Shown here: positions 1 to 64,000 of the stretch, piece after piece | Layout: every line of letters starts with the position of its first letter | Position numbering within the stretch: position 1 is the first letter of the stretch | Assembly (NCBI GenBank): GCA_963753595.1 | Contig: CAVWCX010000036.1 | Location: forward strand, 96,001 to 160,000 | DNA length: 64,000 nt | Origin: Candidatus Methanoperedenaceae archaeon | Lineage (GTDB): Archaea; Halobacteriota; Methanosarcinia; Methanosarcinales; Methanoperedenaceae | Direction of reading: 5' to 3' | Position numbers and translations under genes: made by a program | The notes under the pieces: generated by a model | The model's database searches: none | Told to the model about the DNA's origin: nothing | What the model saw: the letters and a program-made list of their open reading frames with translations, nothing else

Positions 1-117
1 ATCAGTGCGAACTCAGTTTATAATTCTGTCTTAATAAGTAATAAGTCTTATCATACAATTTGAGGTGATGTTGCTTTGCCTCGCAGAGCCCGACCGTCCT
101 CATATTTCGATTATCAA

Positions 118-2430
118 TCAATACGTTACCAAAGAACCAACAAAAGCTATACTCTTCCCGCAGATCGCATCAGGCTTCCAGAAATGCAGATCCTGCGGGG
201 ATGCCAGTTGTGTTGTACCGTCTAAGAGGGCAGGTGTCCCGTATTTGGTATAAGATACGCTAAAGGATTTTCCAGAAAGTCCCACAATCACCGAACGACC
301 ATCGTATTTTGTATTTTTCACAAATACCTGATAGAATCCAGTGTCTGGATTTACAGTACCCATCTGATCTAATCCGATTGAATAGGTGCTGGTAATGATC
401 ACTTTCGTGCCAGCAATGATATTTTCATATTGATCTCTGACGTACCCTGATAACACTTGACCCACTGTGGTTTCCGAATATGTTTTTATTAATAGGATTT
501 CCCGTCTGTCAAATGTTCTTCCGGACAGGGATTCTGGTATCCAGATCTCATCTACACCAACTGTCCAGATACTGTATTTCTGCAGTGCGTTATAATTATT
601 CCCGGACAGGGGTTCGGAAATATAATCACCGCCAGCAGGAGACGATGGATATCCAGCAGTTGTTCGAGGGTTTACGTTATTTAATTCGATAGGGGAAACA
701 ATTAATGGGTTTGGGGCAGGCATATAATCCGATAATTGCTTTTCCAGCAACAGTTCTCTTGCCTGGATTTTTACAAATTCCCAGATGGTCAATCCATCAA
801 ATATTGAGGTCTCCCGCCCGTCTGAATATAGTATTGCTTTCCACTTATAATAATAACCAGTGTATCCGCCCGGTAATGCTATTGCCTGGCCAATATAGTC
901 ATAAAATGTTGCGGAAGTACCGTCTGGCCCGCAATAATTGCTCCAGCTTGTGCCGTTGTCGCTAAATGCTAATTGAAACTTGACGCTGCTTCCTGTGGGC
1001 TGTGTGACCGCCATTAACAGTTCATCGTATTGGTCGATGTTTGGCAAAGATACCGCCATATTCGATGTGACCGAACCCTCTAATTTATATCTTGTCAGTA
1101 CGATATTTCTTATATCCAGATATTCAGTTCCTGCACTTGTTCCCGTGGTCGAACAACGTAAACGCATTTCAAAAGCTAGAGACTTGAAAACCAGAGCCTG
1201 GTGTTCGAACAGATAGAACTGCGTTTCCATGAAATCATATAAAGCATTGCCTGGAACATAGGGGTCGATCTCGATTTTAATATATCGTTTCTGCACTGGA
1301 ATAAATTGCTGCTCTTCCCACACCCCTGCAGTGCCTGAAATATTCCAGCCTGAGATTTCAGTTGTCCAATCCGTTAAATTATTGCTTGAATATATATCAC
1401 AAACGTAACCAGACGATAGGCCACGCCAGAATACTTTCACTCCGCCTACTATAGCGCCCGCGCCAAGATCATAAATAATCCAGTGTCTTTCATCTACATA
1501 ATGCCGCCATTCAGTTGTTGTATTCCCGTCCCGCGTATTCGCTGCGGTAAAAGATGTTTCCTGACCGCAATATGAGTTTATCGTTGGGGGAACTGTCCAG
1601 CCTTTAGTATTTGCTGCTCTCGTAAATTTTACAACACCCGCTTTATCCAGAACCTCAAACGTGAATAGTGAGCCTCTGACAAGGGCAAAATCAAAGTCAA
1701 TTTGTATGAAGCCAGAATCATCATAACCTGTACCGTTATATTTCCATTTGTACCGTGTGGCCTGCTCGTTAGCATCCGTTGCCGTTACCGATAAGGAAGC
1801 AGGCAGGGAACTCATCAACCGTTTCATTCCTGCATCTTGAATATCGGTTGTTGTCGCCTCCATTGCTCCTGTTCTGCTAAATTCATATACGTAATCGGGT
1901 ACAAACGTCTCGGTTTCCACTGTAAATGATCTATCAGCAACCGTCCCGCCCTGTATCACATTTACTGTTGTGATGTCCATCTGTTCAGCTTTCACCCAGG
2001 ATTGCTCTAAATGAACGGTCTCCACAATGGGATCGCTATCCAACCACGTGAATCCAGCATCTGATTTTGAAAGAACAAATGGTGATTTTCCTAATCCTTC
2101 ATTCCAGCTCTCTACGTTAAACGCATCACCCGCTGTCCCGCCTGTAACGGTTATATTTGTAACGTCCTGAACTCCTGTGTCCCCTGCATTCAATACTACC
2201 TGAATATGTGAACCAGACGTTGTACCAGCAGCCACGCTGGTTGAAACTGCTGTGACCTCTGCCGTGTTTCCAAATTGATCCACATAGGTAACCGTGACGT
2301 CCAGAGGCGCAGAGCCAATATTTGCAGTGGGTTTAATAAATAATCGTAATCCACCGCCTGTTATGACACTGCCGTTAGTGAATCCTGTTCCTACCTTAAA
2401 GGAACCAAACACGACCGTATCAAATGTCAT
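118..2430 (-). CDS. Tail fibre/receptor-binding protein with discoidin (F5/8C)-like domain
   Basis: 770 aa, beta-rich; AANTRDGNTTTEW...WIIYDLG...YIKIEI resembles F5/8C; lies at the end of the tail module. Confidence 0.6.
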   Translation of the reverse strand: MTFDTVVFGSFKVGTGFTNGSVITGGGLRLFIKPTANIGSAPLDVTVTYVDQFGNTAEVTAVSTSVAAGTTSGSHIQVVLNAGDTGVQDVTNITVTGGTAGDAFNVESWNEGLGKSPFVLSKSDAGFTWLDSDPIVETVHLEQSWVKAEQMDITTVNVIQGGTVADRSFTVETETFVPDYVYEFSRTGAMEATTTDIQDAGMKRLMSSLPASLSVTATDANEQATRYKWKYNGTGYDDSGFIQIDFDFALVRGSLFTFEVLDKAGVVKFTRAANTKGWTVPPTINSYCGQETSFTAANTRDGNTTTEWRHYVDERHWIIYDLGAGAIVGGVKVFWRGLSSGYVCDIYSSNNLTDWTTEISGWNISGTAGVWEEQQFIPVQKRYIKIEIDPYVPGNALYDFMETQFYLFEHQALVFKSLAFEMRLRCSTTGTSAGTEYLDIRNIVLTRYKLEGSVTSNMAVSLPNIDQYDELLMAVTQPTGSSVKFQLAFSDNGTSWSNYCGPDGTSATFYDYIGQAIALPGGYTGYYYKWKAILYSDGRETSIFDGLTIWEFVKIQARELLLEKQLSDYMPAPNPLIVSPIELNNVNPRTTAGYPSSPAGGDYISEPLSGNNYNALQKYSIWTVGVDEIWIPESLSGRTFDRREILLIKTYSETTVGQVLSGYVRDQYENIIAGTKVIITSTYSIGLDQMGTVNPDTGFYQVFVKNTKYDGRSVIVGLSGKSFSVSYTKYGTPALLDGTTQLASPQDLHFWKPDAICGKSIAFVGSLVTY

Positions 2431-3356
2431 GCCACGTATTTTATTGCATAGGTTAGTCTTCCTGTGGTATCCGGGCTGTCAAGACCCTTACAGAGATATT
2501 TCGTGGTCTGTCCTTCGATTGCTATAACGTCACCATCTACCAATCCTACGGTTTCAGCATACGCGAAAAACATTTCACTCTGAGCAATGGGTGTCCTTCT
2601 ATCGGCTGTATTAAAATAAATCGGTTTTATATAATACACTTTGCCGTTGCCATTACTCTTAAATGAAGTCCACGGACAGGCTGGAAAATAGATTCCACTA
2701 ACATTAATTGTTACCATACCTTCCTGATTATAGTCTCGGTTCTGATAGGTGAATGGTCTAATATACGGCGTCATATAACAATCAGCAGTATATGTCCCGT
2801 TCAGGTAATTGCAGACACTATAGCAGAAGAAATTCGAGAAGCCATCAGTGTATTCTTTATTTGGATTTCGTTCAACAACCAAAAAGAAAGCACCCTGTCG
2901 ATCATCCGATGCATTTGGTTCTGGTTTTCCAGTGATTACGAATCCAGTAGCGTCTATCCATAGATAGTATGTTACCTGGAGTGTCGCCAGGTCAGCAATT
3001 ACGGCGCCGCTATATCTACCCTCAAACTGCAGATACGTCATGTATGTTCTGGATGTAGGAGCGTGGCCTGTTCCATCCCAGGCTGCTGAGAATGTTACTC
3101 TTAATCCTGTCGCATATCTATGATATCCCGACACATAATAAACACTCCCCGAAGTATTGATTGACTCCAGCGCAAGATACATCACTTCGCCACCATTGGT
3201 ATATTTCAAACATCTTCTTGCAAGGTTTCCTGTTTTTGTAGCTGTCGTCCATGCAGAGTCTCCATCTGTCCAGTAACCGCCAGAGGACGCAATTAAAGCG
3301 GCGGCTATTTCATCTATGATATCCGGTAATATCTTCGCTCCCGTTGTGTATCCCAT
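2427..3356 (-). CDS. Virion tail-tip/adhesin-like protein, paralogue A
   Basis: 309 aa; clearly paralogous to 3535..4467 (identical N-terminus MGYTTGAKILPDIIDEIAAALIASSGG). Confidence 0.6.
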   Translation of the reverse strand: MGYTTGAKILPDIIDEIAAALIASSGGYWTDGDSAWTTATKTGNLARRCLKYTNGGEVMYLALESINTSGSVYYVSGYHRYATGLRVTFSAAWDGTGHAPTSRTYMTYLQFEGRYSGAVIADLATLQVTYYLWIDATGFVITGKPEPNASDDRQGAFFLVVERNPNKEYTDGFSNFFCYSVCNYLNGTYTADCYMTPYIRPFTYQNRDYNQEGMVTINVSGIYFPACPWTSFKSNGNGKVYYIKPIYFNTADRRTPIAQSEMFFAYAETVGLVDGDVIAIEGQTTKYLCKGLDSPDTTGRLTYAIKYVA

Positions 3357-3524
3357 TTAAACCAGCTCCTTAATGACAGTCATGTATTCCTCAGCAGTAA
3401 CTGGACTATCGCCAGGCGCTTTTAAAACCACTTTTCTTGTGTGTGGAAGAGAGGTGCTTGGTTCCTCGATATGAATACCTGCTTCTTTCAGTTCCTGTAA
3501 TATTTCACTTTTAGTTCTCGTCAT
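3357..3524 (-). CDS. Small protein (55 aa, MTRTKSEILQELKEAG...), partner of paralogue A
   Basis: Hand-translated; stop codon abuts the start of 2427..3356; weakly similar to 4468..4632. Confidence 0.6.
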   Translation of the reverse strand: MTRTKSEILQELKEAGIHIEEPSTSLPHTRKVVLKAPGDSPVTAEEYMTVIKELV

Positions 3525-3534
3525 AGTTCTTCTC

Positions 3535-4467
3535 CTATGCTACGTATTTTATCGCAAACGTCAGCCTCGTTGTGCTATCTGGACTGTCTAACGCCTTGCA
3601 TAGATATTTCGTAGTCTCTCCTTCAATTGCTATAACATCACCATCAACCAGACCCACGCCTTCATCAAAGGCGAAGAAAATCTCTGACTGAAAAATCGGT
3701 GACCTCTCATCTCTTGCATTACAAATAATCGGTTTTACATAATACACTTTGCCGTTGCCTGTACTCTTATACGCTAAATACGGACACAGAGGGAAAACAA
3801 TCCCAACCATATCAATCCCGGTCCACGATTGCTGATTATAGTCCTGTGAAACATAAGCGAACGGCCTTACCACCTGGCGCATCTGCCAGTTTGTAGTTCC
3901 ATTTCCATTCTCCAAATTACATTGGAAAAAGCCATGAAAATTCGAGAAGCCATCAGTGTATTCTTTATTCGGATTTCGCTCCACTACCGCAAGGAATGAA
4001 CCCTGGTAATTATTTCCACTGGGTTCTGATTTCGCCATAATAACAAATCCCGTAGCATCAACCCAGAGATAGTATGTTACCTGCAGGGTCGCCATATCGA
4101 CTGTATTGCTTGCGCCAGAATAATAACTTTCAAATGCTATGAAAGTGAAGTAATCTGTTGCGCCATAGATGTGAGCACCGCTGTCCCACGATGCTGAAAA
4201 AGTAATCCTCAATCCTTTACTATACGCCCAAGATGAGCCACCGTTCCACCAAGTATTAATCTGCGTGTTAATACATTCCAGCGCAAGATATACGACCTCG
4301 GCGCCATTCGTGTATTTCAACGCTCGCCGTGCAAGGTTTCCTGTTTTTGTAGTGGTTGTCCAGGCTGCGTCTGCATTCGTCCAGTTTCCGCCAGAGGAGG
4401 CAATTAAAGCGGCGGCTATTTCATCTATGATATCGGGTAATATCTTCGCGCCTGTTGTGTATCCCAT
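3535..4467 (-). CDS. Virion tail-tip/adhesin-like protein, paralogue B
   Basis: 310 aa; paralogue of 2427..3356. Confidence 0.6.
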   Translation of the reverse strand: MGYTTGAKILPDIIDEIAAALIASSGGNWTNADAAWTTTTKTGNLARRALKYTNGAEVVYLALECINTQINTWWNGGSSWAYSKGLRITFSASWDSGAHIYGATDYFTFIAFESYYSGASNTVDMATLQVTYYLWVDATGFVIMAKSEPSGNNYQGSFLAVVERNPNKEYTDGFSNFHGFFQCNLENGNGTTNWQMRQVVRPFAYVSQDYNQQSWTGIDMVGIVFPLCPYLAYKSTGNGKVYYVKPIICNARDERSPIFQSEIFFAFDEGVGLVDGDVIAIEGETTKYLCKALDSPDSTTRLTFAIKYVA

Positions 4468-4632
4468 TTAACTCGACTCCTGGATCGCCCTGTTAAATTC
4501 AGACACTGTCGCCAGACTTGTTTCTGGCAATTGTATCACAAGGCGGCGGTATGATTTTCCAGCGGGCGCAGGTTCTATACTGGCAATCCCGTTTGCCAGT
4601 TCCTCTAATATTTCCCGGTTACTCATTGGCAT
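4468..4632 (-). CDS. Small protein (54 aa, MPMSNREILEELANG...), partner of paralogue B
   Basis: Hand-translated; same position relative to paralogue B as 3357..3524 has to A; shared EILxEL motif. Confidence 0.55.
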   Translation of the reverse strand: MPMSNREILEELANGIASIEPAPAGKSYRRLVIQLPETSLATVSEFNRAIQESS

Positions 4633-4737
4633 TTTTTTCAACCTGCTGTCCCAATTCCTGTTTTAATTTCTTATCTCGTTCCATATCGTAGATATTTCCT
4701 ATTACCCTGCCTTCTATAATCGTTGGTTTCATTTTAT

Positions 4738-5385
4738 TTATACCTCCACGAACCAGCAGCCGTTAAGTATTCTGCCGCCGTTTGATAGTGAATCTCCTTC
4801 TCTACATACTGCTTTTTCGTTTATTCCTGCTATTATAAAATCAAAATCTGAACCTGCGCTTGTAACCGTTACACCAGTGTCCACTTCATCACCCACAACC
4901 GCTACTGCACGTTCTACTTCCACATCCGATACATACATGATCTTGCTTTCGATATCCCAATCACTGGTTGCAGCGCCTTCTTTGTATGCTTTATGAATTG
5001 TGCTGTCGGTTACAACGCTCACCCCACAACTACCGGATACCGTTTTAATTTCAAGATAATAATTTCCAGCCGGCAAAGGATTAAATATAACATGAATTAC
5101 ACTTCCACCTGCAGGTAAATCGGATTCAGTTTCATAGTAGGTCAGGGCTTTTGTTGGAGTATCGTAAAGATTGACTCGAACCCTTGAGCCTTCGACTGCA
5201 TTTCCGATCTTGACCTTGATGCGTCCGAACCAATGGGCAGCAGAGAACTGTTCCCCAACCGAATCAATCATGTAATAATTGGATCTCGTCGTCCCGTTAT
5301 AAGTTTCCATAAACGTCCCGTCTTCTGGCCGGACTTCTACAAAAACAGTGTCCTGCTGGCTTGCGGTGATTTTTCCGATCGTCAT
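4738..5385 (-). CDS. Putative virion/tail protein
   Basis: Likely start MTIGKITASQQD at 5385, coupled to the upstream stop; beta-rich. Confidence 0.55.
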   Translation of the reverse strand: MTIGKITASQQDTVFVEVRPEDGTFMETYNGTTRSNYYMIDSVGEQFSAAHWFGRIKVKIGNAVEGSRVRVNLYDTPTKALTYYETESDLPAGGSVIHVIFNPLPAGNYYLEIKTVSGSCGVSVVTDSTIHKAYKEGAATSDWDIESKIMYVSDVEVERAVAVVGDEVDTGVTVTSAGSDFDFIIAGINEKAVCREGDSLSNGGRILNGCWFVEV

Positions 5386-5726
5386 TATGCTGACCTCTTG
5401 AAGACAATCTTTCCTGTCTTTCCGGCAGTAATATGGATCTCGCATGGCGCCCCGTCAGGGCTGCACTCCACTGTCGGCTGTACCAGAGACAAAGCGCACC
5501 CGGAACCGACTATTTTGTTAGCGGAGCCGCCGCCGAGCTCCACCCCATTGTAGAGCGCTTTTCCCGTACCGGATGTATCAATAGTTATATTCTTGTTTGT
5601 TCCCGCAGTCAGAGCAAGCCCATCTGCACCAATAATACGTCTGATCACAAGCTCCTTATTGGTTTCCAGGAACTTCCAGATCGCCTTGTCAATAAGGTCC
5701 TGCGTATCGTTGGTGCTCTTCTCCAT
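5385..5726 (-). CDS. Hypothetical tail-module protein
   Basis: 113-aa ORF tightly packed in the operon. Confidence 0.55.
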   Translation of the reverse strand: MEKSTNDTQDLIDKAIWKFLETNKELVIRRIIGADGLALTAGTNKNITIDTSGTGKALYNGVELGGGSANKIVGSGCALSLVQPTVECSPDGAPCEIHITAGKTGKIVFKRSA

Positions 5727-5732
5727 GATCTC

Positions 5733-7694
5733 CTACTCCGAATATTCCCAATTGTAGTTGAACCGCATCGCCTCTATCTGCTCATATCTCTGTCTCCCGC
5801 TGAACCTGAGTACCTGTTTTGTACAAAGGAAGTCCTCCTGTGTTCCCGTAAGTTCATCATCCAGCCTTACAGTCTTCCCCACAAGATCCGTTGTATCTAT
5901 GTACTGCGGCTTCACTACTGCTGAGATATAGACAACTGGTGCATGATACGATTCCACAAGTTCATGGGCATAGAAATCACACTTTAATTGGGTGTCAAAA
6001 TCCATGTTCAGGATGGTGTCAGCTCTGAGACCGAACAGGTTTATTGATCTGCCCGCTACTCCGTACATGAATTCCTCAACTTTTATCCTGCATCCCCAGA
6101 AGCCGGTGATATTCAGACCGGTGTTAGGCGATATGTTCATTGATAGTGAATAGTAACGGTAATCCGTAACATGGCTAATCTCCTGCCCGGCTGGTACCCT
6201 GAGAAAGAATCGTTCTTCCAGTAATGTTTCAGGACTGTCTATCGGACTTGAGAATCCACGCAATTTCACGCTTCCGGTCCTATCACTCACTGTAGTATTT
6301 GAGATCGTGACTTTCAGGTAATTTACCTTTGTTGGCTGTTGTACAGTGTTTATGTAAAGGTCATTTGATGAAATTAATACCCCAATATCCATTTCATAAG
6401 GATCATTACCCACCCACATATTATTAGTAAGGGGCGTGGTTGTGAGTTGGATCTCACTATCTACTGATACAACCGAACATTCCTGGCCTGCTGGAATATT
6501 CTTCACTCGATCTCCGCTCTTTACACCCCAGGTCTGGAAGGAAGCGTCTGTGTCAATCAGTATTGTTGAACTACCCCCATCCGAGGCAACCAACTCCTCA
6601 GTACCCAACAGTAGTTTTTCGCCAAGCGTCTGGGTCTTTAAAGTTCCTTGTCCTTTGACAATAACATGATTCAGTAGTTTCTTGTAATCCTTCCCTATAT
6701 CCTTTGGTGGCTGGAGTTTCCAGTCAGGGAGTGTTTGTGTGCCTTTGCCTTCTAACCGGATGGCATTGCCGGTCCCACCGCCCGACCCTGTTATGTTGGT
6801 GATATCTTTTACAAGTTTGTCCCCTGGCTCCAGTGGAACGGGATAATAAGTGCCTTTTGGCGTATCTCTCGGGATCACTACAGTACCCGTATTTGGGTTG
6901 GCACCCCCCTGGTCAGTATAAGTGATCGTTAATGTTAGATCCGAGCTGGTTATATCTTCGAGCGACTTCGCCCATAGCATGAGACCGTAAGGATGAATAA
7001 AATGGTCTGTGAATCCCACGCCCACTTCGAAGTCCCCGAATGCGACCGAGTCGATCGAAACCATCTGTGGGATAATATAGATGTAATTGTCATCCTGCAA
7101 ACTGTCAACCTTGATCGCCCATTGCCCTGTGCGGGATATTTCCAGGATATCCATCTGTTTTGTTAATTCAGTAAGTGCATCCCATATCGTGTTTGTAAAG
7201 GTCGGGGAGATCAATTCTGTCTCGAAAAAGGATGGATGATATGGAAGCCTGGCAGGATCGTATCTATAGGTCTGCTTCTTCACAACTCCTGCTGAGTTTG
7301 CTATCCTGCACAGGTCTGCAAGTATGAAGTCTGTGGATCGATCGACATAGCTCTCTGTGCCGCCTGCGGACTCTGTGATATATATTGCCTCAAGTTCCTT
7401 TCGCCAATCGTAAACGCCGGTGGTTAGCGTCCTGTATTTGTTGCTGCCGCGCCTGTAATCCGGTGCGCGCAAATACCCATCGAATAACTTCTTATTCCCA
7501 TCATATAGCCTGATCCCACGAGCCTTTTCGAGCGCCGGGTCTGGCGTATTCCTGACTGAAGTTATCTGCAGCACATCGCCTTCGAATAACGACCTGGTTA
7601 TCTCTATCGATGCGCCTTTAGGGTGCAGAATTTCATATGTGCCAGTGCCGAAGCCATCGGGGCTCTTTATGTAACCTTCGAATTTGAGTGTCAC
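5733..7694 (-). CDS. Tail hub/Tal-like baseplate protein
   Basis: 653 aa; LFDGY..., LNHVIVKG and SINLFGLRADTI segments resemble tail hub proteins; position in the module. Confidence 0.6.
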   Translation of the reverse strand: MTLKFEGYIKSPDGFGTGTYEILHPKGASIEITRSLFEGDVLQITSVRNTPDPALEKARGIRLYDGNKKLFDGYLRAPDYRRGSNKYRTLTTGVYDWRKELEAIYITESAGGTESYVDRSTDFILADLCRIANSAGVVKKQTYRYDPARLPYHPSFFETELISPTFTNTIWDALTELTKQMDILEISRTGQWAIKVDSLQDDNYIYIIPQMVSIDSVAFGDFEVGVGFTDHFIHPYGLMLWAKSLEDITSSDLTLTITYTDQGGANPNTGTVVIPRDTPKGTYYPVPLEPGDKLVKDITNITGSGGGTGNAIRLEGKGTQTLPDWKLQPPKDIGKDYKKLLNHVIVKGQGTLKTQTLGEKLLLGTEELVASDGGSSTILIDTDASFQTWGVKSGDRVKNIPAGQECSVVSVDSEIQLTTTPLTNNMWVGNDPYEMDIGVLISSNDLYINTVQQPTKVNYLKVTISNTTVSDRTGSVKLRGFSSPIDSPETLLEERFFLRVPAGQEISHVTDYRYYSLSMNISPNTGLNITGFWGCRIKVEEFMYGVAGRSINLFGLRADTILNMDFDTQLKCDFYAHELVESYHAPVVYISAVVKPQYIDTTDLVGKTVRLDDELTGTQEDFLCTKQVLRFSGRQRYEQIEAMRFNYNWEYSE

Positions 7695-7763
7695 AGTGAC
7701 AATGGTAATGTCCTGCGTTGTAATATAACTATTGTATCACTATGGTGATAAATAACCGAATGA

Positions 7764-9462
7764 GATGTTGCGAAACATATCTTAGTGGTGTTGTGAGGGC
7801 TTAGGGGCATGATTTCTCCGCAACGTGCAGTCACTCAATCCCAGACTTAACAGGCTAAATATAAAGTATTTACTATTCATGTATTTTTAAATATGTAACT
7901 CATTTTCATGAGTAAATCATTTGAAAATTCCCCGTGCCGTAGAATGCCTTCATTGTAAGGCTATTGAGAAAGTAAAGGTCATAAAATAAAAGATATACGC
8001 AGTTTTTACCAGGCTTTTATTAGAAAACAACATCCAGAGACGATATAACCTACCCTCACCCAGATCTCTTATAATTGGTTCCATAAATGAGCTATGAGCG
8101 ATTATTTTGTGTGTGGATAGGGTTTGGTATGCATGATAAGGATGCCTGTAAAAAGTGAATTTATTTCGGGGTTTAGTCAAACACCCGCCTATTTCTGAAT
8201 TGGTTATCTCAAACATAAAAACTAAAAGAAAAAAGGTTAGATTGTTCGTGATGTTTTTTTATAAAACTGTTCGATAACAAATCATCAAAAATTTCAACTT
8301 TCATGTTGTCAATAAAATCATTAGCACTTTTTAAATTCTTTATATCTTCTTTTTTAATTCCAATAATATCACTTTTGACTTCGGATATAAAGTTAATATT
8401 TAAAAATAACATCTCAATAAGTTCATTAGCAACAGCTTCTTTATTAATTTTCTCTAAAATTTCCATCCTTTTTATTGAGAAAAATTGTTTATATGCTTCC
8501 AATAGCTCTGCATATATTGAATCATTATTATCTCCTGCAATTTCATCCTCTAATAACTTATATTCATCTTGTTTGAACGGTGGCATCAATTGAGGGTATA
8601 TGTTAATTTCTTTTCCCGGCATTCTTGCTAATGTAAACTGAACCAATTTCAATTTGTGCTTAGATGTGTCATATTCTTTAGTAATTTTATCAAACGTCTT
8701 ATTTAGTTTAGTAAAATTTTTATTTTTATTTAAGAACTTTTTAAAATTACCAAATGAAACTTCTTTATCTGAAATTGATACCAACATATTCATTTTTAAT
8801 GACAGTTTAGTTTGAATCTTATCTTCATATCTTTGAATATAATATTGAAAAAACCCCGTTAAAATACCAACAAGTCCTATTATATTGTAAAAATTAGGCG
8901 GTATTTCTTCATTCAGAAGAATGTATCCATAATTAATGAATACTGCTACAGAAAACATCCAAATTATCAAAGTAAATAATAGATATTGAATGCTGTTTAA
9001 AAAAATAATTCTTAATAATAAAATTAGAATGAGAACTAGTTTACTCATGTAAAATCTGCGGTATATGTGGAAAGGTAAATTCACAACAGAGAAAATTATA
9101 CTTTTTAAATAATTAACAATATTGATTATAATATTCCATTTCATTGATTTTAAATTTGATATTATTATACATAGTATTTTATTTATACTTCTTATAAAGA
9201 AAATAATTATATCTAATTTTATCAAAATCAAATTTAACAAGAAAATTAGTAAAAATTGTATTAATGCTACTTCAATAAATTGATTGACCAAATAGAATAC
9301 TACTAAATTCGAAATAAAGAATGAGATTAAATCAAATATTTGCAGGAGGTATTTACCCTCCAAAAATAATTGCGTGAATGAATCCCCTTGTTGAGACATT
9401 TATTCTCTCCTTATAGTTGGTCCCCAGGATTCTTGACTTTCTGCAAAATGTTTCGCAACATC
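7764..9462. repeat. Perfect 15-bp inverted repeat pair GATGTTGCGAAACAT (7764-7778) / ATGTTTCGCAACATC (9448-9462)
   Basis: Read directly from the sequence; flanks the AT-rich gene 8209..9399. Confidence 0.75.
8209..9399 (-). CDS. AT-rich multi-pass membrane protein (moron)
   Basis: 396 aa; hydrophobic N-terminal half; very low GC relative to flanking viral genes. Confidence 0.7.
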   Translation of the reverse strand: MSQQGDSFTQLFLEGKYLLQIFDLISFFISNLVVFYLVNQFIEVALIQFLLIFLLNLILIKLDIIIFFIRSINKILCIIISNLKSMKWNIIINIVNYLKSIIFSVVNLPFHIYRRFYMSKLVLILILLLRIIFLNSIQYLLFTLIIWMFSVAVFINYGYILLNEEIPPNFYNIIGLVGILTGFFQYYIQRYEDKIQTKLSLKMNMLVSISDKEVSFGNFKKFLNKNKNFTKLNKTFDKITKEYDTSKHKLKLVQFTLARMPGKEINIYPQLMPPFKQDEYKLLEDEIAGDNNDSIYAELLEAYKQFFSIKRMEILEKINKEAVANELIEMLFLNINFISEVKSDIIGIKKEDIKNLKSANDFIDNMKVEIFDDLLSNSFIKKHHEQSNLFSFSFYV

Positions 9463-9499
9463 CTGTGTTTTTTTTTTGTTGGCATAATTTTACATTCCA

Positions 9500-9841
9500 T
9501 TAGTCTGGAAGCCCTACTTCAGTCGTTGCATCAGCCAATAGATGAAATACATATCCAAGGAAAAAACTTGAAATAATATAGAAGGTAGAAAAAAATAGAC
9601 CAACTAAAGTTGCTGTAGCTAAAATTTTCCCTGTTAGTTTTAAAGCCCTTTTACTATGACCTAAGCCTCTATGCATCCAACTTGTAGGCGGTTCTAAAAT
9701 ATCTGGAATAATAGAACCTAAGACAACAGCTATAAATGCATAAGTGATCGCTTCAGTAGAAATTTTAATAATTATATATATAAAATAAGTATACAAAAAA
9801 AATGCAACCACTCCTATTGTTAAGTGCTGTTGCTTATTCAT
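9500..9841 (-). CDS. YdjM-like membrane metal-dependent hydrolase
   Basis: H...GSIIPDILE...HRGLGHS...GYVFHLLAD motif pattern. Confidence 0.75.
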   Translation of the reverse strand: MNKQQHLTIGVVAFFLYTYFIYIIIKISTEAITYAFIAVVLGSIIPDILEPPTSWMHRGLGHSKRALKLTGKILATATLVGLFFSTFYIISSFFLGYVFHLLADATTEVGLPD

Positions 9842-10224
9842 GTATTTTTTGCAGCTTGTATCGCTCGATACATCTCTAAAATATCAGACCTTTCTCCATT
9901 GATTTTGAACTGATTTAGCTTAAGATGCATTTTCTTGAAAACAATTCCTTCTTCAACCATATTGTAAGATGTTATTTGATTAAGTGGTATTTCATTAATT
10001 ATATCGGATTTGAATATTAATCCCGCTCTTTTATAAAAGATAATTCGATTTTTTGTTACATAGCCCTTAAAACCCGCTGCTATATCGTTATTATTTGTCC
10101 CTACATACAAATTACCTATTGTTGCATAAATAAGCATTTCATTCGGCATTAGGAATTTTTCTATTCCAAGACCAGACAATCTTGAAGTTTCGCTTACAGT
10201 TTTTTTTAAAATTTCTTGAACCAT
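9838..10224 (-). CDS. Bacterial PH-domain-like protein
   Basis: FLMPNEM...YVTKNRIIFYK...EIPLNQITS pattern. Confidence 0.6.
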   Translation of the reverse strand: MVQEILKKTVSETSRLSGLGIEKFLMPNEMLIYATIGNLYVGTNNNDIAAGFKGYVTKNRIIFYKRAGLIFKSDIINEIPLNQITSYNMVEEGIVFKKMHLKLNQFKINGERSDILEMYRAIQAAKNT

Positions 10225-10443
10225 AATTCATTCCTCGGTAAAATAATAATAATAATTATCATAATAATTGCTATAGCTAATAAACATATCATAAATAATG
10301 AAAAGTTAGCATGCTCATATGACAAGCAAGGAGATTTTTCAAACTCGTTGTTACTGCGTCTAACCCTAAATTATATTCAGTTATTCAACATATAAGAAAT
10401 CCGTGATTGCAGTCATCGACCTCCGAATAGAATTCGGGGTGAA

Positions 10444-13400
10444 TCAGTCCGAAACTATGCCTTCACTCAGCGTTTCCTGGACAATCTCCCTTACCACTTC
10501 CCTGAACTCCGGGTCATTATAATCGAACCCTGTAGTTTGATCGGGTTCCTGAGATAACTGCTGGTCAGAATACCATGCTTGCGGCTCTCCCAAACCTATC
10601 ACTGGTTCCGTTTCAGATGCCGGGCTCTCCACAACCGCCCGGATCTCACTAATATTCCTTGGTCCGATGTAGTTTTTACCCGATATTCCTTCCCATCCCG
10701 CCCCTGAGATTAATGGATTGGCTATCTGCGCCAGCTCTTGATAACGGGGATCCCTCGTGATCAATATGCGGTTCTTGACCTCTTCCGGAGTCCCGGGTCT
10801 GAAACCCGTCACCGGGCCATAGCTTTTCATTGCCGCGTAGTAAGCGGTGATTTTCTTGAGGTCAACCAGCTTCTCGATGTCTTCTGGTTTTGCAAGTTCG
10901 GGGGCATTGCCGTAGCGAACAGCATATTTGTCATAACCGCCAATGTCCATTGGTTGGAATCTGGACAGATCCGTACCCTGCACAGGCAGATCGAACTCCT
11001 TTCCCTGCTCTGCATCCCGCAGCCCTGATACCTTGTCATACTGCGCCCTGTACTCAACTAGCGCAGCCTCGATGACATTTATCTGCGCCTCAGACGTTGG
11101 GTCGGTGTAACCTTTCGCCCTGGCATCCTCTACCTTTTTCTTTTCTCCCCTGAGATCCTTTTCTGCGCTTCGTATCGCCGACCTGACGGTATTCAACTGC
11201 CGGTTATAAATCTTGATGTTTGCCGATTTCCTGAGATCGTAGCGCTTCTTTTCCTTTTGGGCTTCATTCTCAGGACGGCCCCGTGTATCCAGAGTACGCG
11301 CATTGATCTCTTCCACACCAGTGGAATACTCCTGCTCGACTCTCCCCCACGCCTCTTCCTGCTGAAGTTCACGCTCTGGAAGATTCTCAATATAATTCTG
11401 CGCGCTCAGCCATTCCATATTCTCTTCCCGCGTCTGCGTGATGTAGTTCCATGGCAGCGGCGGACCTCTGAGCACCGCTGGATAGACATGCCCGCCCTGT
11501 AGCTGCTCAAACTCACCCGATATGCCTGACTGCGCACTTGCCCAGTTATCCCTCTGCATCAGTGCCAACCGCTGCTCATATGAAAAGTCGTTGGGTCTTC
11601 CTGTATATTTCCTGTATGCATCCCGGATATCTGTGTCACTATTCTTCCTGATATCTGTCTTAGCCTGACCGACACCTGTAAGATATTTCACTCCTTGTTT
11701 CTCGGCATTTCTATCTTCGTAAACGTCCGAAAGCGTCCCAACATCTCTTCCGGTGCGCCCCACAATCAGATTTGACTCTGCGCTGTTCTGTGGATTATAC
11801 CACTGCAAGATAGGATCAAAATCCTTGCCCGTATACGTATTGAATCCCAGTCCCTTCTCCAATGGATACTTGGCAAATGGTGTAGTAGCGCTGAAACCGT
11901 ACAGCAGTGGGTCGCTGTAGGCTTCCAGATCAGTCGCTGGTGTGCGCATATAATTGAACGTGCCCGTGGACTTGTCCCATGGATACATCCATGTAATATC
12001 TCCTTCGGTATACTGCGGGAGCTCCTGGCCGTTGACTGCGGCTTCATTAAGTTTCCCGAACTGCGCAAACTTCCCCGGGCTTTTGACCAACTGCTTCCCC
12101 ATTAGCGGGACATTGCCGCGCATCCATGCATAAAATGGCACTGCCCGCTTCATATAATCGCGCTCGAACGGAGTGAATGACTCCTTGGAATACTGGAACT
12201 GGAACTCGGAGACCCATGACCTGGCTCCCTGTATCGTGTCTCCTTTCATTATCCGGTCGTTAAATAGTGAGAGGCGGATGAAGTTCTCTTCATACTGGGC
12301 TACTGTTATCGGGGCATTCGCTCCCTTCTTTGCCAATTCTATAGCTTTCTCCTTCTGCGTATCCGCTATCTCATAGGAGAGCTTCTGAATATCCATCATG
12401 CCTGGCTGGCTGAGAATTCCTGATTCGCCAGCCATTTTGAGTAGTTTCTGCCCTGAATATTCTTCCCCCAGCGCTGTGGTAAAGACCTTTTCCTTATCCC
12501 CACCCAGTAAAAGTCTTGAGCTTCGATAATAGGATATCGGGTCAACCTCAGCTAACCAGTTGTTGAAAATGCCGCCCACCATATTCGATGCATGATATGC
12601 GGGATGGGTTACAGTTGCACTGTATTTCCATGCATTCAATGCTTTATCGTAGAGCTGCAGTGCGGCGCCGGTATCTCTTTGCACGAACTCTTTCTCGATA
12701 TCTTCTGCGATTGGTTTTGGCAGCCACGCCCCTTTTATATAATCTACTGAACTCTGCACATATTCATCCGGTGATACCCGTGCCACATCTTCTGGAACGC
12801 CGTACTTCTCTACCGTCCACTTCAAAAGTTTTGCCTGTTCCACTGCCTGTATGCTTTCGGCTCTTCTGATGGACGTTGCTTTGAACGGGTTTGCCTCGAA
12901 GTAATCAAAATCTACTCCGAGTTCCTTTCGTGCCCTTTCATTGATCCCGGATACCGTTCCCTGTATGCTCCGTTTCGTTGTGAACTTGTTTTCCACAGAA
13001 AGCGGGGTGTACAATTCTGTCGAGACCTTCTTGCCCCCCTTTTCCAGGTACTTCTTCGCCTCAGGGGTCAAAGTGTGCCTCAAGTAACCCGACATCTCCG
13101 TATCCAGCAGCCCAAGCTCCTTCTCCTGCGCCGCAAATCCCTTGTTGTAAGACTCCAACTCTTCCACTATAGCCAGTTGCTCCTTTGTGAGCTTTCCAGA
13201 TTCGCGGGTCACGGGCGTCTCTATCAGGTTAGAGACGATCTCTTCGTAGTTCTCTCCGAAGGCTTTCCTTGCTTCTTTTGCCAGCTCAATATCTCTTTCC
13301 GTGCCCTGAGCTATATCGAACCTGACCTTCTTTGGCAGGAGCATCGCCTTCTCGGCATAATCCGCCTCCATCGGAAGGAGTCTGGACGACCTCGGAAGAC

Positions 13401-16400
13401 GCTTTACTGCTGCCCTCACCACGAATTTGTTTTCCAAATACTCCTGCATCCCGATTGCTTTCTTGAATGCTGCTGGATGTTCCAGAGAGAACTGCATCGC
13501 TCCTGTTTTTGCAGCATTCGTTACCGGGTCAAATACACTTCCAGGGATCAGATTCACTTCCTGCCCCCAGCCTCGAAGATTCACCCCGCCTGCAGCAAGG
13601 ACTGTCTTCTGAAACGCCGGATTTTGCTCTATATGGTGTGCGAACTCAAGGGTTCCCATCTCTTCACCATACTTTTTCGTGAATGTCGAAAGTTCCTTAA
13701 CACCCGTTTTACTCAGTTTCAGCGCCTTTGCGCCCTTCCCGCCCACTGACCCGATCTTGACAGCCGCGCCAGAACCTAGCGAGAGGTATGTGGTCGGGGC
13801 AACTGCTATATCTAAAACAGTTCCTGCTGCGCCACGCAACGAGAAGAGACTTGTATCTTTGTTCTGGATGCCCCATGCCATGGATGGGGTTATCCGGTCT
13901 TTCCAGTCGTATCTTTTGGAGTCTCCGGTGAGCATGGCCTGCGCGTTCAAGATCGTTGCGCCTTCTATGTAACTGTCCATGTTCAGTATATCCACAGCAG
14001 TTCCGAGAATGCCCTGTTCTTCCGATGGCATCAGCGTCTGCCTGACCTGTTCCCTGCCAGCTTCTTGTTCTTCTTTTGGCAGGCTATAAAATGATGAAGT
14101 TGCTGCGATCCCTGCCCCCACACCAAGTCCTAAATTAATCCATGAAAATTTCTTTTTATCTGCGTTTCGTGCCTGATATTCGGCTGTTTCTTTTACACCC
14201 TTGCGCTGCAATTCACGGATTTGTTCGATTTGTTCAGGAGTTGTTATCTCTCCGCGAGATTCACGACGGGCTATAATTTCCTCTACCGTCGTTTCTGAAA
14301 TCCTATCGATTTCAGTCTGCGTGGTTTTTACGATGATTGGTGGTGATTTTATTGGAACCGTTGGTATAACTGGGGGTGTTGATGGCGGTATTATCGGCGA
14401 TGCCGTTGATGTTGAGGCAAGAGGTGACGGTATTGGGGATTTCGGTATGTTGTCGCCCATGAATGTATCCTGGAATATCAGGTCATCCAATTCCCTTCTC
14501 TCAGACATCGATAATTGATTGTAACGCTTTTTAGATAGTTCTTCCAGTCGTGGTTTTACTACTGGTATTATTGGATTTTCTACATAAAATGGATTTATAA
14601 ATTCTGGTTCCTCTAGTTCCTTTTTTTTGTAATCTTTTAACCAATAAGATATTGGTTTGTCTGGATTTATGTTATATTCTTGCCACTTTTTGAAATTATT
14701 TTGTATTAAGGTTGTACTTTCTGGCAAATCGGTTTTTGCATAATACTCAAGAGTCAGTTCCTTCAATTCATTTTTTTCAGTCCAAGACAATTGATCATAA
14801 GGCTTTTTAGATAGTTCTTCCAATCTTGATTTTGTAGCTGCACCCATTGGTTGGGCATCATACTCTGCCATTAGTCTGTCTATCGTCCACTCTTCATCTG
14901 GTGTTTCACTGAGCAGTTTCTTCACATATGCCGAACGTGAGATGCCAGCTTTTTCCCACGATGTTAGATCGGGGCTTTTCCCAAGTTCTCCGACCTCATT
15001 TGCAAGGAACGACTTGAAACCAGGTTTTGTAAACCCCAACCCTTCAATTCCCCTGGCTAACTTCTTTGTTTTGGTGACCGCGCCTATTCCTATTAAATTG
15101 GTTGGTTGTGCAACGATATCTGTCACAAGGGCTGCTAATGGATCTTCTATCCCAAAAACGTTCGATGGTTGAATTTTATTACGAATACCTCCCATTGCCC
15201 CAATCCCCGCATAACTTCCCCAAGCAGCCTGGTCTATGAATGATAATGGAGTTAATGCCGCCCCAACCGCCTGCAGGCCAGTCCATGCAATATCTAATGG
15301 CAAGTATCTTCTATACAGTGATAATGTACCATCTTGTGCCTTCTTTTTGAAATCTTCGCTTCTTGCCTGATCGTCTGCATATACGTCAGCGAGATTCTGA
15401 TACCAGATACTTCCGAGTTCTCCCAGATTGTTATATATTTCTGTGAGCGATTCCTGTATCAGCGGATGAGTGTTTATTCCCATCGATTGCTGTGAATCGA
15501 TCTGCGCCATGCCTCCTGTCACATTGCTCTGCAGGAACGGTAGACCCATAAACGGCAGGAATGCTGCTAAGTCACCGGGTTCATCTCCAAGGCCGGGATT
15601 CTTTAAAAGCGCCATATCCGTTTTTTGGATCGGCATCTCAACTACCTTCCCTGACTTTGTCGTGTAAGTTATCATGCCCTTTGCAGGATTTATCGAGTAT
15701 GGCTTTGAATAATCACGAAGTTCAACCTTGCTCCCGGGTAATATAAGCGGCGGCGCAGTATTGAACGGCATCGGTTTTATCTCTTCTATCGCTGAGTACT
15801 GGTTGACGTTGAGATTCCATCTGCCCTGCCACTCCTGGCTTGCGACATTACCGAAATAATAGTTCTTTCCCTTCTCTACCTTCGGGATATTCTGCTGCTG
15901 GTTCCTCCATACTGTGAACTTGATACTTTCCCCCGATGAGTCCTTAAGGAGTCCTACCTGTGAGATCTTCGGACTGGTCGGGTCCCACAATTCTGTGACC
16001 TGGCCCCGCAGTGATGCGAAGGTGAAGTCCTTTGTCTTAACACCTTTTACCGTCGTGAGTGCACCCCATTTTGCAGTATCAACCTCAACATCATCAGCGC
16101 GCGCTGCCACTTTCAATGACTGCATATGCTCTTTTAGTCCCAGCGTACCACCTTTCTTCGACCAATGTTCAAAGAATGAGAACGGAGCGGTCTTTGCATA
16201 TTCTGCAGCCATCTGGGGATCTAACAAATAATTGTTTATGAACTGAAGCTCCTGCTGTGCTGCTTCCTTATCCCTCCATTGCTTTTGCGTGAATATTGTG
16301 GCTTTGTTCAGTACCTTTTCTGGATCCTTGAAAGATAATAGGTCAGTACCGAGAGTGCCGGGTATCCGAGCGCCTGTGAAGAAAGATCCCGACAACTGCT

Positions 16401-17217
16401 CAATAGCTGTTGGTGTTTCATATGCTTTGTTTGTATTTATCCAGTCTAACGGAATACCTCTTTTCTCGTCCCATTGAGTTGCCCCCATTTTGTATAGGCT
16501 GTCATCAAGGCTTTCCAGCTTCTTTGAGGTGCTCAGGTCAAGGGGCAGCCCCGCCTTCATCCTGGATATGCTTTTGTCTATCTGGTCCTTCTCAACTAAC
16601 TGGGCTCTCACCAAATCGTCCAGCTCTTTCTGAGACCAAATGCTTGCGCCTGACTGCTTTAACCCAATAATCTTTTGAATATTTGATTCGATGGTAACCC
16701 GCTTGCCCTCTAATATTCTCGCCATGCCTGTTGTAGTAGAGTACCCACCAATCTCGGCTTCGGCGTTATCTAATATATCCCTGCGATACTCCAGCTTCTT
16801 GAGTACAATTTCTTTCGTTCCCTGTGGTAGGTCTGAAGTAACGATTTTGTTAATTTCTCTGTCGGTAAGCCTGCGTTGCACACCAAGTGGTGAGTAACTG
16901 TTCATATTGACATCGAACGCTCGCGGACTCAATATATCTGGTTCAGTCCGTTTGATACCTGCATGCAGAGGTTTCCATGTCTGGTCCCACGGAGGTTTCC
17001 ATTTGTCACCCAAGGCTGCCGACTTCTCGAATGAAGACTCAAATAGGCTAAGCGGTTGCTCTATATTAACGTCAGGTGCCGTCCTGGCTGCCGATCGTTC
17101 CGTCTGTATCTTTTTTATCGCCCTGCCGACTTCCATCCTGATCCTGGTTGTTGCCTCCCCGGATCCCTGGAGTGTTTTGAGAAGTTCCTTAAGCTTCTGG
17201 ATTTCGGCAAAGCTCAT
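10444..17217 (-). CDS. Giant multidomain virion protein in the tape-measure position (large polyvalent protein-like; internal OB fold and degenerate HNH-like domain)
   Basis: 2257 aa directly after tail tube and chaperone; OB segment similar to the RPA at 51561..52508; FQYSKESFTPFERDYMKRAVPFYAW resembles LPD38-type regions. Confidence 0.7.
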   Translation of the reverse strand: MSFAEIQKLKELLKTLQGSGEATTRIRMEVGRAIKKIQTERSAARTAPDVNIEQPLSLFESSFEKSAALGDKWKPPWDQTWKPLHAGIKRTEPDILSPRAFDVNMNSYSPLGVQRRLTDREINKIVTSDLPQGTKEIVLKKLEYRRDILDNAEAEIGGYSTTTGMARILEGKRVTIESNIQKIIGLKQSGASIWSQKELDDLVRAQLVEKDQIDKSISRMKAGLPLDLSTSKKLESLDDSLYKMGATQWDEKRGIPLDWINTNKAYETPTAIEQLSGSFFTGARIPGTLGTDLLSFKDPEKVLNKATIFTQKQWRDKEAAQQELQFINNYLLDPQMAAEYAKTAPFSFFEHWSKKGGTLGLKEHMQSLKVAARADDVEVDTAKWGALTTVKGVKTKDFTFASLRGQVTELWDPTSPKISQVGLLKDSSGESIKFTVWRNQQQNIPKVEKGKNYYFGNVASQEWQGRWNLNVNQYSAIEEIKPMPFNTAPPLILPGSKVELRDYSKPYSINPAKGMITYTTKSGKVVEMPIQKTDMALLKNPGLGDEPGDLAAFLPFMGLPFLQSNVTGGMAQIDSQQSMGINTHPLIQESLTEIYNNLGELGSIWYQNLADVYADDQARSEDFKKKAQDGTLSLYRRYLPLDIAWTGLQAVGAALTPLSFIDQAAWGSYAGIGAMGGIRNKIQPSNVFGIEDPLAALVTDIVAQPTNLIGIGAVTKTKKLARGIEGLGFTKPGFKSFLANEVGELGKSPDLTSWEKAGISRSAYVKKLLSETPDEEWTIDRLMAEYDAQPMGAATKSRLEELSKKPYDQLSWTEKNELKELTLEYYAKTDLPESTTLIQNNFKKWQEYNINPDKPISYWLKDYKKKELEEPEFINPFYVENPIIPVVKPRLEELSKKRYNQLSMSERRELDDLIFQDTFMGDNIPKSPIPSPLASTSTASPIIPPSTPPVIPTVPIKSPPIIVKTTQTEIDRISETTVEEIIARRESRGEITTPEQIEQIRELQRKGVKETAEYQARNADKKKFSWINLGLGVGAGIAATSSFYSLPKEEQEAGREQVRQTLMPSEEQGILGTAVDILNMDSYIEGATILNAQAMLTGDSKRYDWKDRITPSMAWGIQNKDTSLFSLRGAAGTVLDIAVAPTTYLSLGSGAAVKIGSVGGKGAKALKLSKTGVKELSTFTKKYGEEMGTLEFAHHIEQNPAFQKTVLAAGGVNLRGWGQEVNLIPGSVFDPVTNAAKTGAMQFSLEHPAAFKKAIGMQEYLENKFVVRAAVKRLPRSSRLLPMEADYAEKAMLLPKKVRFDIAQGTERDIELAKEARKAFGENYEEIVSNLIETPVTRESGKLTKEQLAIVEELESYNKGFAAQEKELGLLDTEMSGYLRHTLTPEAKKYLEKGGKKVSTELYTPLSVENKFTTKRSIQGTVSGINERARKELGVDFDYFEANPFKATSIRRAESIQAVEQAKLLKWTVEKYGVPEDVARVSPDEYVQSSVDYIKGAWLPKPIAEDIEKEFVQRDTGAALQLYDKALNAWKYSATVTHPAYHASNMVGGIFNNWLAEVDPISYYRSSRLLLGGDKEKVFTTALGEEYSGQKLLKMAGESGILSQPGMMDIQKLSYEIADTQKEKAIELAKKGANAPITVAQYEENFIRLSLFNDRIMKGDTIQGARSWVSEFQFQYSKESFTPFERDYMKRAVPFYAWMRGNVPLMGKQLVKSPGKFAQFGKLNEAAVNGQELPQYTEGDITWMYPWDKSTGTFNYMRTPATDLEAYSDPLLYGFSATTPFAKYPLEKGLGFNTYTGKDFDPILQWYNPQNSAESNLIVGRTGRDVGTLSDVYEDRNAEKQGVKYLTGVGQAKTDIRKNSDTDIRDAYRKYTGRPNDFSYEQRLALMQRDNWASAQSGISGEFEQLQGGHVYPAVLRGPPLPWNYITQTREENMEWLSAQNYIENLPERELQQEEAWGRVEQEYSTGVEEINARTLDTRGRPENEAQKEKKRYDLRKSANIKIYNRQLNTVRSAIRSAEKDLRGEKKKVEDARAKGYTDPTSEAQINVIEAALVEYRAQYDKVSGLRDAEQGKEFDLPVQGTDLSRFQPMDIGGYDKYAVRYGNAPELAKPEDIEKLVDLKKITAYYAAMKSYGPVTGFRPGTPEEVKNRILITRDPRYQELAQIANPLISGAGWEGISGKNYIGPRNISEIRAVVESPASETEPVIGLGEPQAWYSDQQLSQEPDQTTGFDYNDPEFREVVREIVQETLSEGIVSD

Positions 17218-17242
17218 TGGGATCAGCGATTATTGTTTCGGC

Positions 17243-17617
17243 TTAACTATCTGTACCGAACAATTCTTGTGTTATTGCCATACCGACTGCCTTATAAGTC
17301 CTGAGCGGATCACTTTTTAGTATCTCGACCTGTTCGGGTGTCAGTTTGCTCTTGGATATGACCGAGCCAATGAGACTTTGCTTTGCCTTCGCTCTATCTA
17401 AAGGGCCAGCAGGTGTGCCGCCAGTGATTATGTCTATTAGCAGGAAGTCCTGGACATTCAAAGACTCTAACTGGATCAGTTGTCCACCCAGAACCACAAC
17501 TAATCCTGATTGCTCCGGCAGAGATTCCGGCGCTTCTGCGCCGATCTCCTGTGCCTTTTCAGTTATATTTTGTGGGTTTGGCTTGTTATCCACGCCACCC
17601 ACTACCTTTTCTTCCAT
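17243..17617 (-). CDS. Putative tail assembly chaperone
   Basis: 124 aa between tail tube and giant protein (synteny). Confidence 0.5.
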   Translation of the reverse strand: MEEKVVGGVDNKPNPQNITEKAQEIGAEAPESLPEQSGLVVVLGGQLIQLESLNVQDFLLIDIITGGTPAGPLDRAKAKQSLIGSVISKSKLTPEQVEILKSDPLRTYKAVGMAITQELFGTDS

Positions 17618-17626
17618 CCTGTCACC

Positions 17627-18247
17627 TTATGTTGTCTTAAACGCTACCGGGTGCTTGAATGTCAGCGTGAAGGTTTCCATTGCGATTCCGCCTGCTTCCA
17701 GACTGTCGTTCATCTCGTTTACCCTGGCTTCCTTGTATATTCGGTAGCTTATCGGAGTGGTATTTGAGTACTTTTTTGCGATGACCATGTAAGCGTCGTT
17801 TTTCGCACAATCAGTAAACTTGGTCATCAGGTCGTGGTTTGTTGCCTGCGCGAACGCTATGTTCAATGCTCCAGATCTTTGCACCACATCCACGGTCACA
17901 GCATCGTTGCCCAGCTCTGCTATCTCTATGGTCTTTGTTGATACCTTCATCTGGATTGCCTGCTGGACGCTGTATGCGCCGTTTTTGATTTTTGGCATAT
18001 ATACCTGGACTATCTGCCCTACTGTGCATGCCGGAATGGCCACTACGGCAGGAGTCGCAGACGATACTGTTATGTCGGCTGATGCGACCTCTACATTATC
18101 CACATAAACCCTGGTGTATTCCGGAGTTGTCTCCCCGGCTTTGTTTGCCATTGTGAAATCTGTCTGCGCTGCGGTTGCAGTGAATTCTTTAAACTCAGCG
18201 TCATAGGTTTCTATGACGACATTTTTGCCTTTAGTTACCTGTACCAT
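17627..18247 (-). CDS. Putative major tail tube protein
   Basis: 206 aa; IEIAELGN and GGIAMETFTLTF tail-tube-like strands; synteny. Confidence 0.55.
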   Translation of the reverse strand: MVQVTKGKNVVIETYDAEFKEFTATAAQTDFTMANKAGETTPEYTRVYVDNVEVASADITVSSATPAVVAIPACTVGQIVQVYMPKIKNGAYSVQQAIQMKVSTKTIEIAELGNDAVTVDVVQRSGALNIAFAQATNHDLMTKFTDCAKNDAYMVIAKKYSNTTPISYRIYKEARVNEMNDSLEAGGIAMETFTLTFKHPVAFKTT

Positions 18248-18534
18248 ATTTTGAAGTCTCCTTTCAAAGAGTGTATGCTCTTTTTATTATGATATGTGGG
18301 GGATTGTATTTAAAAGTAACTTACTATTGTAATATCTAAGTAATATAACTGGCATCGGGCTGAAGGCGCCGAGGCATCTCATCCCCGTTGCAGGTGGGTA
18401 GTTAAAGTATTACTTATTTTGGTATTTAACGACAAAAGGGGCAAGAAATAAAAAGATTTAATGGAAAATAAGAATAAGCTGAGCTTCAATTTGGAGATTT
18501 ATTATGAATTTTCGATTTGCAGGTTTTTCTTATA

Positions 18535-20127
18535 TTATGTCAATAAATCTACAACTTTTTGTGCTTTTTTTCTGGAATATTCACTTTTATCTGTCTCAGC
18601 AATTCTCTTTAATAGTGGTTTGTATTCAATGATAGATGTTGAATTTCCTTTTGCAATCATTCCTAAACTATCTATGTAAGCATCTTTAAGCCATTCTTTT
18701 TGGTCTACTCCCAACATTTTTTCAGCTGACAAATCCATTGTAATAACTATTTCTTTTGTCTTGATTTTTAAAGGTTCTCTTTTTGTGACTTCAGTCGGAT
18801 TATTAATATAATCAACCATTATTGGAATTGCCTCTTTGATCGGATTTACATCTTTTAAGCCTATTTTACCAAGATTAAAAGCTGCAAATCGTCTAGAATT
18901 CCATTCAGGGCTTTCCTTGATTGTTCTAATCAAATGCGGAATCAGAGGTTTTACCCAGTTAATATTTATTTCCCCTAACTCGCCTATAATGTTACTTGTA
19001 ACATATTTTTCAAAATTTTGCTGAATACGATTTACATAGTCTATGACTAAGGCTTCAAATATTTGGTTATCTTTTTTTACTAAAAGAATCAGCAAAGATT
19101 CAGCAGCATTTGATATATTTATTTCATTTGATTTCAATAGGTTTTCGACCAAAATTCTTAGTTTTTCGGGATTTTTAATCAACTGTTTCTTTGGGTAATA
19201 ATATGATTTTAAGTTAAGAACTATCTGAGTTGCTCTTTGATGGTTTTTCTTTTTAATAAATTCTTTAATTTCTGTGAATAAGAGATCATAATCCTCCATA
19301 TCTAAAAGATTAATTTCCTTATTCATTTGGATCTCATAAGTGAATTTCTTCCAAGCTTCATTTGAAGAAACAGGCATATCTTTAATTGGTTTCATTTCTT
19401 CATTAATAGTGCAAAATATATTTTCAGCTTCATTTTCCGAGAGATTTAATTCAGAGATTAAATCCTGAATTCTGTTGACAACTCCTGGAGCCAAGAAACT
19501 CATTTCTGCATTAAATTCTCTTATTCCAATTTCATCCATTTCTTTTTTTGACAATGGCTTTCCATTACAAGATCCAACATTCCTACATCCATTTAAATCA
19601 AGATAACATACTTCAAAATAGGTTTCTAAAGCTTCTTTTAATTTTTCTTCTTCTTTTAATTGTTCAGCCATATGGAATTTGTTGTTTCTGTAGAGTCCCC
19701 ATTGTTTTGTTGAGGCAAATTTGATAATTCTCTCATTAAATAATCTCCATTTTATGTCATTTATTGAAGGTTCTTTGCCAAACTGTTTTGTTAATTCTTT
19801 TTTGGCTTGCACATATTCTGGATCATTCATCAATTGCTCTTCTTCTTTAGTTTTGGATTGAAGATTCCACTGTACCTCGATTTCATCTTTTTGTTTATCT
19901 GTGACTAAAACCTTTTTTCTATCAATGGGTCTAGTTCTAACATAGATTTGCTTCCCACAAAATTCGCATTTCTTCTTTCTTGTGGGTATATGTTCAAGCA
20001 TACTTTGGCAATATGGACATCTATTAATTTCACCCACCTTATCTATGTTTGAGCTTTTAGGAAGGGGATTAGTATTGGATATTTCCTTATTAACCGAACT
20101 TCCAAATAATTTCTTTAAAAAATCCAT
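18535..20127 (-). CDS. Zn-finger plus HEAT-repeat-like protein (AT-rich moron)
   Basis: CPYC...CEFC at the N-terminus; C-terminal SRRFAAFNLGKIG and DSLGMIA helical repeats. Confidence 0.65.
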   Translation of the reverse strand: MDFLKKLFGSSVNKEISNTNPLPKSSNIDKVGEINRCPYCQSMLEHIPTRKKKCEFCGKQIYVRTRPIDRKKVLVTDKQKDEIEVQWNLQSKTKEEEQLMNDPEYVQAKKELTKQFGKEPSINDIKWRLFNERIIKFASTKQWGLYRNNKFHMAEQLKEEEKLKEALETYFEVCYLDLNGCRNVGSCNGKPLSKKEMDEIGIREFNAEMSFLAPGVVNRIQDLISELNLSENEAENIFCTINEEMKPIKDMPVSSNEAWKKFTYEIQMNKEINLLDMEDYDLLFTEIKEFIKKKNHQRATQIVLNLKSYYYPKKQLIKNPEKLRILVENLLKSNEINISNAAESLLILLVKKDNQIFEALVIDYVNRIQQNFEKYVTSNIIGELGEININWVKPLIPHLIRTIKESPEWNSRRFAAFNLGKIGLKDVNPIKEAIPIMVDYINNPTEVTKREPLKIKTKEIVITMDLSAEKMLGVDQKEWLKDAYIDSLGMIAKGNSTSIIEYKPLLKRIAETDKSEYSRKKAQKVVDLLT

Positions 20128-20129
20128 TA

Positions 20130-21869
20130 TTACAGCTCAATTATTTTACCAGCAAAATTTTTAAACTCTTGATGATATGGTCTATGAGAAATTAGAATTA
20201 TTTGTTTATTTTTTGCTATCTCTTGTATCGTATTCATGGTCTTAGCCAATCGTACATTATCAAAATTATGAAAAGGATCATCTAAAATAAGAGGTATATT
20301 TGTATTTCCACTTAATAAATCAGACATTACAGTTCTTAAGGTAAAGTATAATTGATCTTTTGTCCCCTGACTTAAATAAGAAACATCAATATATTCTTTA
20401 ACTTCCGATTCTTTAATTTTAATATCTAAAGTATCTTCTTCGATTTTCAAATCAGAATACCTTTCATTGGTTATTTCTTTTAAAATTTGCTTTGAATTTT
20501 TTTCGATTGCGGGGGTAAATTTATGGTGGACTTCGGATTCGGCTAATTCTAAGAAATGAGCTGCCAATCTATATTCTTCAACTTTTCTTTTTAATTCACT
20601 TTGATTTTCTTCAATTAAATCTAATTTCTCTTTAACTTCTTCAGGACTTTCAATAAGTGTTGTAGTTGTTTTAATACTTGTTCGTAACTCTACTTTTCTC
20701 GATTCTAATGATTTCACTTCTTTTCTTAGTGTTTCCAGTTCATCAAAATCATTTATATTAAAGTTTACGAGTTTATAATTCTCTAATCTATTTTCGTAAA
20801 TAGCTTTCTTATTAATTAGATCCTTTTTCTCAGAACTGTATTTTTGTAGTTTTCCATTATCTTTTTGAACTGGTTTTTGTATCTCTTCTTTTTGTCTTAT
20901 TTTGATTATTCCCCAAATTATTAAAGGAATACCAATTATAGCGCCAACACTGACTAATGATATTAAACCACCAATTAAGAAGCTTAAACTGCCAATTACA
21001 ATTAAAATAATCCCTATGGTTTTATCAGAGGTTGTTTTGGTGGAAATTTCTCTATCTTCTGATAATGTCTCTATTAATTCATCCACCTTTTTTATTTGTT
21101 CATTAAGATGTTTATCTTCACCTAATAATTTTTCTTTTTCGTCAAATAACTTGTTATTTTTTTCTAGATTTTCCAATTTTGTTACTTTCTCGGCAAGTTT
21201 AGTACCTATGCCTTCGAGTTCTCCACTATCCTCTATTACCAATCCCCTTGTTTTTTCAACAGATTTTAATTCCTCATTTAATTCGCCTTTTTCTTTGTCT
21301 AAAATATCAATTTCTTTGAAAGAATCTTTTGCTACTTTGTTTATTTTTGCAAGTGCCTTAGTCGCAGAAGATTCAGCCCTACCAGCAAAGACCTCTTCAA
21401 TCATATCCTTAATTTTATTTTTAACTAAATTATCTTCTAATATGGCTATTTGTGATTGTCTAATAAATGCAGTGTTTTCAAAGACTTTTCTATCATCAAA
21501 ACCAAAATGTTCTTTTAAAAATGGGTTTATATTTTTATCAGTTGTTGCAATCTCCTTCATTTTGCCATTTTCCATTTTTTCAAGTCTTCTTTTTCCAGAT
21601 TTATAATCCGAAATTATTTTAAAAATCTCAGCTTTATCTGTTTTATATGTTAAAGTAGTTCTACAAAATTCATTGTTTTTCCAACAGAAAAAAGGTTGAA
21701 TTTGAGATTTTGTATATTTGAAAATAGAAGCCGATATCGCTTCTAATACTGTGCTTTTTCCAGCTTCATTTAAACCTGTGATAAAATTTATTCCCTCATC
21801 AAAATCTATGGGAGTTTCTTTTGCAAATTTTCCGAACCCTTCAATTTCTAATTTTATTAATTGAACCAT
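20130..21869 (-). CDS. Rad50/SbcC-like ABC ATPase (YhaN/AAA_27 type) with central transmembrane hairpin
   Basis: Walker A GLNEAGKS, signature LSQGTKDQ, Walker B LILDDPF, ISHR; hydrophobic stretch in the middle of the coiled coil. Confidence 0.9.
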   Translation of the reverse strand: MVQLIKLEIEGFGKFAKETPIDFDEGINFITGLNEAGKSTVLEAISASIFKYTKSQIQPFFCWKNNEFCRTTLTYKTDKAEIFKIISDYKSGKRRLEKMENGKMKEIATTDKNINPFLKEHFGFDDRKVFENTAFIRQSQIAILEDNLVKNKIKDMIEEVFAGRAESSATKALAKINKVAKDSFKEIDILDKEKGELNEELKSVEKTRGLVIEDSGELEGIGTKLAEKVTKLENLEKNNKLFDEKEKLLGEDKHLNEQIKKVDELIETLSEDREISTKTTSDKTIGIILIVIGSLSFLIGGLISLVSVGAIIGIPLIIWGIIKIRQKEEIQKPVQKDNGKLQKYSSEKKDLINKKAIYENRLENYKLVNFNINDFDELETLRKEVKSLESRKVELRTSIKTTTTLIESPEEVKEKLDLIEENQSELKRKVEEYRLAAHFLELAESEVHHKFTPAIEKNSKQILKEITNERYSDLKIEEDTLDIKIKESEVKEYIDVSYLSQGTKDQLYFTLRTVMSDLLSGNTNIPLILDDPFHNFDNVRLAKTMNTIQEIAKNKQIILISHRPYHQEFKNFAGKIIEL

Positions 21870-21873
21870 TTTA

Positions 21874-22968
21874 TCACAATTTTTTATCTAAATATCCTAT
21901 GCCTATTCTCAAAGCATTTTCCAATCTTTTTTTCTTTTCAGAATCTTTCTCCTTTTCGATTTCGGCTTTGATTAATCTTATGAGATTGCCTCGTATAGTT
22001 TCATCTTCGGTGAGATTCTCTGGTAAATGAATGTTATCCACAATTTTGAGGAAGAAATATTTTTCATCAAATTCCTTTAATAAGAGTTCAATATCGAGAT
22101 TAAGATCTAATGAAGGGAGCCCTTTAAGAACCAATCTTAAAACCTTTCTTTCGCCCTTATTTTTTTCAAGAATTTTTCTCATCTCGGAATCTGATTCAAA
22201 ATTTGTACAATCAATCTCCAGCGTTTCAAATTCTCGTATGTTAGTTTTTATTGGTTTAACAGTAACATTACCTTCGTTATATGAAGCTAATATAACTGAA
22301 CAATCTTTTTTATTCTTAAATGTCAGTGGTTCGGGAGTTCCTGAATAGAAACATTTGGTCTTACTTTTGATCTCTAAAATATCATGAAAATGCCCCAATG
22401 CAACGTAATCCAATTTGCAATTATCCAAATCAGTTGTTGTTATTCTCCTATAGCCTGCTTCTGGCTGTTCATCCCAATTAATATCAGTTATAGAACCATG
22501 AATTAATCCAACCTTGAAATTATCGGAGTCTTTTGCTTTAAATCCTTTGAGAGGTTCTTTTGTATCATCCATGTATGCCAAGCCATAAACAGTCAGCCCA
22601 TCTATTTCTTTAGCTTCTAAATCGGGCGAATCAAAAATAAGAATATTTGAAGGGAACTTATGTTCCAACCAGGGGCTTCCTTTTTTGTAAGGATCATGAT
22701 TTCCAGAAGAAATAAAAACAGTAATTTTTTCTTTGTTTAATCTTTCAAATTCGCTAATTACAAATTTTACTAATGATTTCTGTGGCTCAGCCGTATCAAA
22801 TAAATCTCCTCCAATCAGCAAAGCTTTTACCCTTTCTTTTATACATAAATTAATAATATTCGAGAATACGTCTTGGCAGTCATTTCTGTGAAGTTTAGAT
22901 TTGTCTCCAAGAACTTTAAATGTGGCTCCTAAATGAAAATCAGAGGTATGAACAAGTTTTATATCCAT
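21874..22968 (-). CDS. Mre11/SbcD-like (YhaO type) metallophosphoesterase nuclease
   Basis: HTSDFHLG, GGDLFD, GNHD, HG and ALGHFH motifs. Confidence 0.92.
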   Translation of the reverse strand: MDIKLVHTSDFHLGATFKVLGDKSKLHRNDCQDVFSNIINLCIKERVKALLIGGDLFDTAEPQKSLVKFVISEFERLNKEKITVFISSGNHDPYKKGSPWLEHKFPSNILIFDSPDLEAKEIDGLTVYGLAYMDDTKEPLKGFKAKDSDNFKVGLIHGSITDINWDEQPEAGYRRITTTDLDNCKLDYVALGHFHDILEIKSKTKCFYSGTPEPLTFKNKKDCSVILASYNEGNVTVKPIKTNIREFETLEIDCTNFESDSEMRKILEKNKGERKVLRLVLKGLPSLDLNLDIELLLKEFDEKYFFLKIVDNIHLPENLTEDETIRGNLIRLIKAEIEKEKDSEKKKRLENALRIGIGYLDKKL

Positions 22969-23282
22969 AATCCTACAGTTTAAATATATACGGTTGTATA
23001 TATAGACTTGCCTTTAAGTTTTCATTGGGTCTTGCAAAGCAGGCGAACCTACTCTTCAAAAATTTTGGAGTCTTTTATCTCAAAAAAATAATTCAGGAGA
23101 GTGCTTATTGATTTTGAATCTCTTTATAGTTGTATTCGTGCCCATTTTTGCACCACTAATTGTTCCTCTGATTAAGACATTCCAACGGAATCACGAGAAC
23201 GAACATATGTTGCAATCACTAAACTCCGTATGATGTATGAGGCCTATTTATAGCGTTTTTTACAAGCGAAGCAATAATAACC

Positions 23283-24005
23283 TTAGTAATAAGCATCATT
23301 CCACGTTACACCTATTGCACAGTTATGGCTCGAACCTGGTTCATCGCTGTAAACGAATGTATTCTCCCCAGCATCTGCCTCCGGCACTGTACCGCTTATG
23401 TTGCCCGCTCTGCTGCCATTTATTGACACTGTGCCATCCTTCGATATGACCATTACATCGCCCGGGTTGAGTGTTCCGTTCCACTCCATCTTATCTTGTC
23501 CATTGCTTATTGCTGGATTTATGATTGTGCCGATAGCGGTCAGAGTCCATTCTGGCGTTGTCGGCGCACGGCCGTCTGACGTTAGCTGAATATCCACTGG
23601 TGATGATGTTACTGCCACTGTTGCTGAATCCCTTGCTATACTGTATTCCCTTGTGTCAGCCGCCAGCATTGTTATTGTGATCTTGCTATCTTCTGGTTTT
23701 AGTATATCCAGTATCTTTTTGAAGCCCAGTGACAGCAACGTTATCTTTCTTTCAGGATAGAGTTTCAGGATTTTCTCTGTGTTATCGAATAACACTTTTC
23801 TCAGGTTCAGGTATATCTCATCATTGCTGACATATCCTTCCCAGATAATTGTCCTCAAACCCCTATCGTCTCTGGCAAACTGCCTGTTGTCCTCCCCCAA
23901 TTTGGGGATCGTATCAGTTTCAGGTTCCGTAGAATCAGTGATCCTGTGAGTGAATTGAACAAGATTTATTCCATTCAGCTCGAAATATTTACATTCCAGT
24001 GTCAT
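23283..24005 (-). CDS. Distal tail (Dit)-like protein
   Basis: Likely start MTLECKY; DGRAPTTPEWTL, GENTF and C-terminal WNDAYY typical of siphoviral Dit. Confidence 0.65.
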   Translation of the reverse strand: MTLECKYFELNGINLVQFTHRITDSTEPETDTIPKLGEDNRQFARDDRGLRTIIWEGYVSNDEIYLNLRKVLFDNTEKILKLYPERKITLLSLGFKKILDILKPEDSKITITMLAADTREYSIARDSATVAVTSSPVDIQLTSDGRAPTTPEWTLTAIGTIINPAISNGQDKMEWNGTLNPGDVMVISKDGTVSINGSRAGNISGTVPEADAGENTFVYSDEPGSSHNCAIGVTWNDAYY

Positions 24006-24006
24006 G

Positions 24007-24375
24007 TTAGCTCGTTGTTGATGACATACGCAGCCTCTTACTTCCTGTAATCTCAAACCGTCCGGTTCTCAGGTCTTCCAGCATCGCCTCTCCCTTCTTC
24101 TCGTAGTAGTTCATTACATCCGGTTTTATGAGCGCGCTATTTGAACCGCGTTGAATATCCCGCATCGCCTGCGCCGTGCTCTTGAACTTGCTGATCTTCT
24201 GTATCAACTGCGGCCTGTCGGCAAAAGGCGTCGTGTATCTTCTGTATAAGGAGGCATCGATCTCTGCATCTACGCCTGTTATGATCTTGATTATTTCAGC
24301 ATCGGTTATCACAGCTTCATTGCCGATGTCGTTCTCTTCGAATACTTCCCTGATCTCATCAACTGTGGAATACAT
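24007..24375 (-). CDS. Head-tail adaptor (Mu gp36-like)
   Basis: MYSTVDEIR...DAEIDASLYRRYTTPF...P pattern. Confidence 0.7.
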   Translation of the reverse strand: MYSTVDEIREVFEENDIGNEAVITDAEIIKIITGVDAEIDASLYRRYTTPFADRPQLIQKISKFKSTAQAMRDIQRGSNSALIKPDVMNYYEKKGEAMLEDLRTGRFEITGSKRLRMSSTTS

Positions 24376-24376
24376 T

Positions 24377-24661
24377 TTATCGTCTCACCTTAAAGCGCGC
24401 TCTCTTGATCGTGACGAAGTCTGAATCGTTTATTACTGTCGCCTTTGTGGTGTATGTGCTTCCGTTGATCGCAGTTGCCGGGATAGTGTATGTATAGAAA
24501 TAATTGCCTGTCCCCTCCTTGGCGGCTGACCCGGTCGATACCTTGTTCCCGTCAGTATCAAAAATATCTATAGTCACCGAACTGGGGTCAACTAAAATGT
24601 CATACCTGTCCCTGGTCTCGATTTCAATAAAAGCTGTCTCCCCCGCGTCATATTCTCTCAT
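24377..24661 (-). CDS. Small Ig-like virion protein
   Basis: DPSSVTIDIFD..GN...GTGNYFYTYTIP. Confidence 0.5.
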   Translation of the reverse strand: MREYDAGETAFIEIETRDRYDILVDPSSVTIDIFDTDGNKVSTGSAAKEGTGNYFYTYTIPATAINGSTYTTKATVINDSDFVTIKRARFKVRR

Positions 24662-24799
24662 GTTCCGGCCACCTGTGATAACTCCTGTGTTACTTTATCC
24701 GGCTCTCTGAAGTCGATCTTCACTTTGTTTGGCTCGGTCAGTTTGACCTTTACTAACAACTCATCCGTCATCACATGTCCTTCTCTTCACGCTTTTGCC

Positions 24800-25099
24800 T
24801 CAGTTCCCTTTTCCAATACCCGGAATCGGTAACGACAGGTCTTTTGCTCTTTCAAGCAGCTTTTCAGCAATGAATGCCGACGATATGCCTGCAACCACTG
24901 CTGTTGTTGGCGTAGTCGCTATAACAGCAGCAATCGCCGCCCCGATGACCAAATTAGAGATCCCGCCCAGATGGACATACTTTGTACCATCCTGTGCGGT
25001 CTCGATACACGGCAGGGCAACTGCCCCTTTTTGTTCAGCAAGGCTCTTTATGAGTCCGCCTACCGCGCCTGCCGCCGCGATTATGATTATCAGTTCCAT
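24800..25099 (-). CDS. Small membrane protein (DUF4257/holin-like)
   Basis: GAVGGLIKSL...GGISNLVIGA; 2-3 hydrophobic helices. Confidence 0.5.
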   Translation of the reverse strand: MELIIIIAAAGAVGGLIKSLAEQKGAVALPCIETAQDGTKYVHLGGISNLVIGAAIAAVIATTPTTAVVAGISSAFIAEKLLERAKDLSLPIPGIGKGN

Positions 25100-25126
25100 A
25101 TTACTGTCCCTCCTTTGCGGGATCTA

Positions 25127-25378
25127 TCATTTCATCAATTCAAGTTCCGTTTCTATCTTTGTATTCGGATGCGGGCAATTTGGACACATCGATTGAACGA
25201 GGAGCGTCTTTGATACGATCAGGTCCACCTTTGCAAGGTTTCCCCCATAAACATCGAGTTTGGCTGTCAGGTTCTTGATCTCATCCCGCAGTGATTTAAG
25301 AAAGAATATTGTTATCGATCCGATGGTCGTTACAACTGTGACGACCACTCCTACTATTATTTCAGTTGGTATTTCCAT
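25127..25378 (-). CDS. Single-TM coiled-coil protein
   Basis: N-terminal TM helix, coiled coil and CPNC motif. Confidence 0.5.
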   Translation of the reverse strand: MEIPTEIIVGVVVTVVTTIGSITIFFLKSLRDEIKNLTAKLDVYGGNLAKVDLIVSKTLLVQSMCPNCPHPNTKIETELELMK

Positions 25379-25415
25379 CGCCGCTGCTCCAGATAAAAAA
25401 GAGAAAGGAGCTACC

Positions 25416-26312
25416 TTACGAGGTAGTTCCGACCTCTATCTCCACGAAACCTTCGTTCTTGTATATCCTCGGAACTGCCCAGCCTTTCAGTTCTACAGGG
25501 AAGTTGCCGCCTGCAGCTTTTGGCAATCTGTCAGGATATGGATTCTCACTGACCACGAACTCGGCTACGACCGGGTTCTTGACTGCAAGATATACCTTGC
25601 CTTCTGCGAAGCCATCGTTTATCTTGAGCCATGTTCCGTATGGGTCTGCGTCCGGGCTTGCCCTGAACAGCGGAGCGATCGTTTTGTAAAATGGCTGTCT
25701 CATGCTGTCCAGGTTGAACAGGAACTCCATATCCAGTGAGTTTCCTATCAAGAACAGCGGATTGCTCTTATAGTTACCATCAAGGAGCCTCTTTGCCTTT
25801 ACGATATCTGCATGTGGATCCTGTGTTGCGCTTCCCCAGATACCGGCATTATCAGCCGCAGCTATCTTGCCATTTGCGTTTGCCTGTGCTGCCGCTACGA
25901 TACCGGTGATACCCAGTGAGTCATCGCCGTTTATTGTCAGACTGTCCTCAAGTCTGTGAACATTGTCAAGACAGATATCAACATACCTGTTGAACATCGC
26001 CGGATTTGATTTAAGATCCTTCTCGTGGACGCTGAACCAGTCCATGAACTGCAAGATATCCTGTTTGGTCGTGGTCTGTTTTATTCCGGTCTTTCCGGTC
26101 GGGGTAGAACCTTTCGCCACGACTTTGGCGCCCGGGCCTGTTCTGTCATAATCCACAACAACATCGATCTGTACGGCTTCGTCAACCTTCCTTACGGGCA
26201 TCACGTTCCTTGCAAACATGTTGTCAAGGTTTATGTTCACCCATCTTGCAATTTCTCTGCTCCACTCTTCCAGATAATTATCCGGGATCGAGAGCCCATC
26301 GTTCTGTATCAT
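25416..26312 (-). CDS. Major capsid protein (HK97 fold, encapsulin/linocin-like)
   Basis: 298 aa; ARNVMP and HRLEDSLTINGDDSLGITGI motifs; follows protease and decoration genes. Confidence 0.8.
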   Translation of the reverse strand: MIQNDGLSIPDNYLEEWSREIARWVNINLDNMFARNVMPVRKVDEAVQIDVVVDYDRTGPGAKVVAKGSTPTGKTGIKQTTTKQDILQFMDWFSVHEKDLKSNPAMFNRYVDICLDNVHRLEDSLTINGDDSLGITGIVAAAQANANGKIAAADNAGIWGSATQDPHADIVKAKRLLDGNYKSNPLFLIGNSLDMEFLFNLDSMRQPFYKTIAPLFRASPDADPYGTWLKINDGFAEGKVYLAVKNPVVAEFVVSENPYPDRLPKAAGGNFPVELKGWAVPRIYKNEGFVEIEVGTTS

Positions 26313-26314
26313 TT

Positions 26315-27148
26315 TTACACCATCCTTGCCGGAACTGTGCCGTTTTCAGTGACCTGGTCTTCGACAGCCATCATCCTGCTATCTAAGGTCTTCATCCCGT
26401 CCTCTCCCAGAACGCCGTTTGTGCTTACGGCTAACTTGCCGTTGCCCACCGGTTCGAGGTACTGGCCGGAAAGTGCTGTTCCTGCAAGACCGACTTCGGC
26501 TTTGCCCTGGTCAATAATATGCACGGGGTCAAACTGCGCGTAAGCTTCCTTGTCCTGCATTTCGTCTGCTACACCCAGGTATTCGTTACCCGCCCTGATG
26601 TCATCGATGAACAGGGTCGCTGCGCCCGGGTCGCTTGCTGCATTTATGCCAACGGAAATTGTGGCATCCCTGACTGCACCCGCTCCGGTCACTGCAACTT
26701 TGATATATCTCCATAAACCTGCAGCAAGTGCAGGGATATTCAATGTTTCATCCGGGGTTGCACATGCAGCGGTCTCGTCCAATACGAGCTGAAAAACATT
26801 TGCTGCCACCGGAATATCAGACTTAATCCATAAACCGATATACTTGTATCCTGAGAGATCCGCTGCCACGAAGTCGCGTGTGGCGACAAGGCCGGTTGTG
26901 AAACCTGCGGCGATTACCAGCTTTGCGCCCTTGGCATTTACTTTTTTTGCTTCTGTCTCGGCTGTTGCTGTTACGTTTGCCGCTGCTGCCCATGCGACCT
27001 GGCAATCGTCGATTATTTTCTCCATGTGCTTTCCGATGGTGAGTGCGCCCCTGCGCTCAACTGCATCGCGAAATGCAATTGCAGCGGCTGCTCTCTTTGT
27101 GCCTATACCGCTTCCCAGTTCCTCAACATTCACTGGATTGTTTACCAT
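26315..27148 (-). CDS. Capsid decoration/cement protein with inserted carbohydrate-binding-like domain
   Basis: Cement-like termini (AAAIAFRDAV; YLGVA...QGKAEV...GNGKL) around DLSGYKYIGLWIKSD...LFIDDIRA. Confidence 0.6.
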   Translation of the reverse strand: MVNNPVNVEELGSGIGTKRAAAAIAFRDAVERRGALTIGKHMEKIIDDCQVAWAAAANVTATAETEAKKVNAKGAKLVIAAGFTTGLVATRDFVAADLSGYKYIGLWIKSDIPVAANVFQLVLDETAACATPDETLNIPALAAGLWRYIKVAVTGAGAVRDATISVGINAASDPGAATLFIDDIRAGNEYLGVADEMQDKEAYAQFDPVHIIDQGKAEVGLAGTALSGQYLEPVGNGKLAVSTNGVLGEDGMKTLDSRMMAVEDQVTENGTVPARMV

Positions 27149-28491
27149 TATTTCTCACCCACTTTTGCATAAGCATCGTCTATGATGCTCTTTACTGGCT
27201 TCCCGTCGGTCCTGGCTTTCAACCTTGCAGCCTCAAGGGTGCTTGCGGCTGTATCTGTGAGACGTTTAAAGTCCCACTCCTTGAAATCCTCAGTCTTGAG
27301 GGTCGGCGTTGCGTCCATTATCTGTTTTATCAGTGGTGCACGCTTCTCCTGTTCTGCTGTGTCTATTGTTGCCTGTAATGTTGCGATCCTGGCTTCACTC
27401 GCTGCAAGGGCTTTGCCCTGATCAACGAATGCAACCTCTTTCGCATCAAGCAGTTTCTTTGTCTCGTTAGCCACCTTCTGCGCTTCTGTGAGAGCTGCAG
27501 AATCGGCTACAAGTTTCTTTACCATCTCAGGCGTGTACCCCACACCATCGACTACTATGCTCTCTGCCATTGTTTCCTTTGTCTCCTTTGCCTTTATTTC
27601 ATCAGTAATTGATGAGTTTGAATCTGTGGGTGCGGCTGAGTTGTTCGCAGGCGGCTGCTGTTCTTCCTCTCTCCCCTGTGCCGTCACCATGGATTTTGTT
27701 ATGCTCCTGATGATCTTCGCCATGCCAGCATGCTTCTCTTTCGGCATCTCCTGCATCAGCGAGTTCATCCTGTGTATCATAAGAAGCAGACCGTTTATCC
27801 CTTCGACAAACCGTCCTACAAGTTCCCTGTCTTTTGTCTGCAGACCTGCTGCTGCTTCGTGCAGTTTTCCCAGGTCTTTTTCGATCCCGTCAGCAATCTC
27901 TTTTGGAATAGTTACAGGTTCTTTCGGGTTTGTCTCAGGATCATCCGGAACAGCAGAATCCAGGATGCCGCACTTCGGTCTTGAACATCTACCAGCTTTC
28001 ACAACCGCTAGATGATCGTACAGGACTTTCTTCTGCACCGCTTGATACGGCTCATCTTTGAATGTCCCCGGCTCTTCAATAATATCAGCGTAATAGCCTG
28101 GACTGAGATCCCGCTTCCCTTTCCTGATTTCATCTGCAAGGACTTTGTCTGTAATGAGAAGATCGCCTGTGGCGACATTATTATTGAGTGTGACAGTTTC
28201 CGGAAGAACCCTGCCTTTTATCTCAGATACATCAATTATCACTCTGGATCGCGGATGCTCATCCGTTATCATCATCCGCTGCATTGTTGGCATTGAATCT
28301 GCAAGCGCTTCCGGGGATTTCAGGATCTTCTTTCCGTTGTAATCCAGCACCATTGCCCTGCATATTATGGCGTCTTTTACCAGCAGGCCGTCCTTTGTAT
28401 CAACTATTTTGGAACTGTCTATCTGGATGTCCATTGAATCGGAGAACATTATCCTGTCTGCTGCATCGCTAAGTGCAATCATGTGTACCAC
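27148..28491 (-). CDS. DUF2213-family head maturation protease/scaffold
   Basis: ITDEHP, GKRDLSPGY and YDHLAVVKAGRC motifs; coiled-coil C-terminus. Confidence 0.85.
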   Translation of the reverse strand: MVHMIALSDAADRIMFSDSMDIQIDSSKIVDTKDGLLVKDAIICRAMVLDYNGKKILKSPEALADSMPTMQRMMITDEHPRSRVIIDVSEIKGRVLPETVTLNNNVATGDLLITDKVLADEIRKGKRDLSPGYYADIIEEPGTFKDEPYQAVQKKVLYDHLAVVKAGRCSRPKCGILDSAVPDDPETNPKEPVTIPKEIADGIEKDLGKLHEAAAGLQTKDRELVGRFVEGINGLLLMIHRMNSLMQEMPKEKHAGMAKIIRSITKSMVTAQGREEEQQPPANNSAAPTDSNSSITDEIKAKETKETMAESIVVDGVGYTPEMVKKLVADSAALTEAQKVANETKKLLDAKEVAFVDQGKALAASEARIATLQATIDTAEQEKRAPLIKQIMDATPTLKTEDFKEWDFKRLTDTAASTLEAARLKARTDGKPVKSIIDDAYAKVGEK

Positions 28492-28555
28492 CCCGTCGTT
28501 ACAACGAGTGGATTCGGTGTTTTGATCGTGGAAACCATTTAAAATTAGAATTGTT

Positions 28556-28593
28556 CCTGTTCATATATTAAGTCTAACTTACGGTTGCATTAC
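28556..28593 (-). promoter_or_regulatory. Putative late promoter, copy upstream of the protease gene
   Basis: cctgttcatatattaagtctaacttacggttgcattac is near-identical to 31378..31415; TTAATATAT TATA box on the minus strand. Confidence 0.7.
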
Positions 28594-28691
28594 CCAAACA
28601 ATATTAAGGGTTACTGCTCCTCTAATATTTTTAGCAAGGAATCTATCTTTTTTAAATAACATATTTATCATAAAAAATAACAAACAAAATT

Positions 28692-29162
28692 ATGAACACA
28701 TCACACATTTACCCAGGAGCACATACGTTAAACGCAGACATTACTATCAAAGGATGTAATGATGCTATTGAATTCTATAAAAAAGCATTTGGCGCGACAG
28801 AAAGAGGGAGGATCCTCATGCCCGACGGTTCAATCGCCCATGCAGAAATAGAGATTGAAGGTTCACTGCTTATGATGGCAGAAGAAAAACCTTCTTTGAC
28901 AAATAAAAGCCCAACAACCCTCGGCGGAACTCCTCTTATATTAGCTTTATATGTGAAGGATGATGATACTGTTTTTAAACAAGCTATGGATGCGGGAGCA
29001 ATGCAAGTAAGGCTAATAATAGACGAGTTTTATGGAGACAGGGTTGGACATGTCATTGATCCGTTTGGATATGTATGGATGATAGTAACCCATAAGGAAG
29101 ATATGAGTTTTGAAGAAATGCAAAAGAGAGCAGATAAGATGTTTGGAGAAATTAAAATATGA
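28692..29162 (+). CDS. VOC/PhnB glyoxalase-family protein
   Basis: AIEFYKKAFGA, HAEIEIEGS and FYGDRVGHVIDPFGYVW. Confidence 0.9.
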   Translation: MNTSHIYPGAHTLNADITIKGCNDAIEFYKKAFGATERGRILMPDGSIAHAEIEIEGSLLMMAEEKPSLTNKSPTTLGGTPLILALYVKDDDTVFKQAMDAGAMQVRLIIDEFYGDRVGHVIDPFGYVWMIVTHKEDMSFEEMQKRADKMFGEIKI

Positions 29163-29175
29163 CTGACAAAGACAA

Positions 29176-29628
29176 ATGAGAGATAAACGATTTATTGCAG
29201 AACATCGGGGCGGACCTCTAACAAAGGAACAGCACTATCAGTTAATTGAATGGGCTTGCGACTGTGCGGAGAATGTATTGCATCTCTTCGGTGAAAAAAT
29301 AGATGAGCGACTAAAAAATGCACTAAATGTGGCCAAAGAATGGAAACAAGGAAACGCCTCGGTTGGTGTCGCAAGAAAAGCTTCATTAGGTGCAATTGCG
29401 GTAGCGAACGAAGCTTCAAACCCGACTGCAATTGCAGTGGCTCGTTCTGTTGGACACGCTGCTGCAACTGCTCATATGGCTGACCATTCATTAGTCGCAG
29501 CGTTGTATGCTTTGAAAGGCGTGAAAAATGCAGGTAAATCAATAGATGCAGAAAGAAAATGGCAAAACGAACAATTGCCATCAGAAATTAGGGAGCTTGT
29601 CCTAACTGCAATAAGTAAGAAGGTGTAA
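29176..29628 (+). CDS. Imm5-like putative immunity protein
   Basis: WACDCAENVL...ARSVGHAAATAHMADH...ERKWQ pattern. Confidence 0.75.
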   Translation: MRDKRFIAEHRGGPLTKEQHYQLIEWACDCAENVLHLFGEKIDERLKNALNVAKEWKQGNASVGVARKASLGAIAVANEASNPTAIAVARSVGHAAATAHMADHSLVAALYALKGVKNAGKSIDAERKWQNEQLPSEIRELVLTAISKKV

Positions 29629-29639
29629 TAAATAATCAT

Positions 29640-29940
29640 ATGGAAACATACATCATTTTATTGCGCGCAGTTATGCCAACAGGTAAGAACAAGGTTCCAA
29701 TGGCCCAGCTTCGTGTGACGCTAGAGAAAGCGGGGCTTAAGAATGTACGAACATATATCCAGAGTGGCAATGCTATCGTCAAATCAAGCATGAAGGCATC
29801 AGATATAGAGAAGCTAGTACATCAAGTTATCAAAAATGATATCGGCGTCGATATTATCGTTGTTGCAAGAATTGCTACTCAATTTGGTAAAATTGTAGAA
29901 AACAACCCCTTTTTTGGAGAAGATACCTTTTTTTCATGTC
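29640..29940 (+). pseudogene. DUF1697-family protein, C-terminally truncated
   Basis: YIILLRAV..GKNKVPMAQLR...VRTYIQSGN; similarity stops near NNPF and the ORF then runs antisense into the portal gene. Confidence 0.65.
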
Positions 29941-29965
29941 GCCAAAAAAAAAGGATTCAGGTAGC

Positions 29966-31360
29966 CTATGCAGTGAGTTTTGTCTGTGGGTCTGCCTCTG
30001 TTGGTCTCGATGATTTGGCTGTACCCATCGGCGCCGGTGTGCTGCTTGCCTTCTGAATTATCTGCAATAAAACTGTCTGCTCTGTGGTGAGCTTCGGCAG
30101 GCCATCCCTTTCCCTTATCTCATCCGGTGTTCTTGTAAACGACTTGACCTTCTCCGTATCTATCTGCGCCTGGAGTTTCAGTGCCCCAAGGCGTTCTGCT
30201 TCTGTCATCTCATACGGGCTATTCCATCGGATGCTCCACTCACCCGTATCCCCTGATAATCTCATAAGTACTGTTTTTAAGACACCTGATATCGCATTCT
30301 GTTTGGCTACTACTTTGCTATAGTAGGTGCTGCGATCCAACTGGCTGCCTGTTACTGCCCCCGTTGACAGGCCATACAATATTGTCTTGGGGTATTCTGT
30401 GACCCCAGCCAGTTGCTCCATCATCTTCTCGAAATATGGTGCAGGATTCAATACCGCGCCAGCCGTATTCAGGATGTTTGCTTTATAGCCGTCGGGAAAA
30501 GCAAGTACGGTTTTAGCGTTTATATCACCCAGCGAATCAAGAGCTGCCTCCCTGTCCTCTTCATTCGCATCTGGCGGCATATCTATCCCCAGTAATCCAC
30601 CGCCTACGCGCCACATGGTCTGGCCTGCACTCCACAGCATATTTTCAACTATCGTGATTATATTGTACGGTCGGTCTAATGCTGACACCCCAATACCCCA
30701 GCGGTTCTGCCTGTCACCCCAGTACTCCTGGAGTCCCGGATTCTCTATTATGATAACTCTTGACACATCAATAAGTGCACTTGTGCCAAACCTGTCTGTC
30801 AGGAGTCTGAATTGCTTTATCTTTAAAGGGAAGGTTACGAAACCATTCTTATCCGCCGTCTCATATACGACATCCTGTACCCATGTTTCGGGGATCGCCA
30901 TTATATATTCTACTTTACTTGTACTATCAGCGGGTTCGTTCAGTTCCTTATTATCCTTTATTCCCAGGAGCAGTACACTGAAGCCGTAAAGCCGTGACCA
31001 TTTCCATGCCTTGTCGAATTCTGCTCTTACCTTACTCTCATAAAGTTGTACCAGTTTCTCGGTCAGTTCCCTATCGGGATCCTCTTTTGTTAAGAACTTG
31101 TCTATGACAAACCCATTCTTCAATGCATCGTCAATGAGTTTGTCCACGATCGGACCGCCAATCCCCCGGTCATACATCTTCTTGCGGTTGGCATCTGTTA
31201 TAGTTTCGGTGAAAAGTGTATTTGTTGAAGACTTTCTCCTATTGGCGTTTGGTGTGCTATTTGGAAAGCCTGTTTTCTCTACGGTGCATACAGCGCTGTC
31301 GTTCCACAGTTTCTCCATTACATGCTTCTTTAACTCCTGCGCATCTTTGAAAACAGCCAT
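29966..31360 (-). CDS. Portal protein (DUF1073/HI1409-like)
   Basis: IVDKLIDDALKNG, WSRLYGFS, AGVTEYPKTILYG...G and TPDEIRE motifs. Confidence 0.85.
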   Translation of the reverse strand: MAVFKDAQELKKHVMEKLWNDSAVCTVEKTGFPNSTPNANRRKSSTNTLFTETITDANRKKMYDRGIGGPIVDKLIDDALKNGFVIDKFLTKEDPDRELTEKLVQLYESKVRAEFDKAWKWSRLYGFSVLLLGIKDNKELNEPADSTSKVEYIMAIPETWVQDVVYETADKNGFVTFPLKIKQFRLLTDRFGTSALIDVSRVIIIENPGLQEYWGDRQNRWGIGVSALDRPYNIITIVENMLWSAGQTMWRVGGGLLGIDMPPDANEEDREAALDSLGDINAKTVLAFPDGYKANILNTAGAVLNPAPYFEKMMEQLAGVTEYPKTILYGLSTGAVTGSQLDRSTYYSKVVAKQNAISGVLKTVLMRLSGDTGEWSIRWNSPYEMTEAERLGALKLQAQIDTEKVKSFTRTPDEIRERDGLPKLTTEQTVLLQIIQKASSTPAPMGTAKSSRPTEADPQTKLTA

Positions 31361-31377
31361 TTGATGGAGAATATACC

Positions 31378-31415
31378 CCTGTTCATATATTAAATCTAAC
31401 TTACGTATGCATTAC
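31378..31415 (-). promoter_or_regulatory. Putative late promoter, copy upstream of the portal gene
   Basis: cctgttcatatattaaatctaacttacgtatgcattac, 3 mismatches in 38 bp versus 28556..28593. Confidence 0.7.
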
Positions 31416-31466
31416 TTAAGAATTACAATAGTAATATTTATATGGGTTTAACGTGTTTAAAAGGAC

Positions 31467-31838
31467 ATGAAGAAGAAACCAATTGTAAACGAAATAACAT
31501 TTGAAGGTAAGTCCGTTGGACTTCGAAACATAGACTCACAACTTTACCACAAGTTCAGGACGAAGTGTTTGGAATTCAAGCTTGAAAACAGCCGTGGATT
31601 TGAGCAGGCAATAAAGGCGTGGCTGGCTTTAACTGGTGATGATCTATTGACGCAGGCTCCACTCAATACCATAAACCCTAAGGTACTGGCAGAATTCCGA
31701 AGACGATGCGACCAGGAGAAGCTCGACGTTACAACCGGTATCGCCAAGGCGATGGTGAACTGGATACGAAACTTCGCATTCACCGACCCTATTCCCAAAG
31801 AAATTAAGAAGCCGGGAAGGAAGCCCAAGGCGCCATGA
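31467..31838 (+). CDS. Tandem ribbon-helix-helix-like transcriptional regulator
   Basis: Two repeats (LRNIDSQLYHKFRTKC...EQAIKAWL; NTINPKVLAEFRRRC...AKAMVNWI); divergent from the portal gene. Confidence 0.6.
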   Translation: MKKKPIVNEITFEGKSVGLRNIDSQLYHKFRTKCLEFKLENSRGFEQAIKAWLALTGDDLLTQAPLNTINPKVLAEFRRRCDQEKLDVTTGIAKAMVNWIRNFAFTDPIPKEIKKPGRKPKAP

Positions 31839-32233
31839 TAGCAATGGACTCCGTTGCTATCTATTATGCAATCTGGTTACTCGCAGTCGTGTCACTTGTT
31901 GGCACTTACCTGAACATCAAGAAGCAGAAGATATGCTTCGTGATATGGGGAGTTACAAACGCACTCTGGGTGTTGTATGATTTTTCGATGGGCGCAATTG
32001 CACAGGCTGCATTGATGTTATGTTACTTTGTGCTCGCTGTGCATGGTTTCTATGAGTGGAAAAAAGGAACAACGACGAGCTATATAAAAATATATGACGG
32101 CAGGAATGTTATAGCAGGCGCACTCGTGCCAGTTGAGAAGGAAAAGATCGTCGGATTGACCACAGCACAAGCAGCACAACTTGGCAACGTGTTCAGTCGG
32201 CATGGTGTCCTGAATGAAACGGGTGAGGAGTAA
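31835..32233 (+). CDS. PnuC-like small membrane protein
   Basis: SLVGTYLNIKK..CFVIW..N..W...GFYEWK pattern. Confidence 0.55.
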   Translation: MIAMDSVAIYYAIWLLAVVSLVGTYLNIKKQKICFVIWGVTNALWVLYDFSMGAIAQAALMLCYFVLAVHGFYEWKKGTTTSYIKIYDGRNVIAGALVPVEKEKIVGLTTAQAAQLGNVFSRHGVLNETGEE

Positions 32234-32970
32234 TGTTCAAGGCAAGCATCACTTCCCAGAAACTTGTTGAGTGTATTGATGCTCTCAAGGCTCTCGTAGC
32301 TGAGGCAGAATTCTCCATGAAGCCCGAAGGGATCTCTGTGGCTGCAGTTGACGCATCGAATGTGGCAATGGTCACCTTAGACCTGGCCTCGAAAGCATTT
32401 GAATCATATGAAGCTACGGAAATGGTGCTTGGTATTGACCTGAAGAAGATGGGGGGAGTTCTCGAAATGTCTGTTAAGGATGAGATCGTTGGGCTTGAGG
32501 TTGATGAGGTGAGTCATAAGTTCATAATCAAAATGAGGGGGCTTGCATATACTATGAGCTTGCTCGATCCTGCCAGCATCCGCAAGTTATCAAAGATAGC
32601 AAAACTTGATCTCCCTGGCAGTGTGACGTTTCGTGGTGAAGACTTGCGCCGCGGGATCAAGGCGGTAGATAAGGTCGGGGATTATGCCTATATTGGTATC
32701 TCAGGCAAGGGTTTCTTCATCGAAGGCATAGGGGATACGGATGCTGTCAAACTTGAGCTTACCCGTGATCAGGTTATTGACATGAGATTTGCAGATGTTA
32801 AGGCCATGTTCTCACTCGATTATCTCCTCAATATCAGTAAAGTATCCAGTAAAGCCGCCGAAGTTACCCTTGAGTTAGGCACGGACTTTCCCCTGCGTAT
32901 TAAGCATAAAGTGGCTGATGGTAATGGGGATATGATGTACATTCTGGCACCCAGGGTTGAGAGTTCGTGA
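32233..32970 (+). CDS. pcn: PCNA sliding clamp
   Basis: 245 aa; AVDASNVAMV, FSLDYL and YILAPRVES. Confidence 0.95.
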   Translation: MFKASITSQKLVECIDALKALVAEAEFSMKPEGISVAAVDASNVAMVTLDLASKAFESYEATEMVLGIDLKKMGGVLEMSVKDEIVGLEVDEVSHKFIIKMRGLAYTMSLLDPASIRKLSKIAKLDLPGSVTFRGEDLRRGIKAVDKVGDYAYIGISGKGFFIEGIGDTDAVKLELTRDQVIDMRFADVKAMFSLDYLLNISKVSSKAAEVTLELGTDFPLRIKHKVADGNGDMMYILAPRVESS

Positions 32971-32971
32971 G

Positions 32972-33799
32972 ATGAGATTTAAACCTGTAGATCCAGCTGA
33001 CCTGCCGGACTCTACCCCTATCACTCCCGCAGCATCCGGCTGTATTGCCAAAATAGTGGTGGATAAGCGCGAGATGCGCTGTGCGGTCTCAAAGGAAATA
33101 GACAGGATGCGGGTTGACCTGAAGGATCACAGGTTATTCTCATTGCCATATGGCCAATTCCCGGACGCAAAGACCAGTGCCGGTATTGACCTTGAGTTCA
33201 GAACGCTTTCTATCGCAGACTATGTGCTGAGTGACAGGGTCGGAGTCGAGCGAAAGACTACTGATGACTTCCTCAAAACACTTCTCGAACGGCACGAATT
33301 ATTCTCGCAGCTCATGGACTTGAAGATGGCATATAAGCGACCGCTTCTTGTTGTGGAAGGCGAGGGGGGCCAGAATGCGCTTTTTACTACCAGGATGATT
33401 GATCCTGCATCTATCTGGGGGATACTCGAAGCCATCACCATTGGCTTCCATATCCCGATCCTTTATACTAACGACTGTGCTGAAACTGCCCGGATACTTT
33501 GCCAGATTGCTGTGAGGCAGCAGACGCATGAAAGGCGACCGATATCGCTACATGGGAAGCGCAGTCATATGACTCGTAAGCAACTGCAGGAGTATGTTAT
33601 TTCATCTATACCCGATGTAGGACCCGTGGCTGCTGAACGCTTACTCAGGCAGTTTGGGAGTGTTGAAGGTGTTATTAATGCCACAAAAAAGGATTTGCTC
33701 GGAGTTGACCGGATAGGGCCGAAGATCGCTGAAAAGATGCGAATGCTGTTGAGTGCTGAGTATGTTTCAGAAGAAAGAGGCAAGCATGCACAAACCTAA
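32972..33799 (+). CDS. ERCC4/XPF-family endonuclease with HhH2 (Hef C-terminal-like)
   Basis: ADYVLSDRVGVERKT..DF; IPDVGP and VDRIGPKIAE HhH motifs; start taken at MRFKP. Confidence 0.9.
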   Translation: MRFKPVDPADLPDSTPITPAASGCIAKIVVDKREMRCAVSKEIDRMRVDLKDHRLFSLPYGQFPDAKTSAGIDLEFRTLSIADYVLSDRVGVERKTTDDFLKTLLERHELFSQLMDLKMAYKRPLLVVEGEGGQNALFTTRMIDPASIWGILEAITIGFHIPILYTNDCAETARILCQIAVRQQTHERRPISLHGKRSHMTRKQLQEYVISSIPDVGPVAAERLLRQFGSVEGVINATKKDLLGVDRIGPKIAEKMRMLLSAEYVSEERGKHAQT

Positions 33800-34199
33800 G
33801 AAACTCACAACCACCATTACCCGCGCCGCCTTTGCCGAAAAGATGAAGCAGGTTGCAGAGAGCGGGCACTTTTATGAATACAAATGTATCACTGCCTTTT
33901 GGACTTGCCGTATTGAAGGGGTAAAGCTACCTGCAGAGATCGTGCTTCTTGTGGGTCAGTCGCCTTACAGATTCACTGCCGTTTCAATTGAAAGGGTTGA
34001 GATCTCCACGATTCCTGAATATGCGCGCGAGATATTGTCAAAGATTTCCAGTCCTGGTGATGGGCTGGTGTATGTGTACAGTATCAAATGCAAACCAATA
34101 ATCATACCACGGGGGCCAGCCCCTGCAAAACAGCTTCAAATCGGGTCATTCGCGCTCACACCCGTAGAACCGGACTGCGAGGAGACTGAGACATGTTAA
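33786..34199 (+). CDS. Hypothetical protein, possibly ASCH/PUA-like
   Basis: YEYK....W..RIEG pattern; weak. Confidence 0.4.
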   Translation: MHKPKKLTTTITRAAFAEKMKQVAESGHFYEYKCITAFWTCRIEGVKLPAEIVLLVGQSPYRFTAVSIERVEISTIPEYAREILSKISSPGDGLVYVYSIKCKPIIIPRGPAPAKQLQIGSFALTPVEPDCEETETC

Positions 34200-34552
34200 T
34201 GGTAGCTATCATCACATGGGGCGGGGACTTTGTACTACAGCAAGTGGCATCACGAGAAGAAGTAGTGCGTCTCAAGAAAGCGCTTTCGAACGTGTCAGGA
34301 CCCAAGAGAGACAGGGATTTCGTCTTCCATGAAGGTAATCTTCTGTGCCCGGTGACGCTTGACCGCACACACAGGCAGCTCTCTGAAGATGAGACAATTG
34401 AGTTCCTGAGGGGTGAAGCGTGGCCCAAGCTGGTTGAGGAAGGGAGGATTAAGATGAAAAACGGAAAACCGATCCTTATTCGTGAGGGTATAGAACAACC
34501 GCAGACGGGTGGAGTGACAGTGACCCAGGCGCTTCGAGATGCTTTTGGGTGA
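34193..34552 (+). CDS. Hypothetical protein
   Basis: Coupled ORF at the end of the PCNA operon. Confidence 0.55.
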   Translation: MLMVAIITWGGDFVLQQVASREEVVRLKKALSNVSGPKRDRDFVFHEGNLLCPVTLDRTHRQLSEDETIEFLRGEAWPKLVEEGRIKMKNGKPILIREGIEQPQTGGVTVTQALRDAFG

Positions 34553-34681
34553 GTGAATTGTCCAATCCCGTTCCCGCAAATCCCCGTTAGCATCTTGCTA
34601 CCCCTTGACCCCACGCTCAGAAAAGTTGCTTAATGTACTCTGAAAATCCAAGCAGGGCAGGTTTCTCTGCCCTGACCCACT

Positions 34682-35068
34682 TTAAACCGTTTTTAGTTTC
34701 TTTGATGTCTTGGCTTTCTGCTTTTTGCTCGGTGCAGGCAATTCAGGTGTAGATTCGGGCGCAGGCAGCTTATCGCTGGCACATTCAGGGCACAAGCAGT
34801 CGTCGTCTTCCGGGGCTGCGTTATGCAAATCTTGGTAATCGGTGTAAACCCACAATTTCGCTAATTCAAGGGCTGCAAGAATGTCCCCGAAAGTGGAATC
34901 TTCATCAGAAATGAGGTCATAGATTTCCTCCGCGAGCGTATATTTTTCATCACATTCCGAGCAGGAGCAGGATGCATTTTCATCGCCCTCTTTTTCTACC
35001 ACTTTACCTTTGCCACGGAAAAATTCGTGGTCTATCATATTTCTGATCTCTTCGGTTTTTCCAAACAC
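34682..35068 (-). CDS. Acidic Cys-containing hypothetical protein
   Basis: CSCSEC and CLCPEC motifs; start uncertain. Confidence 0.5.
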   Translation of the reverse strand: MFGKTEEIRNMIDHEFFRGKGKVVEKEGDENASCSCSECDEKYTLAEEIYDLISDEDSTFGDILAALELAKLWVYTDYQDLHNAAPEDDDCLCPECASDKLPAPESTPELPAPSKKQKAKTSKKLKTV

Positions 35069-35208
35069 TTCAACGCCATCGTTTGAAAATACCGCTATGC
35101 CATACGATTCAGGGAATAGCCGTTCAATACATTCAGCGAGTTCGGTTGTTCGCTATTCGAGTGTTAATTCGGCTTTTTTCGGTTTCTGTGCTTTGGTTGT
35201 TTTCATAT

Positions 35209-36141
35209 TTATTCCTCGCTTTTGTTATTGCTTTCAGGATTAGCGGGCGCTGGTTCGAATTGTGGGACAATGGGCGGGCTTAACAATGCGGATTTGTTCG
35301 TACCACGATGTAAATTGCCTTCTTTATCCATTGTGTACTCTGAACCACAACCGCCTTGGGTCGTGTATTTACATCTATATAATTGATACTCTTCCCCGTC
35401 AATCTTATTTTTTCCCATTCGCCCCATTTTTATACCCTTCCCGCATGGGCATAATGGATTATTACTGCCCTTAGTGTTCTCGATAAAGTTGCCGTCATCA
35501 CCTACATAATATGTTTTTCCACATCCATCATGGGATAAATAGCAATGATATGACCCCCCACCCTTGTTTAACTTATAGTCCATTTTCTTCCCACATGAAG
35601 GACATTTTCGTTTTGTAGTTTGTTTTGTGATTTCAGGTATTGTCGGAGGTTCTATTTCATCCCGTCCAGAAATAACCTCTTGAAGTGTGGTTTTACCCAC
35701 CCCGCCCATGCTGGACATTATTTCAGACGCGACCTTAATACTATTACTGTCGTCCACGGCGTTTGATCTTGGTTTGAGGGCTTCAACCTCTTGCCTGAGT
35801 TGAGTCATTTCTTTTCTCAACTGTTGCATAGCCTCAGCTTTTACAAAACCCTTAGACTGCAATTCTTCCCTGAGTTGTCTTACCTGATCTTCATATGAAA
35901 GATTCCGAGTTCTAAATCTCGATACCTTGTTTGAAATCACGCTGGGGAATTTAGTTTTCAATAATTCGAGGATTTTATCGTTTGTAATCCAGAACCGTGT
36001 TTCATCTCTTTCTATATGGCATTGTATAAGGAATTCCAACTGCCCTGCAAGATTATTCCGAAACTCTGACCCCGTGAATATAAGGTACGGGAGCGATTGC
36101 TCAATTATGTAATCTAAAGCCAATTCAAATCTGCTGTCCAT
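35209..36141 (-). CDS. Coiled-coil protein with two C-terminal Zn ribbons, downstream of ParA
   Basis: CPSCG...C....DGCG and CPCG...C.....GGCG repeats. Confidence 0.7.
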   Translation of the reverse strand: MDSRFELALDYIIEQSLPYLIFTGSEFRNNLAGQLEFLIQCHIERDETRFWITNDKILELLKTKFPSVISNKVSRFRTRNLSYEDQVRQLREELQSKGFVKAEAMQQLRKEMTQLRQEVEALKPRSNAVDDSNSIKVASEIMSSMGGVGKTTLQEVISGRDEIEPPTIPEITKQTTKRKCPSCGKKMDYKLNKGGGSYHCYLSHDGCGKTYYVGDDGNFIENTKGSNNPLCPCGKGIKMGRMGKNKIDGEEYQLYRCKYTTQGGCGSEYTMDKEGNLHRGTNKSALLSPPIVPQFEPAPANPESNNKSEE

Positions 36142-36168
36142 TTTTTTCTCTCTCCCGTACTTCCTTAC

Positions 36169-37269
36169 TTACTCCGCGTGTTCTGGTGCTGGTTGTTCTG
36201 TGAATACAGGCGACCCGATGCTGGTTTGTATGTGTTCGGGTTCGGCAAGGGATTCGAATACGGGTGTTTTGATTCTGATCTCTTTGCTCTGTATGTCTTC
36301 TTGAAGTTTTAAAAGTTTGCCGTCCAACAGGTCAAATGTTTCCGATCGTAATATCTCGAATATAACTTTTCGGTCTGTGCTTTTGAACCGGAATAGTAAC
36401 TCATTACTTAGACTGAAATATTCGGTTTTGCTTCCTGTAAATCCAGCTACTTTCTTACGTTCTTTCGGGTTTTCTCTTACGGCGTTATCACAAACGAAAT
36501 CCCCGAAAACGTCCTTTAAAATCCGATATACTTTATTTCGGACACCATTTGAGTCTTTGACAGATAGATCGTTTTGGTACTTAACCACGGCAAGGGTTAC
36601 TTGCGGGATTTTTAGATTGTGCTGTTCGACCTGTGTGCGTATCCATGATAAGAGCGTTCGCATTCCAAGTGCCGCATCAATACTATCTATCGGGATAATA
36701 ATTTCATCGGCAACGCTACATGCCAGCGTATTTAATTTGTTTCCTTCGATTGCAGGCGCGGTATCCATGATAATTAAGTCGAAGTATTGTTTATAAAAGT
36801 CAATGTTGGTCTTAAACCAATTAAAAATATTCGTATTGGAAGCGGTCGTATAAGTTTTCTGGCTGAATTTATTGAATGTGTTTTCCGCATCCATTTCAGC
36901 TTCATGACTTCCCGGCATTAATCCAATATGTCCCGGTCTGACGATTGAGTTATTCATTCTTTTTAAACTGGAATAATGCAGCATTTTTATTAACTTGCGG
37001 TCAGGTTCTTCCCGGTAATTCATGAATAGAGAATTTAATCGATGGCCTTCAATCAAATCATCTGACATTCCCAATCTTTGACTTAAATTCGATTGCGGGT
37101 CATTATCCCAAAACAAAACTGACCCTCCGCTTCTGGCTTTTATCATGCCTAAAGCAGTTGCGGTAGATGTTTTTCCTACGCCGCCTTTATTATTTACAAC
37201 GATTACTATTTTCGATTGTGCTATTCTCTCCGGCGGGAGTCGTATAATTAATTCTTCGTTCTTCTTCAT
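36169..37269 (-). CDS. parA: ParA/Soj-family ATPase
   Basis: NNKGGVGKTS, DNDPQSNLS, IMDTAP and ADEIIIP. Confidence 0.9.
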   Translation of the reverse strand: MKKNEELIIRLPPERIAQSKIVIVVNNKGGVGKTSTATALGMIKARSGGSVLFWDNDPQSNLSQRLGMSDDLIEGHRLNSLFMNYREEPDRKLIKMLHYSSLKRMNNSIVRPGHIGLMPGSHEAEMDAENTFNKFSQKTYTTASNTNIFNWFKTNIDFYKQYFDLIIMDTAPAIEGNKLNTLACSVADEIIIPIDSIDAALGMRTLLSWIRTQVEQHNLKIPQVTLAVVKYQNDLSVKDSNGVRNKVYRILKDVFGDFVCDNAVRENPKERKKVAGFTGSKTEYFSLSNELLFRFKSTDRKVIFEILRSETFDLLDGKLLKLQEDIQSKEIRIKTPVFESLAEPEHIQTSIGSPVFTEQPAPEHAE

Positions 37270-37432
37270 ATTTAATTCACATCTTTGGGGTTTTTGCCAA
37301 GAGGTATATGAGATAGTGTTATTATTTATAGCTTTGCAATAAAAACGGTAAAACGGGTCGAGTTGTAAAAAATGTTAAAAATAGGGTGTTTTTCAGAAGA
37401 TAATCGTCAGAAATGACTAAAATGGTAAGGAC

Positions 37433-37822
37433 TTATCCTATATCCAAATCTTCTTTTGGGTATCCAAGGGCGACCAACGCTTTCTCAACAGCATCACGGA
37501 TTACCTTTTCTTCCTCGTCACTGATTTCCTGATTTGCCCTGTCTGCTTCTATAATGACGTTGAAATCATAAGACGTATGCGTATTTTCATATTCTTCCAA
37601 AGCCGTTTCTTCTTCCTTAGTAAGTCGCCCTGACCACCGTGCTTTTTTCTTAATCAGGGACATTCGCTCCCTGTAATAATTAGCCTCTTTTTCAGTGGGT
37701 TTCGCGCCCTTCCTGATTTTTTCTTGAATATTTAAAACGTCTTTGATATTCATAATCTGCCGCCTCTTGAACAAGTCGATTTTTCCGGGCGCGTCGGCTT
37801 TTAATATTGAGGGATATCCCAA
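37433..37822 (-). CDS. Hypothetical protein
   Basis: ORF track; true start may be the internal MNIKD. Confidence 0.5.
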   Translation of the reverse strand: MGYPSILKADAPGKIDLFKRRQIMNIKDVLNIQEKIRKGAKPTEKEANYYRERMSLIKKKARWSGRLTKEEETALEEYENTHTSYDFNVIIEADRANQEISDEEEKVIRDAVEKALVALGYPKEDLDIG

Positions 37823-38074
37823 TACTTATCCCTAAAATTTGTAATAAGCCCTACCCTGCGGTCAACCTCTTCTTGTGGGCAGCAGAGCTGCGGAGTATTA
37901 TGAATTAGTCATAAATTCAGTAATCGATATCCCAATTTTCTAAAAAAATTTTGGCGACGATCCAACTATAATAAAAAACTCGTTTTTCTAAAGTTTCCGA
38001 CCAACAAAAAACGCTAGGCATCACGGGCAACCAACATACAATAAACCCCAACCCACTGGCAAAAAAAATAACAA

Positions 38075-38254
38075 CTACTCCGGCTCTTCAGGGCCCAGGA
38101 ACTCATTCCAGCACTTATCAGAGCAGATGCCGGTTATCAACTGTTCACGTTCCCACGGTTTGGAGTTCGGGAACTGTTCCTGGACAGGTCTGTCATTGAA
38201 CCTATCAAGCACGGTATCGTATACCTGATGACAATTCGGACACTGTCGTCTCAT
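38075..38254 (-). CDS. Small Zn-finger protein (59 aa, MRRQCPNCHQ...CSDKCW)
   Basis: Hand-translated; ATGA overlap with the upstream ORF. Confidence 0.6.
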   Translation of the reverse strand: MRRQCPNCHQVYDTVLDRFNDRPVQEQFPNSKPWEREQLITGICSDKCWNEFLGPEEPE

Positions 38255-38388
38255 AGTTCAACCACGCTCCCGCATAGTGAACAAAGACCGACGCTTCGAT
38301 ACTCAACCTCTATTCCGTTTCTGACTGCTTCGTTATAGCTGAGCAAACGGTTATCACCGCACTCTTTACAAGTCTTCTCATTGTTCAT
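38251..38388 (-). CDS. Small Zn-finger protein (45 aa, MNNEKTCKECG...CSLCG)
   Basis: Hand-translated; GGAGG SD and conserved promoter directly upstream. Confidence 0.6.
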   Translation of the reverse strand: MNNEKTCKECGDNRLLSYNEAVRNGIEVEYRSVGLCSLCGSVVEL

Positions 38389-38399
38389 ATTGATCCTCC

Positions 38400-38447
38400 G
38401 AACTATCGATACTTCGATAATTCGCCCACGATAATTTTATATAAAAA
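38400..38447 (-). promoter_or_regulatory. Class-1 promoter/palindrome cassette, copy 1
   Basis: GAACTATCGA-tact-TCGATAATTC followed by AATTTTATATAAAA. Confidence 0.7.
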
Positions 38448-38847
38448 CCAGACAACAAACCGCCAGCATGCAGCGCACGATCATTCCCTGGCCGGGCTTT
38501 AGCACCATTATTCCGACGTCAACATACGGCACGCCGTTCCCTGAAAGAAGATATGCTTGAAAAAGCGATGGATATAGTATGCTTTGGAAGCAATTTGGGT
38601 ATAATCTTGGAAAAATGCTATTTAAGCATATACCAATAATTGAATGCGTAGAGGATAATACATAACGCTTTACAAGATTCCCACCTATCCTATCCACAAT
38701 CTATCCAAGAATTCTTGAAATCCTCTACCTTTTCTATTCATATATTAGATTGATTCATTCTATTAACACTCATGCACTGCCATGATTCCAGTGGCAAAAA
38801 AAAAAATGCCTGAAAAAGCCTGATGGACCCTTTCTAGCCTAAATCCT

Positions 38848-39093
38848 TCATACTGGCACCCACTTGTATCCATATGACACACCGCCGGGCAGAAGATCCA
38901 GGACCACGTTATCGCAGGCTTTTGGATCGTTGAACACAAGCATGCGCCTGAAACCGTTGCAGCATTTGTCAGCGTCTTCCTTGAAAAACCATGTATGGTT
39001 GCCTGACTTGCATTTGTGGGTCATACTCTCATCTCGCGCTGGAACTCTTCGAATGGCTTTGCCTCCTCTCCTGAAAGGATGGCCTTCATGCAA
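38848..39093 (-). CDS. Small hypothetical protein
   Basis: Cys-rich; likely start at the internal MTHKCKSG. Confidence 0.45.
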   Translation of the reverse strand: MHEGHPFRRGGKAIRRVPARDESMTHKCKSGNHTWFFKEDADKCCNGFRRMLVFNDPKACDNVVLDLLPGGVSYGYKWVPV

Positions 39094-39157
39094 TAGTCAC
39101 CATACTTTTCCCTGAGCACCTGGTCTTTATACGCCAAAAGATAATTGGGCATGGAGA

Positions 39158-39583
39158 TCATACCTCCACATGCAGCTCTTTTGCGATAGTATCATAACTT
39201 GCCTTCACAAGATCTGGATGCTCGGTAACAAGCTGGTTCATCCGTCTGCATGCTTCGATGATCATGGCCCGTTTGATCATATCCACGAGCAAGAAGCGAT
39301 GGCAATTACCCACGCGCTCAAAGCATACAAGATACACATCTTTAGTCTTTGCAAGCTCTCCGATCCTTAGCATCTCGACCTTGCATTTCGGATTATCCAT
39401 CTCCCTCAAAAACCTTGAGATATATCCATCCCAGGTCATCTTTCCCGCTTTATACTCTTTCAGCATATCCCACGAAGGAGATAGCACGCTTCCAGCCCTG
39501 CGCGTTACATCAATCAATACCGCATCTGGATCCGCTCTTCTTACATTCTCAACATTTCCCAAGTATGTTTCTTTTAAACTCAT
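39158..39583 (-). CDS. DUF488-family protein
   Basis: LSPSWDML...WDGY..RF..EM...LVCFE...CHR. Confidence 0.75.
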   Translation of the reverse strand: MSLKETYLGNVENVRRADPDAVLIDVTRRAGSVLSPSWDMLKEYKAGKMTWDGYISRFLREMDNPKCKVEMLRIGELAKTKDVYLVCFERVGNCHRFLLVDMIKRAMIIEACRRMNQLVTEHPDLVKASYDTIAKELHVEV

Positions 39584-39593
39584 ATCAAATCAC

Positions 39594-39641
39594 GAACTAT
39601 CGAACCTTCGATAATTCACTCCTCACAATTTTATTTAAAAA
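39594..39641 (-). promoter_or_regulatory. Class-1 promoter/palindrome cassette, copy 2
   Basis: GAACTATCGA-acct-TCGATAATTC followed by AATTTTATTTAAAA. Confidence 0.7.
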
Positions 39642-39714
39642 TAGAATAATATGAAAGCAGAACTCAAACTTGCGGCTTATTTTTCAACGTATATTGAATG
39701 GTTAATTATTTATC

Positions 39715-40008
39715 GTGAGAATTACAGATATATTAAAGATGTACAACGTTGAGGAATTTAAAAAGCTGTATCCAGAGATGTTTCCACGAACAACGCCAAC
39801 AGACATTATTATAGGCGTGCTTATTTTATCTCTTCTTTTTATTATCCCCTATCTTTACATCAGGTTCCTGGAGGACAGGGTGATCTCATTCCTGGGAAAC
39901 AGGCTTATCCCTTTTATAGAATTCAAGTTGAGATTGAAAAGGATCATAGATCTTGTTCATCAAATACTTGAAATGTCGGTTTTTGGAAATCCCAGGTCAA
40001 GGATATAA
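39715..40008 (+). CDS. Small membrane protein
   Basis: One TM helix (IIIGVLILSLLFIIPYLYI). Confidence 0.45.
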   Translation: MRITDILKMYNVEEFKKLYPEMFPRTTPTDIIIGVLILSLLFIIPYLYIRFLEDRVISFLGNRLIPFIEFKLRLKRIIDLVHQILEMSVFGNPRSRI

Positions 40009-40036
40009 ATCATTTAAAAAAAAGAAGGGAGAGGTA

Positions 40037-40924
40037 TCATAGACCTCTCTTGAATTTATCAAACCAGAATTTCACAGACGATGCTGCGGTGTCAAACTTC
40101 CTGGCAGTCGCTCTTAAACTGAGACCGTCCTTGAAAGCGTCTCTCAGATTCTGTCGGTCAGCTTCACTGAAGGTCCTATGGTGCTTCATGGGGCTATCAT
40201 CTGTAACTTTACGAACGAAAGTAGGGGAATGCCCGGTAAGTTTCGCGACTTCAGTATTATTGAAGCCTTTTTCCTTCAACTCTCTTATACGATCTCTTTC
40301 TTCCAGTGAAACTTTTAAGAATTTTCTGGTCGATAGATTTTCGTGCGTTACCGACATGATGATATTACGGATCACGTCATGATGTCTGCCAAACTTCTTA
40401 CCGATCCTGGTTGAAGACATACCATTTCTATATAATTTCAGGATTTCTGTTTTAAGTTCATCCGTTACTGGTTTATGCCTCTCTCGTTTAATGTTGGTTT
40501 CCATGATCCTCATTGATTGATATATTTGAGAATCTGCAATGTCGTATTTTGTGACGATACTCTTGATAGACATTCCTGCAGTATAGTCAGAAATAATCTT
40601 ATTGCGTTTTTCATCTGATAGAGGGCGCCATCGTCTAATAGCGGGTCGGTCTATTCCCATGATCTTATAGGCAAGCATGTAAAGACGATATTGGATTTCG
40701 GATCCACTCTGTCGAATAATAAACGACGAAGGGTTTCCTCCTGCCAGAGTAATTCCTCTGACTCTCTTTACTTGCCACAAAGCCGGAGTTTTTGCTTCAT
40801 GCAAAGGGCTGCAGTGCTGTATATCCGACCAGGAAGCCTTGTAAACATCACCAAATTGGTCGAAAAGTTCTTCATGTGGTTCTGCGTAAGCTACGCTCGT
40901 GTAGGTTTTTACTAAGGGAAACAT
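40037..40924 (-). CDS. Protein with four tandem HTH-like repeats
   Basis: GMSIKSIVTKY, GMSSTRIGKKFG, GFNNTEVAKLTG and GLSLRATARKF. Confidence 0.75.
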   Translation of the reverse strand: MFPLVKTYTSVAYAEPHEELFDQFGDVYKASWSDIQHCSPLHEAKTPALWQVKRVRGITLAGGNPSSFIIRQSGSEIQYRLYMLAYKIMGIDRPAIRRWRPLSDEKRNKIISDYTAGMSIKSIVTKYDIADSQIYQSMRIMETNIKRERHKPVTDELKTEILKLYRNGMSSTRIGKKFGRHHDVIRNIIMSVTHENLSTRKFLKVSLEERDRIRELKEKGFNNTEVAKLTGHSPTFVRKVTDDSPMKHHRTFSEADRQNLRDAFKDGLSLRATARKFDTAASSVKFWFDKFKRGL

Positions 40925-40933
40925 ACATGCCTC

Positions 40934-41016
40934 ATTTGGAGATCGCAGGATTCCAAATCATGTGATCGCTTGCGATTTTGAGTTTTTAACTCACCAAAAT
41001 CAAATTTTATTTAAAA
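40934..41016 (-). promoter_or_regulatory. Class-2 promoter/leader, copy 1
   Basis: atttggagatcgcagga...ttaactcaccaaaatcaaattttatttaaaa, repeated at 41581..41661. Confidence 0.7.
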
Positions 41017-41030
41017 ATGAGGCGTTCACT

Positions 41031-41112
41031 GCTTCCGCCGCAACAGCGGCGCGCTACCCATCCGCAGATGGCGCAACACATGCTGATCAGGGTCTGGGTG
41101 AAACCCAGCGCT
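41031..41112. other. Conserved three-hairpin structured element, copy 1
   Basis: GCCGC-aaca-GCGGC, CCATC-cgca-GATGG and CTGGGT-gaa-ACCCAG; second copy at 45335..45415. Confidence 0.65.
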
Positions 41113-41206
41113 CATCTTGTGGAATTGCAGAAAAATCGAGACGGAACCGAAAAAAAGAAAAAGGGAATCTTGAACGCGCCTGAGGCGATACATCAAATAA
41201 ATGGGA

Positions 41207-41356
41207 TCATTTCTCCACCTCCCTGACATATTGACTGACAGCCTCAGCCACCATCGCTGTTATCGGTTTTCTGGATTTCATTTTCATCCGATACATGGCA
41301 GCCATATCTTCTTCGGATATCTTATTGCCGACCCAGGTATAACGGGGATAGCTCAT
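41207..41356 (-). CDS. Small RHH-like protein (49 aa, MSYPRYTWVGNKISEEDM...MVAEAVSQYV)
   Basis: Hand-translated; ATGA-coupled to 41353..41580. Confidence 0.55.
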   Translation of the reverse strand: MSYPRYTWVGNKISEEDMAAMYRMKMKSRKPITAMVAEAVSQYVREVEK

Positions 41357-41580
41357 AGTCGTTCGCCTGCATCCTTCAGTTGCTGTTCGATTTCCCTCAT
41401 CTCATCGACATAATCCCACCAAGCTTCCATCGATGACGGATCCAGTGGGCTGACTAGAGGAGCTTCCCTGGCGCGTTTAATGAAATGTTCTCTAATCTTT
41501 TCCCGCTCTGTCTGAGCGAAAGTTATTTTTGATTTTGGTTCTATAGACATTCTTACAACTCCTAACAAGTTGTAGCGCAC
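41353..41580 (-). CDS. Hypothetical protein
   Basis: Likely start MSIEPKS at about 41550, after AGGAG. Confidence 0.5.
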   Translation of the reverse strand: MRYNLLGVVRMSIEPKSKITFAQTEREKIREHFIKRAREAPLVSPLDPSSMEAWWDYVDEMREIEQQLKDAGERL

Positions 41581-41661
41581 ATTTGGCGATCGCAGGATCG
41601 AGCTCCTGCGACTGCTTGCGCTATTGAGATTTTAACTCACCAAAATCAATTTTATTTAAAA
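41581..41661 (-). promoter_or_regulatory. Class-2 promoter/leader, copy 2
   Basis: Repeat of 40934..41016. Confidence 0.7.
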
Positions 41662-42289
41662 TTCACCTGTTGCATGCGGATTGCATCCTGCAAGAGCAAT
41701 TAAAATAAGAATAGACTATAAAAATAAATCAGCTTTTTCGCGTCAGGACATGAACAGGGAGACAATTCTTCATGGCGCCTGCGGCGATAACCCGGAGCAT
41801 AAAATAGTGTGGTGAGGGCAACAGCCTGAAAGCCTGCAACTGCAGGCGTCCCGCACGGAGCAAAGCGACAGATCACCAGATGGCTGCCATCCGAAAACCC
41901 GGCGAGTATAATCCATAAAACCCAGCATGCCCATAGTCCCAGAAATTCCCGCCGGAATCTTCAGCTTAATTCAGCGCGCCTGCAGTATGTAGGAAATTAA
42001 CGAAGGCATAATGAGGCATTGATGAATGAAGTCATAGACCGTGGTAGGCTTAATATCAATATCCTCCAGCTGCCAAGATATAATTCACTCCCTGCCCGGT
42101 CATATCAAGAGTTCCACGCGCGCCCATGTGTAGTGAACTGGTTCACTCTGAGAATGATAAGATTTCCGGATCGGGTGATATTTGATCTAGCACAAATGCC
42201 GGGATAGGAAACCCCAAAATTATACGTACAGGTTTTTTTTTCGATGCTTATATATATATTGGAAATATAATAACATGATGGTGATTTAG

Positions 42290-42568
42290 ATGATGAAGGT
42301 TCAAAGAAACAAAGCAATAAATATATTAATAGATAGTCTCGACCAATTTCATGAAGACAATTCCGTTAAGAAAATACAACAAAATTTAAAGACTATGCGG
42401 CCAGGTCAAGAATTAACCGAAGCTGAGGTTAACGCTATTTTCATAGGGCCATCAGGAGGCGATTGGGCAGAAAAAACACCGAGTTCGGATGATCCCAAAC
42501 ATGGTATCAAAGGAATATGTGCAATGATAAAGGAAAAAATGTTTAAGAAGGTCAGTTTAACAAAATAG
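42290..42568 (+). CDS. Hypothetical protein
   Basis: 92 aa with GGTGA SD and an upstream TATA box. Confidence 0.55.
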   Translation: MMKVQRNKAINILIDSLDQFHEDNSVKKIQQNLKTMRPGQELTEAEVNAIFIGPSGGDWAEKTPSSDDPKHGIKGICAMIKEKMFKKVSLTK

Positions 42569-42765
42569 ATTTGACATTGAGTCCAATGGTTTATTTGAGA
42601 ATGTCATTTCCTATATAATAAGCCTTTAAAAAGATACAATACTACAATTTTACCACAAAAAAGTAGTATCAAACCTATCTTAGATTTTTGAACAAATTGA
42701 AACCCGGTAGGAAAACACCAGAATCGCTCTTGTATCCCATAACACAGTTGCAAAATGAAAGATTA

Positions 42766-43332
42766 TTAAAGCAGACCTACTCCATCAAGTTCGATAACTA
42801 TTTTCTCGACTGCTGCTTCTGTCTCCTCTGGTTTCTTGCCGCCTGTTATCACAATTTTACCAGAACCGAACAATAGCAGTACCACTTTGGGACTGGACAT
42901 CCTGTAAACAAGACCTGGGAATTGCTCAGGTTCATATTCAATATTCTCAAGCCCAAGACCGATAGCAACTGCATTGAGGTTGAGCACTCTTCCAAGATTT
43001 GCGGATGCAACGATATTCTGTATCTTAATTTCAGGCTTATCCACGATCTGGGTACCCATTTCCCTTAATTTCTCAAACACTTTTGTAAGACCTACGTCTA
43101 CATCGGCAATACTTTTCGCTCCTGTACAAACGATCTTGCCACTGCTGAAAATAAGCGCTGCGATTTTCGGGGATGTTGTCCTGTAAACAACACCAGGAAA
43201 TCTTTCTTTATTATACTCTGCTCCTTCAAAAACGGTGATGACTTGATTCAGGTCAAGTTTTGCTCCAATAGCCGTAGATGCAACAACATTTTCTATTTTT
43301 ATAGTCTTCTTTGGATCCATAGTATTTACCAT
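42766..43332 (-). CDS. tbp: TATA-binding protein, paralogue 1
   Basis: [41 protein letters not shown]; start set at MVNT by alignment with paralogue 2. Confidence 0.97.
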   Translation of the reverse strand: MVNTMDPKKTIKIENVVASTAIGAKLDLNQVITVFEGAEYNKERFPGVVYRTTSPKIAALIFSSGKIVCTGAKSIADVDVGLTKVFEKLREMGTQIVDKPEIKIQNIVASANLGRVLNLNAVAIGLGLENIEYEPEQFPGLVYRMSSPKVVLLLFGSGKIVITGGKKPEETEAAVEKIVIELDGVGLL

Positions 43333-43679
43333 ATATTCACCTTGATAGAGGGTATTTAAAGCTTTATAGGTTGGGATTTGCACATCCGGCGGCATAAAGT
43401 CAGCAAATGAATGGGCAGATGAGAACATTATAAGCTTCTAAAAGTTCATCACAGGCATGCAGTTTTTAAAAATTAGCATAATAATAACGGTTATAGTGAG
43501 CATAAATATTTTAAGGCACCTATATATATTCTTAAATTATTAATACTATTTTATATAGGATAAATCAATAGGCAATCCCTAACATCAGCAAGGATGGCGA
43601 GGCTCCTCTCGCCACTTGCTGCAAAATAGTTTGGTGAAGTGAATATGAAAAATCTTGAAATTAAACAGCTTGGGAAACA

Positions 43680-44378
43680 ATGAGTGATTATACACTTGGC
43701 ATTAAAGAATTGGATAATGCCATAGGCGGAATAAGAAAAGGCACAAATATCATGCTTATCGGTCCGCCAATGAGCCAAAAAGAAGTTATCCTGCACTACA
43801 TAATGTATCATGGAACAGCGATAAATGATAATGCAGTAATAGCAGTAACTACTCGTGAACCTGCGACAGACATTCTGGACTGGTTTAAAGAGAACAAAAT
43901 AGTACTTCCACTGTCAAGGATCGGGATTATTGACTGCATCACAAAATCGATTGGAGGAGCTGCATTTGAGACCGAAAACATCAAATTTGCCAGCAGTCCC
44001 CAGGATTTGACCGGAATAGGAGTACGGATAAGCCAGTTTTTGGAGGATTTCCTCATGAAAAAGAAAATCCCAAAAATCCAGCTTCACATCAATTCACTTT
44101 CTGCCATATTGATGTATTCAAATATCCAGACCGTTTTCAGGTTCATGCATGTTTTTACAGGGCGCATCAAGGCAGCCGAAGCTCTGGGAATATTTGTAGT
44201 GGATAGCGGCATGCATGACGATCCTACGATAGCGACCTTAAAACAACTTTTTGATGGTATCATTGAGATCAAAGAGGAAATTGACAAGAATTACATAAGA
44301 ACTGTCGGTCTGTCATCAAAACCTACTCCCTGGCTTGAATATGAGATCGAAGGAGGAAAACTGAGGATTAACCAATGA
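43680..44378 (+). CDS. RAD55/KaiC-like RecA-superfamily protein with degenerate Walker A
   Basis: LGIKELDNAIGGIRKGTNIMLIGPPMSQKE; TLKQLFDGIIE. Confidence 0.85.
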   Translation: MSDYTLGIKELDNAIGGIRKGTNIMLIGPPMSQKEVILHYIMYHGTAINDNAVIAVTTREPATDILDWFKENKIVLPLSRIGIIDCITKSIGGAAFETENIKFASSPQDLTGIGVRISQFLEDFLMKKKIPKIQLHINSLSAILMYSNIQTVFRFMHVFTGRIKAAEALGIFVVDSGMHDDPTIATLKQLFDGIIEIKEEIDKNYIRTVGLSSKPTPWLEYEIEGGKLRINQ

Positions 44379-44661
44379 ACGCTGAAGATGAATCAAGTTT
44401 GCGATGAATTCTTCCGACAGGAAAATGCTGATCCTCTCACCTGGATGGCTTACATAAGAAAACACGGCGGGTATAAGTTCACAAAACCCGGACAGCCTTT
44501 AGTTAAAGAAATTCCCACCCTCAACAAACGGCGCGGTACCCCCTGCAAGACGAAACACCCATGCCGCATTAACACCCATCGGTTCGGGGCGCGCCTGCAG
44601 TCCATTGCATGAGGGTGAGGATGATAAGAACAAAGGGAAACAAGGGAAGAAATCAAGATTA

Positions 44662-45228
44662 TTAAAGCAGACCTAATCCATCAAGTTCTATAACAACCTT
44701 CTCCACTGCCACTTCTGCATCCTCTGGCTTCTTGCCGCCTGTTATCACAATTTTGCCAGAGCTAAACAATAGTAATACCACTTTGGGGACGGCCATCCTG
44801 TAGACAAGACCGGGGAATTGCTCAGGTTCATATTCTATATTCTCAAGCCCAAGACCGATAGCAACTGCATTGAGGTTGAGTACTCTTCCAAGATTAGCGG
44901 ATGCAACGATATTCTGTACCTTAATTTCAGGATTTTCCGGGATCATGGCACCCATTTCTCTTAATTTATTAAATACCTTTGAAAGACCAGTGTTTACATC
45001 GGCAATACTTTTTGCTCCTGTACAAACGATCTTGCCGCTGCCGAAAATAAGCGATGCTGTTTTAGGGGATTTTGCCCTGTAAACAACACCAGGGAATTTT
45101 TCTTTGTTATATTCTGCTCCTTCAAAAACAGTGATGACTTGATTCAGGTCAAGTTTTGCTCCAGTAGCCGTAGATGCAACAATATTTTCTATTTTTATAG
45201 AATTTTTAGGTTCCGTAGTATTTACCAT
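44662..45228 (-). CDS. tbp: TATA-binding protein, paralogue 2
   Basis: 188 aa with the same TBP motifs. Confidence 0.97.
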
Positions 45229-45334
45229 ATTCTCCCCTTATTATAGGGTATTTAAAGCTTATATGTTGGGATGCATCTTCCGGATTGCCACACAATTCTC
45301 TCAAAGTATCTGGAACCATGAAAACAAGCCCGCT

Positions 45335-45415
45335 GCTCCCGCCGTCAGCAGACGGCGCGCCGCCCCTGCGAGGCGCAACACACGTAGACCAGGGGTCTGG
45401 GTGAAACCCAGCGCT
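45335..45415. other. Conserved three-hairpin structured element, copy 2
   Basis: GCCGTC-agca-GACGGC, CCT-gcg-AGG and CTGGGT-gaa-ACCCAG; 23 nt identical to copy 1. Confidence 0.65.
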
Positions 45416-45835
45416 GGTATGAAGAAGATTGTATGAGTAGCGGGAATATGAACAAAAGGCGGCCCAGGTAGTCTGTGATTCAGGGTTACAATAGGAGTTA
45501 GATGAATCCTCCCGAATCGGACCGCCATTCATAAGAAGGCTACAAAGTATATTAATATTACTATTGCGTTATCTAAGAAATACTAATAAACCACATGGGG
45601 ATAGACGGCTCCACAAAAAGCACTGGTGCAAAACAGCCAACACCACAGCGCATACTACAGCCGGGAAAATTCAAATAAACCCGTGTAGAACCGTCACCTT
45701 AGTACAAGTGCACATACTATATTAATATTACTATAGTACTACATTGGTATTATATAATTTCCCGGGCGATGGGTGCGTCGCTCCGCGAGAGATGAGCTCA
45801 GCATGCCATATTCGATTGATGATGCATGCTCCTAT

Positions 45836-46215
45836 GGGTGGGCTATAACTATTATCGACCACGAACTCGATGGACTCAGGCGCGCCCTAGGGAAAGACTG
45901 AGATTATACTGCAAGGGTTTCCCCAGCCCTTGTGATATGCATGTGCTCCGCGCGCCCTGAGAAGGACTGATCTCAGATATGCAATGGTGATTTTTTCCCC
46001 GCCCCTGTGATATGCATGCCCTCAGGGGCTGTGAACTATCTTCGATCAAGAACTTGATGGACTCCTGCGCGCGCTGGGAGAGACAGAGATTATACTGCAA
46101 TGGTGATATTGCTGCCAGCTCCTATGGTATACATGGATACAGCGCGCCCAAGGAAAGACCGATATCAGGGCTGCTATGGTGAATCGACCCCGCCCCCGTG
46201 ATATACATGAGTCCT
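45836..46215. repeat. Degenerate higher-order tandem repeat (two ~190-bp units, each with two ~70-bp subunits)
   Basis: Subunits start GCGCGCCC/GCGCGCGC..GAAAGAC at about 45880, 45950, 46067 and 46142; GAACTYGATGGACTC precedes units 1 and 3. Confidence 0.65.
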
Positions 46216-46449
46216 TCGCCCCATCACGATGCTTATGTGTACGCGAATGGTTATGAACTGAAAATCATTCGCCAGGTTACGAATATCTTCAGGCGGGGGG
46301 GTTTAGGCGAGGTTGGGGCGACTTCTTTTTGATTATGGTGTTAGGTGGAATTGCAACATTTTTTGATGAACATTAAATTTTGGAAGCTTTATTTATTGAT
46401 TCCCTTATAAAGAGGCCAGTTTGATGCCACTAAGGTCGTCAGAATCAAC

Positions 46450-47200
46450 TCTCGTGATATCAGGGGGCATTATGCCGACTTCTCGATACCATGTGATATC
46501 ACCATTTATCCTCGATATCACGCGATATCATACCTACCCCCTGATATCGTGTGATATCACCCTTTACACCCTGATATCACTCGATACCATGTATGTCCTC
46601 CGATATCAGGAACGTCCCCTCCCCATGTAGTGATATTTATCCTGCACTCAGCTCATCTCAGTACCCATCTCTGCTTAGTTGGAGATCCATAGAGGAAACT
46701 ACCTGTAAATTCCACCTTTGTCATATGGTTATTTGTTCGTGTAAATCCGAACAAATATGGCGGATGGGCATATAATGAAATTTGGATTTGTGATATCAGG
46801 GTAAAAGTAGTGATATCACAGTAAGGGGTGAAATTTGGCAAATATAGGGGGATAGATAGTGGTTTAAGGATTGGTGTTGTGAGGTATAGTAGCTATTTCT
46901 GTTGTTTATACAAACAAGAATTAAACGGTATCAAGAGAGAGTATTTTTGCATAAACACGTTGTTTGTGATATCACGGAGTTGGTGTGATATCAGCAAAAT
47001 TTCGTGATATCAGGGTAAATTGTGTGATATCACAGTACATATCTATTTATACTATACCAACCAATATAAAAACGTTTGAGGGGATGTTAATAGAGCATCT
47101 GAATGACCAGAGGCTATAGATAGCGTTTTTGTTTAATTCACATATCAAAAATATATATCATCTCGTGCTTGCGATATCACACCTTTTCCTGTGATATCGC
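46450..47200. repeat. Field of about 16 GATATC-core palindromes (consensus GTGATATCAC); putative origin iterons or centromere-like site
   Basis: Counted by eye; many spaced about 10 or 20 bp apart; non-coding with AT-rich stretches. Confidence 0.8.
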
Positions 47201-47530
47201 AATTAAAAAATAGCCATATAGCCCTTTTGGATTTTTCTCCAATGGAAATAAAGGTAAACAATAATCCACAAGAATCCTTAAATTATCAATCTTCATGGAA
47301 GGACTATTCTTCAACTTTCACCAGGAACCCATAGAAGTTCTTAGGAGTATAACCTCTATTGGACTGAAGTGAATCTGCCAGAATAAGCTCTCAATCGGGT
47401 TTTCAGCGATCCTTGTGAGATATGGCCACTATTCTTCCATGTAACTCGGACATGTTGCCCCACTCAAATCGCTCATGTCCTTGTTGGCACATTTGCCTGA
47501 CGAACTCATTAAGAATATCTTCCTGACCCA

Positions 47531-47806
47531 TTATGGAATCGCTCTGCTCAGTCTGATCTCCTCATGATGGCGCTCTACCATCATCCTGGTACACTCTTCA
47601 CCGTTAGGCTCATGGTCTGGTTTGGAACCGCAGAATGGACAACAATAATTTGTCACATCCACAAACCCATAATCCTTACTAATAGCATCTCGCATTTCAT
47701 CTATTGTTGAAAATGAGAAACCAAATCTGTCAGAGCCATCTATATCAAGATGGAGCTTCCCATCATCTTCTTTTCTGTAGTTAAGCATCGTTTGCATAGC
47801 GCTCAT
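47531..47806 (-). CDS. Hypothetical protein with CPFCG motif
   Basis: Coupled to the upstream ORF. Confidence 0.55.
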   Translation of the reverse strand: MSAMQTMLNYRKEDDGKLHLDIDGSDRFGFSFSTIDEMRDAISKDYGFVDVTNYCCPFCGSKPDHEPNGEECTRMMVERHHEEIRLSRAIP

Positions 47807-49254
47807 TCCTCCATGAGTCCTGAGCCAGTGCTGGTAGCTGTCATTTGCACCTGGATCATAGGCTCAGCCGCTCTCTTTGAGCGGACTGGCCATTTATGCT
47901 TTGGTTTCATGGCAATGCCTTCCTTAGCGTCCTTGAGAATCAGATAGCCTGTAAGCACCCTCTTCTGACGCTCTATTTCGCGCTTTGCACTATAGAAGTT
48001 GCGCTCACTTTTTGTGACGACAGTACTGGACTGCACTAAGATTGTATTCTTAGCGCGCAACTCTTCCACTGAATCTCCGGTTACTTTGGACATCATCTTG
48101 AGTTCTTTTTCGAACTGCTCTTCATTTCTGACGTTTATGAGTGTGGGATATTCCTCAGTCCGTATGATAGCGATATCGCGCCTTATCCTGGTTGTCACCT
48201 CACGTTCTTCGAGTGTGAAGGTGAACTTGTGGGTATCTGGATTCCAGTGCCATTTTCTGTTAAGCTCTTTGTGGGTATCATTCGTGTAATATGTTTCGAA
48301 TCCAGAGATCACGCGGCGAGTCCTGGTGACTGACACCCAGTTGGGTTTTGGCATTTCAAAGCACTGTTTCTTGATATCGCTGTGATCATTGATATCCATG
48401 AACACGGTATCATCGTTTCCGTTGGATTCTGCAAGATCCATTCGCCAATCATCGGGGAATGCACATTCATCATATCCGGAACTATCTTCTGTGCGGTCAT
48501 GACTGAACGCCACTTCTGGCACCAATCTTGGATTTGAATCCTGGTAAACCCTGACAGGTTCACCCGCTTTGTTGGTATCATAACGAAGGAACTTGCCATC
48601 ATTTCGATTGAATGTAGGCAGCGTTGATATCCTCCAGATCTTCGCAGGTCGGTTTCGTTTCTCGAACTCATCAAGTTTCTTGCGCAATGAATTCCAATAC
48701 GGGGTTTGCTTTTTATTGGCGGGAGTAACTATTAATCCACGATGCTTGTTATGCCTGGAGCACAACGAGCACATTTTCTGGACAGGGAGCTTACACGCTT
48801 TTTTTGAAGGATCTATATCCCTGCACATTATGCATGAGTGAGGCACTTCAGGACTCACAGTTTGTCTGATTGATGCAACCTCCATTTCGTGCAGTTTCTT
48901 AGCCCGTTCGTCCCATTTTGCTTTACTGAATGGGGTCTGCCAATAAGCGCGGTGAGGGGATGCTTTACCGAGATCGGGTTTATACCTCATGCCATAATTG
49001 TTTCCTTCACAAAACCCAGCGCCTGGGCACGGTTCTTTTTGTTCATATACAGGAAGAAGACACGCATCGCCGTCATGGGACTCTGAAAAAGGCAGCCGGG
49101 TATGTACGTCATGTTTTATCTGATGCTCACCAGTGACGGGTTCAGGATAGTAGTTCCAGCTCATCACGAACCTGTATGTTTCAGCAGTCATCTGCACTTG
49201 GGCATTCTCATCGGATTTGATGTCATTTGTTGTTTGTTTTTTTATATTTGACAT
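47803..49254 (-). CDS. Large hypothetical Cys-cluster protein
   Basis: Start reassigned to MSNIKK at 49254 (AGGAG SD and class-1 promoter upstream); CIMC...C...CSLC. Confidence 0.7.
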   Translation of the reverse strand: MSNIKKQTTNDIKSDENAQVQMTAETYRFVMSWNYYPEPVTGEHQIKHDVHTRLPFSESHDGDACLLPVYEQKEPCPGAGFCEGNNYGMRYKPDLGKASPHRAYWQTPFSKAKWDERAKKLHEMEVASIRQTVSPEVPHSCIMCRDIDPSKKACKLPVQKMCSLCSRHNKHRGLIVTPANKKQTPYWNSLRKKLDEFEKRNRPAKIWRISTLPTFNRNDGKFLRYDTNKAGEPVRVYQDSNPRLVPEVAFSHDRTEDSSGYDECAFPDDWRMDLAESNGNDDTVFMDINDHSDIKKQCFEMPKPNWVSVTRTRRVISGFETYYTNDTHKELNRKWHWNPDTHKFTFTLEEREVTTRIRRDIAIIRTEEYPTLINVRNEEQFEKELKMMSKVTGDSVEELRAKNTILVQSSTVVTKSERNFYSAKREIERQKRVLTGYLILKDAKEGIAMKPKHKWPVRSKRAAEPMIQVQMTATSTGSGLMEE

Positions 49255-49268
49255 AGTGTTCAACTCCT

Positions 49269-49314
49269 GAACTATCGAACTCGATAATTCACCCGTGATA
49301 ATTTTATTTAAAAT
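49269..49314 (-). promoter_or_regulatory. Class-1 promoter/palindrome cassette, copy 3
   Basis: GAACTATCGA-ac-TCGATAATTC followed by AATTTTATTTAAAA. Confidence 0.7.
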
Positions 49315-49841
49315 CAGCACTGATGTTGCCAGCCCTGCGGCGCCTGAGCGTGTTCAGAGGGTTGTTCTCAAAAACAGTTTTATTTTGTGTGGGTAGTTAT
49401 CCTGATATAAAATATATTTATAATAAAAAATTATTAGCTTGAAATCTTTCGAAAGATTTATTCCCTATAGAAATAATAGAATTACATAACAGCTTATAAA
49501 AGTAAAAGAATTCACTTCTTTAGGCAAAAACATCATCTACAGGCCCCGTACTATTTGTCCGGGGTATACCGGTGACTGCGTGCTGCGTCCGTTTTCATGC
49601 ATCCATTTTTTGCTTACTACGGGTACGCATACGTAAAATCAAATACCAATACATTTATAACTCTAAAAAAACATTTCTTGATAAAAGGAGATGACAGTAA
49701 AAAATAAACTGAATTGTAAAGTAAAATCAATTAAGATTTTACCCTACATACAAAAGCACTAGCACTCTTTTGTATGCTTTAGAGGTAATAATCTTTTCGG
49801 ATGGGCTTAGCGAATCTAAAATATACAAAGGTGAATAATTT

Positions 49842-50291
49842 ATGGTAATTGCTGAAGGGGCCGCCCTTATCACAGGCATCAAAGGAACTATTGATATCGT
49901 CAAAGGATTAAAGTCGTCTTACGATACCAACACAATCATGCAAGCTCAAACGCAGATTCTTGAACATTTGCTTGCTCTCCAAATCGATGCATTCACACTC
50001 CAAGAGAAACATTCTGCGCTCATTCACGAGAATGAGGAATATAAGAAGAAGTTGATAGAATTTGAACAATGGGGGAAGACTGCATCCGAGTACGAACTTA
50101 AGGAAATTAACCCTGGTGTTTTTGCATATTCTCTCAAGGAATCCCAACAAACCACCGAACTTTCTCATTGGCTTTGCCCAAATTGCTGGGAAGATCACAA
50201 GAAATCTATACTCCAAAAAATTAATCGAACGCATAATGTGAGTATCTATAATACTACTCACAAATGTCCCCGATGTAATCTTAGTCTTTAA
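49842..50291 (+). CDS. Coiled-coil plus Zn-ribbon hypothetical protein
   Basis: LCPNCW...SILQ...CPRC; GGTGA SD. Confidence 0.7.
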   Translation: MVIAEGAALITGIKGTIDIVKGLKSSYDTNTIMQAQTQILEHLLALQIDAFTLQEKHSALIHENEEYKKKLIEFEQWGKTASEYELKEINPGVFAYSLKESQQTTELSHWLCPNCWEDHKKSILQKINRTHNVSIYNTTHKCPRCNLSL

Positions 50292-50471
50292 ATTTAGTAT
50301 GGTTATTTTTAATTTTTTACCGTGCCCGTATTTTTCATTATATTTCATGCATCCTCCCGTGATGCCTCAGAGTTTAGCGAAGCGGAGTCCGAGGTCGGTG
50401 ATGACACAATAAAAATAGCGGAGCCAGCCTCACTGCCCCATGAGAGTCCTTGCTTGACCCCGTCGGTCGGC

Positions 50472-50651
50472 TTACTTTTTCTTATAGATATTCAGTCCGA
50501 TCTTGACATCTTCTTTTCCAGGCACAGACTTATTGCCTTCAGACGATGCAATGACAATAGACTTCCCTGATGTCGAAGGACCGAACTCTTTTGAGAGATC
50601 CACCTTGATGGTCAGGATATTGCCATCAATTGACATTTCTACATTCTTCAT
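50472..50651 (-). CDS. Conserved small protein (59 aa, MKNVEMSIDGNILTIKVDLSKEFGPSTSGKSIVIASSEGN...)
   Basis: Hand-translated; below the ORF-track cutoff; third gene of the RPA operon. Confidence 0.7.
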   Translation of the reverse strand: MKNVEMSIDGNILTIKVDLSKEFGPSTSGKSIVIASSEGNKSVPGKEDVKIGLNIYKKK

Positions 50652-50655
50652 GATC

Positions 50656-51558
50656 TCACGCTCCCGACGCTGTCACGAGACCAACTTTAGGCTCGTATAT
50701 TCTGCCTTCATCCATCAGTCCTTTAAGAGCTGCTTCAAGTTGCATCAAAGTCATCCCTGCACCTTTGCATGGATTACCCAGCGTCTCAAGCTTGACTCCT
50801 TTGCCTTTATTCAGCGCGATTATCTTCTGTTCGACGAAGTTCTTCATGTCCTCAAGCGACATTGGGTCGTCAGATGGCGCCTTTGCAGCAGGCTTAGTTT
50901 CAGGGGGAGGAGATGGCGGAGCTGCTGCAGGAGGAGACACTGGAGGAACCGTAGATGAGGATGCGGGAGAACCCACACCCACATCACTCTTCATAGACAA
51001 CAAGACAGTCTTAACTATCTGCTTATAATCCTCTTTGTTAGGATACGCCGTATCGACCTCTAACCCCAGGGCGGTATTGGTCTTGAGCGCTGCAAGTCTG
51101 TCAAGTGTAGCCTTCGCGGTCTCAACCAGCCAGGTATTTCGTATATTCTCATCTGCAAGCACAACCTTCTCGGCGCGAATACTTGTAAGAACCGTACCTT
51201 CTTTTGGTGTGTACAGGGACGCTTTGCCAACGACTGTGACGAATGCCGGGAGTTTCCCGATCAATTCCTGCATGAAACTTGCAGCTTCAGGCTGGTATTG
51301 GCCTGCAGTTACGAAGAACACTCCCGTAGGATCCGAAACCCGCATGCGATAGAAACTGCCGTCAGTGCCAATATCCTCTATTTCTGTCGCTGTACCCACG
51401 ATCATTACTCTCGATGCCTTGAGGCCGGTCTGTGTAAGATATAACTGGCTCTCATATTGGTCGCCACCTTTCTTTTGGACCTCGATGGCCGTAGCTTTCA
51501 ATTCGGCTGCGAAAAGCCTTCCCGCTTTCATTCTTTCAAAAGCCATATTTCCTGCCAT
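50656..51558 (-). CDS. RPA small-subunit-like OB-fold protein with C-terminal winged helix
   Basis: SRVMIVG, RMRVSDPTGVFFVTAGQYQPEA; LMDEGRIYEP. Confidence 0.85.
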   Translation of the reverse strand: MAGNMAFERMKAGRLFAAELKATAIEVQKKGGDQYESQLYLTQTGLKASRVMIVGTATEIEDIGTDGSFYRMRVSDPTGVFFVTAGQYQPEAASFMQELIGKLPAFVTVVGKASLYTPKEGTVLTSIRAEKVVLADENIRNTWLVETAKATLDRLAALKTNTALGLEVDTAYPNKEDYKQIVKTVLLSMKSDVGVGSPASSSTVPPVSPPAAAPPSPPPETKPAAKAPSDDPMSLEDMKNFVEQKIIALNKGKGVKLETLGNPCKGAGMTLMQLEAALKGLMDEGRIYEPKVGLVTASGA

Positions 51559-51560
51559 GA

Positions 51561-52508
51561 TTATGCCTCCACTGCCACAAGTAGTGCATCTACATGGCTC
51601 ATTACATCTGCCTTGAAGGGCTTGATTGAGTCAACGATCAGATTCTTTTCAATCTGGACACCGCTTACTTCAAAATAGCGGCCTATCAACATGGCTCCCA
51701 TGTTATCTGCAACTGTTCTGCTATCCATCGACTCCATTGCGATCTCTTTTGCCCCATCCAGAGTGATGCCTGTCAGTTCTTCGGTCAGTTTCCTGTTGAG
51801 AATTACATCCTGCGAAGTGACACCATCATCGATGACACCCTTGATTCTCAGGTCATAAACACCTTCGACTTTTCCATGATCACCACAGGCGCCTTTTACA
51901 AGCGACCGATTGCATTCCGGGCAGCGCTTTATCAGACCAGAGCCTTGCTGCAGGTCAACCAGTACACCGACTACGGTAACGAGTTTCTTGGCGATCGTGA
52001 TGTCTCCAGAGAACGCGGTTATCTCGGAGTTCTTATTGACCTTGATCGATACCCTTCCCTGCCATTCGGATGTCACTACATTCTTGAAGAGGTAGCAACT
52101 CCCTTCTCTGAGAACTGGTGCTCCCGATGATTTCCAGGTCGTGAACACTACTGTGCCAGTCTCATCACCGAGTATACCTGTCTGGAGTATCTTCTCATGT
52201 TTTGGTTCCCACAGGATCGAAACCCTGGCATTGAAAGAACACCACTTATTATCTTCTATCAGTTCAGCGATCTTGACTGGATTCTGATTAGCGAATCCCG
52301 CTGTGGCAAAGAACTCATCCGGATTAATATTGTGGACCTTAAGGAAGCGGCTTGTAACGTTCCTGCTTGCCTCATTCAAAGGTACTCTGAACTTGTTCAC
52401 AAGAATTGACAACTGTTCAATTATGTCTCTTTCCTGTATCTGTACATTCACTTTCGCGAATCTTTCCTTTATTTCTAAAGATGTTTGTTGTATCTTTGCA
52501 TTTTCCAT
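51561..52508 (-). CDS. rpa: Replication protein A (OB fold plus Zn finger)
   Basis: QTGILGDETG, GSGLIKRCPEC...CGDHG and DLRIKGVIDDG. Confidence 0.9.
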   Translation of the reverse strand: MENAKIQQTSLEIKERFAKVNVQIQERDIIEQLSILVNKFRVPLNEASRNVTSRFLKVHNINPDEFFATAGFANQNPVKIAELIEDNKWCSFNARVSILWEPKHEKILQTGILGDETGTVVFTTWKSSGAPVLREGSCYLFKNVVTSEWQGRVSIKVNKNSEITAFSGDITIAKKLVTVVGVLVDLQQGSGLIKRCPECNRSLVKGACGDHGKVEGVYDLRIKGVIDDGVTSQDVILNRKLTEELTGITLDGAKEIAMESMDSRTVADNMGAMLIGRYFEVSGVQIEKNLIVDSIKPFKADVMSHVDALLVAVEA

Positions 52509-52603
52509 ATATATTCACCTTTTGTTTTATTTTAGGAGATAAGTCATAGGCCGACAGTGGATTTTAACCACCTGGGAATTTCCAACCCGTGACTTACATC
52601 ATT

Positions 52604-52834
52604 TCAATTTGTCCGACCAAGGGGGGTTGATGTTTCTGCACCGCAGTGCGAAACTTCACCCTCCGCAGCGTCGGCGCTGTCACGCTGTTTCTCCGGGATC
52701 GCTTGCAACACTTTCTTTGCGCACTTTGGACCGTATACCTGCGGAGCTTTGATCTTGCGGTGGCAGCGCAGGCATTTGTTATAGAGCGTAACTATGGCGC
52801 TAGCATTCTCTTTGAATTCTAATTCATCTGACAT
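52604..52834 (-). CDS. Small Zn-finger protein
   Basis: CLRCHRKI....YGPKCAKK. Confidence 0.6.
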   Translation of the reverse strand: MSDELEFKENASAIVTLYNKCLRCHRKIKAPQVYGPKCAKKVLQAIPEKQRDSADAAEGEVSHCGAETSTPLGRTN

Positions 52835-52947
52835 TTTATCACCTTATTCGTCTCGTTTCTTTACAATAGTAATGTAAATGCATTACGAGAATATAAGTAT
52901 TACTATTGTAATACAAAACAAGCCGCGTTAATTGCAGCAATTGTTAA

Positions 52948-53232
52948 TTATAATCGTTTGCCATCGTACCAGATCGACGTGCATCCAGCATTTGGCATCC
53001 CGAAATCATCAAGGGGCTCAAAGCCATCATAATCCCCGATGATCTTTCCTTCATAATAGAGGTTCATGTCGTCATCAAACATCTGGAAGGGGACTCCTTT
53101 TAAAATCTCTTCCTTTGTAAAAGTGGTATCGTGACCACCCATTGTCCCGGTTTCATTTGTTTCCGCTTCACTATGATCTCCTTTTTCGAAAAGGACGTCT
53201 CTTGTTATTATCCAGCCGTACATTTCATTCAC
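52948..53232 (-). CDS. Hypothetical protein
   Basis: 94 aa in an operon with RadC. Confidence 0.65.
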   Translation of the reverse strand: MNEMYGWIITRDVLFEKGDHSEAETNETGTMGGHDTTFTKEEILKGVPFQMFDDDMNLYYEGKIIGDYDGFEPLDDFGMPNAGCTSIWYDGKRL

Positions 53233-53620
53233 CTTCTACCCAGTTCCATATCACTGTTGTGATATTAAGTGGTATGCCTTTGATTTCAAGGACCTCACAT
53301 CTTCTTTTCAACTCGATGACACTCTCCTTTGCCTCTTTTGAATAAGCCCATGGCTGTTCATAGTGTTCTATTAAGGCACCTTTCCAGTAGACGTATCCCA
53401 CATGGTCTATGGTCATGTTCTCTATGCCGTGGAACCAGGGCTGCTTATATTCCCCGGCTGCAACTGTTTTATAAAGTTTGTTGAACGCCTCAATACCATT
53501 TGTTGTTAGAAAGCCATTGACGGCGCTCTCAACAAGACTCAGATCGACTGGTGCAAGCTTGTCCCCATCTGATGTAGCCTGCAGTATCGCTATTGCTTTA
53601 TCGCAATTATCCTCTTTCAT
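53225..53620 (-). CDS. Hypothetical protein
   Basis: Likely start MKEDN, overlapping the radC stop (ATGA). Confidence 0.6.
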   Translation of the reverse strand: MKEDNCDKAIAILQATSDGDKLAPVDLSLVESAVNGFLTTNGIEAFNKLYKTVAAGEYKQPWFHGIENMTIDHVGYVYWKGALIEHYEQPWAYSKEAKESVIELKRRCEVLEIKGIPLNITTVIWNWVEGE

Positions 53621-54300
53621 ATATGTCCAGCCTCCTTCATGCTGAAGTGTCTGCAATCGCCGATTATCACATGGTCGAGAACGTCTATATCCATTATCGT
53701 CCCCGTTTCCACCAGCTTCTTTGTGATCTCGATATCTTCCCTACTCGGTGTGGGATCGCCGGATGGATGATTGTGTGCAACAATAATGTGTGCTGCCGAC
53801 TCGATCAAGGCCGTGCGAAACACTTCTCTTGGATGAACAACGTTGGCGTTGAGCGAACCAATGGATATAGTGTCTTCTCTGATAATCTGGTTCTTGGTAT
53901 CCAGGCACAGCTCCACAAAATGTTCCTTCTTTGATTCCCTCATTGCCGGATAAAGTCGCCTGTAGACATCTTCGGGTGAGTTGATCTTGAACTTTGATGA
54001 ATTGTCAAAGGTTTCCAATCTTCTTGCCAGCTCAAAACAGGCTACGATCTGGACAGCTTTTCCTGATTTGATGCCGTGAATCTTCATGAGCTGGGATGCT
54101 CCTATTGCAGAGAGTTGTTTTAAGTCGAACTGCGACAGGACTCTTTGGGACAGGTTAATTGCATTCTCAGCAACGGAGCCTGATTTGAGAATTATCGACA
54201 GGAGTTCGGCATTGCTTAAGGACGTTGCGCCGTTTGTTATCAACCGACTGCTGGGTCTATCTTCTGCGGCCATATCTTCGATTCTTAGATTATATTGCAT
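53617..54300 (-). CDS. radC: RadC/JAB-domain protein
   Basis: LSNAELLSIIL, VHPREVF, AHNHPSGDPTPSREDI and LDHVIIG. Confidence 0.95.
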   Translation of the reverse strand: MQYNLRIEDMAAEDRPSSRLITNGATSLSNAELLSIILKSGSVAENAINLSQRVLSQFDLKQLSAIGASQLMKIHGIKSGKAVQIVACFELARRLETFDNSSKFKINSPEDVYRRLYPAMRESKKEHFVELCLDTKNQIIREDTISIGSLNANVVHPREVFRTALIESAAHIIVAHNHPSGDPTPSREDIEITKKLVETGTIMDIDVLDHVIIGDCRHFSMKEAGHI

Positions 54301-54338
54301 AATACCTCATAATATTCAAAAAGAGATCTTACCTGAGT

Positions 54339-54444
54339 CCGCCTGATTTCAGCTCCGCAGAGCGAAATCTGGCGCCAGCCTGATGCTCTCACCGAGGCAC
54401 TGCACGAAGAGTGTAGAGAAAATATTTGATAATGTTGAGAAGTG
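54339..54444 (+). pseudogene. Hairpin plus short tyrosine-integrase remnant, copy 1
   Basis: ~100-bp repeat of 56691..56791; encodes KSVEKIFDN. Confidence 0.55.
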
Positions 54445-54488
54445 CTACGATTTGTTTTAAATATGTTAAAATCCAATCGATAACGCAT

Positions 54489-54869
54489 ATGAAAAAAGTG
54501 GTAACAAAAGGTGAGACTATGGTTGGGGAAACGTTTGAAGGATCCTTGTGGTTCAATTCAAGCAAAGATACCATGAGACATAAGTTGGAAGAATCTGATC
54601 AGAACTCTGGGGTTGGAATAAGTTTTGGAAAAAATTTGCATTTATTTTCTTATAGCAAAGCGTATGTGGATTTGCTCTTTGACGATGATTCCAAAGGACA
54701 AGCCTTAGTGAAGAAAGATAGTTTGAAAAATTGTCCTCATTTAATTGAAGAATGCATTGGAAATTGGGCACGTAAGAATGGCCTCTGGATATTGAAATTA
54801 TCACAACGAAATGTACCTGTAAAATTAAAAGTAGTCCAAGACTATGAGATTTTTTATGTGTCAAAATAA
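54489..54869 (+). CDS. Hypothetical cassette protein
   Basis: ORF ends immediately before an attC-like site. Confidence 0.6.
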   Translation: MKKVVTKGETMVGETFEGSLWFNSSKDTMRHKLEESDQNSGVGISFGKNLHLFSYSKAYVDLLFDDDSKGQALVKKDSLKNCPHLIEECIGNWARKNGLWILKLSQRNVPVKLKVVQDYEIFYVSK

Positions 54870-54966
54870 GTCATATCGACCAGTGAGTAAAGAACTCTTC
54901 GCTTATTTCGTTCGCTCGCCTAACTGCCGAATATACGTTCGGGCTGATATTCAGCCGTTATATGAC
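54870..54966 (+). other. attC-like recombination site
   Basis: GTCATATCGAC ... GTTATATGAC imperfect inverted ends with an internal TTCGCT-rich imperfect palindrome. Confidence 0.55.
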
Positions 54967-54989
54967 ATATTGCTGGAAGAGTTGCCTCG

Positions 54990-55820
54990 ATGAGAGTGCT
55001 ATTTGTAACGGACTTGCATGGAAGCAAGTGGAAATATGAGCGGCTATTCAAAGTAGCAAAAGACTTTCGGGCAAATGTGGTCATCAATGGTGGTGACATG
55101 CTTCCCAAGGAATGTGAACCATTCAATCAGGGTGATTTCATTACGAACTACCTTGACGATTATTTTGCACGATTCAACTCTGCCGGAATTTATTATCTGT
55201 GTTATCCGGGAAATGATGATCTCAGGATTTTCGATGAACTGTTCGAGGAAATCTGCAATAAATATCCATTCATCGTCTACCTGGCACAACGTAAATTCGA
55301 AATAGAGGGTTACGATTTTGTAGGTATGAACTGGGTTGTTGATTATCCATTCAGGCTCAAGGACAGATGCAGGATGGACACAGAGGACTATATTTTCCAG
55401 GAGCAATTCGGAACAGGACTGTTATCCAAACCTGATGGATGGCAGGAAATTGATGACTGGTTTACCCATGCAAAAAAACTCCCAACGATAGAAGAGGAAC
55501 TGGATCGTTTGGTTCGTCCCAGGGATATGGAAAATAGTGTGTATGTAATACACATGCCTCCGTCCAGGCTGGGATTGGATAAATGTTATTACGGGGAAGA
55601 AGTAGGGTCAAAAGCGATTTACAACTTCTTGGAGAAATATCAGCCAAAGCTCTCTTTCCATGGTCATATACATGAATCTCCAGAAGTTACAGGAAAATGG
55701 AATGCAAAACTAGGCAGAACGATATGCATTCAACCCGGTCAACTTGATGAGTTCACTTATGTCACAATTGACATGTCAACGATGAAGTTTGACAGGATCA
55801 AGGAGCAATACGTCACATAA
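54990..55820 (+). CDS. Icc-like metallophosphoesterase
   Basis: TDLHG, GGDML, GNDD, HMPP and HGHIHES. Confidence 0.9.
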   Translation: MRVLFVTDLHGSKWKYERLFKVAKDFRANVVINGGDMLPKECEPFNQGDFITNYLDDYFARFNSAGIYYLCYPGNDDLRIFDELFEEICNKYPFIVYLAQRKFEIEGYDFVGMNWVVDYPFRLKDRCRMDTEDYIFQEQFGTGLLSKPDGWQEIDDWFTHAKKLPTIEEELDRLVRPRDMENSVYVIHMPPSRLGLDKCYYGEEVGSKAIYNFLEKYQPKLSFHGHIHESPEVTGKWNAKLGRTICIQPGQLDEFTYVTIDMSTMKFDRIKEQYVT

Positions 55821-55919
55821 CAGCATGTATGGAGTTTGCCTAGATCACCATAATGCTCGGCTTTGACTCTCACTTCGCCTAACCCTGATTCCGTCTTACA
55901 GTGGCAAAGCCTTATTAGG
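55812..55919 (+). other. Degenerate attC-like site
   Basis: GTCACATAAC overlaps the stop codon; contains CTTCGCCTAAC; decayed right end CTTATTAGG. Confidence 0.45.
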
Positions 55920-55942
55920 TAAGAAAGTAAGAAAGTAATACC

Positions 55943-56206
55943 ATGGCAACAGAAGTCGAGTTCACAAGAATGTCTACAAAAGGTCAAATAGTGATTCCTA
56001 AGAAACTCCGAGCAGGATTTGAAGACGGAACGCCATTTGCAGTAATCCGGGACAGAGATACGATTCTTCTCAAACAAATAAAACTTCCTGGTATTAAAGA
56101 ATTTGAATTTCTTGCAGATAAAGGAGAAACGATAGCAAGAGAACGGGGGATAAAAGAAACAGACATTGATGATATCGTCCATAAACACCGCAAAGTACAG
56201 GATTAA
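55943..56206 (+). CDS. AbrB/MazE-family antitoxin
   Basis: TRMSTKGQIVIPKKLR. Confidence 0.9.
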   Translation: MATEVEFTRMSTKGQIVIPKKLRAGFEDGTPFAVIRDRDTILLKQIKLPGIKEFEFLADKGETIARERGIKETDIDDIVHKHRKVQD

Positions 56207-56209
56207 AAT

Positions 56210-56620
56210 ATGGTAAAGGTAGTTGCTGATACCAATATTTACATTTCAGCTTTGTTCTGGCGCGGGAATCCATACAAGTTCATACATCTATGCTTTGAAG
56301 GAAAAGCCAAATTGGTTATCTCAAGGCAAATCATCGATGAACTCGAAAGGATACTTTTAACTGACGGGAAATTTGAAATGCCCCGAGAAGATGTGGCTTT
56401 ATATTCAGAAATAATCTTAAGCCATGCTGAATTTGTCTCTCCTGCCTTCACTTTGAATGTCATTGTTAAGGATCCTGCAGATGACAGGATATTGGAGTGC
56501 GCTGTTGAAGGTGAGGTGGATTATCTGGTTTCAGGCAACAAACATCTTCTTGATGTTAAGGAATTCCGGGGGATAAAAATCGTGACTGCAAAGCAGATAC
56601 TTGAAATCCTTGGAGTTTGA
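56210..56620 (+). CDS. PIN-domain (VapC-like) toxin
   Basis: VVADTNIYISA, DPADDRILECA and YLVSGNKHLL. Confidence 0.9.
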   Translation: MVKVVADTNIYISALFWRGNPYKFIHLCFEGKAKLVISRQIIDELERILLTDGKFEMPREDVALYSEIILSHAEFVSPAFTLNVIVKDPADDRILECAVEGEVDYLVSGNKHLLDVKEFRGIKIVTAKQILEILGV

Positions 56621-56690
56621 TATAATAACTTCAGCTATGCACTTCCTGACTCCGGAAAATCCAGCTTATATGGGATTCAATTGCACGAAC

Positions 56691-56970
56691 CCGCCTGATT
56701 TCAGCACCGCATTGCGAAATCTGGCACCTGATTATACCATTGGGGCACCATAGAAGTGTATAGAAAATATTTGATAATGCTGTGAGAAGTGATGGGGTAA
56801 CAACAGACGTTTACATTCACAGTCTCATACATGGTTTTGCCACACATCTGTTAGAAAGTGGGGTGGATTTAAGGTTATACAGGAGCTATTGGAACCGTCA
56901 ACAACAAAGATTTGAGTCGTATACAGACCACACTTGATCTAATCATGAAAAAGGAAGTAAGAAATGATTG
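56691..56970 (+). pseudogene. Tyrosine recombinase (integron-integrase/XerD-like) C-terminal remnant
   Basis: Across three frames: RSV*KIFDNAVRSDGVTTDVYIHSLIHGFATHLLESGVDLR / IQELL / VNNKDLSRIQTTLD, matching the HSLRHSFATHLLE-IQELLGH-SPLD pattern. Confidence 0.8.
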
Positions 56971-57180
56971 AGACTGTTCAGACAAATGATGTTATAGACG
57001 AACAAGAATTCGGATATTATGCTAGAATGGAAGGATATGCGAATTTGAGTTTGGATATGAAGAAGTTATGTGAAATTAAAAAATCTACCTCAAGAAAGCA
57101 GGTTGTAAATATATGAGGTTATATGCTATAGCTATGCACGCTAAGCACGGTATAATATATATTGGGGGTTTAGAGTAGTA

Positions 57181-58209
57181 ATGAAGAAAACGTCCACATT
57201 TGAAGAACGACTTTACGTCAAGTTGAGAGAGCAGATTAAAGGGAAAAAAGTTGGTTTCCTCCTTGGTGCAGGAGCCTCCTTTCTGAGCGGTAACGGGTAT
57301 CCGCTTGCGAATGGGCTTTGGGAAGCAATCAGAACCCATATGCCGGAAGAAGAACAACGTTTAATCGACAATGAAATTATGCGAGATTCCACCACATTGG
57401 AACAAGCACTGGATAGGTTAGACGGGGGAAGAAACGAATATTCGACCCTCCGTCACTACATCACGAATGCGGTAGCCGCTTCGTTCATTAATCATACACC
57501 TCCTCTCGATTACCACAGAGAATTTGTTATCCGTCTGGGAACGCGGTCTGAGAAACGAATTCCCGTGTTTACACTGAATTACGACTCGCTTATTGAAATT
57601 GCTACTGACATAGAGAAACGGCCTCTTATAGACGGTTTCTTAGGTACGGTGGAGTGCTACTTCCAACCGTCTTGTTTTACAGATTATCGAGGAATATTAG
57701 AGTCACGACGAGGGCGGTCTGTTCCTGTACACACGAGTGGAATAATCAACCTTTACAAGCTTCACGGATCTCTTGGCTGGTTTAAAGATACCGAATCCAG
57801 ACTGAAACGCATTCGACCAGACATGCCATGCCCTCCAGGCTGCATCCATCTTATGGTACCGCCTCAGAACCGCAAAGCTGCTGACACAGGAATAACACCC
57901 TACGCGACTATTTGGTCGGAGTTCCGTGCTCACCTCGCTAATGACTCCTCACGTCTGCTCAATAGGCTGGTATGCGTCGGTTATGGATTGGGTGATGGTC
58001 ACGTTAATGCAGTTATTGAGTCTGCCTTAGCCCGTAATCATTTTACACTTGTTGTTTTGGCGAAAGACCTTTGTGATGACACATTTAAACGTTGGCAGAA
58101 ATCCCCAAAAACTATCATTGTCACCGAAGAACGATCTTCTCTCTATGGAGAGGAGGGGCCAGGTATGCATGATGCGTGGGCATTTGAGTGGCTAGCAAAG
58201 GAGGTATAA
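57181..58209 (+). CDS. SIR2-like (SIR2_2) NADase of a SIR2-HerA defence system
   Basis: FLLGAGAS, FTLNYD, LYKLHGS and GYGLGDGHVN. Confidence 0.9.
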   Translation: MKKTSTFEERLYVKLREQIKGKKVGFLLGAGASFLSGNGYPLANGLWEAIRTHMPEEEQRLIDNEIMRDSTTLEQALDRLDGGRNEYSTLRHYITNAVAASFINHTPPLDYHREFVIRLGTRSEKRIPVFTLNYDSLIEIATDIEKRPLIDGFLGTVECYFQPSCFTDYRGILESRRGRSVPVHTSGIINLYKLHGSLGWFKDTESRLKRIRPDMPCPPGCIHLMVPPQNRKAADTGITPYATIWSEFRAHLANDSSRLLNRLVCVGYGLGDGHVNAVIESALARNHFTLVVLAKDLCDDTFKRWQKSPKTIIVTEERSSLYGEEGPGMHDAWAFEWLAKEV

Positions 58210-58211
58210 TT

Positions 58212-59876
58212 ATGTCGAATGGAAATTCGAGTTTGGTCGGTCATATACTGGATGTACAAAGTTCGATGTTCACAGCAGACCTAATCCAAAAGGAGGAAGG
58301 TGTTTCACCTACTATCACACTTGGAGACGAGGATATCTCTGTAGGGCGACTTGGGTCGTATATGAGAATCACACAAGGTGCTATCATCGTTATAGCGATG
58401 GTCAGCCGTATGACTGAGAAGGAAATTCTTTCTCCTTTCCCTTCCGATGGCACGGACGTAGCACCAACAGCGGAGGCATTTGCACAGCGAACCATTCAAT
58501 TGGTGCCAATTGGGTGCGTTGGCAGCGATGGTACTTTTGAACGGGGAATATCAGTTTATCCGACGACTGGCGCAGAGGTGCATGCGATTGCGAGTTCCGA
58601 ATTGGACAAGTTGTTCTTGAAGTTCCGGGACAAGCATTACGATGTGGGTGCCGTCTCATCTAATCCGACAACCCGAGTCTACCTTGACCCCTCGCCGCTG
58701 TTCGGGCGTCATTGCGCGATTCTGGGCCAGACTGGTTCAGGAAAGTCTTGGACGATAGCATCGCTCCTTCAGAAGGCAGTCTCACTAATGCCGCGAGCAC
58801 ATATTGTTCTTCTGGACTTACATGGGGAATATAAAAAAGCATTTGCCCCTGAGCACGCAAAGGTCATTGATGCAACGAAACTAGAGATGCCCTACTGGCT
58901 TATGACCTACTCAGAACTTACAGACCTACTCATCGACCGTACTGAACTGAGTGCACACAATCAAACGGCTTTTTTCCGCGATACCATCAACACATTAAAG
59001 CAAGAAGAAGGTGCCCGTCTTAAGTTGCCTCGAACAACAATTGATACACCGGTGTTCTTTTCATTGGAAACCCTAAAGGAAAGGATAAAGTCAAAGAACG
59101 AAGAAATGGTACAGGGCGCCACAAAGCTTATAAAAGGTCCGATGCACGGTGACTTTGACCGTTTCCTAATGCGATTGGATAGCCGTCTCAATGATGTACG
59201 CTATGACTTCCTCCTGAAACCAACGCTTCGGAACAACTCAAGCTCTCTTGAATCTCTATTGAGGGACTTCATTGGCCTAGGGTCATCTAAGGTACCAATA
59301 ACAATTATCGATCTTAGCCCAGTACCCTTCGATGTTCGTCCAACCATTACTGCACAAATTGGACGACTAACTTTCGAATTCAACTTCTGGAATCCGAAGT
59401 ACGAAGAGTTCCCGATACTACTCGTTTGTGAAGAGGCGCATGCATATGTCACGCGGGAGTCCAATTCCCAATTCGAAGGTGCACGGAAGTCGATGGAACG
59501 GATAGCCAAGGAAGGACGCAAATACGGCGTGGGCTTAGCAGTTGTCAGTCAGCGTCCACACGAAGTGTCAGAGACGGTTCTATCGCAATGCGGCACTTTT
59601 GTATGTTTAAGAATTACCAACCCGGATGACCAAGAATATATCCGGAAACTGGTTCCCGAAGCTGAACGCGATTTGGTGAACATCCTGGCAGGAATGCGAC
59701 GAGGGGAAGCGCTTGTCTTGGGAGAAGCTGTACCGATGCCTACACGCATACAGATGGACATGCCCAGCCCGACTCCTCGGAGCAATGACATCGACTTTTA
59801 TAAGTACTGGACCGAGGGACCGATAGATCTTGATGTTGCCACTATCGTTGACAGATGGAGGCGTCAAGCAAGGTAA
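58212..59876 (+). CDS. herA: HerA/DUF87 ATPase of a SIR2-HerA defence system
   Basis: RHCAILGQTGSGKS, DLHGEY, CEEAHAY, IAKEGRKYG and SQRP. Confidence 0.92.
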   Translation: MSNGNSSLVGHILDVQSSMFTADLIQKEEGVSPTITLGDEDISVGRLGSYMRITQGAIIVIAMVSRMTEKEILSPFPSDGTDVAPTAEAFAQRTIQLVPIGCVGSDGTFERGISVYPTTGAEVHAIASSELDKLFLKFRDKHYDVGAVSSNPTTRVYLDPSPLFGRHCAILGQTGSGKSWTIASLLQKAVSLMPRAHIVLLDLHGEYKKAFAPEHAKVIDATKLEMPYWLMTYSELTDLLIDRTELSAHNQTAFFRDTINTLKQEEGARLKLPRTTIDTPVFFSLETLKERIKSKNEEMVQGATKLIKGPMHGDFDRFLMRLDSRLNDVRYDFLLKPTLRNNSSSLESLLRDFIGLGSSKVPITIIDLSPVPFDVRPTITAQIGRLTFEFNFWNPKYEEFPILLVCEEAHAYVTRESNSQFEGARKSMERIAKEGRKYGVGLAVVSQRPHEVSETVLSQCGTFVCLRITNPDDQEYIRKLVPEAERDLVNILAGMRRGEALVLGEAVPMPTRIQMDMPSPTPRSNDIDFYKYWTEGPIDLDVATIVDRWRRQAR

Positions 59877-59911
59877 CCATTGATATATTTCAAGGCAATG
59901 AGGGGGGCTAT

Positions 59912-60095
59912 GGCAAATAACAACGGAATTTACGGCAGGTTTTCGAACTCTACGGAAGCCTTCAGCTTCCTTGTCCCGTTGCACTCTCACTCCGCTTTGC
60001 TTCGTTCGGGGCACATAACAGACGGTCATGCGCTTCCGGACCTTGCTGGTCCTTCGCCGAAATTGTTCGCTTCGCTCACAACTCCCATCAGCCGC
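59912..60095 (+). other. Tandem degenerate attC-like sites
   Basis: GGCAAATAAC (59912) and GCACATAAC (60011) left ends; TTCGCTTCGCTC-type internal motifs. Confidence 0.5.
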
Positions 60096-60251
60096 TTTGA
60101 ATGATTACATCTAATGGGAACAGATAGATTCGTCAACGTCTCAGCAATAGAATTGCGGAGCATGGAGGTTTTGTGTAAGAAGAAGAAAAAACTCCAGACT
60201 TTATACATAGACCTCCGACTTTATACACAGGAGGAACTATTTACACAAAGC

Positions 60252-60973
60252 CTATATGTCAGGAAAAATACGACTATAAGCAATCTCGATACTCGCTCTA
60301 ATTTTCATCAAGGAAGTTTCTGTTTTAAAAGGATTCTGCTGGTCTGCCAACAGACTCCAAAAAGAATTTTCATGATTCCAGCTGCTTTTTAGGTCTTTGT
60401 TTTCATCTACGATTAAAACAAATATATCCAAGTGGAAGATGACACGCATCTCGTAAAACTGAGATTAATCTAAAAGCCGGTTTTATGAATTCATTTATTT
60501 TTGTTTCACCAATGTCGCTGTCAAATATATGAACCAACGTAGCAATATCTAAACCCCACTTTAAATATTCAACTAATTGTCCGATCCACGTATGATATTT
60601 TGTATTATTTAAGTTCGAAGCATAAAAATATTTCGCTTCAACTCCCGCAAAGATTCTCGTGGGGGATTCTTCACAAAAAGGGGGGAGGCATGCCTGATTA
60701 AGATATCCCACGTAAGGAAATATAATCGACTTCAAAGGCTTTGACATAGTTCCTAATTTCAGTCTCATTCAACCCTATAGGGTCTAAGTAACTTTTACAA
60801 TATGGGATAATCTGTTTACATAGACCCACGTGTTTCAACCATTTGCCATTTAACGAGGGTTCCAATCCCACGTTTAAAAAACCCGATTTAGCTAACCACT
60901 CAACTGCCTCTAGCTCGCCATTTGGAAAAACTTTTTTCCCTTCAATATTATCTGATAGATTTTTCATAGACAT
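60252..60973 (-). pseudogene. Frameshifted gene, possibly a PD-(D/E)xK nuclease
   Basis: Three overlapping ORF pieces; EVDYI...GVEAKYF...IGQLVEY. Confidence 0.45.
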
Positions 60974-61631
60974 CGTATCTACTTTTTAGTAGCTAGCTTA
61001 TATAGTTTCTCCGCGCAGAAATGCCCCGATTTAGAAATTAGAGCATTTTAAGAGCTCCTATAAATTTCAGTATTAGCAGAAACAAGTACAATTTTATTAT
61101 ATTTTATATTTTTGTCATGATCGCATTTTCTGCACCTTCCATGTTCTTCATCCCATAGTGCCTTCTCATGTTGCCGCTCGTGCGCTATGCGAAGGTTCGC
61201 ACGGGTTGCCAGCAAGTGCAGGGAGCTAGGAGACGAAGGCGAGGTATTACAATAGGTGAGGTATGAGGAAGCCCAAGAATCTTTTGCAAAACATCATCCT
61301 GCCTTTTTAGAAATGTGGTAAAGGAGCATATTCATAGTTCCATGAACCTCCAATTTTAGAAGTCTTATTTGTACAAAAACTCAATGTGTTTCTTTTAAGA
61401 GTGCATACATCTGGCATACAAAATTGAATTCTATTATGGTCCAAAGTTTAAACATCGTGGGAGGATATCAAAATCATAAGTTTTTCATCTTTCTTGATAA
61501 CCCCAATATATCATTAATGATAAAAGATCGAAAAATTCTCCAATTTCATAAGATGCAGAACCTGTTTTATTGGATCATGAAAGCAGTTTACCCATTAAAA
61601 TATAATCAAATAATTGCAATTCTCACTTTTG

Positions 61632-62441
61632 TCACATGGGTTCAAGTTTTTCTTTTTTCAATTTTTCCCATAAACCTGCAAACCACGTCTGAAAATAGCT
61701 TATCAAAGCTGGATCATCGATATAAAAAGCTTTGTATGTTTCAAGAGAACCAGTTGGTAGAGAGGGGTGCAGCCATACTCTTAATGACTTCCCAGCTTTT
61801 GATATTACAACAGTAAATGGAATCAAAGATCTCTCACTACCGCCCCACGATGCTATCCTAAAAAGGTTTTCACAGTCAATATTTATTCCGTCCTCTTTTA
61901 ATTCATTCTCCTTCTTTTTTTTATACATCTCAAAGTGTCGTGCATCTACACCGCTAACGATAAAACGACGAGTACATCCTTTTTTAATTGACTCTTTTAT
62001 TGCTTCATCGAATGTTTCAATATCTCTCAAAGGATTAAAAGCGTGAATAACCTGACTCTCATTGATAAGTTTAGACACATCTTCAAAAGTAATAATTCCT
62101 TTATCGCGGTAAATATGGTTGTCGAGTTTACGTAATGAATCTTCAAATTTATTGTCGAGTTTATATAATGAATCTTCAAATTTATTAATTGATGTTTCAA
62201 ATCTATTCCCAGATGCGTCAAATCTATTAATTGATGTATCAATTTCTCGGACATTGTTTTTAAGTATATCGATATTCAAAAAATATGTAAATAAATGCGA
62301 AAATACAATAACCATTGTTAAAAAAATTAATACAACAATTGTTTGAAACCTTGTTAATTCAACAATATATGCTGCTGCAATTGCTCCTACAATTAGCAGA
62401 GCATTTGCAAGAATGTCTTTCACTATATTTATAATAACCAC
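61632..62441 (-). CDS. Two-TM coiled-coil membrane protein with globular C-terminal domain
   Basis: N-terminal TM helices and NKFEDSL repeats. Confidence 0.7.
   Translation of the reverse strand: MVIINIVKDILANALLIVGAIAAAYIVELTRFQTIVVLIFLTMVIVFSHLFTYFLNIDILKNNVREIDTSINRFDASGNRFETSINKFEDSLYKLDNKFEDSLRKLDNHIYRDKGIITFEDVSKLINESQVIHAFNPLRDIETFDEAIKESIKKGCTRRFIVSGVDARHFEMYKKKKENELKEDGINIDCENLFRIASWGGSERSLIPFTVVISKAGKSLRVWLHPSLPTGSLETYKAFYIDDPALISYFQTWFAGLWEKLKKEKLEPM
62119..62184. repeat. 33-bp tandem duplication within the CDS (11-aa coiled-coil unit)
   Basis: ttgtcgagttta(cg/ta)taatgaatcttcaaattta x2. Confidence 0.8.
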
Positions 62442-62626
62442 CTTTGATTAAATTAATATATGGAATATTCTCTATTGACTAAGACTAAATAAACATATCT
62501 CAAAATTGTTTTGAATAAAAATCGATATCTTATAAATTAAATTATTTCAAAATCTCCATAGCATCAAACTGGTGGTCTCAAATAATAAGATAAAGCTAAA
62601 TAATAAAAAGTGATTATCAAAATAAA

Positions 62627-63613
62627 ATGAAATCATTTTCGGAGTTAAAAGATTGTTCATTTGGTATTAAGCCAAAAGAAATTAAAGCTTTAGTGAAGAT
62701 AGAAGGGGCAATTTTAAATTCAGCTCGAAATTATCTCTTTGAAGATGGTTTTACTGAAGTAATTGTTCCACATATAACTAAAGCAACTGGAGCATGCGAA
62801 AATCCTAACACTTTATTTGAAGTGATTTATTTTAATGAGAAATTAAAACCATATCTTTCTCAAACTGGGCAATTATATTTAGAAATCGTTGTACCATTTT
62901 TGGAAAAAGTATGGTGTTATGGACCAAGTTTTCGGAAAGAAAATAAGGTTGATTATAGGCACTTAACTGAATTTACTTTATTGGAAATTGAGTTTTGTGG
63001 TAATTTTAACCAGTTGCTTTCTAAAATAGAGGGATTGATAAAAGCAATGATAGAAGGGGCAATTCTTCAAAGAGAATATCTTGAAATATTAGGAGTTGAT
63101 TATCAAAGGCTTAAGAATATTAAAACACCCTTTAGGAGAATAACGTATGATGAAGCCATTGGCATACTAAATCTAGATTGGGGAGAAGATTTAAATAGTA
63201 CAAATGAAAAATTTTTGATTGAAAAGTTCGGGAATAGCCCCCTTTTTATCACATATTTTCCAGAACATATAAAATTTTTTAATATGAAAAGAAACTCGGA
63301 TAATCCAAAAGTAGTTAATAGTGCTGATTTATTGCTTCCTTTTAGTGGAGAAGCCGTTGGGGCAGCTGAGAGAGAGATCCTATATGAAATAGTTGAAGAA
63401 AAACTCCAAAAATCATCAATGTTTAAACAATTGTTAGATGTGGGACGAAATATTAATGATTTTGATTGGTACTTAAATTCCATAAAAGAAAATAAGAACT
63501 GTCCTCATGCAGGTTGTGGAATTGGTGTGGAAAGAGTATTGCAGTTTATATTAGCAAGGAGTGACATAAGGCAATCAACACTTTTTCCTTTAAATAAGAT
63601 TAATCTATTTTAG
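62627..63613 (+). CDS. Class II aaRS catalytic-domain-only paralogue (AsnRS/AspRS-like; archaeal asparagine synthetase A type)
   Basis: YLSQTGQLYLE, GPSFRKE...RHLTEF, GAAERE and PHAGCGIGVER; no anticodon-binding domain. Confidence 0.85.
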   Translation: MKSFSELKDCSFGIKPKEIKALVKIEGAILNSARNYLFEDGFTEVIVPHITKATGACENPNTLFEVIYFNEKLKPYLSQTGQLYLEIVVPFLEKVWCYGPSFRKENKVDYRHLTEFTLLEIEFCGNFNQLLSKIEGLIKAMIEGAILQREYLEILGVDYQRLKNIKTPFRRITYDEAIGILNLDWGEDLNSTNEKFLIEKFGNSPLFITYFPEHIKFFNMKRNSDNPKVVNSADLLLPFSGEAVGAAEREILYEIVEEKLQKSSMFKQLLDVGRNINDFDWYLNSIKENKNCPHAGCGIGVERVLQFILARSDIRQSTLFPLNKINLF

Positions 63614-63672
63614 ATAAATATAGTGGAATGTTCTTATGAGTTTGAATTAAACCAATTTAATCAGCTATTTTT

Positions 63673-63999
63673 CTATTTTATTTTATAAATTTGTTGATCT
63701 TTTAATAGCTTCTCCATTTCTTCGATTAATTTTTCAACATATTTATTATTAGCAGTTATAATCGCTTTCATGGGCCCATGAGTAACATCATAGTTTTCAT
63801 ACATTTTCAATGTTTTTCCAATGTTATCAAGTTTTGGTGTATTAGTTCCCATAGCTTCCGGCGCTGGGATGGGTATTATTGCATATTTATGCTTTTTAGA
63901 AAGTGTAAATCCAAATATTAATTCAGACAATTTTTCATATTTAATTAAACTACTTGCCGGAATGCTAAAAAATGTATTTGATTTATGCAATTTCTTCAA
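63673..63999 (-). CDS. Hypothetical protein, 5' end outside the window
   Basis: Open frame runs to the window edge. Confidence 0.5.
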   Translation of the reverse strand: MKKLHKSNTFFSIPASSLIKYEKLSELIFGFTLSKKHKYAIIPIPAPEAMGTNTPKLDNIGKTLKMYENYDVTHGPMKAIITANNKYVEKLIEEMEKLLKDQQIYKIK

Positions 64000-64000
64000 A

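Follow-up and report, generated by a model that had tools for sequence, protein, structure and literature searches.

The window, by which we mean the whole 64,000-nucleotide stretch of DNA that was analysed, contains two genes for accessory TATA-binding proteins (TBPs) placed on either side of a KaiC-like gene, with the following features.

42766..43332, minus strand: TBP-A, an accessory TBP of 188 amino acids with two repeats (PF00352, E 5.6e-61, 202.8 bits)
43333..43400, minus strand: host-type tbp core promoter and leader of TBP-A (CCCAAC..TATAAAGCTTTAAATACCCT..AAGGTGA..ATG), with a motif match at 43349-43364 and alignment to the upstream region of host TBP1
43680..44378, plus strand: degenerate KaiC-like protein (DUF7504 / 'RAD55 family') of 232 amino acids with the P-loop GPPMSQKE (Pfam; P-loop in alignment)
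44559..45336, no strand assigned: segment carrying TBP-B, absent from a related allele (metagenome locus L145)
44662..45228, minus strand: TBP-B, a second accessory TBP of 188 amino acids with two repeats (PF00352, E 4.2e-59, 196.8 bits)
45229..45300, minus strand: host-type tbp core promoter and leader of TBP-B, with a motif match at 45245-45260 and an upstream alignment

The PF00352 cut-off is 22.9 bits; the two tandem TBP repeats together cover the full length of TBP-A and of TBP-B, and the best PDB matches of both are archaeal TBPs (2z8u, 1pcz and 1ais; E 5.5e-54 to 4e-49). The longest open reading frame of TBP-A would encode 220 amino acids, and the 188-amino-acid start was chosen because all homologues begin at MVNT. 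TBP-A and TBP-B are identical at 157 of 187 positions (84%), with a dS of 0.28 and an ω of 0.31, and the peptides quoted in a preliminary description of this DNA are present; its account of two highly similar 188-amino-acid TBPs flanking a KaiC-like gene is therefore upheld. The concentration of substitutions in the N-terminal repeat that it also proposed is weakly supported, with 19 of 97 residues differing in the N-terminal half and 11 of 91 in the C-terminal half. Residues F45, F62, F138 and F155, which we take to be the two DNA-kinking phenylalanine pairs (the FPG and (L/I)F.SGK motifs of each repeat), are invariant in a 30-sequence TBP alignment that includes both window copies. The C-terminal stirrup, which presumably contacts TFB as in 1AIS/1D3U, is identical in TBP-A, TBP-B and host TBP1.

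The sequence AAGCTTTAAATACCCT occurs exactly twice in the window (43349-43364 and 45245-45260, both on the minus strand; 0.04 occurrences expected by chance), and approximately 50 nt upstream of each ATG are common to the two TBP genes by alignment, which bears out the shared upstream sequence noted earlier. This promoter and leader of about 50 nt is kept in host and accessory copies alike, and an extension further upstream is common to 7 of 12 accessory TBP copies regardless of their context. The promoter of TBP-A and TBP-B is of the host tbp1 type and not of the element type described below.

This genome, a metagenome-assembled genome of Candidatus Methanoperedens, has five TBP genes and a single TFB gene, the latter outside the window. 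The housekeeping TBP is encoded on another contig (the C24 copy) in a purD–tbp–rpl15e arrangement that is retained at most loci of the genus; the window TBPs have neither purD nor rpl15e as a neighbour. All 13 non-syntenic TBPs form one clade (support 100/99) nested among the host TBP1s in a protein tree, adjoining the TBP1s of genomes G031, G017 and G002 (98/91), and a DNA tree gave the same split between accessory and host copies (100/99). The phylogenetic comparison with host copies that had been suggested therefore places the window genes in an accessory clade inside host TBP1, and they are not the ordinary syntenic host copies. The clade was found in 9 of 49 genomes of the genus (Methanoperedens) in at least six different contexts, which points to mobility. 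The nearest relative of TBP-A is a TBP of G036:C55 (92% amino acid identity) and TBP-B is closest to a TBP linked to the KaiC-like gene at metagenome locus L177 (97% over 178 columns, 100/100). The protein tree separates TBP-A from TBP-B (98/82-87); the DNA tree leaves TBP-B unresolved, and an AU test does not reject the two as sisters (p 0.31).

Five substitutions (L35F, D39E, T/V103K, I122V and L145M) are fixed in the accessory clade and absent from 40 host rows, and both window copies are also changed at other positions, ones that are invariant in host TBP1. All of these changes are conservative, and they spare the intercalating phenylalanines and the TFB-binding stirrup. Values of dN/dS were 0.12-0.35 within the accessory clade versus 0.01-0.05 among host TBP1s, which argues that purifying selection acts on the accessory genes in a relaxed form; the raised ratio could also mean functional drift rather than maintenance of a general function.

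The KaiC-like protein matches DUF7504 over the entire profile (positions 1-179 of 179; E 6.8e-24, 85.7 bits, cut-off 27), DUF7090 at 59.6 bits and the KaiC family PF06745 just above its cut-off (E 1.2e-6, 28.5 versus 26.6 bits); atlas clusters of DUF7504 score 0.99, and its sole PDB match is KaiC 8zn5 (E 1.2e-4). Its P-loop departs from the canonical Walker A sequence GxxxxGK[ST], reading GPPMSQKE here and in close relatives and GPPMSGKE in the more distant host paralogues, a glycine to glutamine change in the element-type copy. In three of four contexts examined, the host paralogues end HK / REC-PAS response-regulator operons. PADLOC returned no defence-system match for the window TBPs or the KaiC-like protein, and scans of IMG/VR with a few exact peptide patterns (from TBP-A, the KaiC-like protein and the TBP alignment) found no relative with these patterns.

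The linkage of the two gene families is the new part of these findings. A divergent TBP lies 281-433 nt upstream in 10 of 16 records with a DUF7504 gene at least 87% identical; in the other six, two have too little upstream DNA, two contain TBP fragments and two are without a TBP. Among the 51 DUF7504 rows below 87% identity there was no TBP in this position, and in 16 a response regulator was upstream instead. A possible functional link between the KaiC-like protein and TBP, suggested in the preliminary description as a possible modulation, gains comparative support from this conserved pairing. The pair is also present at other places in related genomes, and in a more distant integrative element (L153) that carries integrases, RadC and OB-fold genes. 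Some pairs and several members of the TBP clade are surrounded by ordinary chromosomal (metabolic) genes, so the accessory clade is not confined to elements, and its presence in this one may be no more than the capture of a host accessory module.

Metagenome locus L145 aligns to positions 43453-44558 and then jumps to 45337-45701, and is thus an allele without TBP-B; G036:C176 and G002:C44 also lack TBP-B downstream of the KaiC-like gene. The segment 44559..45336 behaves as an insertion or duplication unit. Assembled contigs from three DNA runs and one RNA run were compared. In every sequencing run, at most 31% of the words sampled from positions 38000-47900 were present. Contigs from the RNA library match parts of the element at 90-95% identity (43054-43364, for example), for which a related element or DNA carry-over is possible. 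Contig joints in which the cassette is bypassed or rearranged (39636→45321, 41878→44444 and 43424/45286) were set aside, as their short sides measure 29-46 nt and lie in repeats; the allele without TBP-B is taken from L145.

The cassette is located inside a replication/partition module, beside a tailed-virus structural module, in the following setting.

118..31360, minus strand: tailed-virus structural module with low-GC cargo islands (Pfam, PHROGs, GC profile)
118-2430, minus strand: 770-amino-acid F5/8-type-C protein, part of the structural module
10444-17217, minus strand: tape-measure-like gene of 2257 amino acids, part of the structural module
23283-24056, minus strand: Dit (phrog_33, 2.2e-11)
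24007-24375, minus strand: head-tail adaptor (phrog_195)
27148-28491, minus strand: head-maturation protease (phrog_530, 1.4e-28)
29966-31360, minus strand: portal (PF06381, 1.8e-31; phrog_146, 7.7e-46)
32233..37269, no strand assigned: PCNA, XPF/ERCC4-HhH nuclease and ParA-like ATPase of the replication/partition module (Pfam; PHROG ParA, 2.6e-25)
38433..49312, minus strand: span with five element-type promoters (TTTAAATAAAATT plus conserved leader, from a motif search) at 38433, 39627, 41003, 41648 and 49300, bracketing the TBP cassette
45890..47200, no strand assigned: array of GTGATATCA-type direct and inverted repeats (families D5-D9, D11 and I1-I3), adjoining the 505-amino-acid gene
47803..49320, minus strand: Cys-rich protein of 505 amino acids, conserved in related elements (homologues in 6 of 49 genus genomes)
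50656..54300, minus strand: two OB-fold/SSB-like genes and RadC, a module common to related elements (weak Pfam OB matches; RadC 3.2e-46; synteny in G036, G024 and G062)
56749..56877, plus strand: tyrosine-integrase fragment interrupted by one in-frame TAG (PF00589 at 21.3 bits, under the cut-off)

Allowing up to one mismatch, TTTAAATAAAATT has six matches where 0.49 would be expected for the window, and five of the six are on the minus strand within 38433..49312; of five exact copies in the 2.89-Mb genome, four fall within this span of about 11 kb. The element-type promoters are highly uniform, with extended repeats D3 and D4; taken whole they stand apart, but their TATA core TTTAAATA is that of the tbp promoters. 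The repeat array is probably a replication origin. The adjoining 505-amino-acid protein has no Pfam or PHROG match and a weak atlas lead to viral GP88 clusters (0.86); its position is what suggests that it may be Rep-like. In G024, G025 and G062 this gene is found on contigs without an adjacent TBP cassette. The cassette itself is syntenic with the same early genes in G036:C176 and G002:C44.

The structural module is syntenic with G036:C241, G024:C23 and G008:C43, and the open reading frames 25416-26312 and 26315-27148 occupy the position expected for the major capsid protein, with neither a Pfam nor a PHROG match. For TerL, the two families searched (PF03237 and PF03354) had no match anywhere in the genome; no terminase was matched by PHROGs among 35 window proteins, nor was one present beside the portal in G036, G024 and G008. 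The only integrase sequence detected was the sub-threshold fragment with a stop codon, a possible right-end remnant in a region also conserved in G036 and G024. Homology with three relatives stops at C36:95902. Direct repeats between the flanks reach only 14-15 nt (the longest, 15 nt, is at chance level) and so give no sign of att sites, neither the window nor the left junction contains a tRNA, and no Rfam family was matched in the window. G036 has its structural module on one contig and its TBP module on another, and its portal is followed by helicase, HerA and UvrD genes. Genes of the element (portal or 505-amino-acid protein) occur in 9 of 49 genomes, full-length accessory TBPs likewise in 9 of 49 and both in 4 of 49, these genomes being related to one another. 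The earlier placement of the TBPs inside a viral-type element is accordingly supported in part: virus-type genes, element promoters and shared neighbours in two genomes speak for it, and the lack of a terminase or intact integrase and the separated modules of G036 against it. As the modules are not adjacent in this relative, assignment of the cassette as viral is only partly secure.

These observations bear on whether the TBPs are instead accessory paralogues of an ordinary host kind that lie in a hypervariable island of the chromosome, the pair being a host regulatory module that lies beside decaying provirus remnants and serves no element, comparable with the extra TBPs of Methanosarcina or Halobacterium. 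Host genes flank the island on both sides, the hallmarks of a complete virus (TerL, intact integrase, att repeats) are missing, and relatives hold only pieces at the same chromosomal neighbourhood, with the head module alone in G008 and separated modules in G036. Metabolic genes around other clade members and some pairs, the host tbp1 promoter driving the TBP genes, and a cassette GC content of 0.38-0.44, which is host-like when compared with up to 0.50 in the structural genes, would also fit. However, the cassette lies between element-type promoters that are nearly unique to the 11-kb span (4 of 5 exact genome copies), and the early genes alongside it come in the same order in G036 and G002; the same pair is found in a distant integrative element that has integrases of its own; and the clade, limited to 9 of 49 genus genomes, is spread over at least six contexts. 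We consider an exclusively host role to be rather unlikely, while taking it seriously.

We favour an explanation in which a Methanoperedens-specific accessory clade would descend from the housekeeping TBP1 of the host and would travel as a cassette, probably consisting of the TBP gene with some 50-70 nt of its own promoter and often arranged divergently with a KaiC-like (DUF7504) gene whose P-loop is degenerate. Here the pair would sit in an integrated and probably defective island with a tailed-virus structural module, the second TBP apparently being an additional cassette that came from duplication in place or from a second acquisition. The accessory TBPs, whose promoter is of the host tbp1 type, are predicted to bind ordinary TATA boxes and to recruit the single host TFB and RNA polymerase, and may thereby add isoforms or dosage rather than new promoter specificity. 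The KaiC-like partner is a likely regulatory link, its paralogues being those that end two-component operons. We assign this explanation as a whole a probability of roughly 0.55. That TBP-A and TBP-B would be working general TBPs and not sigma-like specificity factors is suggested by their conserved contact regions, the presence of one TFB and the unchanged TATA core.

The preliminary description had proposed a different role, in which element TBPs may prefer element promoters and redirect the host RNA polymerase to them in the manner of a sigma factor, with the KaiC-like protein as a possible switch. A private and highly uniform promoter set around the cassette, five fixed clade substitutions together with window-copy changes at positions invariant in host TBP1, and two isoforms that could serve two promoter classes are what might be expected from such a takeover. 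We found no sign of a shift in promoter specificity, however, since element and tbp promoters have the same TATA core. The amino acid changes are conservative and leave the four intercalating phenylalanines and the entire C-terminal stirrup unaltered, the TBP genes themselves have the host tbp1-type promoter and not an element-type one, and some members of the clade lie nowhere near an element promoter; redirection of this kind is very unlikely. Least credible to us, to the point of being hardly tenable, is that the proteins are decoys or dominant-negative TBPs that titrate host TFB or TBP-targeting factors, either shutting down host transcription or protecting the element. A perfectly conserved TFB-contact stirrup in a protein that otherwise evolves faster, and a single TFB to compete for, would suit a decoy, but the DNA-contact phenylalanines and β-sheet motifs are intact, with no sign of lost DNA binding, and dN/dS is well below 1 over the whole gene.

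Accessory TBPs are found in a related order, in Methanosarcina acetivorans, where TBP2 and TBP3 are chromosomal and species-specific, which sets them apart from the genes described here; Reichlen and co-workers reportedly described them in 2010 as non-essential beside an essential TBP1, with a proposed role in tuning expression. Neither gene is known to occur in a mobile context or to be paired with a KaiC gene. Earlier examples of a TBP on a mobile element come from haloarchaeal plasmids, two haloviruses and the jumbo elements of Methanoperedens. Haloarchaeal megaplasmids such as pNRC100 and pNRC200 of Halobacterium salinarum resemble the present case in carrying extra full-length TBPs on accessory or mobile DNA besides the chromosomal copy; tblastn found a TBP in 88 plasmid records, with five places each in NC_001869.1 and NC_002608.1. 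These plasmid TBPs are 57-68% identical to the window copies and belong to replicating plasmids, usually with multiple TFBs, whereas the window TBPs combine one TFB, an integrated island, a fixed KaiC-like pairing and a very young clade derived from the TBP1 of the genus itself. The haloarchaeal tailed viruses HRTV-9 and HJTV-2 likewise have a TBP gene annotated in a tailed-virus genome (MZ334505.1 and MZ334513.1/NC_062755.1), which the main text of the paper describing them does not mention. At 35-37% identity their TBPs were acquired independently, and they are isolated viruses with complete genomes, in contrast to the unsecured viral membership here. The earlier statement that TBP is uncommon in archaeal viruses is correct for sequenced viruses (3 of 50,697 records) but does not extend to mobile elements, given the 88 haloarchaeal plasmid records. 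In the same host genus, a figure legend on jumbo circular extrachromosomal elements (ECEs) of Methanoperedens lists 'TBP TATA binding protein' (Nat Commun 2026, PMC13444090); these accessory elements, likened here by description, differ in being circular ECEs of 200-535 kb, and the legend makes no mention of a KaiC-like partner or of two copies.

According to one review (PMC5569661), the TBP and TFB used by archaeal viruses and plasmids are generally taken to be those of the host. Galperin et al. (2018, PMC5847659) describe inactivated KaiC-like (iKaiC) domains as response-regulator partners whose signalling works by protein contacts, and note that archaeal two-component systems mostly lack DNA-binding outputs. 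The host paralogues of the middle gene, which end HK / REC-PAS operons, fit such iKaiC output modules as described there (PMC5847659); the element-type copy is unlike them in being uncoupled from a kinase or regulator, paired with a TBP and altered from glycine to glutamine in its P-loop. A bolder proposal, which we think unlikely, is that the pair forms a mobile two-gene module in which a two-component output protein would act directly on a dedicated TBP isoform, making a basal factor signal-gated, so that integrated elements could couple their own or host transcription to the sensory state of the host. The TBP/KaiC-like pairing is in any case a concrete and testable candidate link from two-component systems to the transcription machinery, and a young TBP clade spreading with its own promoter within one genus of methane oxidisers lets one follow, as a natural experiment, how archaea tolerate additional basal factors and put them to use.

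The genome (2.89 Mb in 37 contigs, 92% complete; the window's contig, C36, is 214 kb) carries five genes for TATA-binding proteins (TBPs), two in the window, one on contig C24 and one each on contigs C4 and C25, and one TFB gene, located outside the window. The two window copies, TBP-A and TBP-B, flank a KaiC-like gene, the three together forming the TBP cassette:

42766-43332, minus strand, TBP-A, 188 amino acids, two PF00352 repeats (E 5.6e-61)
43680-44378, plus strand, KaiC-like gene, DUF7504 (6.8e-24), DUF7090 and KaiC, the KaiC match barely over the Pfam cut-off
44662-45228, minus strand, TBP-B, 188 amino acids, two PF00352 repeats (E 4.2e-59)

The C24 gene is flanked by purD and the gene for ribosomal protein L15e, a synteny kept in most genomes of the genus that identifies the housekeeping TBP1; TBP-A shares 84% identity with it and TBP-B 81%, and the two match one another at 157 of 187 residues. 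Their differences had been described as concentrated in the N-terminal repeat, a bias that is only weakly present (19 of 97 residues differ in the N half versus 11 of 91 in the C half). The TBPs on C4 and C25 are divergent (57–60% identical to the remaining TBPs), identical to each other and set among identical neighbours (C4:81707-82279 and C25:41953-42525, the latter at a contig end); they are probably an assembly duplicate or derive from two strains.

The upstream sequence common to both window TBPs proved real: the window has exactly two occurrences of AAGCTTTAAATACCCT, one before each TBP, with 0.04 expected. Alignment showed approximately 50 nt 5' of the ATG to be common to TBP-A, TBP-B and the C24 TBP, and this promoter and leader are kept in all readable host TBP1s of the genus and in 11/12 accessory copies, that is, TBPs outside the purD/rpl15e synteny; 7/12 accessory copies have an additional upstream extension of ~25 nt, regardless of genomic context. 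The ~50 nt before tbp1 (ACCCCAA..TAT.TAAAGCTTTAAATACCCTATATAAAGGTGA) are near-invariant genus-wide (host TBP1 loci L059-L098 and C24), and conservation this strong is unusual in a promoter and leader; it may point to autoregulation.

A phylogeny including host copies placed the window TBPs in a separate accessory clade. A protein tree of 57 TBPs united the 13 copies that lack the purD/rpl15e context in a single clade (support 100/99), nested among host TBP1s, beside those of three Methanoperedens genomes, G031, G017 and G002 (98/91); eight further copies labelled 'other', with loci too short or differently arranged for synteny, grouped with host copies. The same split was recovered in a DNA tree built from 12 accessory and nine host genes (100/99). 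Full-length accessory TBPs are present in 9/49 genus genomes. Five substitutions are fixed in the accessory clade and found in none of 40 host sequences, and both TBP-A and TBP-B have further changes at host-invariant positions; the intercalating phenylalanines and one 16-residue stretch are unaltered. Values of dN/dS were 0.12–0.35 within the accessory clade versus 0.01–0.05 among host TBP1s, and dS between the clade and the TBP1 of this genome exceeded 1. These values indicate a clade that is old compared with the species, under constraint, and faster-evolving than TBP1. TBP-A and TBP-B are separated by a dS of 0.28 and so are not a recent tandem duplication. The closest relative of TBP-B is the KaiC-linked TBP of metagenome contig L177 (100/100); a sister relationship of A and B was not rejected by the AU test (p 0.31). 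TBP-B is absent from the related loci in genomes G036 and G002, and an allele without it exists at locus L145, which jumps from window position 44558 directly to 45337.

The association of the accessory TBPs with the KaiC-like gene was counted in a scan of metagenome contigs together with the genus loci. Among 16 records with a KaiC-like gene at least 87% identical to that of the window, ten had a divergent TBP 281–433 nt upstream; of the other six, two had less than 215 nt upstream and were not judgeable, two had TBP fragments and two had no TBP. Below 87% identity, none of 51 records had a TBP, and in 16 a response regulator gene directly preceded the KaiC-like gene. The pair was found within an integrative element that also carries integrases, RadC and OB-fold genes (L153) and among ordinary chromosomal genes (L148, L152 and L177). 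At a locus of another genome (G035:C2, L104 9978-12173) an accessory-clade TBP is divergent from a canonical KaiC gene (PF06745, 2.6e-78), which is a second, independent TBP/KaiC-family adjacency. Other members of the clade lack a KaiC-family neighbour and lie in chromosomal or IS-flanked settings.

Close homologues of the KaiC-like protein (70–83% identical) were present in 36/36 genus genomes sampled, and homologues at 53–62% identity reach across the order. Its P-loop reads GPPMSQKE in the window copy and near relatives versus GPPMSGKE in more distant paralogues; neither qualifies as a canonical Walker A motif. In three of four contexts examined, the host paralogue is the final gene of an operon, recurrent in Methanoperedens genomes, of histidine kinase, REC-PAS response regulator and DUF7504 genes (L131:4834-8900, L132:4648-8350 and L048:10581-13241); in the fourth (L130) it follows a KaiC-small-GTPase fusion and a Roadblock/LC7 gene. 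Inactivated KaiC-like domains are described, in PMC5847659, as partners of archaeal response regulators, a role which the operon position of the paralogues fits.

The cassette lies in an island, an integrated virus-like region arranged as follows:

118-31360, tailed-virus structural module: portal, head-maturation protease, adaptor, Dit, a 2257-aa tape-measure-like gene and a receptor-binding-like protein
right of this module, PCNA, XPF-type nuclease, ParA and a multi-HTH protein, then the TBP cassette
past the cassette, a dense GTGATATCA-type repeat array, a 505-aa protein without known family, two OB-fold genes and RadC

The top portal match in a phage collection was ANMV-1 (27% identity). 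A promoter, TTTAAATAAAATT, with a conserved leader is common to five transcription units on the minus strand (38.4 to 49.3 kb), and the TBP cassette is located within this set; four of the five genome-wide occurrences of its exact 13-mer fall in this span. G036:C176 and G002:C44 have the early genes and the TBP/KaiC-like pair in co-linear order, and G036:C241, G024:C23 and G008:C43 have a co-linear structural module.

The structural module is broken up by low-GC cargo islands. One between the tape-measure-like and tail-tip genes (8209-10224, 27–35% GC) has YdjM-like and bacterial-PH-domain ORFs; another in the tail module (18535-22968, 28% GC) encodes a HEAT-repeat protein, an ATPase with an SMC/LmuB/GajA-like N-terminus and a metallophosphatase, with other cargo at the same spot in G036:C241. 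Plus-strand glyoxalase, Imm5-like immunity and DUF1697 genes (28692-30056) separate the genes for the protease and the portal, and the last of the three overlaps the portal gene 3' end. Directly downstream of the 505-aa gene, a dense set of GTGATATCA-based repeats, both direct and inverted (45890-47200), looks like an iteron-type replication origin. A GC-rich repeat of ~90 nt with core GGGTCTGGGTGAAACCCAGCGCT has only two copies in the genome (41036-41125 and 45318-45425), both on the plus strand and divergent from a minus-strand promoter; its predicted hairpins have -36.5 and -42.6 kcal/mol (energies without shuffle control), and an Rfam search gave no match. It may be a small RNA. Next to the TBP module of G036:C176, the contig start (L046 1-1248) is 95–96% identical to G000:C24:85753-88301 of the present genome and is probably a shared insertion sequence.

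The preliminary description placed the cassette inside a viral-type element, a reading that is supported only in part. The island is bordered by host genes, and homology to three close relatives ends at C36:95902, ~100 nt left of the window. No terminase was found in the genome with two Pfam families (PF03237 and PF03354), and neither att repeats nor an intact integrase, only a sub-threshold fragment (56749-56877); unrelated genes of defence-like type, and not a terminase, come after the portal in four relatives. In G036 the structural and TBP modules are on separate contigs, and the structural module continues into a UvrD/PD-(D/E)XK gene that in the present genome lies ~4 kb past the window end. 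G008 retains the head module alone, beside the left flank, and in G024, G025 and G062 the 505-aa gene has no adjoining TBP cassette on its contig; in G024 and G062 its companions are the OB-fold and RadC genes. The island does not look like a demonstrably complete virus; the most fitting description is an integrated island of composite make-up, probably defective, with the TBP pair as an accessory component. Immediately to its right is a SIR2 and HerA defence pair (57181-59876; PADLOC 6.4e-35 and 1.2e-153), and the contig has an additional defence-like stretch with a UvrD/PD-(D/E)XK gene, a D12 methylase, an AlwI endonuclease and PRTase-CE/ParB.

TBPs on accessory DNA are well known from haloarchaeal plasmids (88 plasmid records, including pNRC100 and pNRC200); two haloarchaeal tailed viruses have an annotated TBP (35–37% identical to the window copies), and a figure legend in a 2026 paper lists TBP for jumbo elements of Methanoperedens (PMC13444090). 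The window TBPs therefore join an already known kind. What is new is the TBP/KaiC-like pairing, which we consider the most interesting result; literature searches on Methanoperedens with 'TATA-binding protein' and on Borgs with TBP returned nothing on it, and neither TBP nor KaiC is mentioned in a preprint on extrachromosomal elements of Methanoperedens.

Archaeal viruses are considered likely to exploit host TBP and TFB (2017 review, PMC5569661), and the TBPs of the window had been proposed to redirect host RNA polymerase in the manner of sigma factors. This appears unlikely. They would be general TBPs rather than specificity factors; the TATA core of the element promoters is the same as that of the tbp promoters. 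TBP-A and TBP-B retain all sequence features of a DNA- and TFB-binding TBP, are under purifying selection, have the tbp1-type promoter and must share the single TFB. They probably act as extra general TBPs, adding dosage or isoforms, with the KaiC-like partner, from its conserved gene pairing, a likely regulator.

Follow-up and report, generated by a model that had tools for sequence, protein, structure and literature searches.

The region described here occupies positions 54339-61108 of the window, that is, of the whole stretch of 64,000 nucleotides that was analysed. Its features are as follows.

54339-54376, plus strand: hairpin H1, an imperfect palindrome 45 nt long that belongs to the provirus backbone (core at 54345-54369)
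54410-54446, plus strand: second, shorter integrase fragment, reading KIFDNVEK...
54489-54869, plus strand: o147, an ORF of 126 aa from ATG
54916-54964, plus strand: E1, a short attC-like site made of TCGCCTAAC, a 9-bp stem with one mismatch and CGTTATATG; G|TT at 54957|54958
54990-55820, plus strand: calcineurin-like metallophosphoesterase (Pfam Metallophos), cassette-like, left boundary CG|TTATATGAC
55812-55918, plus strand: E2, the 3′ element of the phosphoesterase, starting GTCACATAAC
55943-56620, plus strand: toxin-antitoxin pair, AbrB/MazE-like antitoxin (55943-56206) and PIN_3 toxin (56210-56620)
56621-56660, plus strand: conserved tail after VapC, beginning TATAATAAC; the breakpoint at 56660 is common to all five contexts
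56691-56728, plus strand: hairpin H2 (fold z -3.9)
56764-56962, plus strand: remnant of a tyrosine recombinase, covering the box II region and frameshifted twice; it has lost the stretch with the catalytic Tyr and all of the N-terminal part
56996-57067, plus strand: attI-like site, a conserved block ending ...GGATATGAAGAAG|TT; junction 57065|57066
57181-59876, plus strand: two-gene SIR2 + HerA defence system (SIR2_2, 57181-58209; HerA, 58188-59876), the first cargo after the attI-like junction
59913-60104, plus strand: E3a (59913-59985) and E3b (60010-60104), decayed attC-like remains after HerA
61108-61228, no strand: provirus-backbone homology resumes; right limit of the variable region

The presence of portal and protease genes supports the viral setting that had been proposed for this DNA, which comes from a methane-oxidising archaeon. 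H1 precedes the start of radC, a minus-strand gene, by 45 nt and folds, as DNA, better than all of 200 shuffled sequences (z -4.2). The short integrase fragment next to it makes up the right-hand portion of a direct repeat of about 100 nt shared with 56755-56790; related elements show homology up to 54446, where this fragment ends. The 36-nt left flank of H2 (56661-56696) is similar to the one that another H copy has in relatives, by which we mean genomes of the same genus, Ca. Methanoperedens; the family sample comprised 53 genomes, own genome included. A 24-kb defence island comes after the locus.

Comparison across genomes reveals that the phosphoesterase gene and the toxin-antitoxin pair behave as modules. 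Three unrelated contexts are known for the former, and homology begins at CG|TTATATGAC (54957) in each; this position, originally put forward as a core site, is a real junction. In G006:C49 and G036:C25 homology begins at 54952/3 and the DNA upstream is unrelated; in G036 an attC-family site scoring 41.6 bits directly precedes the boundary. In G030 and G027 homology begins 20 nt inside the supposed cassette. At the other end of the gene, E2 residues 55821-55901 form a discrete 81-nt indel in the alignment of five contexts, missing in G027, and the joint 55820->55902 was found in all four metagenome runs. A discrete 3′ element does begin at 55812, a position put forward in the original prediction; its end after the phosphoesterase is placed by the cross-genome comparison at about 55889-55901, not at 55911. 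The toxin-antitoxin pair is 93-96% identical to the copies of G027, G030, G037 and G006, against about 80-86% for the backbone. Its common right breakpoint is 56660, which bears no GTT, rather than 56621 as first thought; metagenome contigs have loose ends at 56660/56663, and one joint in run X4 leads from 56660 to 61108. As for o147, profile searches gave no family match, and metagenome contigs show the segment that carries it (54447-54924) in another setting.

The frameshifted tyrosine-integrase C-terminus that had been claimed at about 56750-56970 is genuine and broken (56764-56950), according to three-frame translation and Pfam and NCBIfam matches. The translation of 56691-56965 runs KIFDNAVRSDGVTTDVYIHSLIHGFATHLLESGVDLR -> VIQELLEPSTTKI* -> DLSRIQTTLDLIMKK with shifts of frame, and in this interval the catalytic-Tyr stretch is absent. 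A 39-aa piece (56764-56880) matches Pfam Phage_integrase (E 1.4e-4), NCBIfam XerD (E 3e-7), the integron-integrase model (E 1e-6) and NF040815 XerA_Arch (20.8 bits). The same remnant is found 3′ of H in G018, G027, G030, G037 and G050.

Downstream of the remnant, within a doubtful small ORF (56964-57116), lies the attI-like site. Ten copies of this junction from eight genomes, not counting L037, an eleventh regular-expression match that is unrelated, agree with the majority at about 0.88 over the last 30 nt; their left sides are conserved and they diverge after an invariant G|TT. In the window this G|TT (57065|57066) is 115 nt upstream of SIR2-HerA, and metagenome contigs part from the window at 57069. 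The conserved junction before SIR2-HerA is thus here rather than at 57118, where it had been sought. The cargo begins TTATGTGAAATT, in keeping with TTRNNNRAAATT, the pattern with which cassettes start behind other attI and attC sites. One and the same 99-nt mini-cassette follows attI in G048:C24 and attC in G010:C218, with homology starting from G|TT in both, while in G010:C213 a DUF4297-HerA system stands directly 3′ of the junction. As in integrons, the attI-like site adjoins the integrase gene and cassettes are joined at G|TT.

In relatives the platform is intact: a 360-aa Xer/IntI-like integrase is followed by the conserved G|TT site and by co-oriented genes, each of which has after it a structured attC-like site of about 85 nt. 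Two attC models were made in this analysis, R1 and R2. R1 gave 34 matches at E<=0.01 in 15 of the 53 family genomes; R2, applied around 30 integrase loci, gave 22 matches, all co-oriented with the integrase and spread over 11 of the loci, bacterial ones among them. The relatives' sites score 34-107 bits with R2. The arrays show a spacing of about 500 nt, and in G038:C31 an int remnant precedes three ORF-attC units whose sites all lie within 1.1 kb. By the models R1 and R2, relatives thus show the spacing expected of integrons, in which two or more attC sites are separated by less than 4 kb. Outer boxes are partly canonical (GTTAGGC, GCCTAAC) and mostly GTTAYNN and TATAAC. Covariation was assessed on 23 sites, in an alignment that had itself been fitted to the model: paired cells amount to 92.9%, double changes are seen at 12 of the 20 pairs, and double-change cells number 53, against 10.5 in shuffles (none of 500 reaching 53) and 3-12 in slid controls. 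The bottom strand of the G030 site folds with z -5.3, and an identical attC 3′ half precedes different cassettes in G030 and G036, divergence setting in after GTTA.

Whether these enzymes are integron integrases can be judged from their nearest intact members, which are XerA-type and do not support that identity. The IntI-specific domain around patch III is absent from them, and the window remnant lacks the whole region. The best PDB match of the family by E-value is the integron integrase IntI4 (2a3v). The nearest intact relative, G048:C155, aligns to it in two stretches (query 87-255 to 10-180, query 273-351 to 240-318), leaving 59 residues of IntI4 opposite 17 of the query; with the XerA structures 4a8e and 5hxy the alignment of the family forms one stretch. 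All three members tested stay below the TIGR02249 cut-off (234, 222 and 218 bits against 265, in two stretches), and three intact members exceed that of NF040815 XerA_Arch (244.9, 242.6 and 244.2 bits against 220), which places them in this family by sequence. A chromosome-dimer resolvase, encoded once on the chromosome and acting at one dif site, was considered for the family and rejected, since its members are multi-copy, patchy, often broken and found beside cassette arrays. Most genomes of the genus have a separate Xer-like gene of about 280 aa, the copy of the own genome being on C24.

The window's own sites are decayed. The original prediction had bracketed the cargo genes by six mutually complementary core motifs, all of which are present where it placed them. 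None of the six matches canonical GTTRRRY, which occurs 93 times in the whole window against 119 expected, and no RYYYAAC...GTTRRRY pair within 140 nt exists anywhere in 54339-60095. Complementarity of this kind is at chance level: when 10-mers in the upstream 60 nt were paired with the stop region of 433 sampled ORFs of this genome, at least 9 of 10 positions matched in 60 (13.9%) and at least 8 in 293, while the phosphoesterase scores 9 and o147, VapBC and SIR2-HerA score 8 each. Nor do the intervals proposed as attC hairpins fold convincingly as DNA on either strand (z -0.3 to -1.9; 9 to 161 of 200 shuffles fold equally well). E1, whose TCGCCTAAC has only 4 occurrences in the genome, folds weakly (z -1.7 and -2.4) and scores with R2 11.7 bits on the plus and 11.8 on the minus strand (E 3 over the window, 0.3 over 6.9 kb), which alone is not significant. 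E2 reaches 10.9 bits (E 4.7 over the window, 0.5 over 6.9 kb). E3a attains 7.9 bits (E 2.8) in a search restricted to 6.9 kb and does not reach E<=10 over the window; there is a partial R2 match at 60052-60082, and motifs of E3 are shared with the attC-family site of G036. The boundary suggested at 59913 accordingly coincides with the best match to the attC model after HerA, although a weak and non-significant one. Shuffled sequences fold just as well as E2 and E3 (z +0.9 to -0.7). At 56621 and 57118 nothing reaches E<=10 with R2 over the window, R1 has no match in the whole own genome and Rfam none in 53500-61500. The four best plus-strand R2 matches in 54300-61200 fall at most 50 nt past the stops of o147, the phosphoesterase and HerA, a post hoc observation. 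As the attC-like sites of the window reach only 8-12 bits and are not significant, the array is a relic; in the assembled contigs of four metagenome runs, neither circular cassettes nor excision joints were seen at these sites.

The SIR2-domain and HerA-ATPase genes are adjacent, as expected of a SIR2-HerA system, and PADLOC recognizes both (HerA E 1.2e-153, SIR2 E 6e-35). The 52 other family genomes contain no DNA homologue of the pair, and among the proteins of 392 class genomes the closest match reaches 44%. No attC follows HerA at E<=1, either here or in the DUF4297-HerA system of G010. Because no second context of SIR2-HerA was found among family genomes, class-genome proteins and metagenome contigs, its capture as a single cassette, as originally proposed, is an inference.

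Taken together, 54339-61108 is likely to be a variable slot of a provirus-like element that holds the wreck of an integron-like gene-capture platform. The order of integrase remnant, attI-like G|TT junction and co-oriented cargo supports descent from such a platform, as far as sequence comparison can tell. The relict array of the original prediction thus stands as regards this descent, through the junctions of the relatives, the covariation of attC-like sites and the phosphoesterase breakpoints, and falls as regards the window's motif pairs and folds. The working form is seen in relatives within the genus as well as in several MAGs of bacteria and archaea. It has a tyrosine recombinase gene for about 360 aa and, some 130 nt further along the same strand, the attI-like site, at whose G|TT incoming DNA is joined; cassettes line up behind it in the same orientation, and each ends with a site of about 85 nt that combines conserved outer boxes (TAAC...GTTA) with an inner stem that covaries and a 5-nt bulge on one side. 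The recombinase presumably catalyses these exchanges. In the window it is reduced to a frameshifted tail of about 190 nt, the junction surviving at 57065|57066 with SIR2-HerA, which may have entered by attI x attC recombination, as first cargo. The second partial array (o147, phosphoesterase, VapBC), upstream and between two copies of the backbone hairpin, probably arrived through separate recombination at that hairpin, and the array as a whole would now be frozen.

Some observations sit uneasily with this platform reading. The best R2 scores of the window (11.8, 11.7 and 10.9 bits) have E values of 2.8-4.7 over the window, the junctions at 54446, 56660 and 61108 bear no GTT, and the o147 segment in metagenome contigs stops at 54924 and not at G|TT. 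A rival reading is an ordinary variable, defence-rich provirus slot, in which related viruses would have exchanged cargo through homologous or illegitimate recombination at conserved backbone sequences; the GTT/AAC motifs would be coincidental and the integrase tail a leftover of an unrelated integrative element. Motif pairs and folds at chance level, sites that are not significant under R1 or R2, the three junctions without GTT, a backbone conserved on both sides of differing cargo and the 24-kb defence island that follows would all be expected of such a slot. We nevertheless regard it as unlikely, given that the integrase tail and the block ending in G|TT recur in 10 places with different co-oriented cargo each, that high-scoring attC-like sites come after cargo in the 5 loci examined, and that the phosphoesterase's left boundary is the same dinucleotide in 3 contexts, abutting the 41.6-bit site in G036.

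Alternatively, the 45-nt hairpin H, whose 12-6-12 core recalls dif or lox, might be where site-specific recombination moves the modules; the remnant would then once have acted on H and not on attC-like sites. H occurs in 11 of the 53 family genomes and, within the own genome, six times in the same orientation on this contig only; variable DNA starts a few nucleotides from its right edge. H1 and H2, with their repeat of about 100 nt, flank the o147-phosphoesterase-VapBC block, the left flank of H2 is a hybrid, G006 retains just the left half of an H after VapBC, and single-H contigs join radC to the remnant in runs X3 and X4. Yet each minus-strand backbone operon is preceded by an H at a constant position, a conserved CCTGAAC box and a Shine-Dalgarno sequence come after it, and this arrangement suits a promoter or operator element. 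Moreover, the far end of the 6.3-kb insertion beside H in G037 lacks a second H, integrase remnants adjoin only one of the H positions, and H is absent from chromosomal platform copies. Mobility through H is accordingly very unlikely in our estimation.

Like integrons, the platform consists of co-oriented arrays of short genes, each gene followed by an imperfect-palindrome site with AAC...GTT outer boxes, and insertion takes place at G|TT. Unlike them, its nearest intact integrases bear an N-terminal extension of about 85 aa, and among its outer boxes TATAAC and GTTAYNN outnumber RYYYAAC and GTTRRRY. Classical attC sites carry extrahelical bases, whereas the common attC type here has a one-sided 5-nt bulge. 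The window's copy differs from intact integrons also in being decayed. Archaeal XerA and bacterial XerCD act with dif, and dif-flanked modules are known on plasmids. The integrase family resembles XerA in scoring above the NF040815 cut-off (243-245 against 220 bits); in contrast to duplex dif-type sites, which are 11-6-11, the sites described here are elements of about 85 nt with a covarying stem, and junctions lie at one end.

Archaeal integrons and CALINs have been reported by Ghaly et al. 2022 (PMC9668308), whose main text does not contain the words Methanoperedens, Methanosarcin, Halobacterota or Halobacteriota. As described there, the archaeal attI lies immediately downstream of the integrase gene and cassette functions include toxin-antitoxin and anti-phage genes; the platform shares both its attI-like site right after the integrase and such cargo. 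The same text gives the IntI-specific domain as defining integron integrases, and in lacking it the nearest intact integrases here depart from integrons. Integrons and attC sites are also reported in bacteriophage genomes (PMC9892861). The present locus is comparable to these in placing a cassette platform on a virus genome, here a provirus-like element, and differs from them in its archaeal host and in an integrase reduced to a remnant. The SIR2-HerA system itself, predicted from sequence, corresponds to the PADLOC definition of two adjacent, slightly overlapping genes, with nothing unusual seen in the proteins; its novelty resides in its setting, right after an attI-like junction inside an archaeal provirus.

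The interval 54339–60095 works, or once worked, in the manner of an integron, and is best classed as the decayed copy of an integron-like platform, the recombinase family of which is without the IntI hallmark. The genes concerned are the following:

53617–54300, minus strand: radC, with which the conserved DNA to the left comes to an end
54489–54869, plus strand: o147, an ORF without a family match
54990–55820, plus strand: calcineurin-like phosphoesterase
55943–56620, plus strand: AbrB/MazE-like antitoxin with PIN_3 toxin
57181–59876, plus strand: SIR2_2 protein and HerA ATPase

The broken integrase C-terminus claimed by the original prediction is borne out by three-frame translation and family-model matches. 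The stretch 56691–56965 holds a tyrosine-recombinase Box II region with two frameshifts, the catalytic-tyrosine stretch being absent, and a 39-aa in-frame piece matches the Phage_integrase, XerD and integron-integrase models. In 49 genomes of the genus, its nearest counterparts are all remnants.

The six core motifs from which the array had been predicted do lie at the positions reported for them, and they fail as integron evidence. None of the six fits GTTRRRY, which is itself not enriched in the window (93 found vs 119 expected), and no RYYYAAC...GTTRRRY pair at most 140 nt apart occurs in the interval 54339–60095. The supposedly complementary core pairs, scoring 8, 9, 8 and 8 in the four units, are at chance level by comparison with 433 ORFs sampled from the own genome, 60 of which are surrounded by complementary 10-mers matching at 9/10 or better and 293 by 10-mers matching at 8/10 or better. 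Classical attC sites were rejected because this motif pair is lacking and because the proposed intervals fold no better than shuffled sequences on either strand (z −0.3 to −1.9). An Rfam search returned only a sub-threshold snoRNA match. The use of CGGGGCASATAAC as a marker was likewise abandoned: with one mismatch allowed, its match frequency in the 53 family genomes does not exceed that of the reversed control, and its exact matches outside the own genome number only three, two of them within coding genes.

A 3′ half common to two intergenic elements led to a family of attC-like sites of ~85 nt, ten of which were used to build a covariance model, R1. This model gave 34 matches at E ≤ 0.01 in 15 of the 53 genomes, and no match in the own genome. 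The outer boxes of the family, TAAC and GTTA, hardly vary, and compensating changes are found in the inner stem. When 23 sites were aligned to the model, an alignment that was itself fitted to it, 92.9% of cells pair and changes on both sides occur in 12 of 20 pairs; double-change cells number 53, as compared with 10.5 in shuffles (0 of 500 reaching 53) and 3–12 in slid controls. In related genomes (G, with contigs C) the sites form part of the following arrangements:

G038:C31: integrase remnant, then three ORF–attC units at ~500 nt spacing
G010:C126, G010:C218, G048:C24 and G048:C79: an attI-like junction (G|TT after the integrase tail), then cargo and attC-like sites
G048:C155: an intact 360-aa integrase, one ORF and one attC-like site

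A 99-nt unit devoid of any ORF stands after the junction in G048:C24 and after an attC-like site in G010:C218, with homology beginning at G|TT in both. The occurrence of one unit after both an attI-like and an attC-like site is the signature expected of integron cassettes.

In the window, the tail of the integrase remnant together with ~130 nt (56896–57065) represents a unit dispersed across the genus. Ten copies from eight genomes, one more regex match having been excluded as unrelated, are conserved up to ...GGATATGAAGGAG, which is followed by an invariant TT and then by unrelated co-oriented cargo; divergence at 57069 is also seen in metagenome contigs. The junction before SIR2-HerA, predicted at 57118, lies instead at 57065|57066, 52 nt earlier. 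The cargo there opens with TTATGTGAAATT, in agreement with the cargo-start pattern TTRNNNRAAATT found after other junctions. The site predicted at 54957 is upheld as a left boundary of the phosphoesterase common to three contexts: homology starts at CG|TTATATGAC in the window, G036:C25 and G006:C49, the DNA upstream being unrelated, and in G036 a 41.6-bit attC-like site, excluded from model building, lies directly upstream of the gene. Past the phosphoesterase stop lies E2, an element of ~85 nt that opens with GTCACATAAC and ends with CCGTTATRC in G030 and G036. It is kept in four contexts and precisely missing from G027, and contigs of all four metagenome runs contain a joint 55820→55902 that skips 81 nt. 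In G036, homology with the other phosphoesterase contexts stops just past CCGTTATGC.

A broader model, R2, was run unfiltered over the whole window and in a search limited to 54300–61200, with the following matches:

54917–54965, minus strand: 11.8 bits
54916–54964, plus strand: candidate site E1, 11.7 bits
20334–20407: 11.5 bits
55813–55918, plus strand: E2, 10.9 bits
59913–59985, plus strand: candidate site E3a, 7.9 bits, limited search
60052–60082: partial match, limited search

With E-values of 2.8–4.7 over the whole window, the first four are not significant. The matches lie just past the stops of o147, the phosphoesterase and HerA, in agreement with the sites originally proposed, a positional argument made post hoc. 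E1 contains TCGCCTAAC, a box that occurs four times in the own genome and also opens the attC-like sites of G048:C79 and G010:C126. E2 and E3 give no fold signal, and 59877–60115 has no DNA homologue among the 52 other family genomes. We read the attC-like sites of the window as decayed.

It is a reasonable inference that SIR2-HerA was captured as one cassette. At the DNA level the pair has no homologue in the 52 other genomes of the family, and relatives of the HerA protein, sought in 392 genomes of the class, share at most 44% identity; beside these relatives no attC-like site was found at E ≤ 1, bar one 15.7-bit match in G027:C52. In metagenome contigs, from runs of which some, including X1 and X2, may not be independent of the window's assembly, SIR2-HerA occurs in the same context only (X1 covers 56962–57236 without difference, X3 covers 56896–57581), and the covered parts contain no excision or circular joints at the proposed sites. 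In a contig of a sister genome (G010:C213; loci L101, L191), a DUF4297 gene (PADLOC E 3.3e-78) and then HerA come directly after the attI-like G|TT. The first cargo position is here taken by a HerA-type system for the second time. No attC-like site at E ≤ 1 follows HerA in the window or in G010:C213. Between the elements 3′ of HerA and the backbone, the window has an AT-rich stretch (60105–61107), contiguous with HerA in metagenome contigs, in which two overlapping minus-strand ORFs (60403–60768 and 60698–60973) have no Pfam or PADLOC match. Elsewhere, blocks of 27–32% G+C at 8001–10000, 19001–23000 and 62001–64000, against a background of ~43–50%, are probably further foreign inserts; the last contains a gene for a 328-aa class II aminoacyl-tRNA-synthetase-like protein (62627–63613).

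The remaining cargo lies between two copies of H, a 45-nt imperfect palindrome of the form ...CCTGAAC..GATTTCAGCAC-NNNN-GTGCGAAATCTGGC, which in the own genome is confined to contig C36 in six co-oriented copies:

54345–54369 (H1) and 56697–56721 (H2) of the window, plus strand
177385, 180545, 186262 and 194594 of contig C36, plus strand

The fold of H is far stronger than that of shuffles (z about −4). Of the 53 family genomes, 11 have H, with several co-oriented copies per contig. It always lies shortly upstream of a minus-strand operon belonging to a conserved backbone, among whose genes are radC, an RPA-like gene, primase subunits, an SNF2 helicase and MCM, and variable cargo begins at its right edge. 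Six related contigs were compared with the window. In G027, G030, G037 and G018, radC is followed by H, the same integrase remnant, variable plus-strand cargo and, last, the next backbone operon; SIR2-HerA is missing from all of them. Since the phosphoesterase–VapBC block is 93–96% identical to that of the window and the backbone about 80–86%, the cargo must have moved after the backbones had diverged. Some observations do not sit easily with the platform reading. There is no GTT at the junctions 54446, 56660 and 61108. The two H copies that enclose o147, the phosphoesterase and VapBC share ~100 nt at 77–90% identity, the left flank of H2 resembles the flank of another H position in relatives, and contigs of runs X3 and X4 contain a single H linking radC to the remnant. 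This block probably arrived by recombination at or near H, which may have been site-specific, homologous or provoked by the palindrome. An insertion beside H in G037 is without a second H. H may be either an operator or a recombination site, and it resembles a promoter-linked operator more than it does an att site. A tRNA-derived att for the repeat was rejected, the window having no tRNA and the repeat not being tRNA-like.

The backbone, a head-maturation protease and a portal protein (PHROGs matches, window 27148–28491 and 29966–31360) and an integrase abutting tRNA-Gln(ttg) at ~204.3 kb (C36:203098–204387) make the setting a head-tail provirus-like element, as the prediction of a viral context would have it; its left border is not confirmed in relatives. 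The tRNA-Gln 3′ end recurs as a 16-nt copy at C36:95902 (E 0.09), and the evidence suggests that a provirus, or else a composite island, extends over up to ~108 kb; DNA beside tRNA-Gln in 10 relatives matches neither the left flank nor the island. Just past the window, a defence island (C36:160001–177326; L029) encodes a UvrD–PD-(D/E)XK helicase-nuclease, DUF7226, a Dam-type methylase with AlwI endonuclease, PRTase-CE with a ParB_N protein, and a ParA-like ATPase. Further on, a ~2-kb stretch with a group II intron (C36:182892–184909; L030; RVT_1 and GIIM reverse transcriptase at 183610–184872) has no counterpart in G030, G027 and G016, where the two genes that flank it are present without it.

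The nearest intact recombinase, that of G048:C155, is 61% identical over the remnant piece and combines Phage_int_SAM_4 and Phage_integrase with an N-terminal extension of ~85 aa. It scores above the XerA_Arch cut-off and below the integron-integrase cut-off. Its best match among solved structures is IntI4, in two pieces that skip ~42 IntI4 residues, and XerA aligns in one piece; two bacterial family members behave in the same way. The IntI-specific domain is given as the defining feature of integron integrases (PMC9668308), and this family lacks it: the integron-integrase cut-off is not reached and the IntI4 alignment is gapped. Homologues with 60–73% identity are present in MAGs labelled Methanocellales, Methanosarcinales, Thermoplasmata, Caldisericum, Atribacteria, WOR-3 and others. 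R2 found 22 sites in 11 of 30 integrase loci, all 22 co-oriented with the integrase and most downstream of it. At six loci (L137, L138, L139, L142, L151, L154), from MAGs labelled Caldisericum, Atribacteria, WOR-3, Dehalococcoidia, Nitrospirae and Methanocellales, integrases that share 45–72% identity with that of Methanoperedens have, after them, co-oriented arrays of sites scoring 29–82 bits with the archaeal attC-like model. These loci point to cross-domain spread.

It is tempting to propose, with rather more doubt than conviction, a cross-domain integron-like family (Ca. Methanoperedens, Methanocellales and Methanosarcinales; MAGs of Caldisericum, Atribacteria, WOR-3, Dehalococcoidia and Nitrospirae) with a XerA-type recombinase that has an extra N-terminal domain and no IntI-specific domain, an attI downstream of its gene and structured attC sites, copies of which, on an archaeal head-tail provirus, would capture whole multi-gene defence systems (SIR2-HerA, and DUF4297-HerA in the sister genome) at the first position. 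If this is true, cassette capture on folded attC needs no IntI-defining domain. Should the XerA-type recombinase do the job, the definition used by integron-finding software would miss a whole class of platforms, an origin of integrons from Xer-like enzymes would become directly testable, and archaeal viruses would count among the vehicles of defence systems borne on cassettes. The meaning for the window itself is more modest: the platform reading accounts for the placement of SIR2-HerA, VapBC and the phosphoesterase, and the platform there is dead.

Archaeal integrons were first reported in 2022, with six IntI genes in all (Ghaly et al. 2022, PMC9668308); the main text of that report does not name Methanoperedens, which may be listed in its supplements. 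Literature searches on Methanoperedens together with integrons gave nothing relevant, and among the matches listed in a further search none deals with non-IntI recombinases beside attC arrays, though published work may exist. In its anatomy the platform matches integrons, with an attI bearing a G|TT junction, covarying attC-like hairpins and one cassette found after both attI and attC. Integrons are defined by an integrase with an extra domain thought to be necessary for recombining folded attC sites, whereas the platform described here travels with a recombinase of XerA build.
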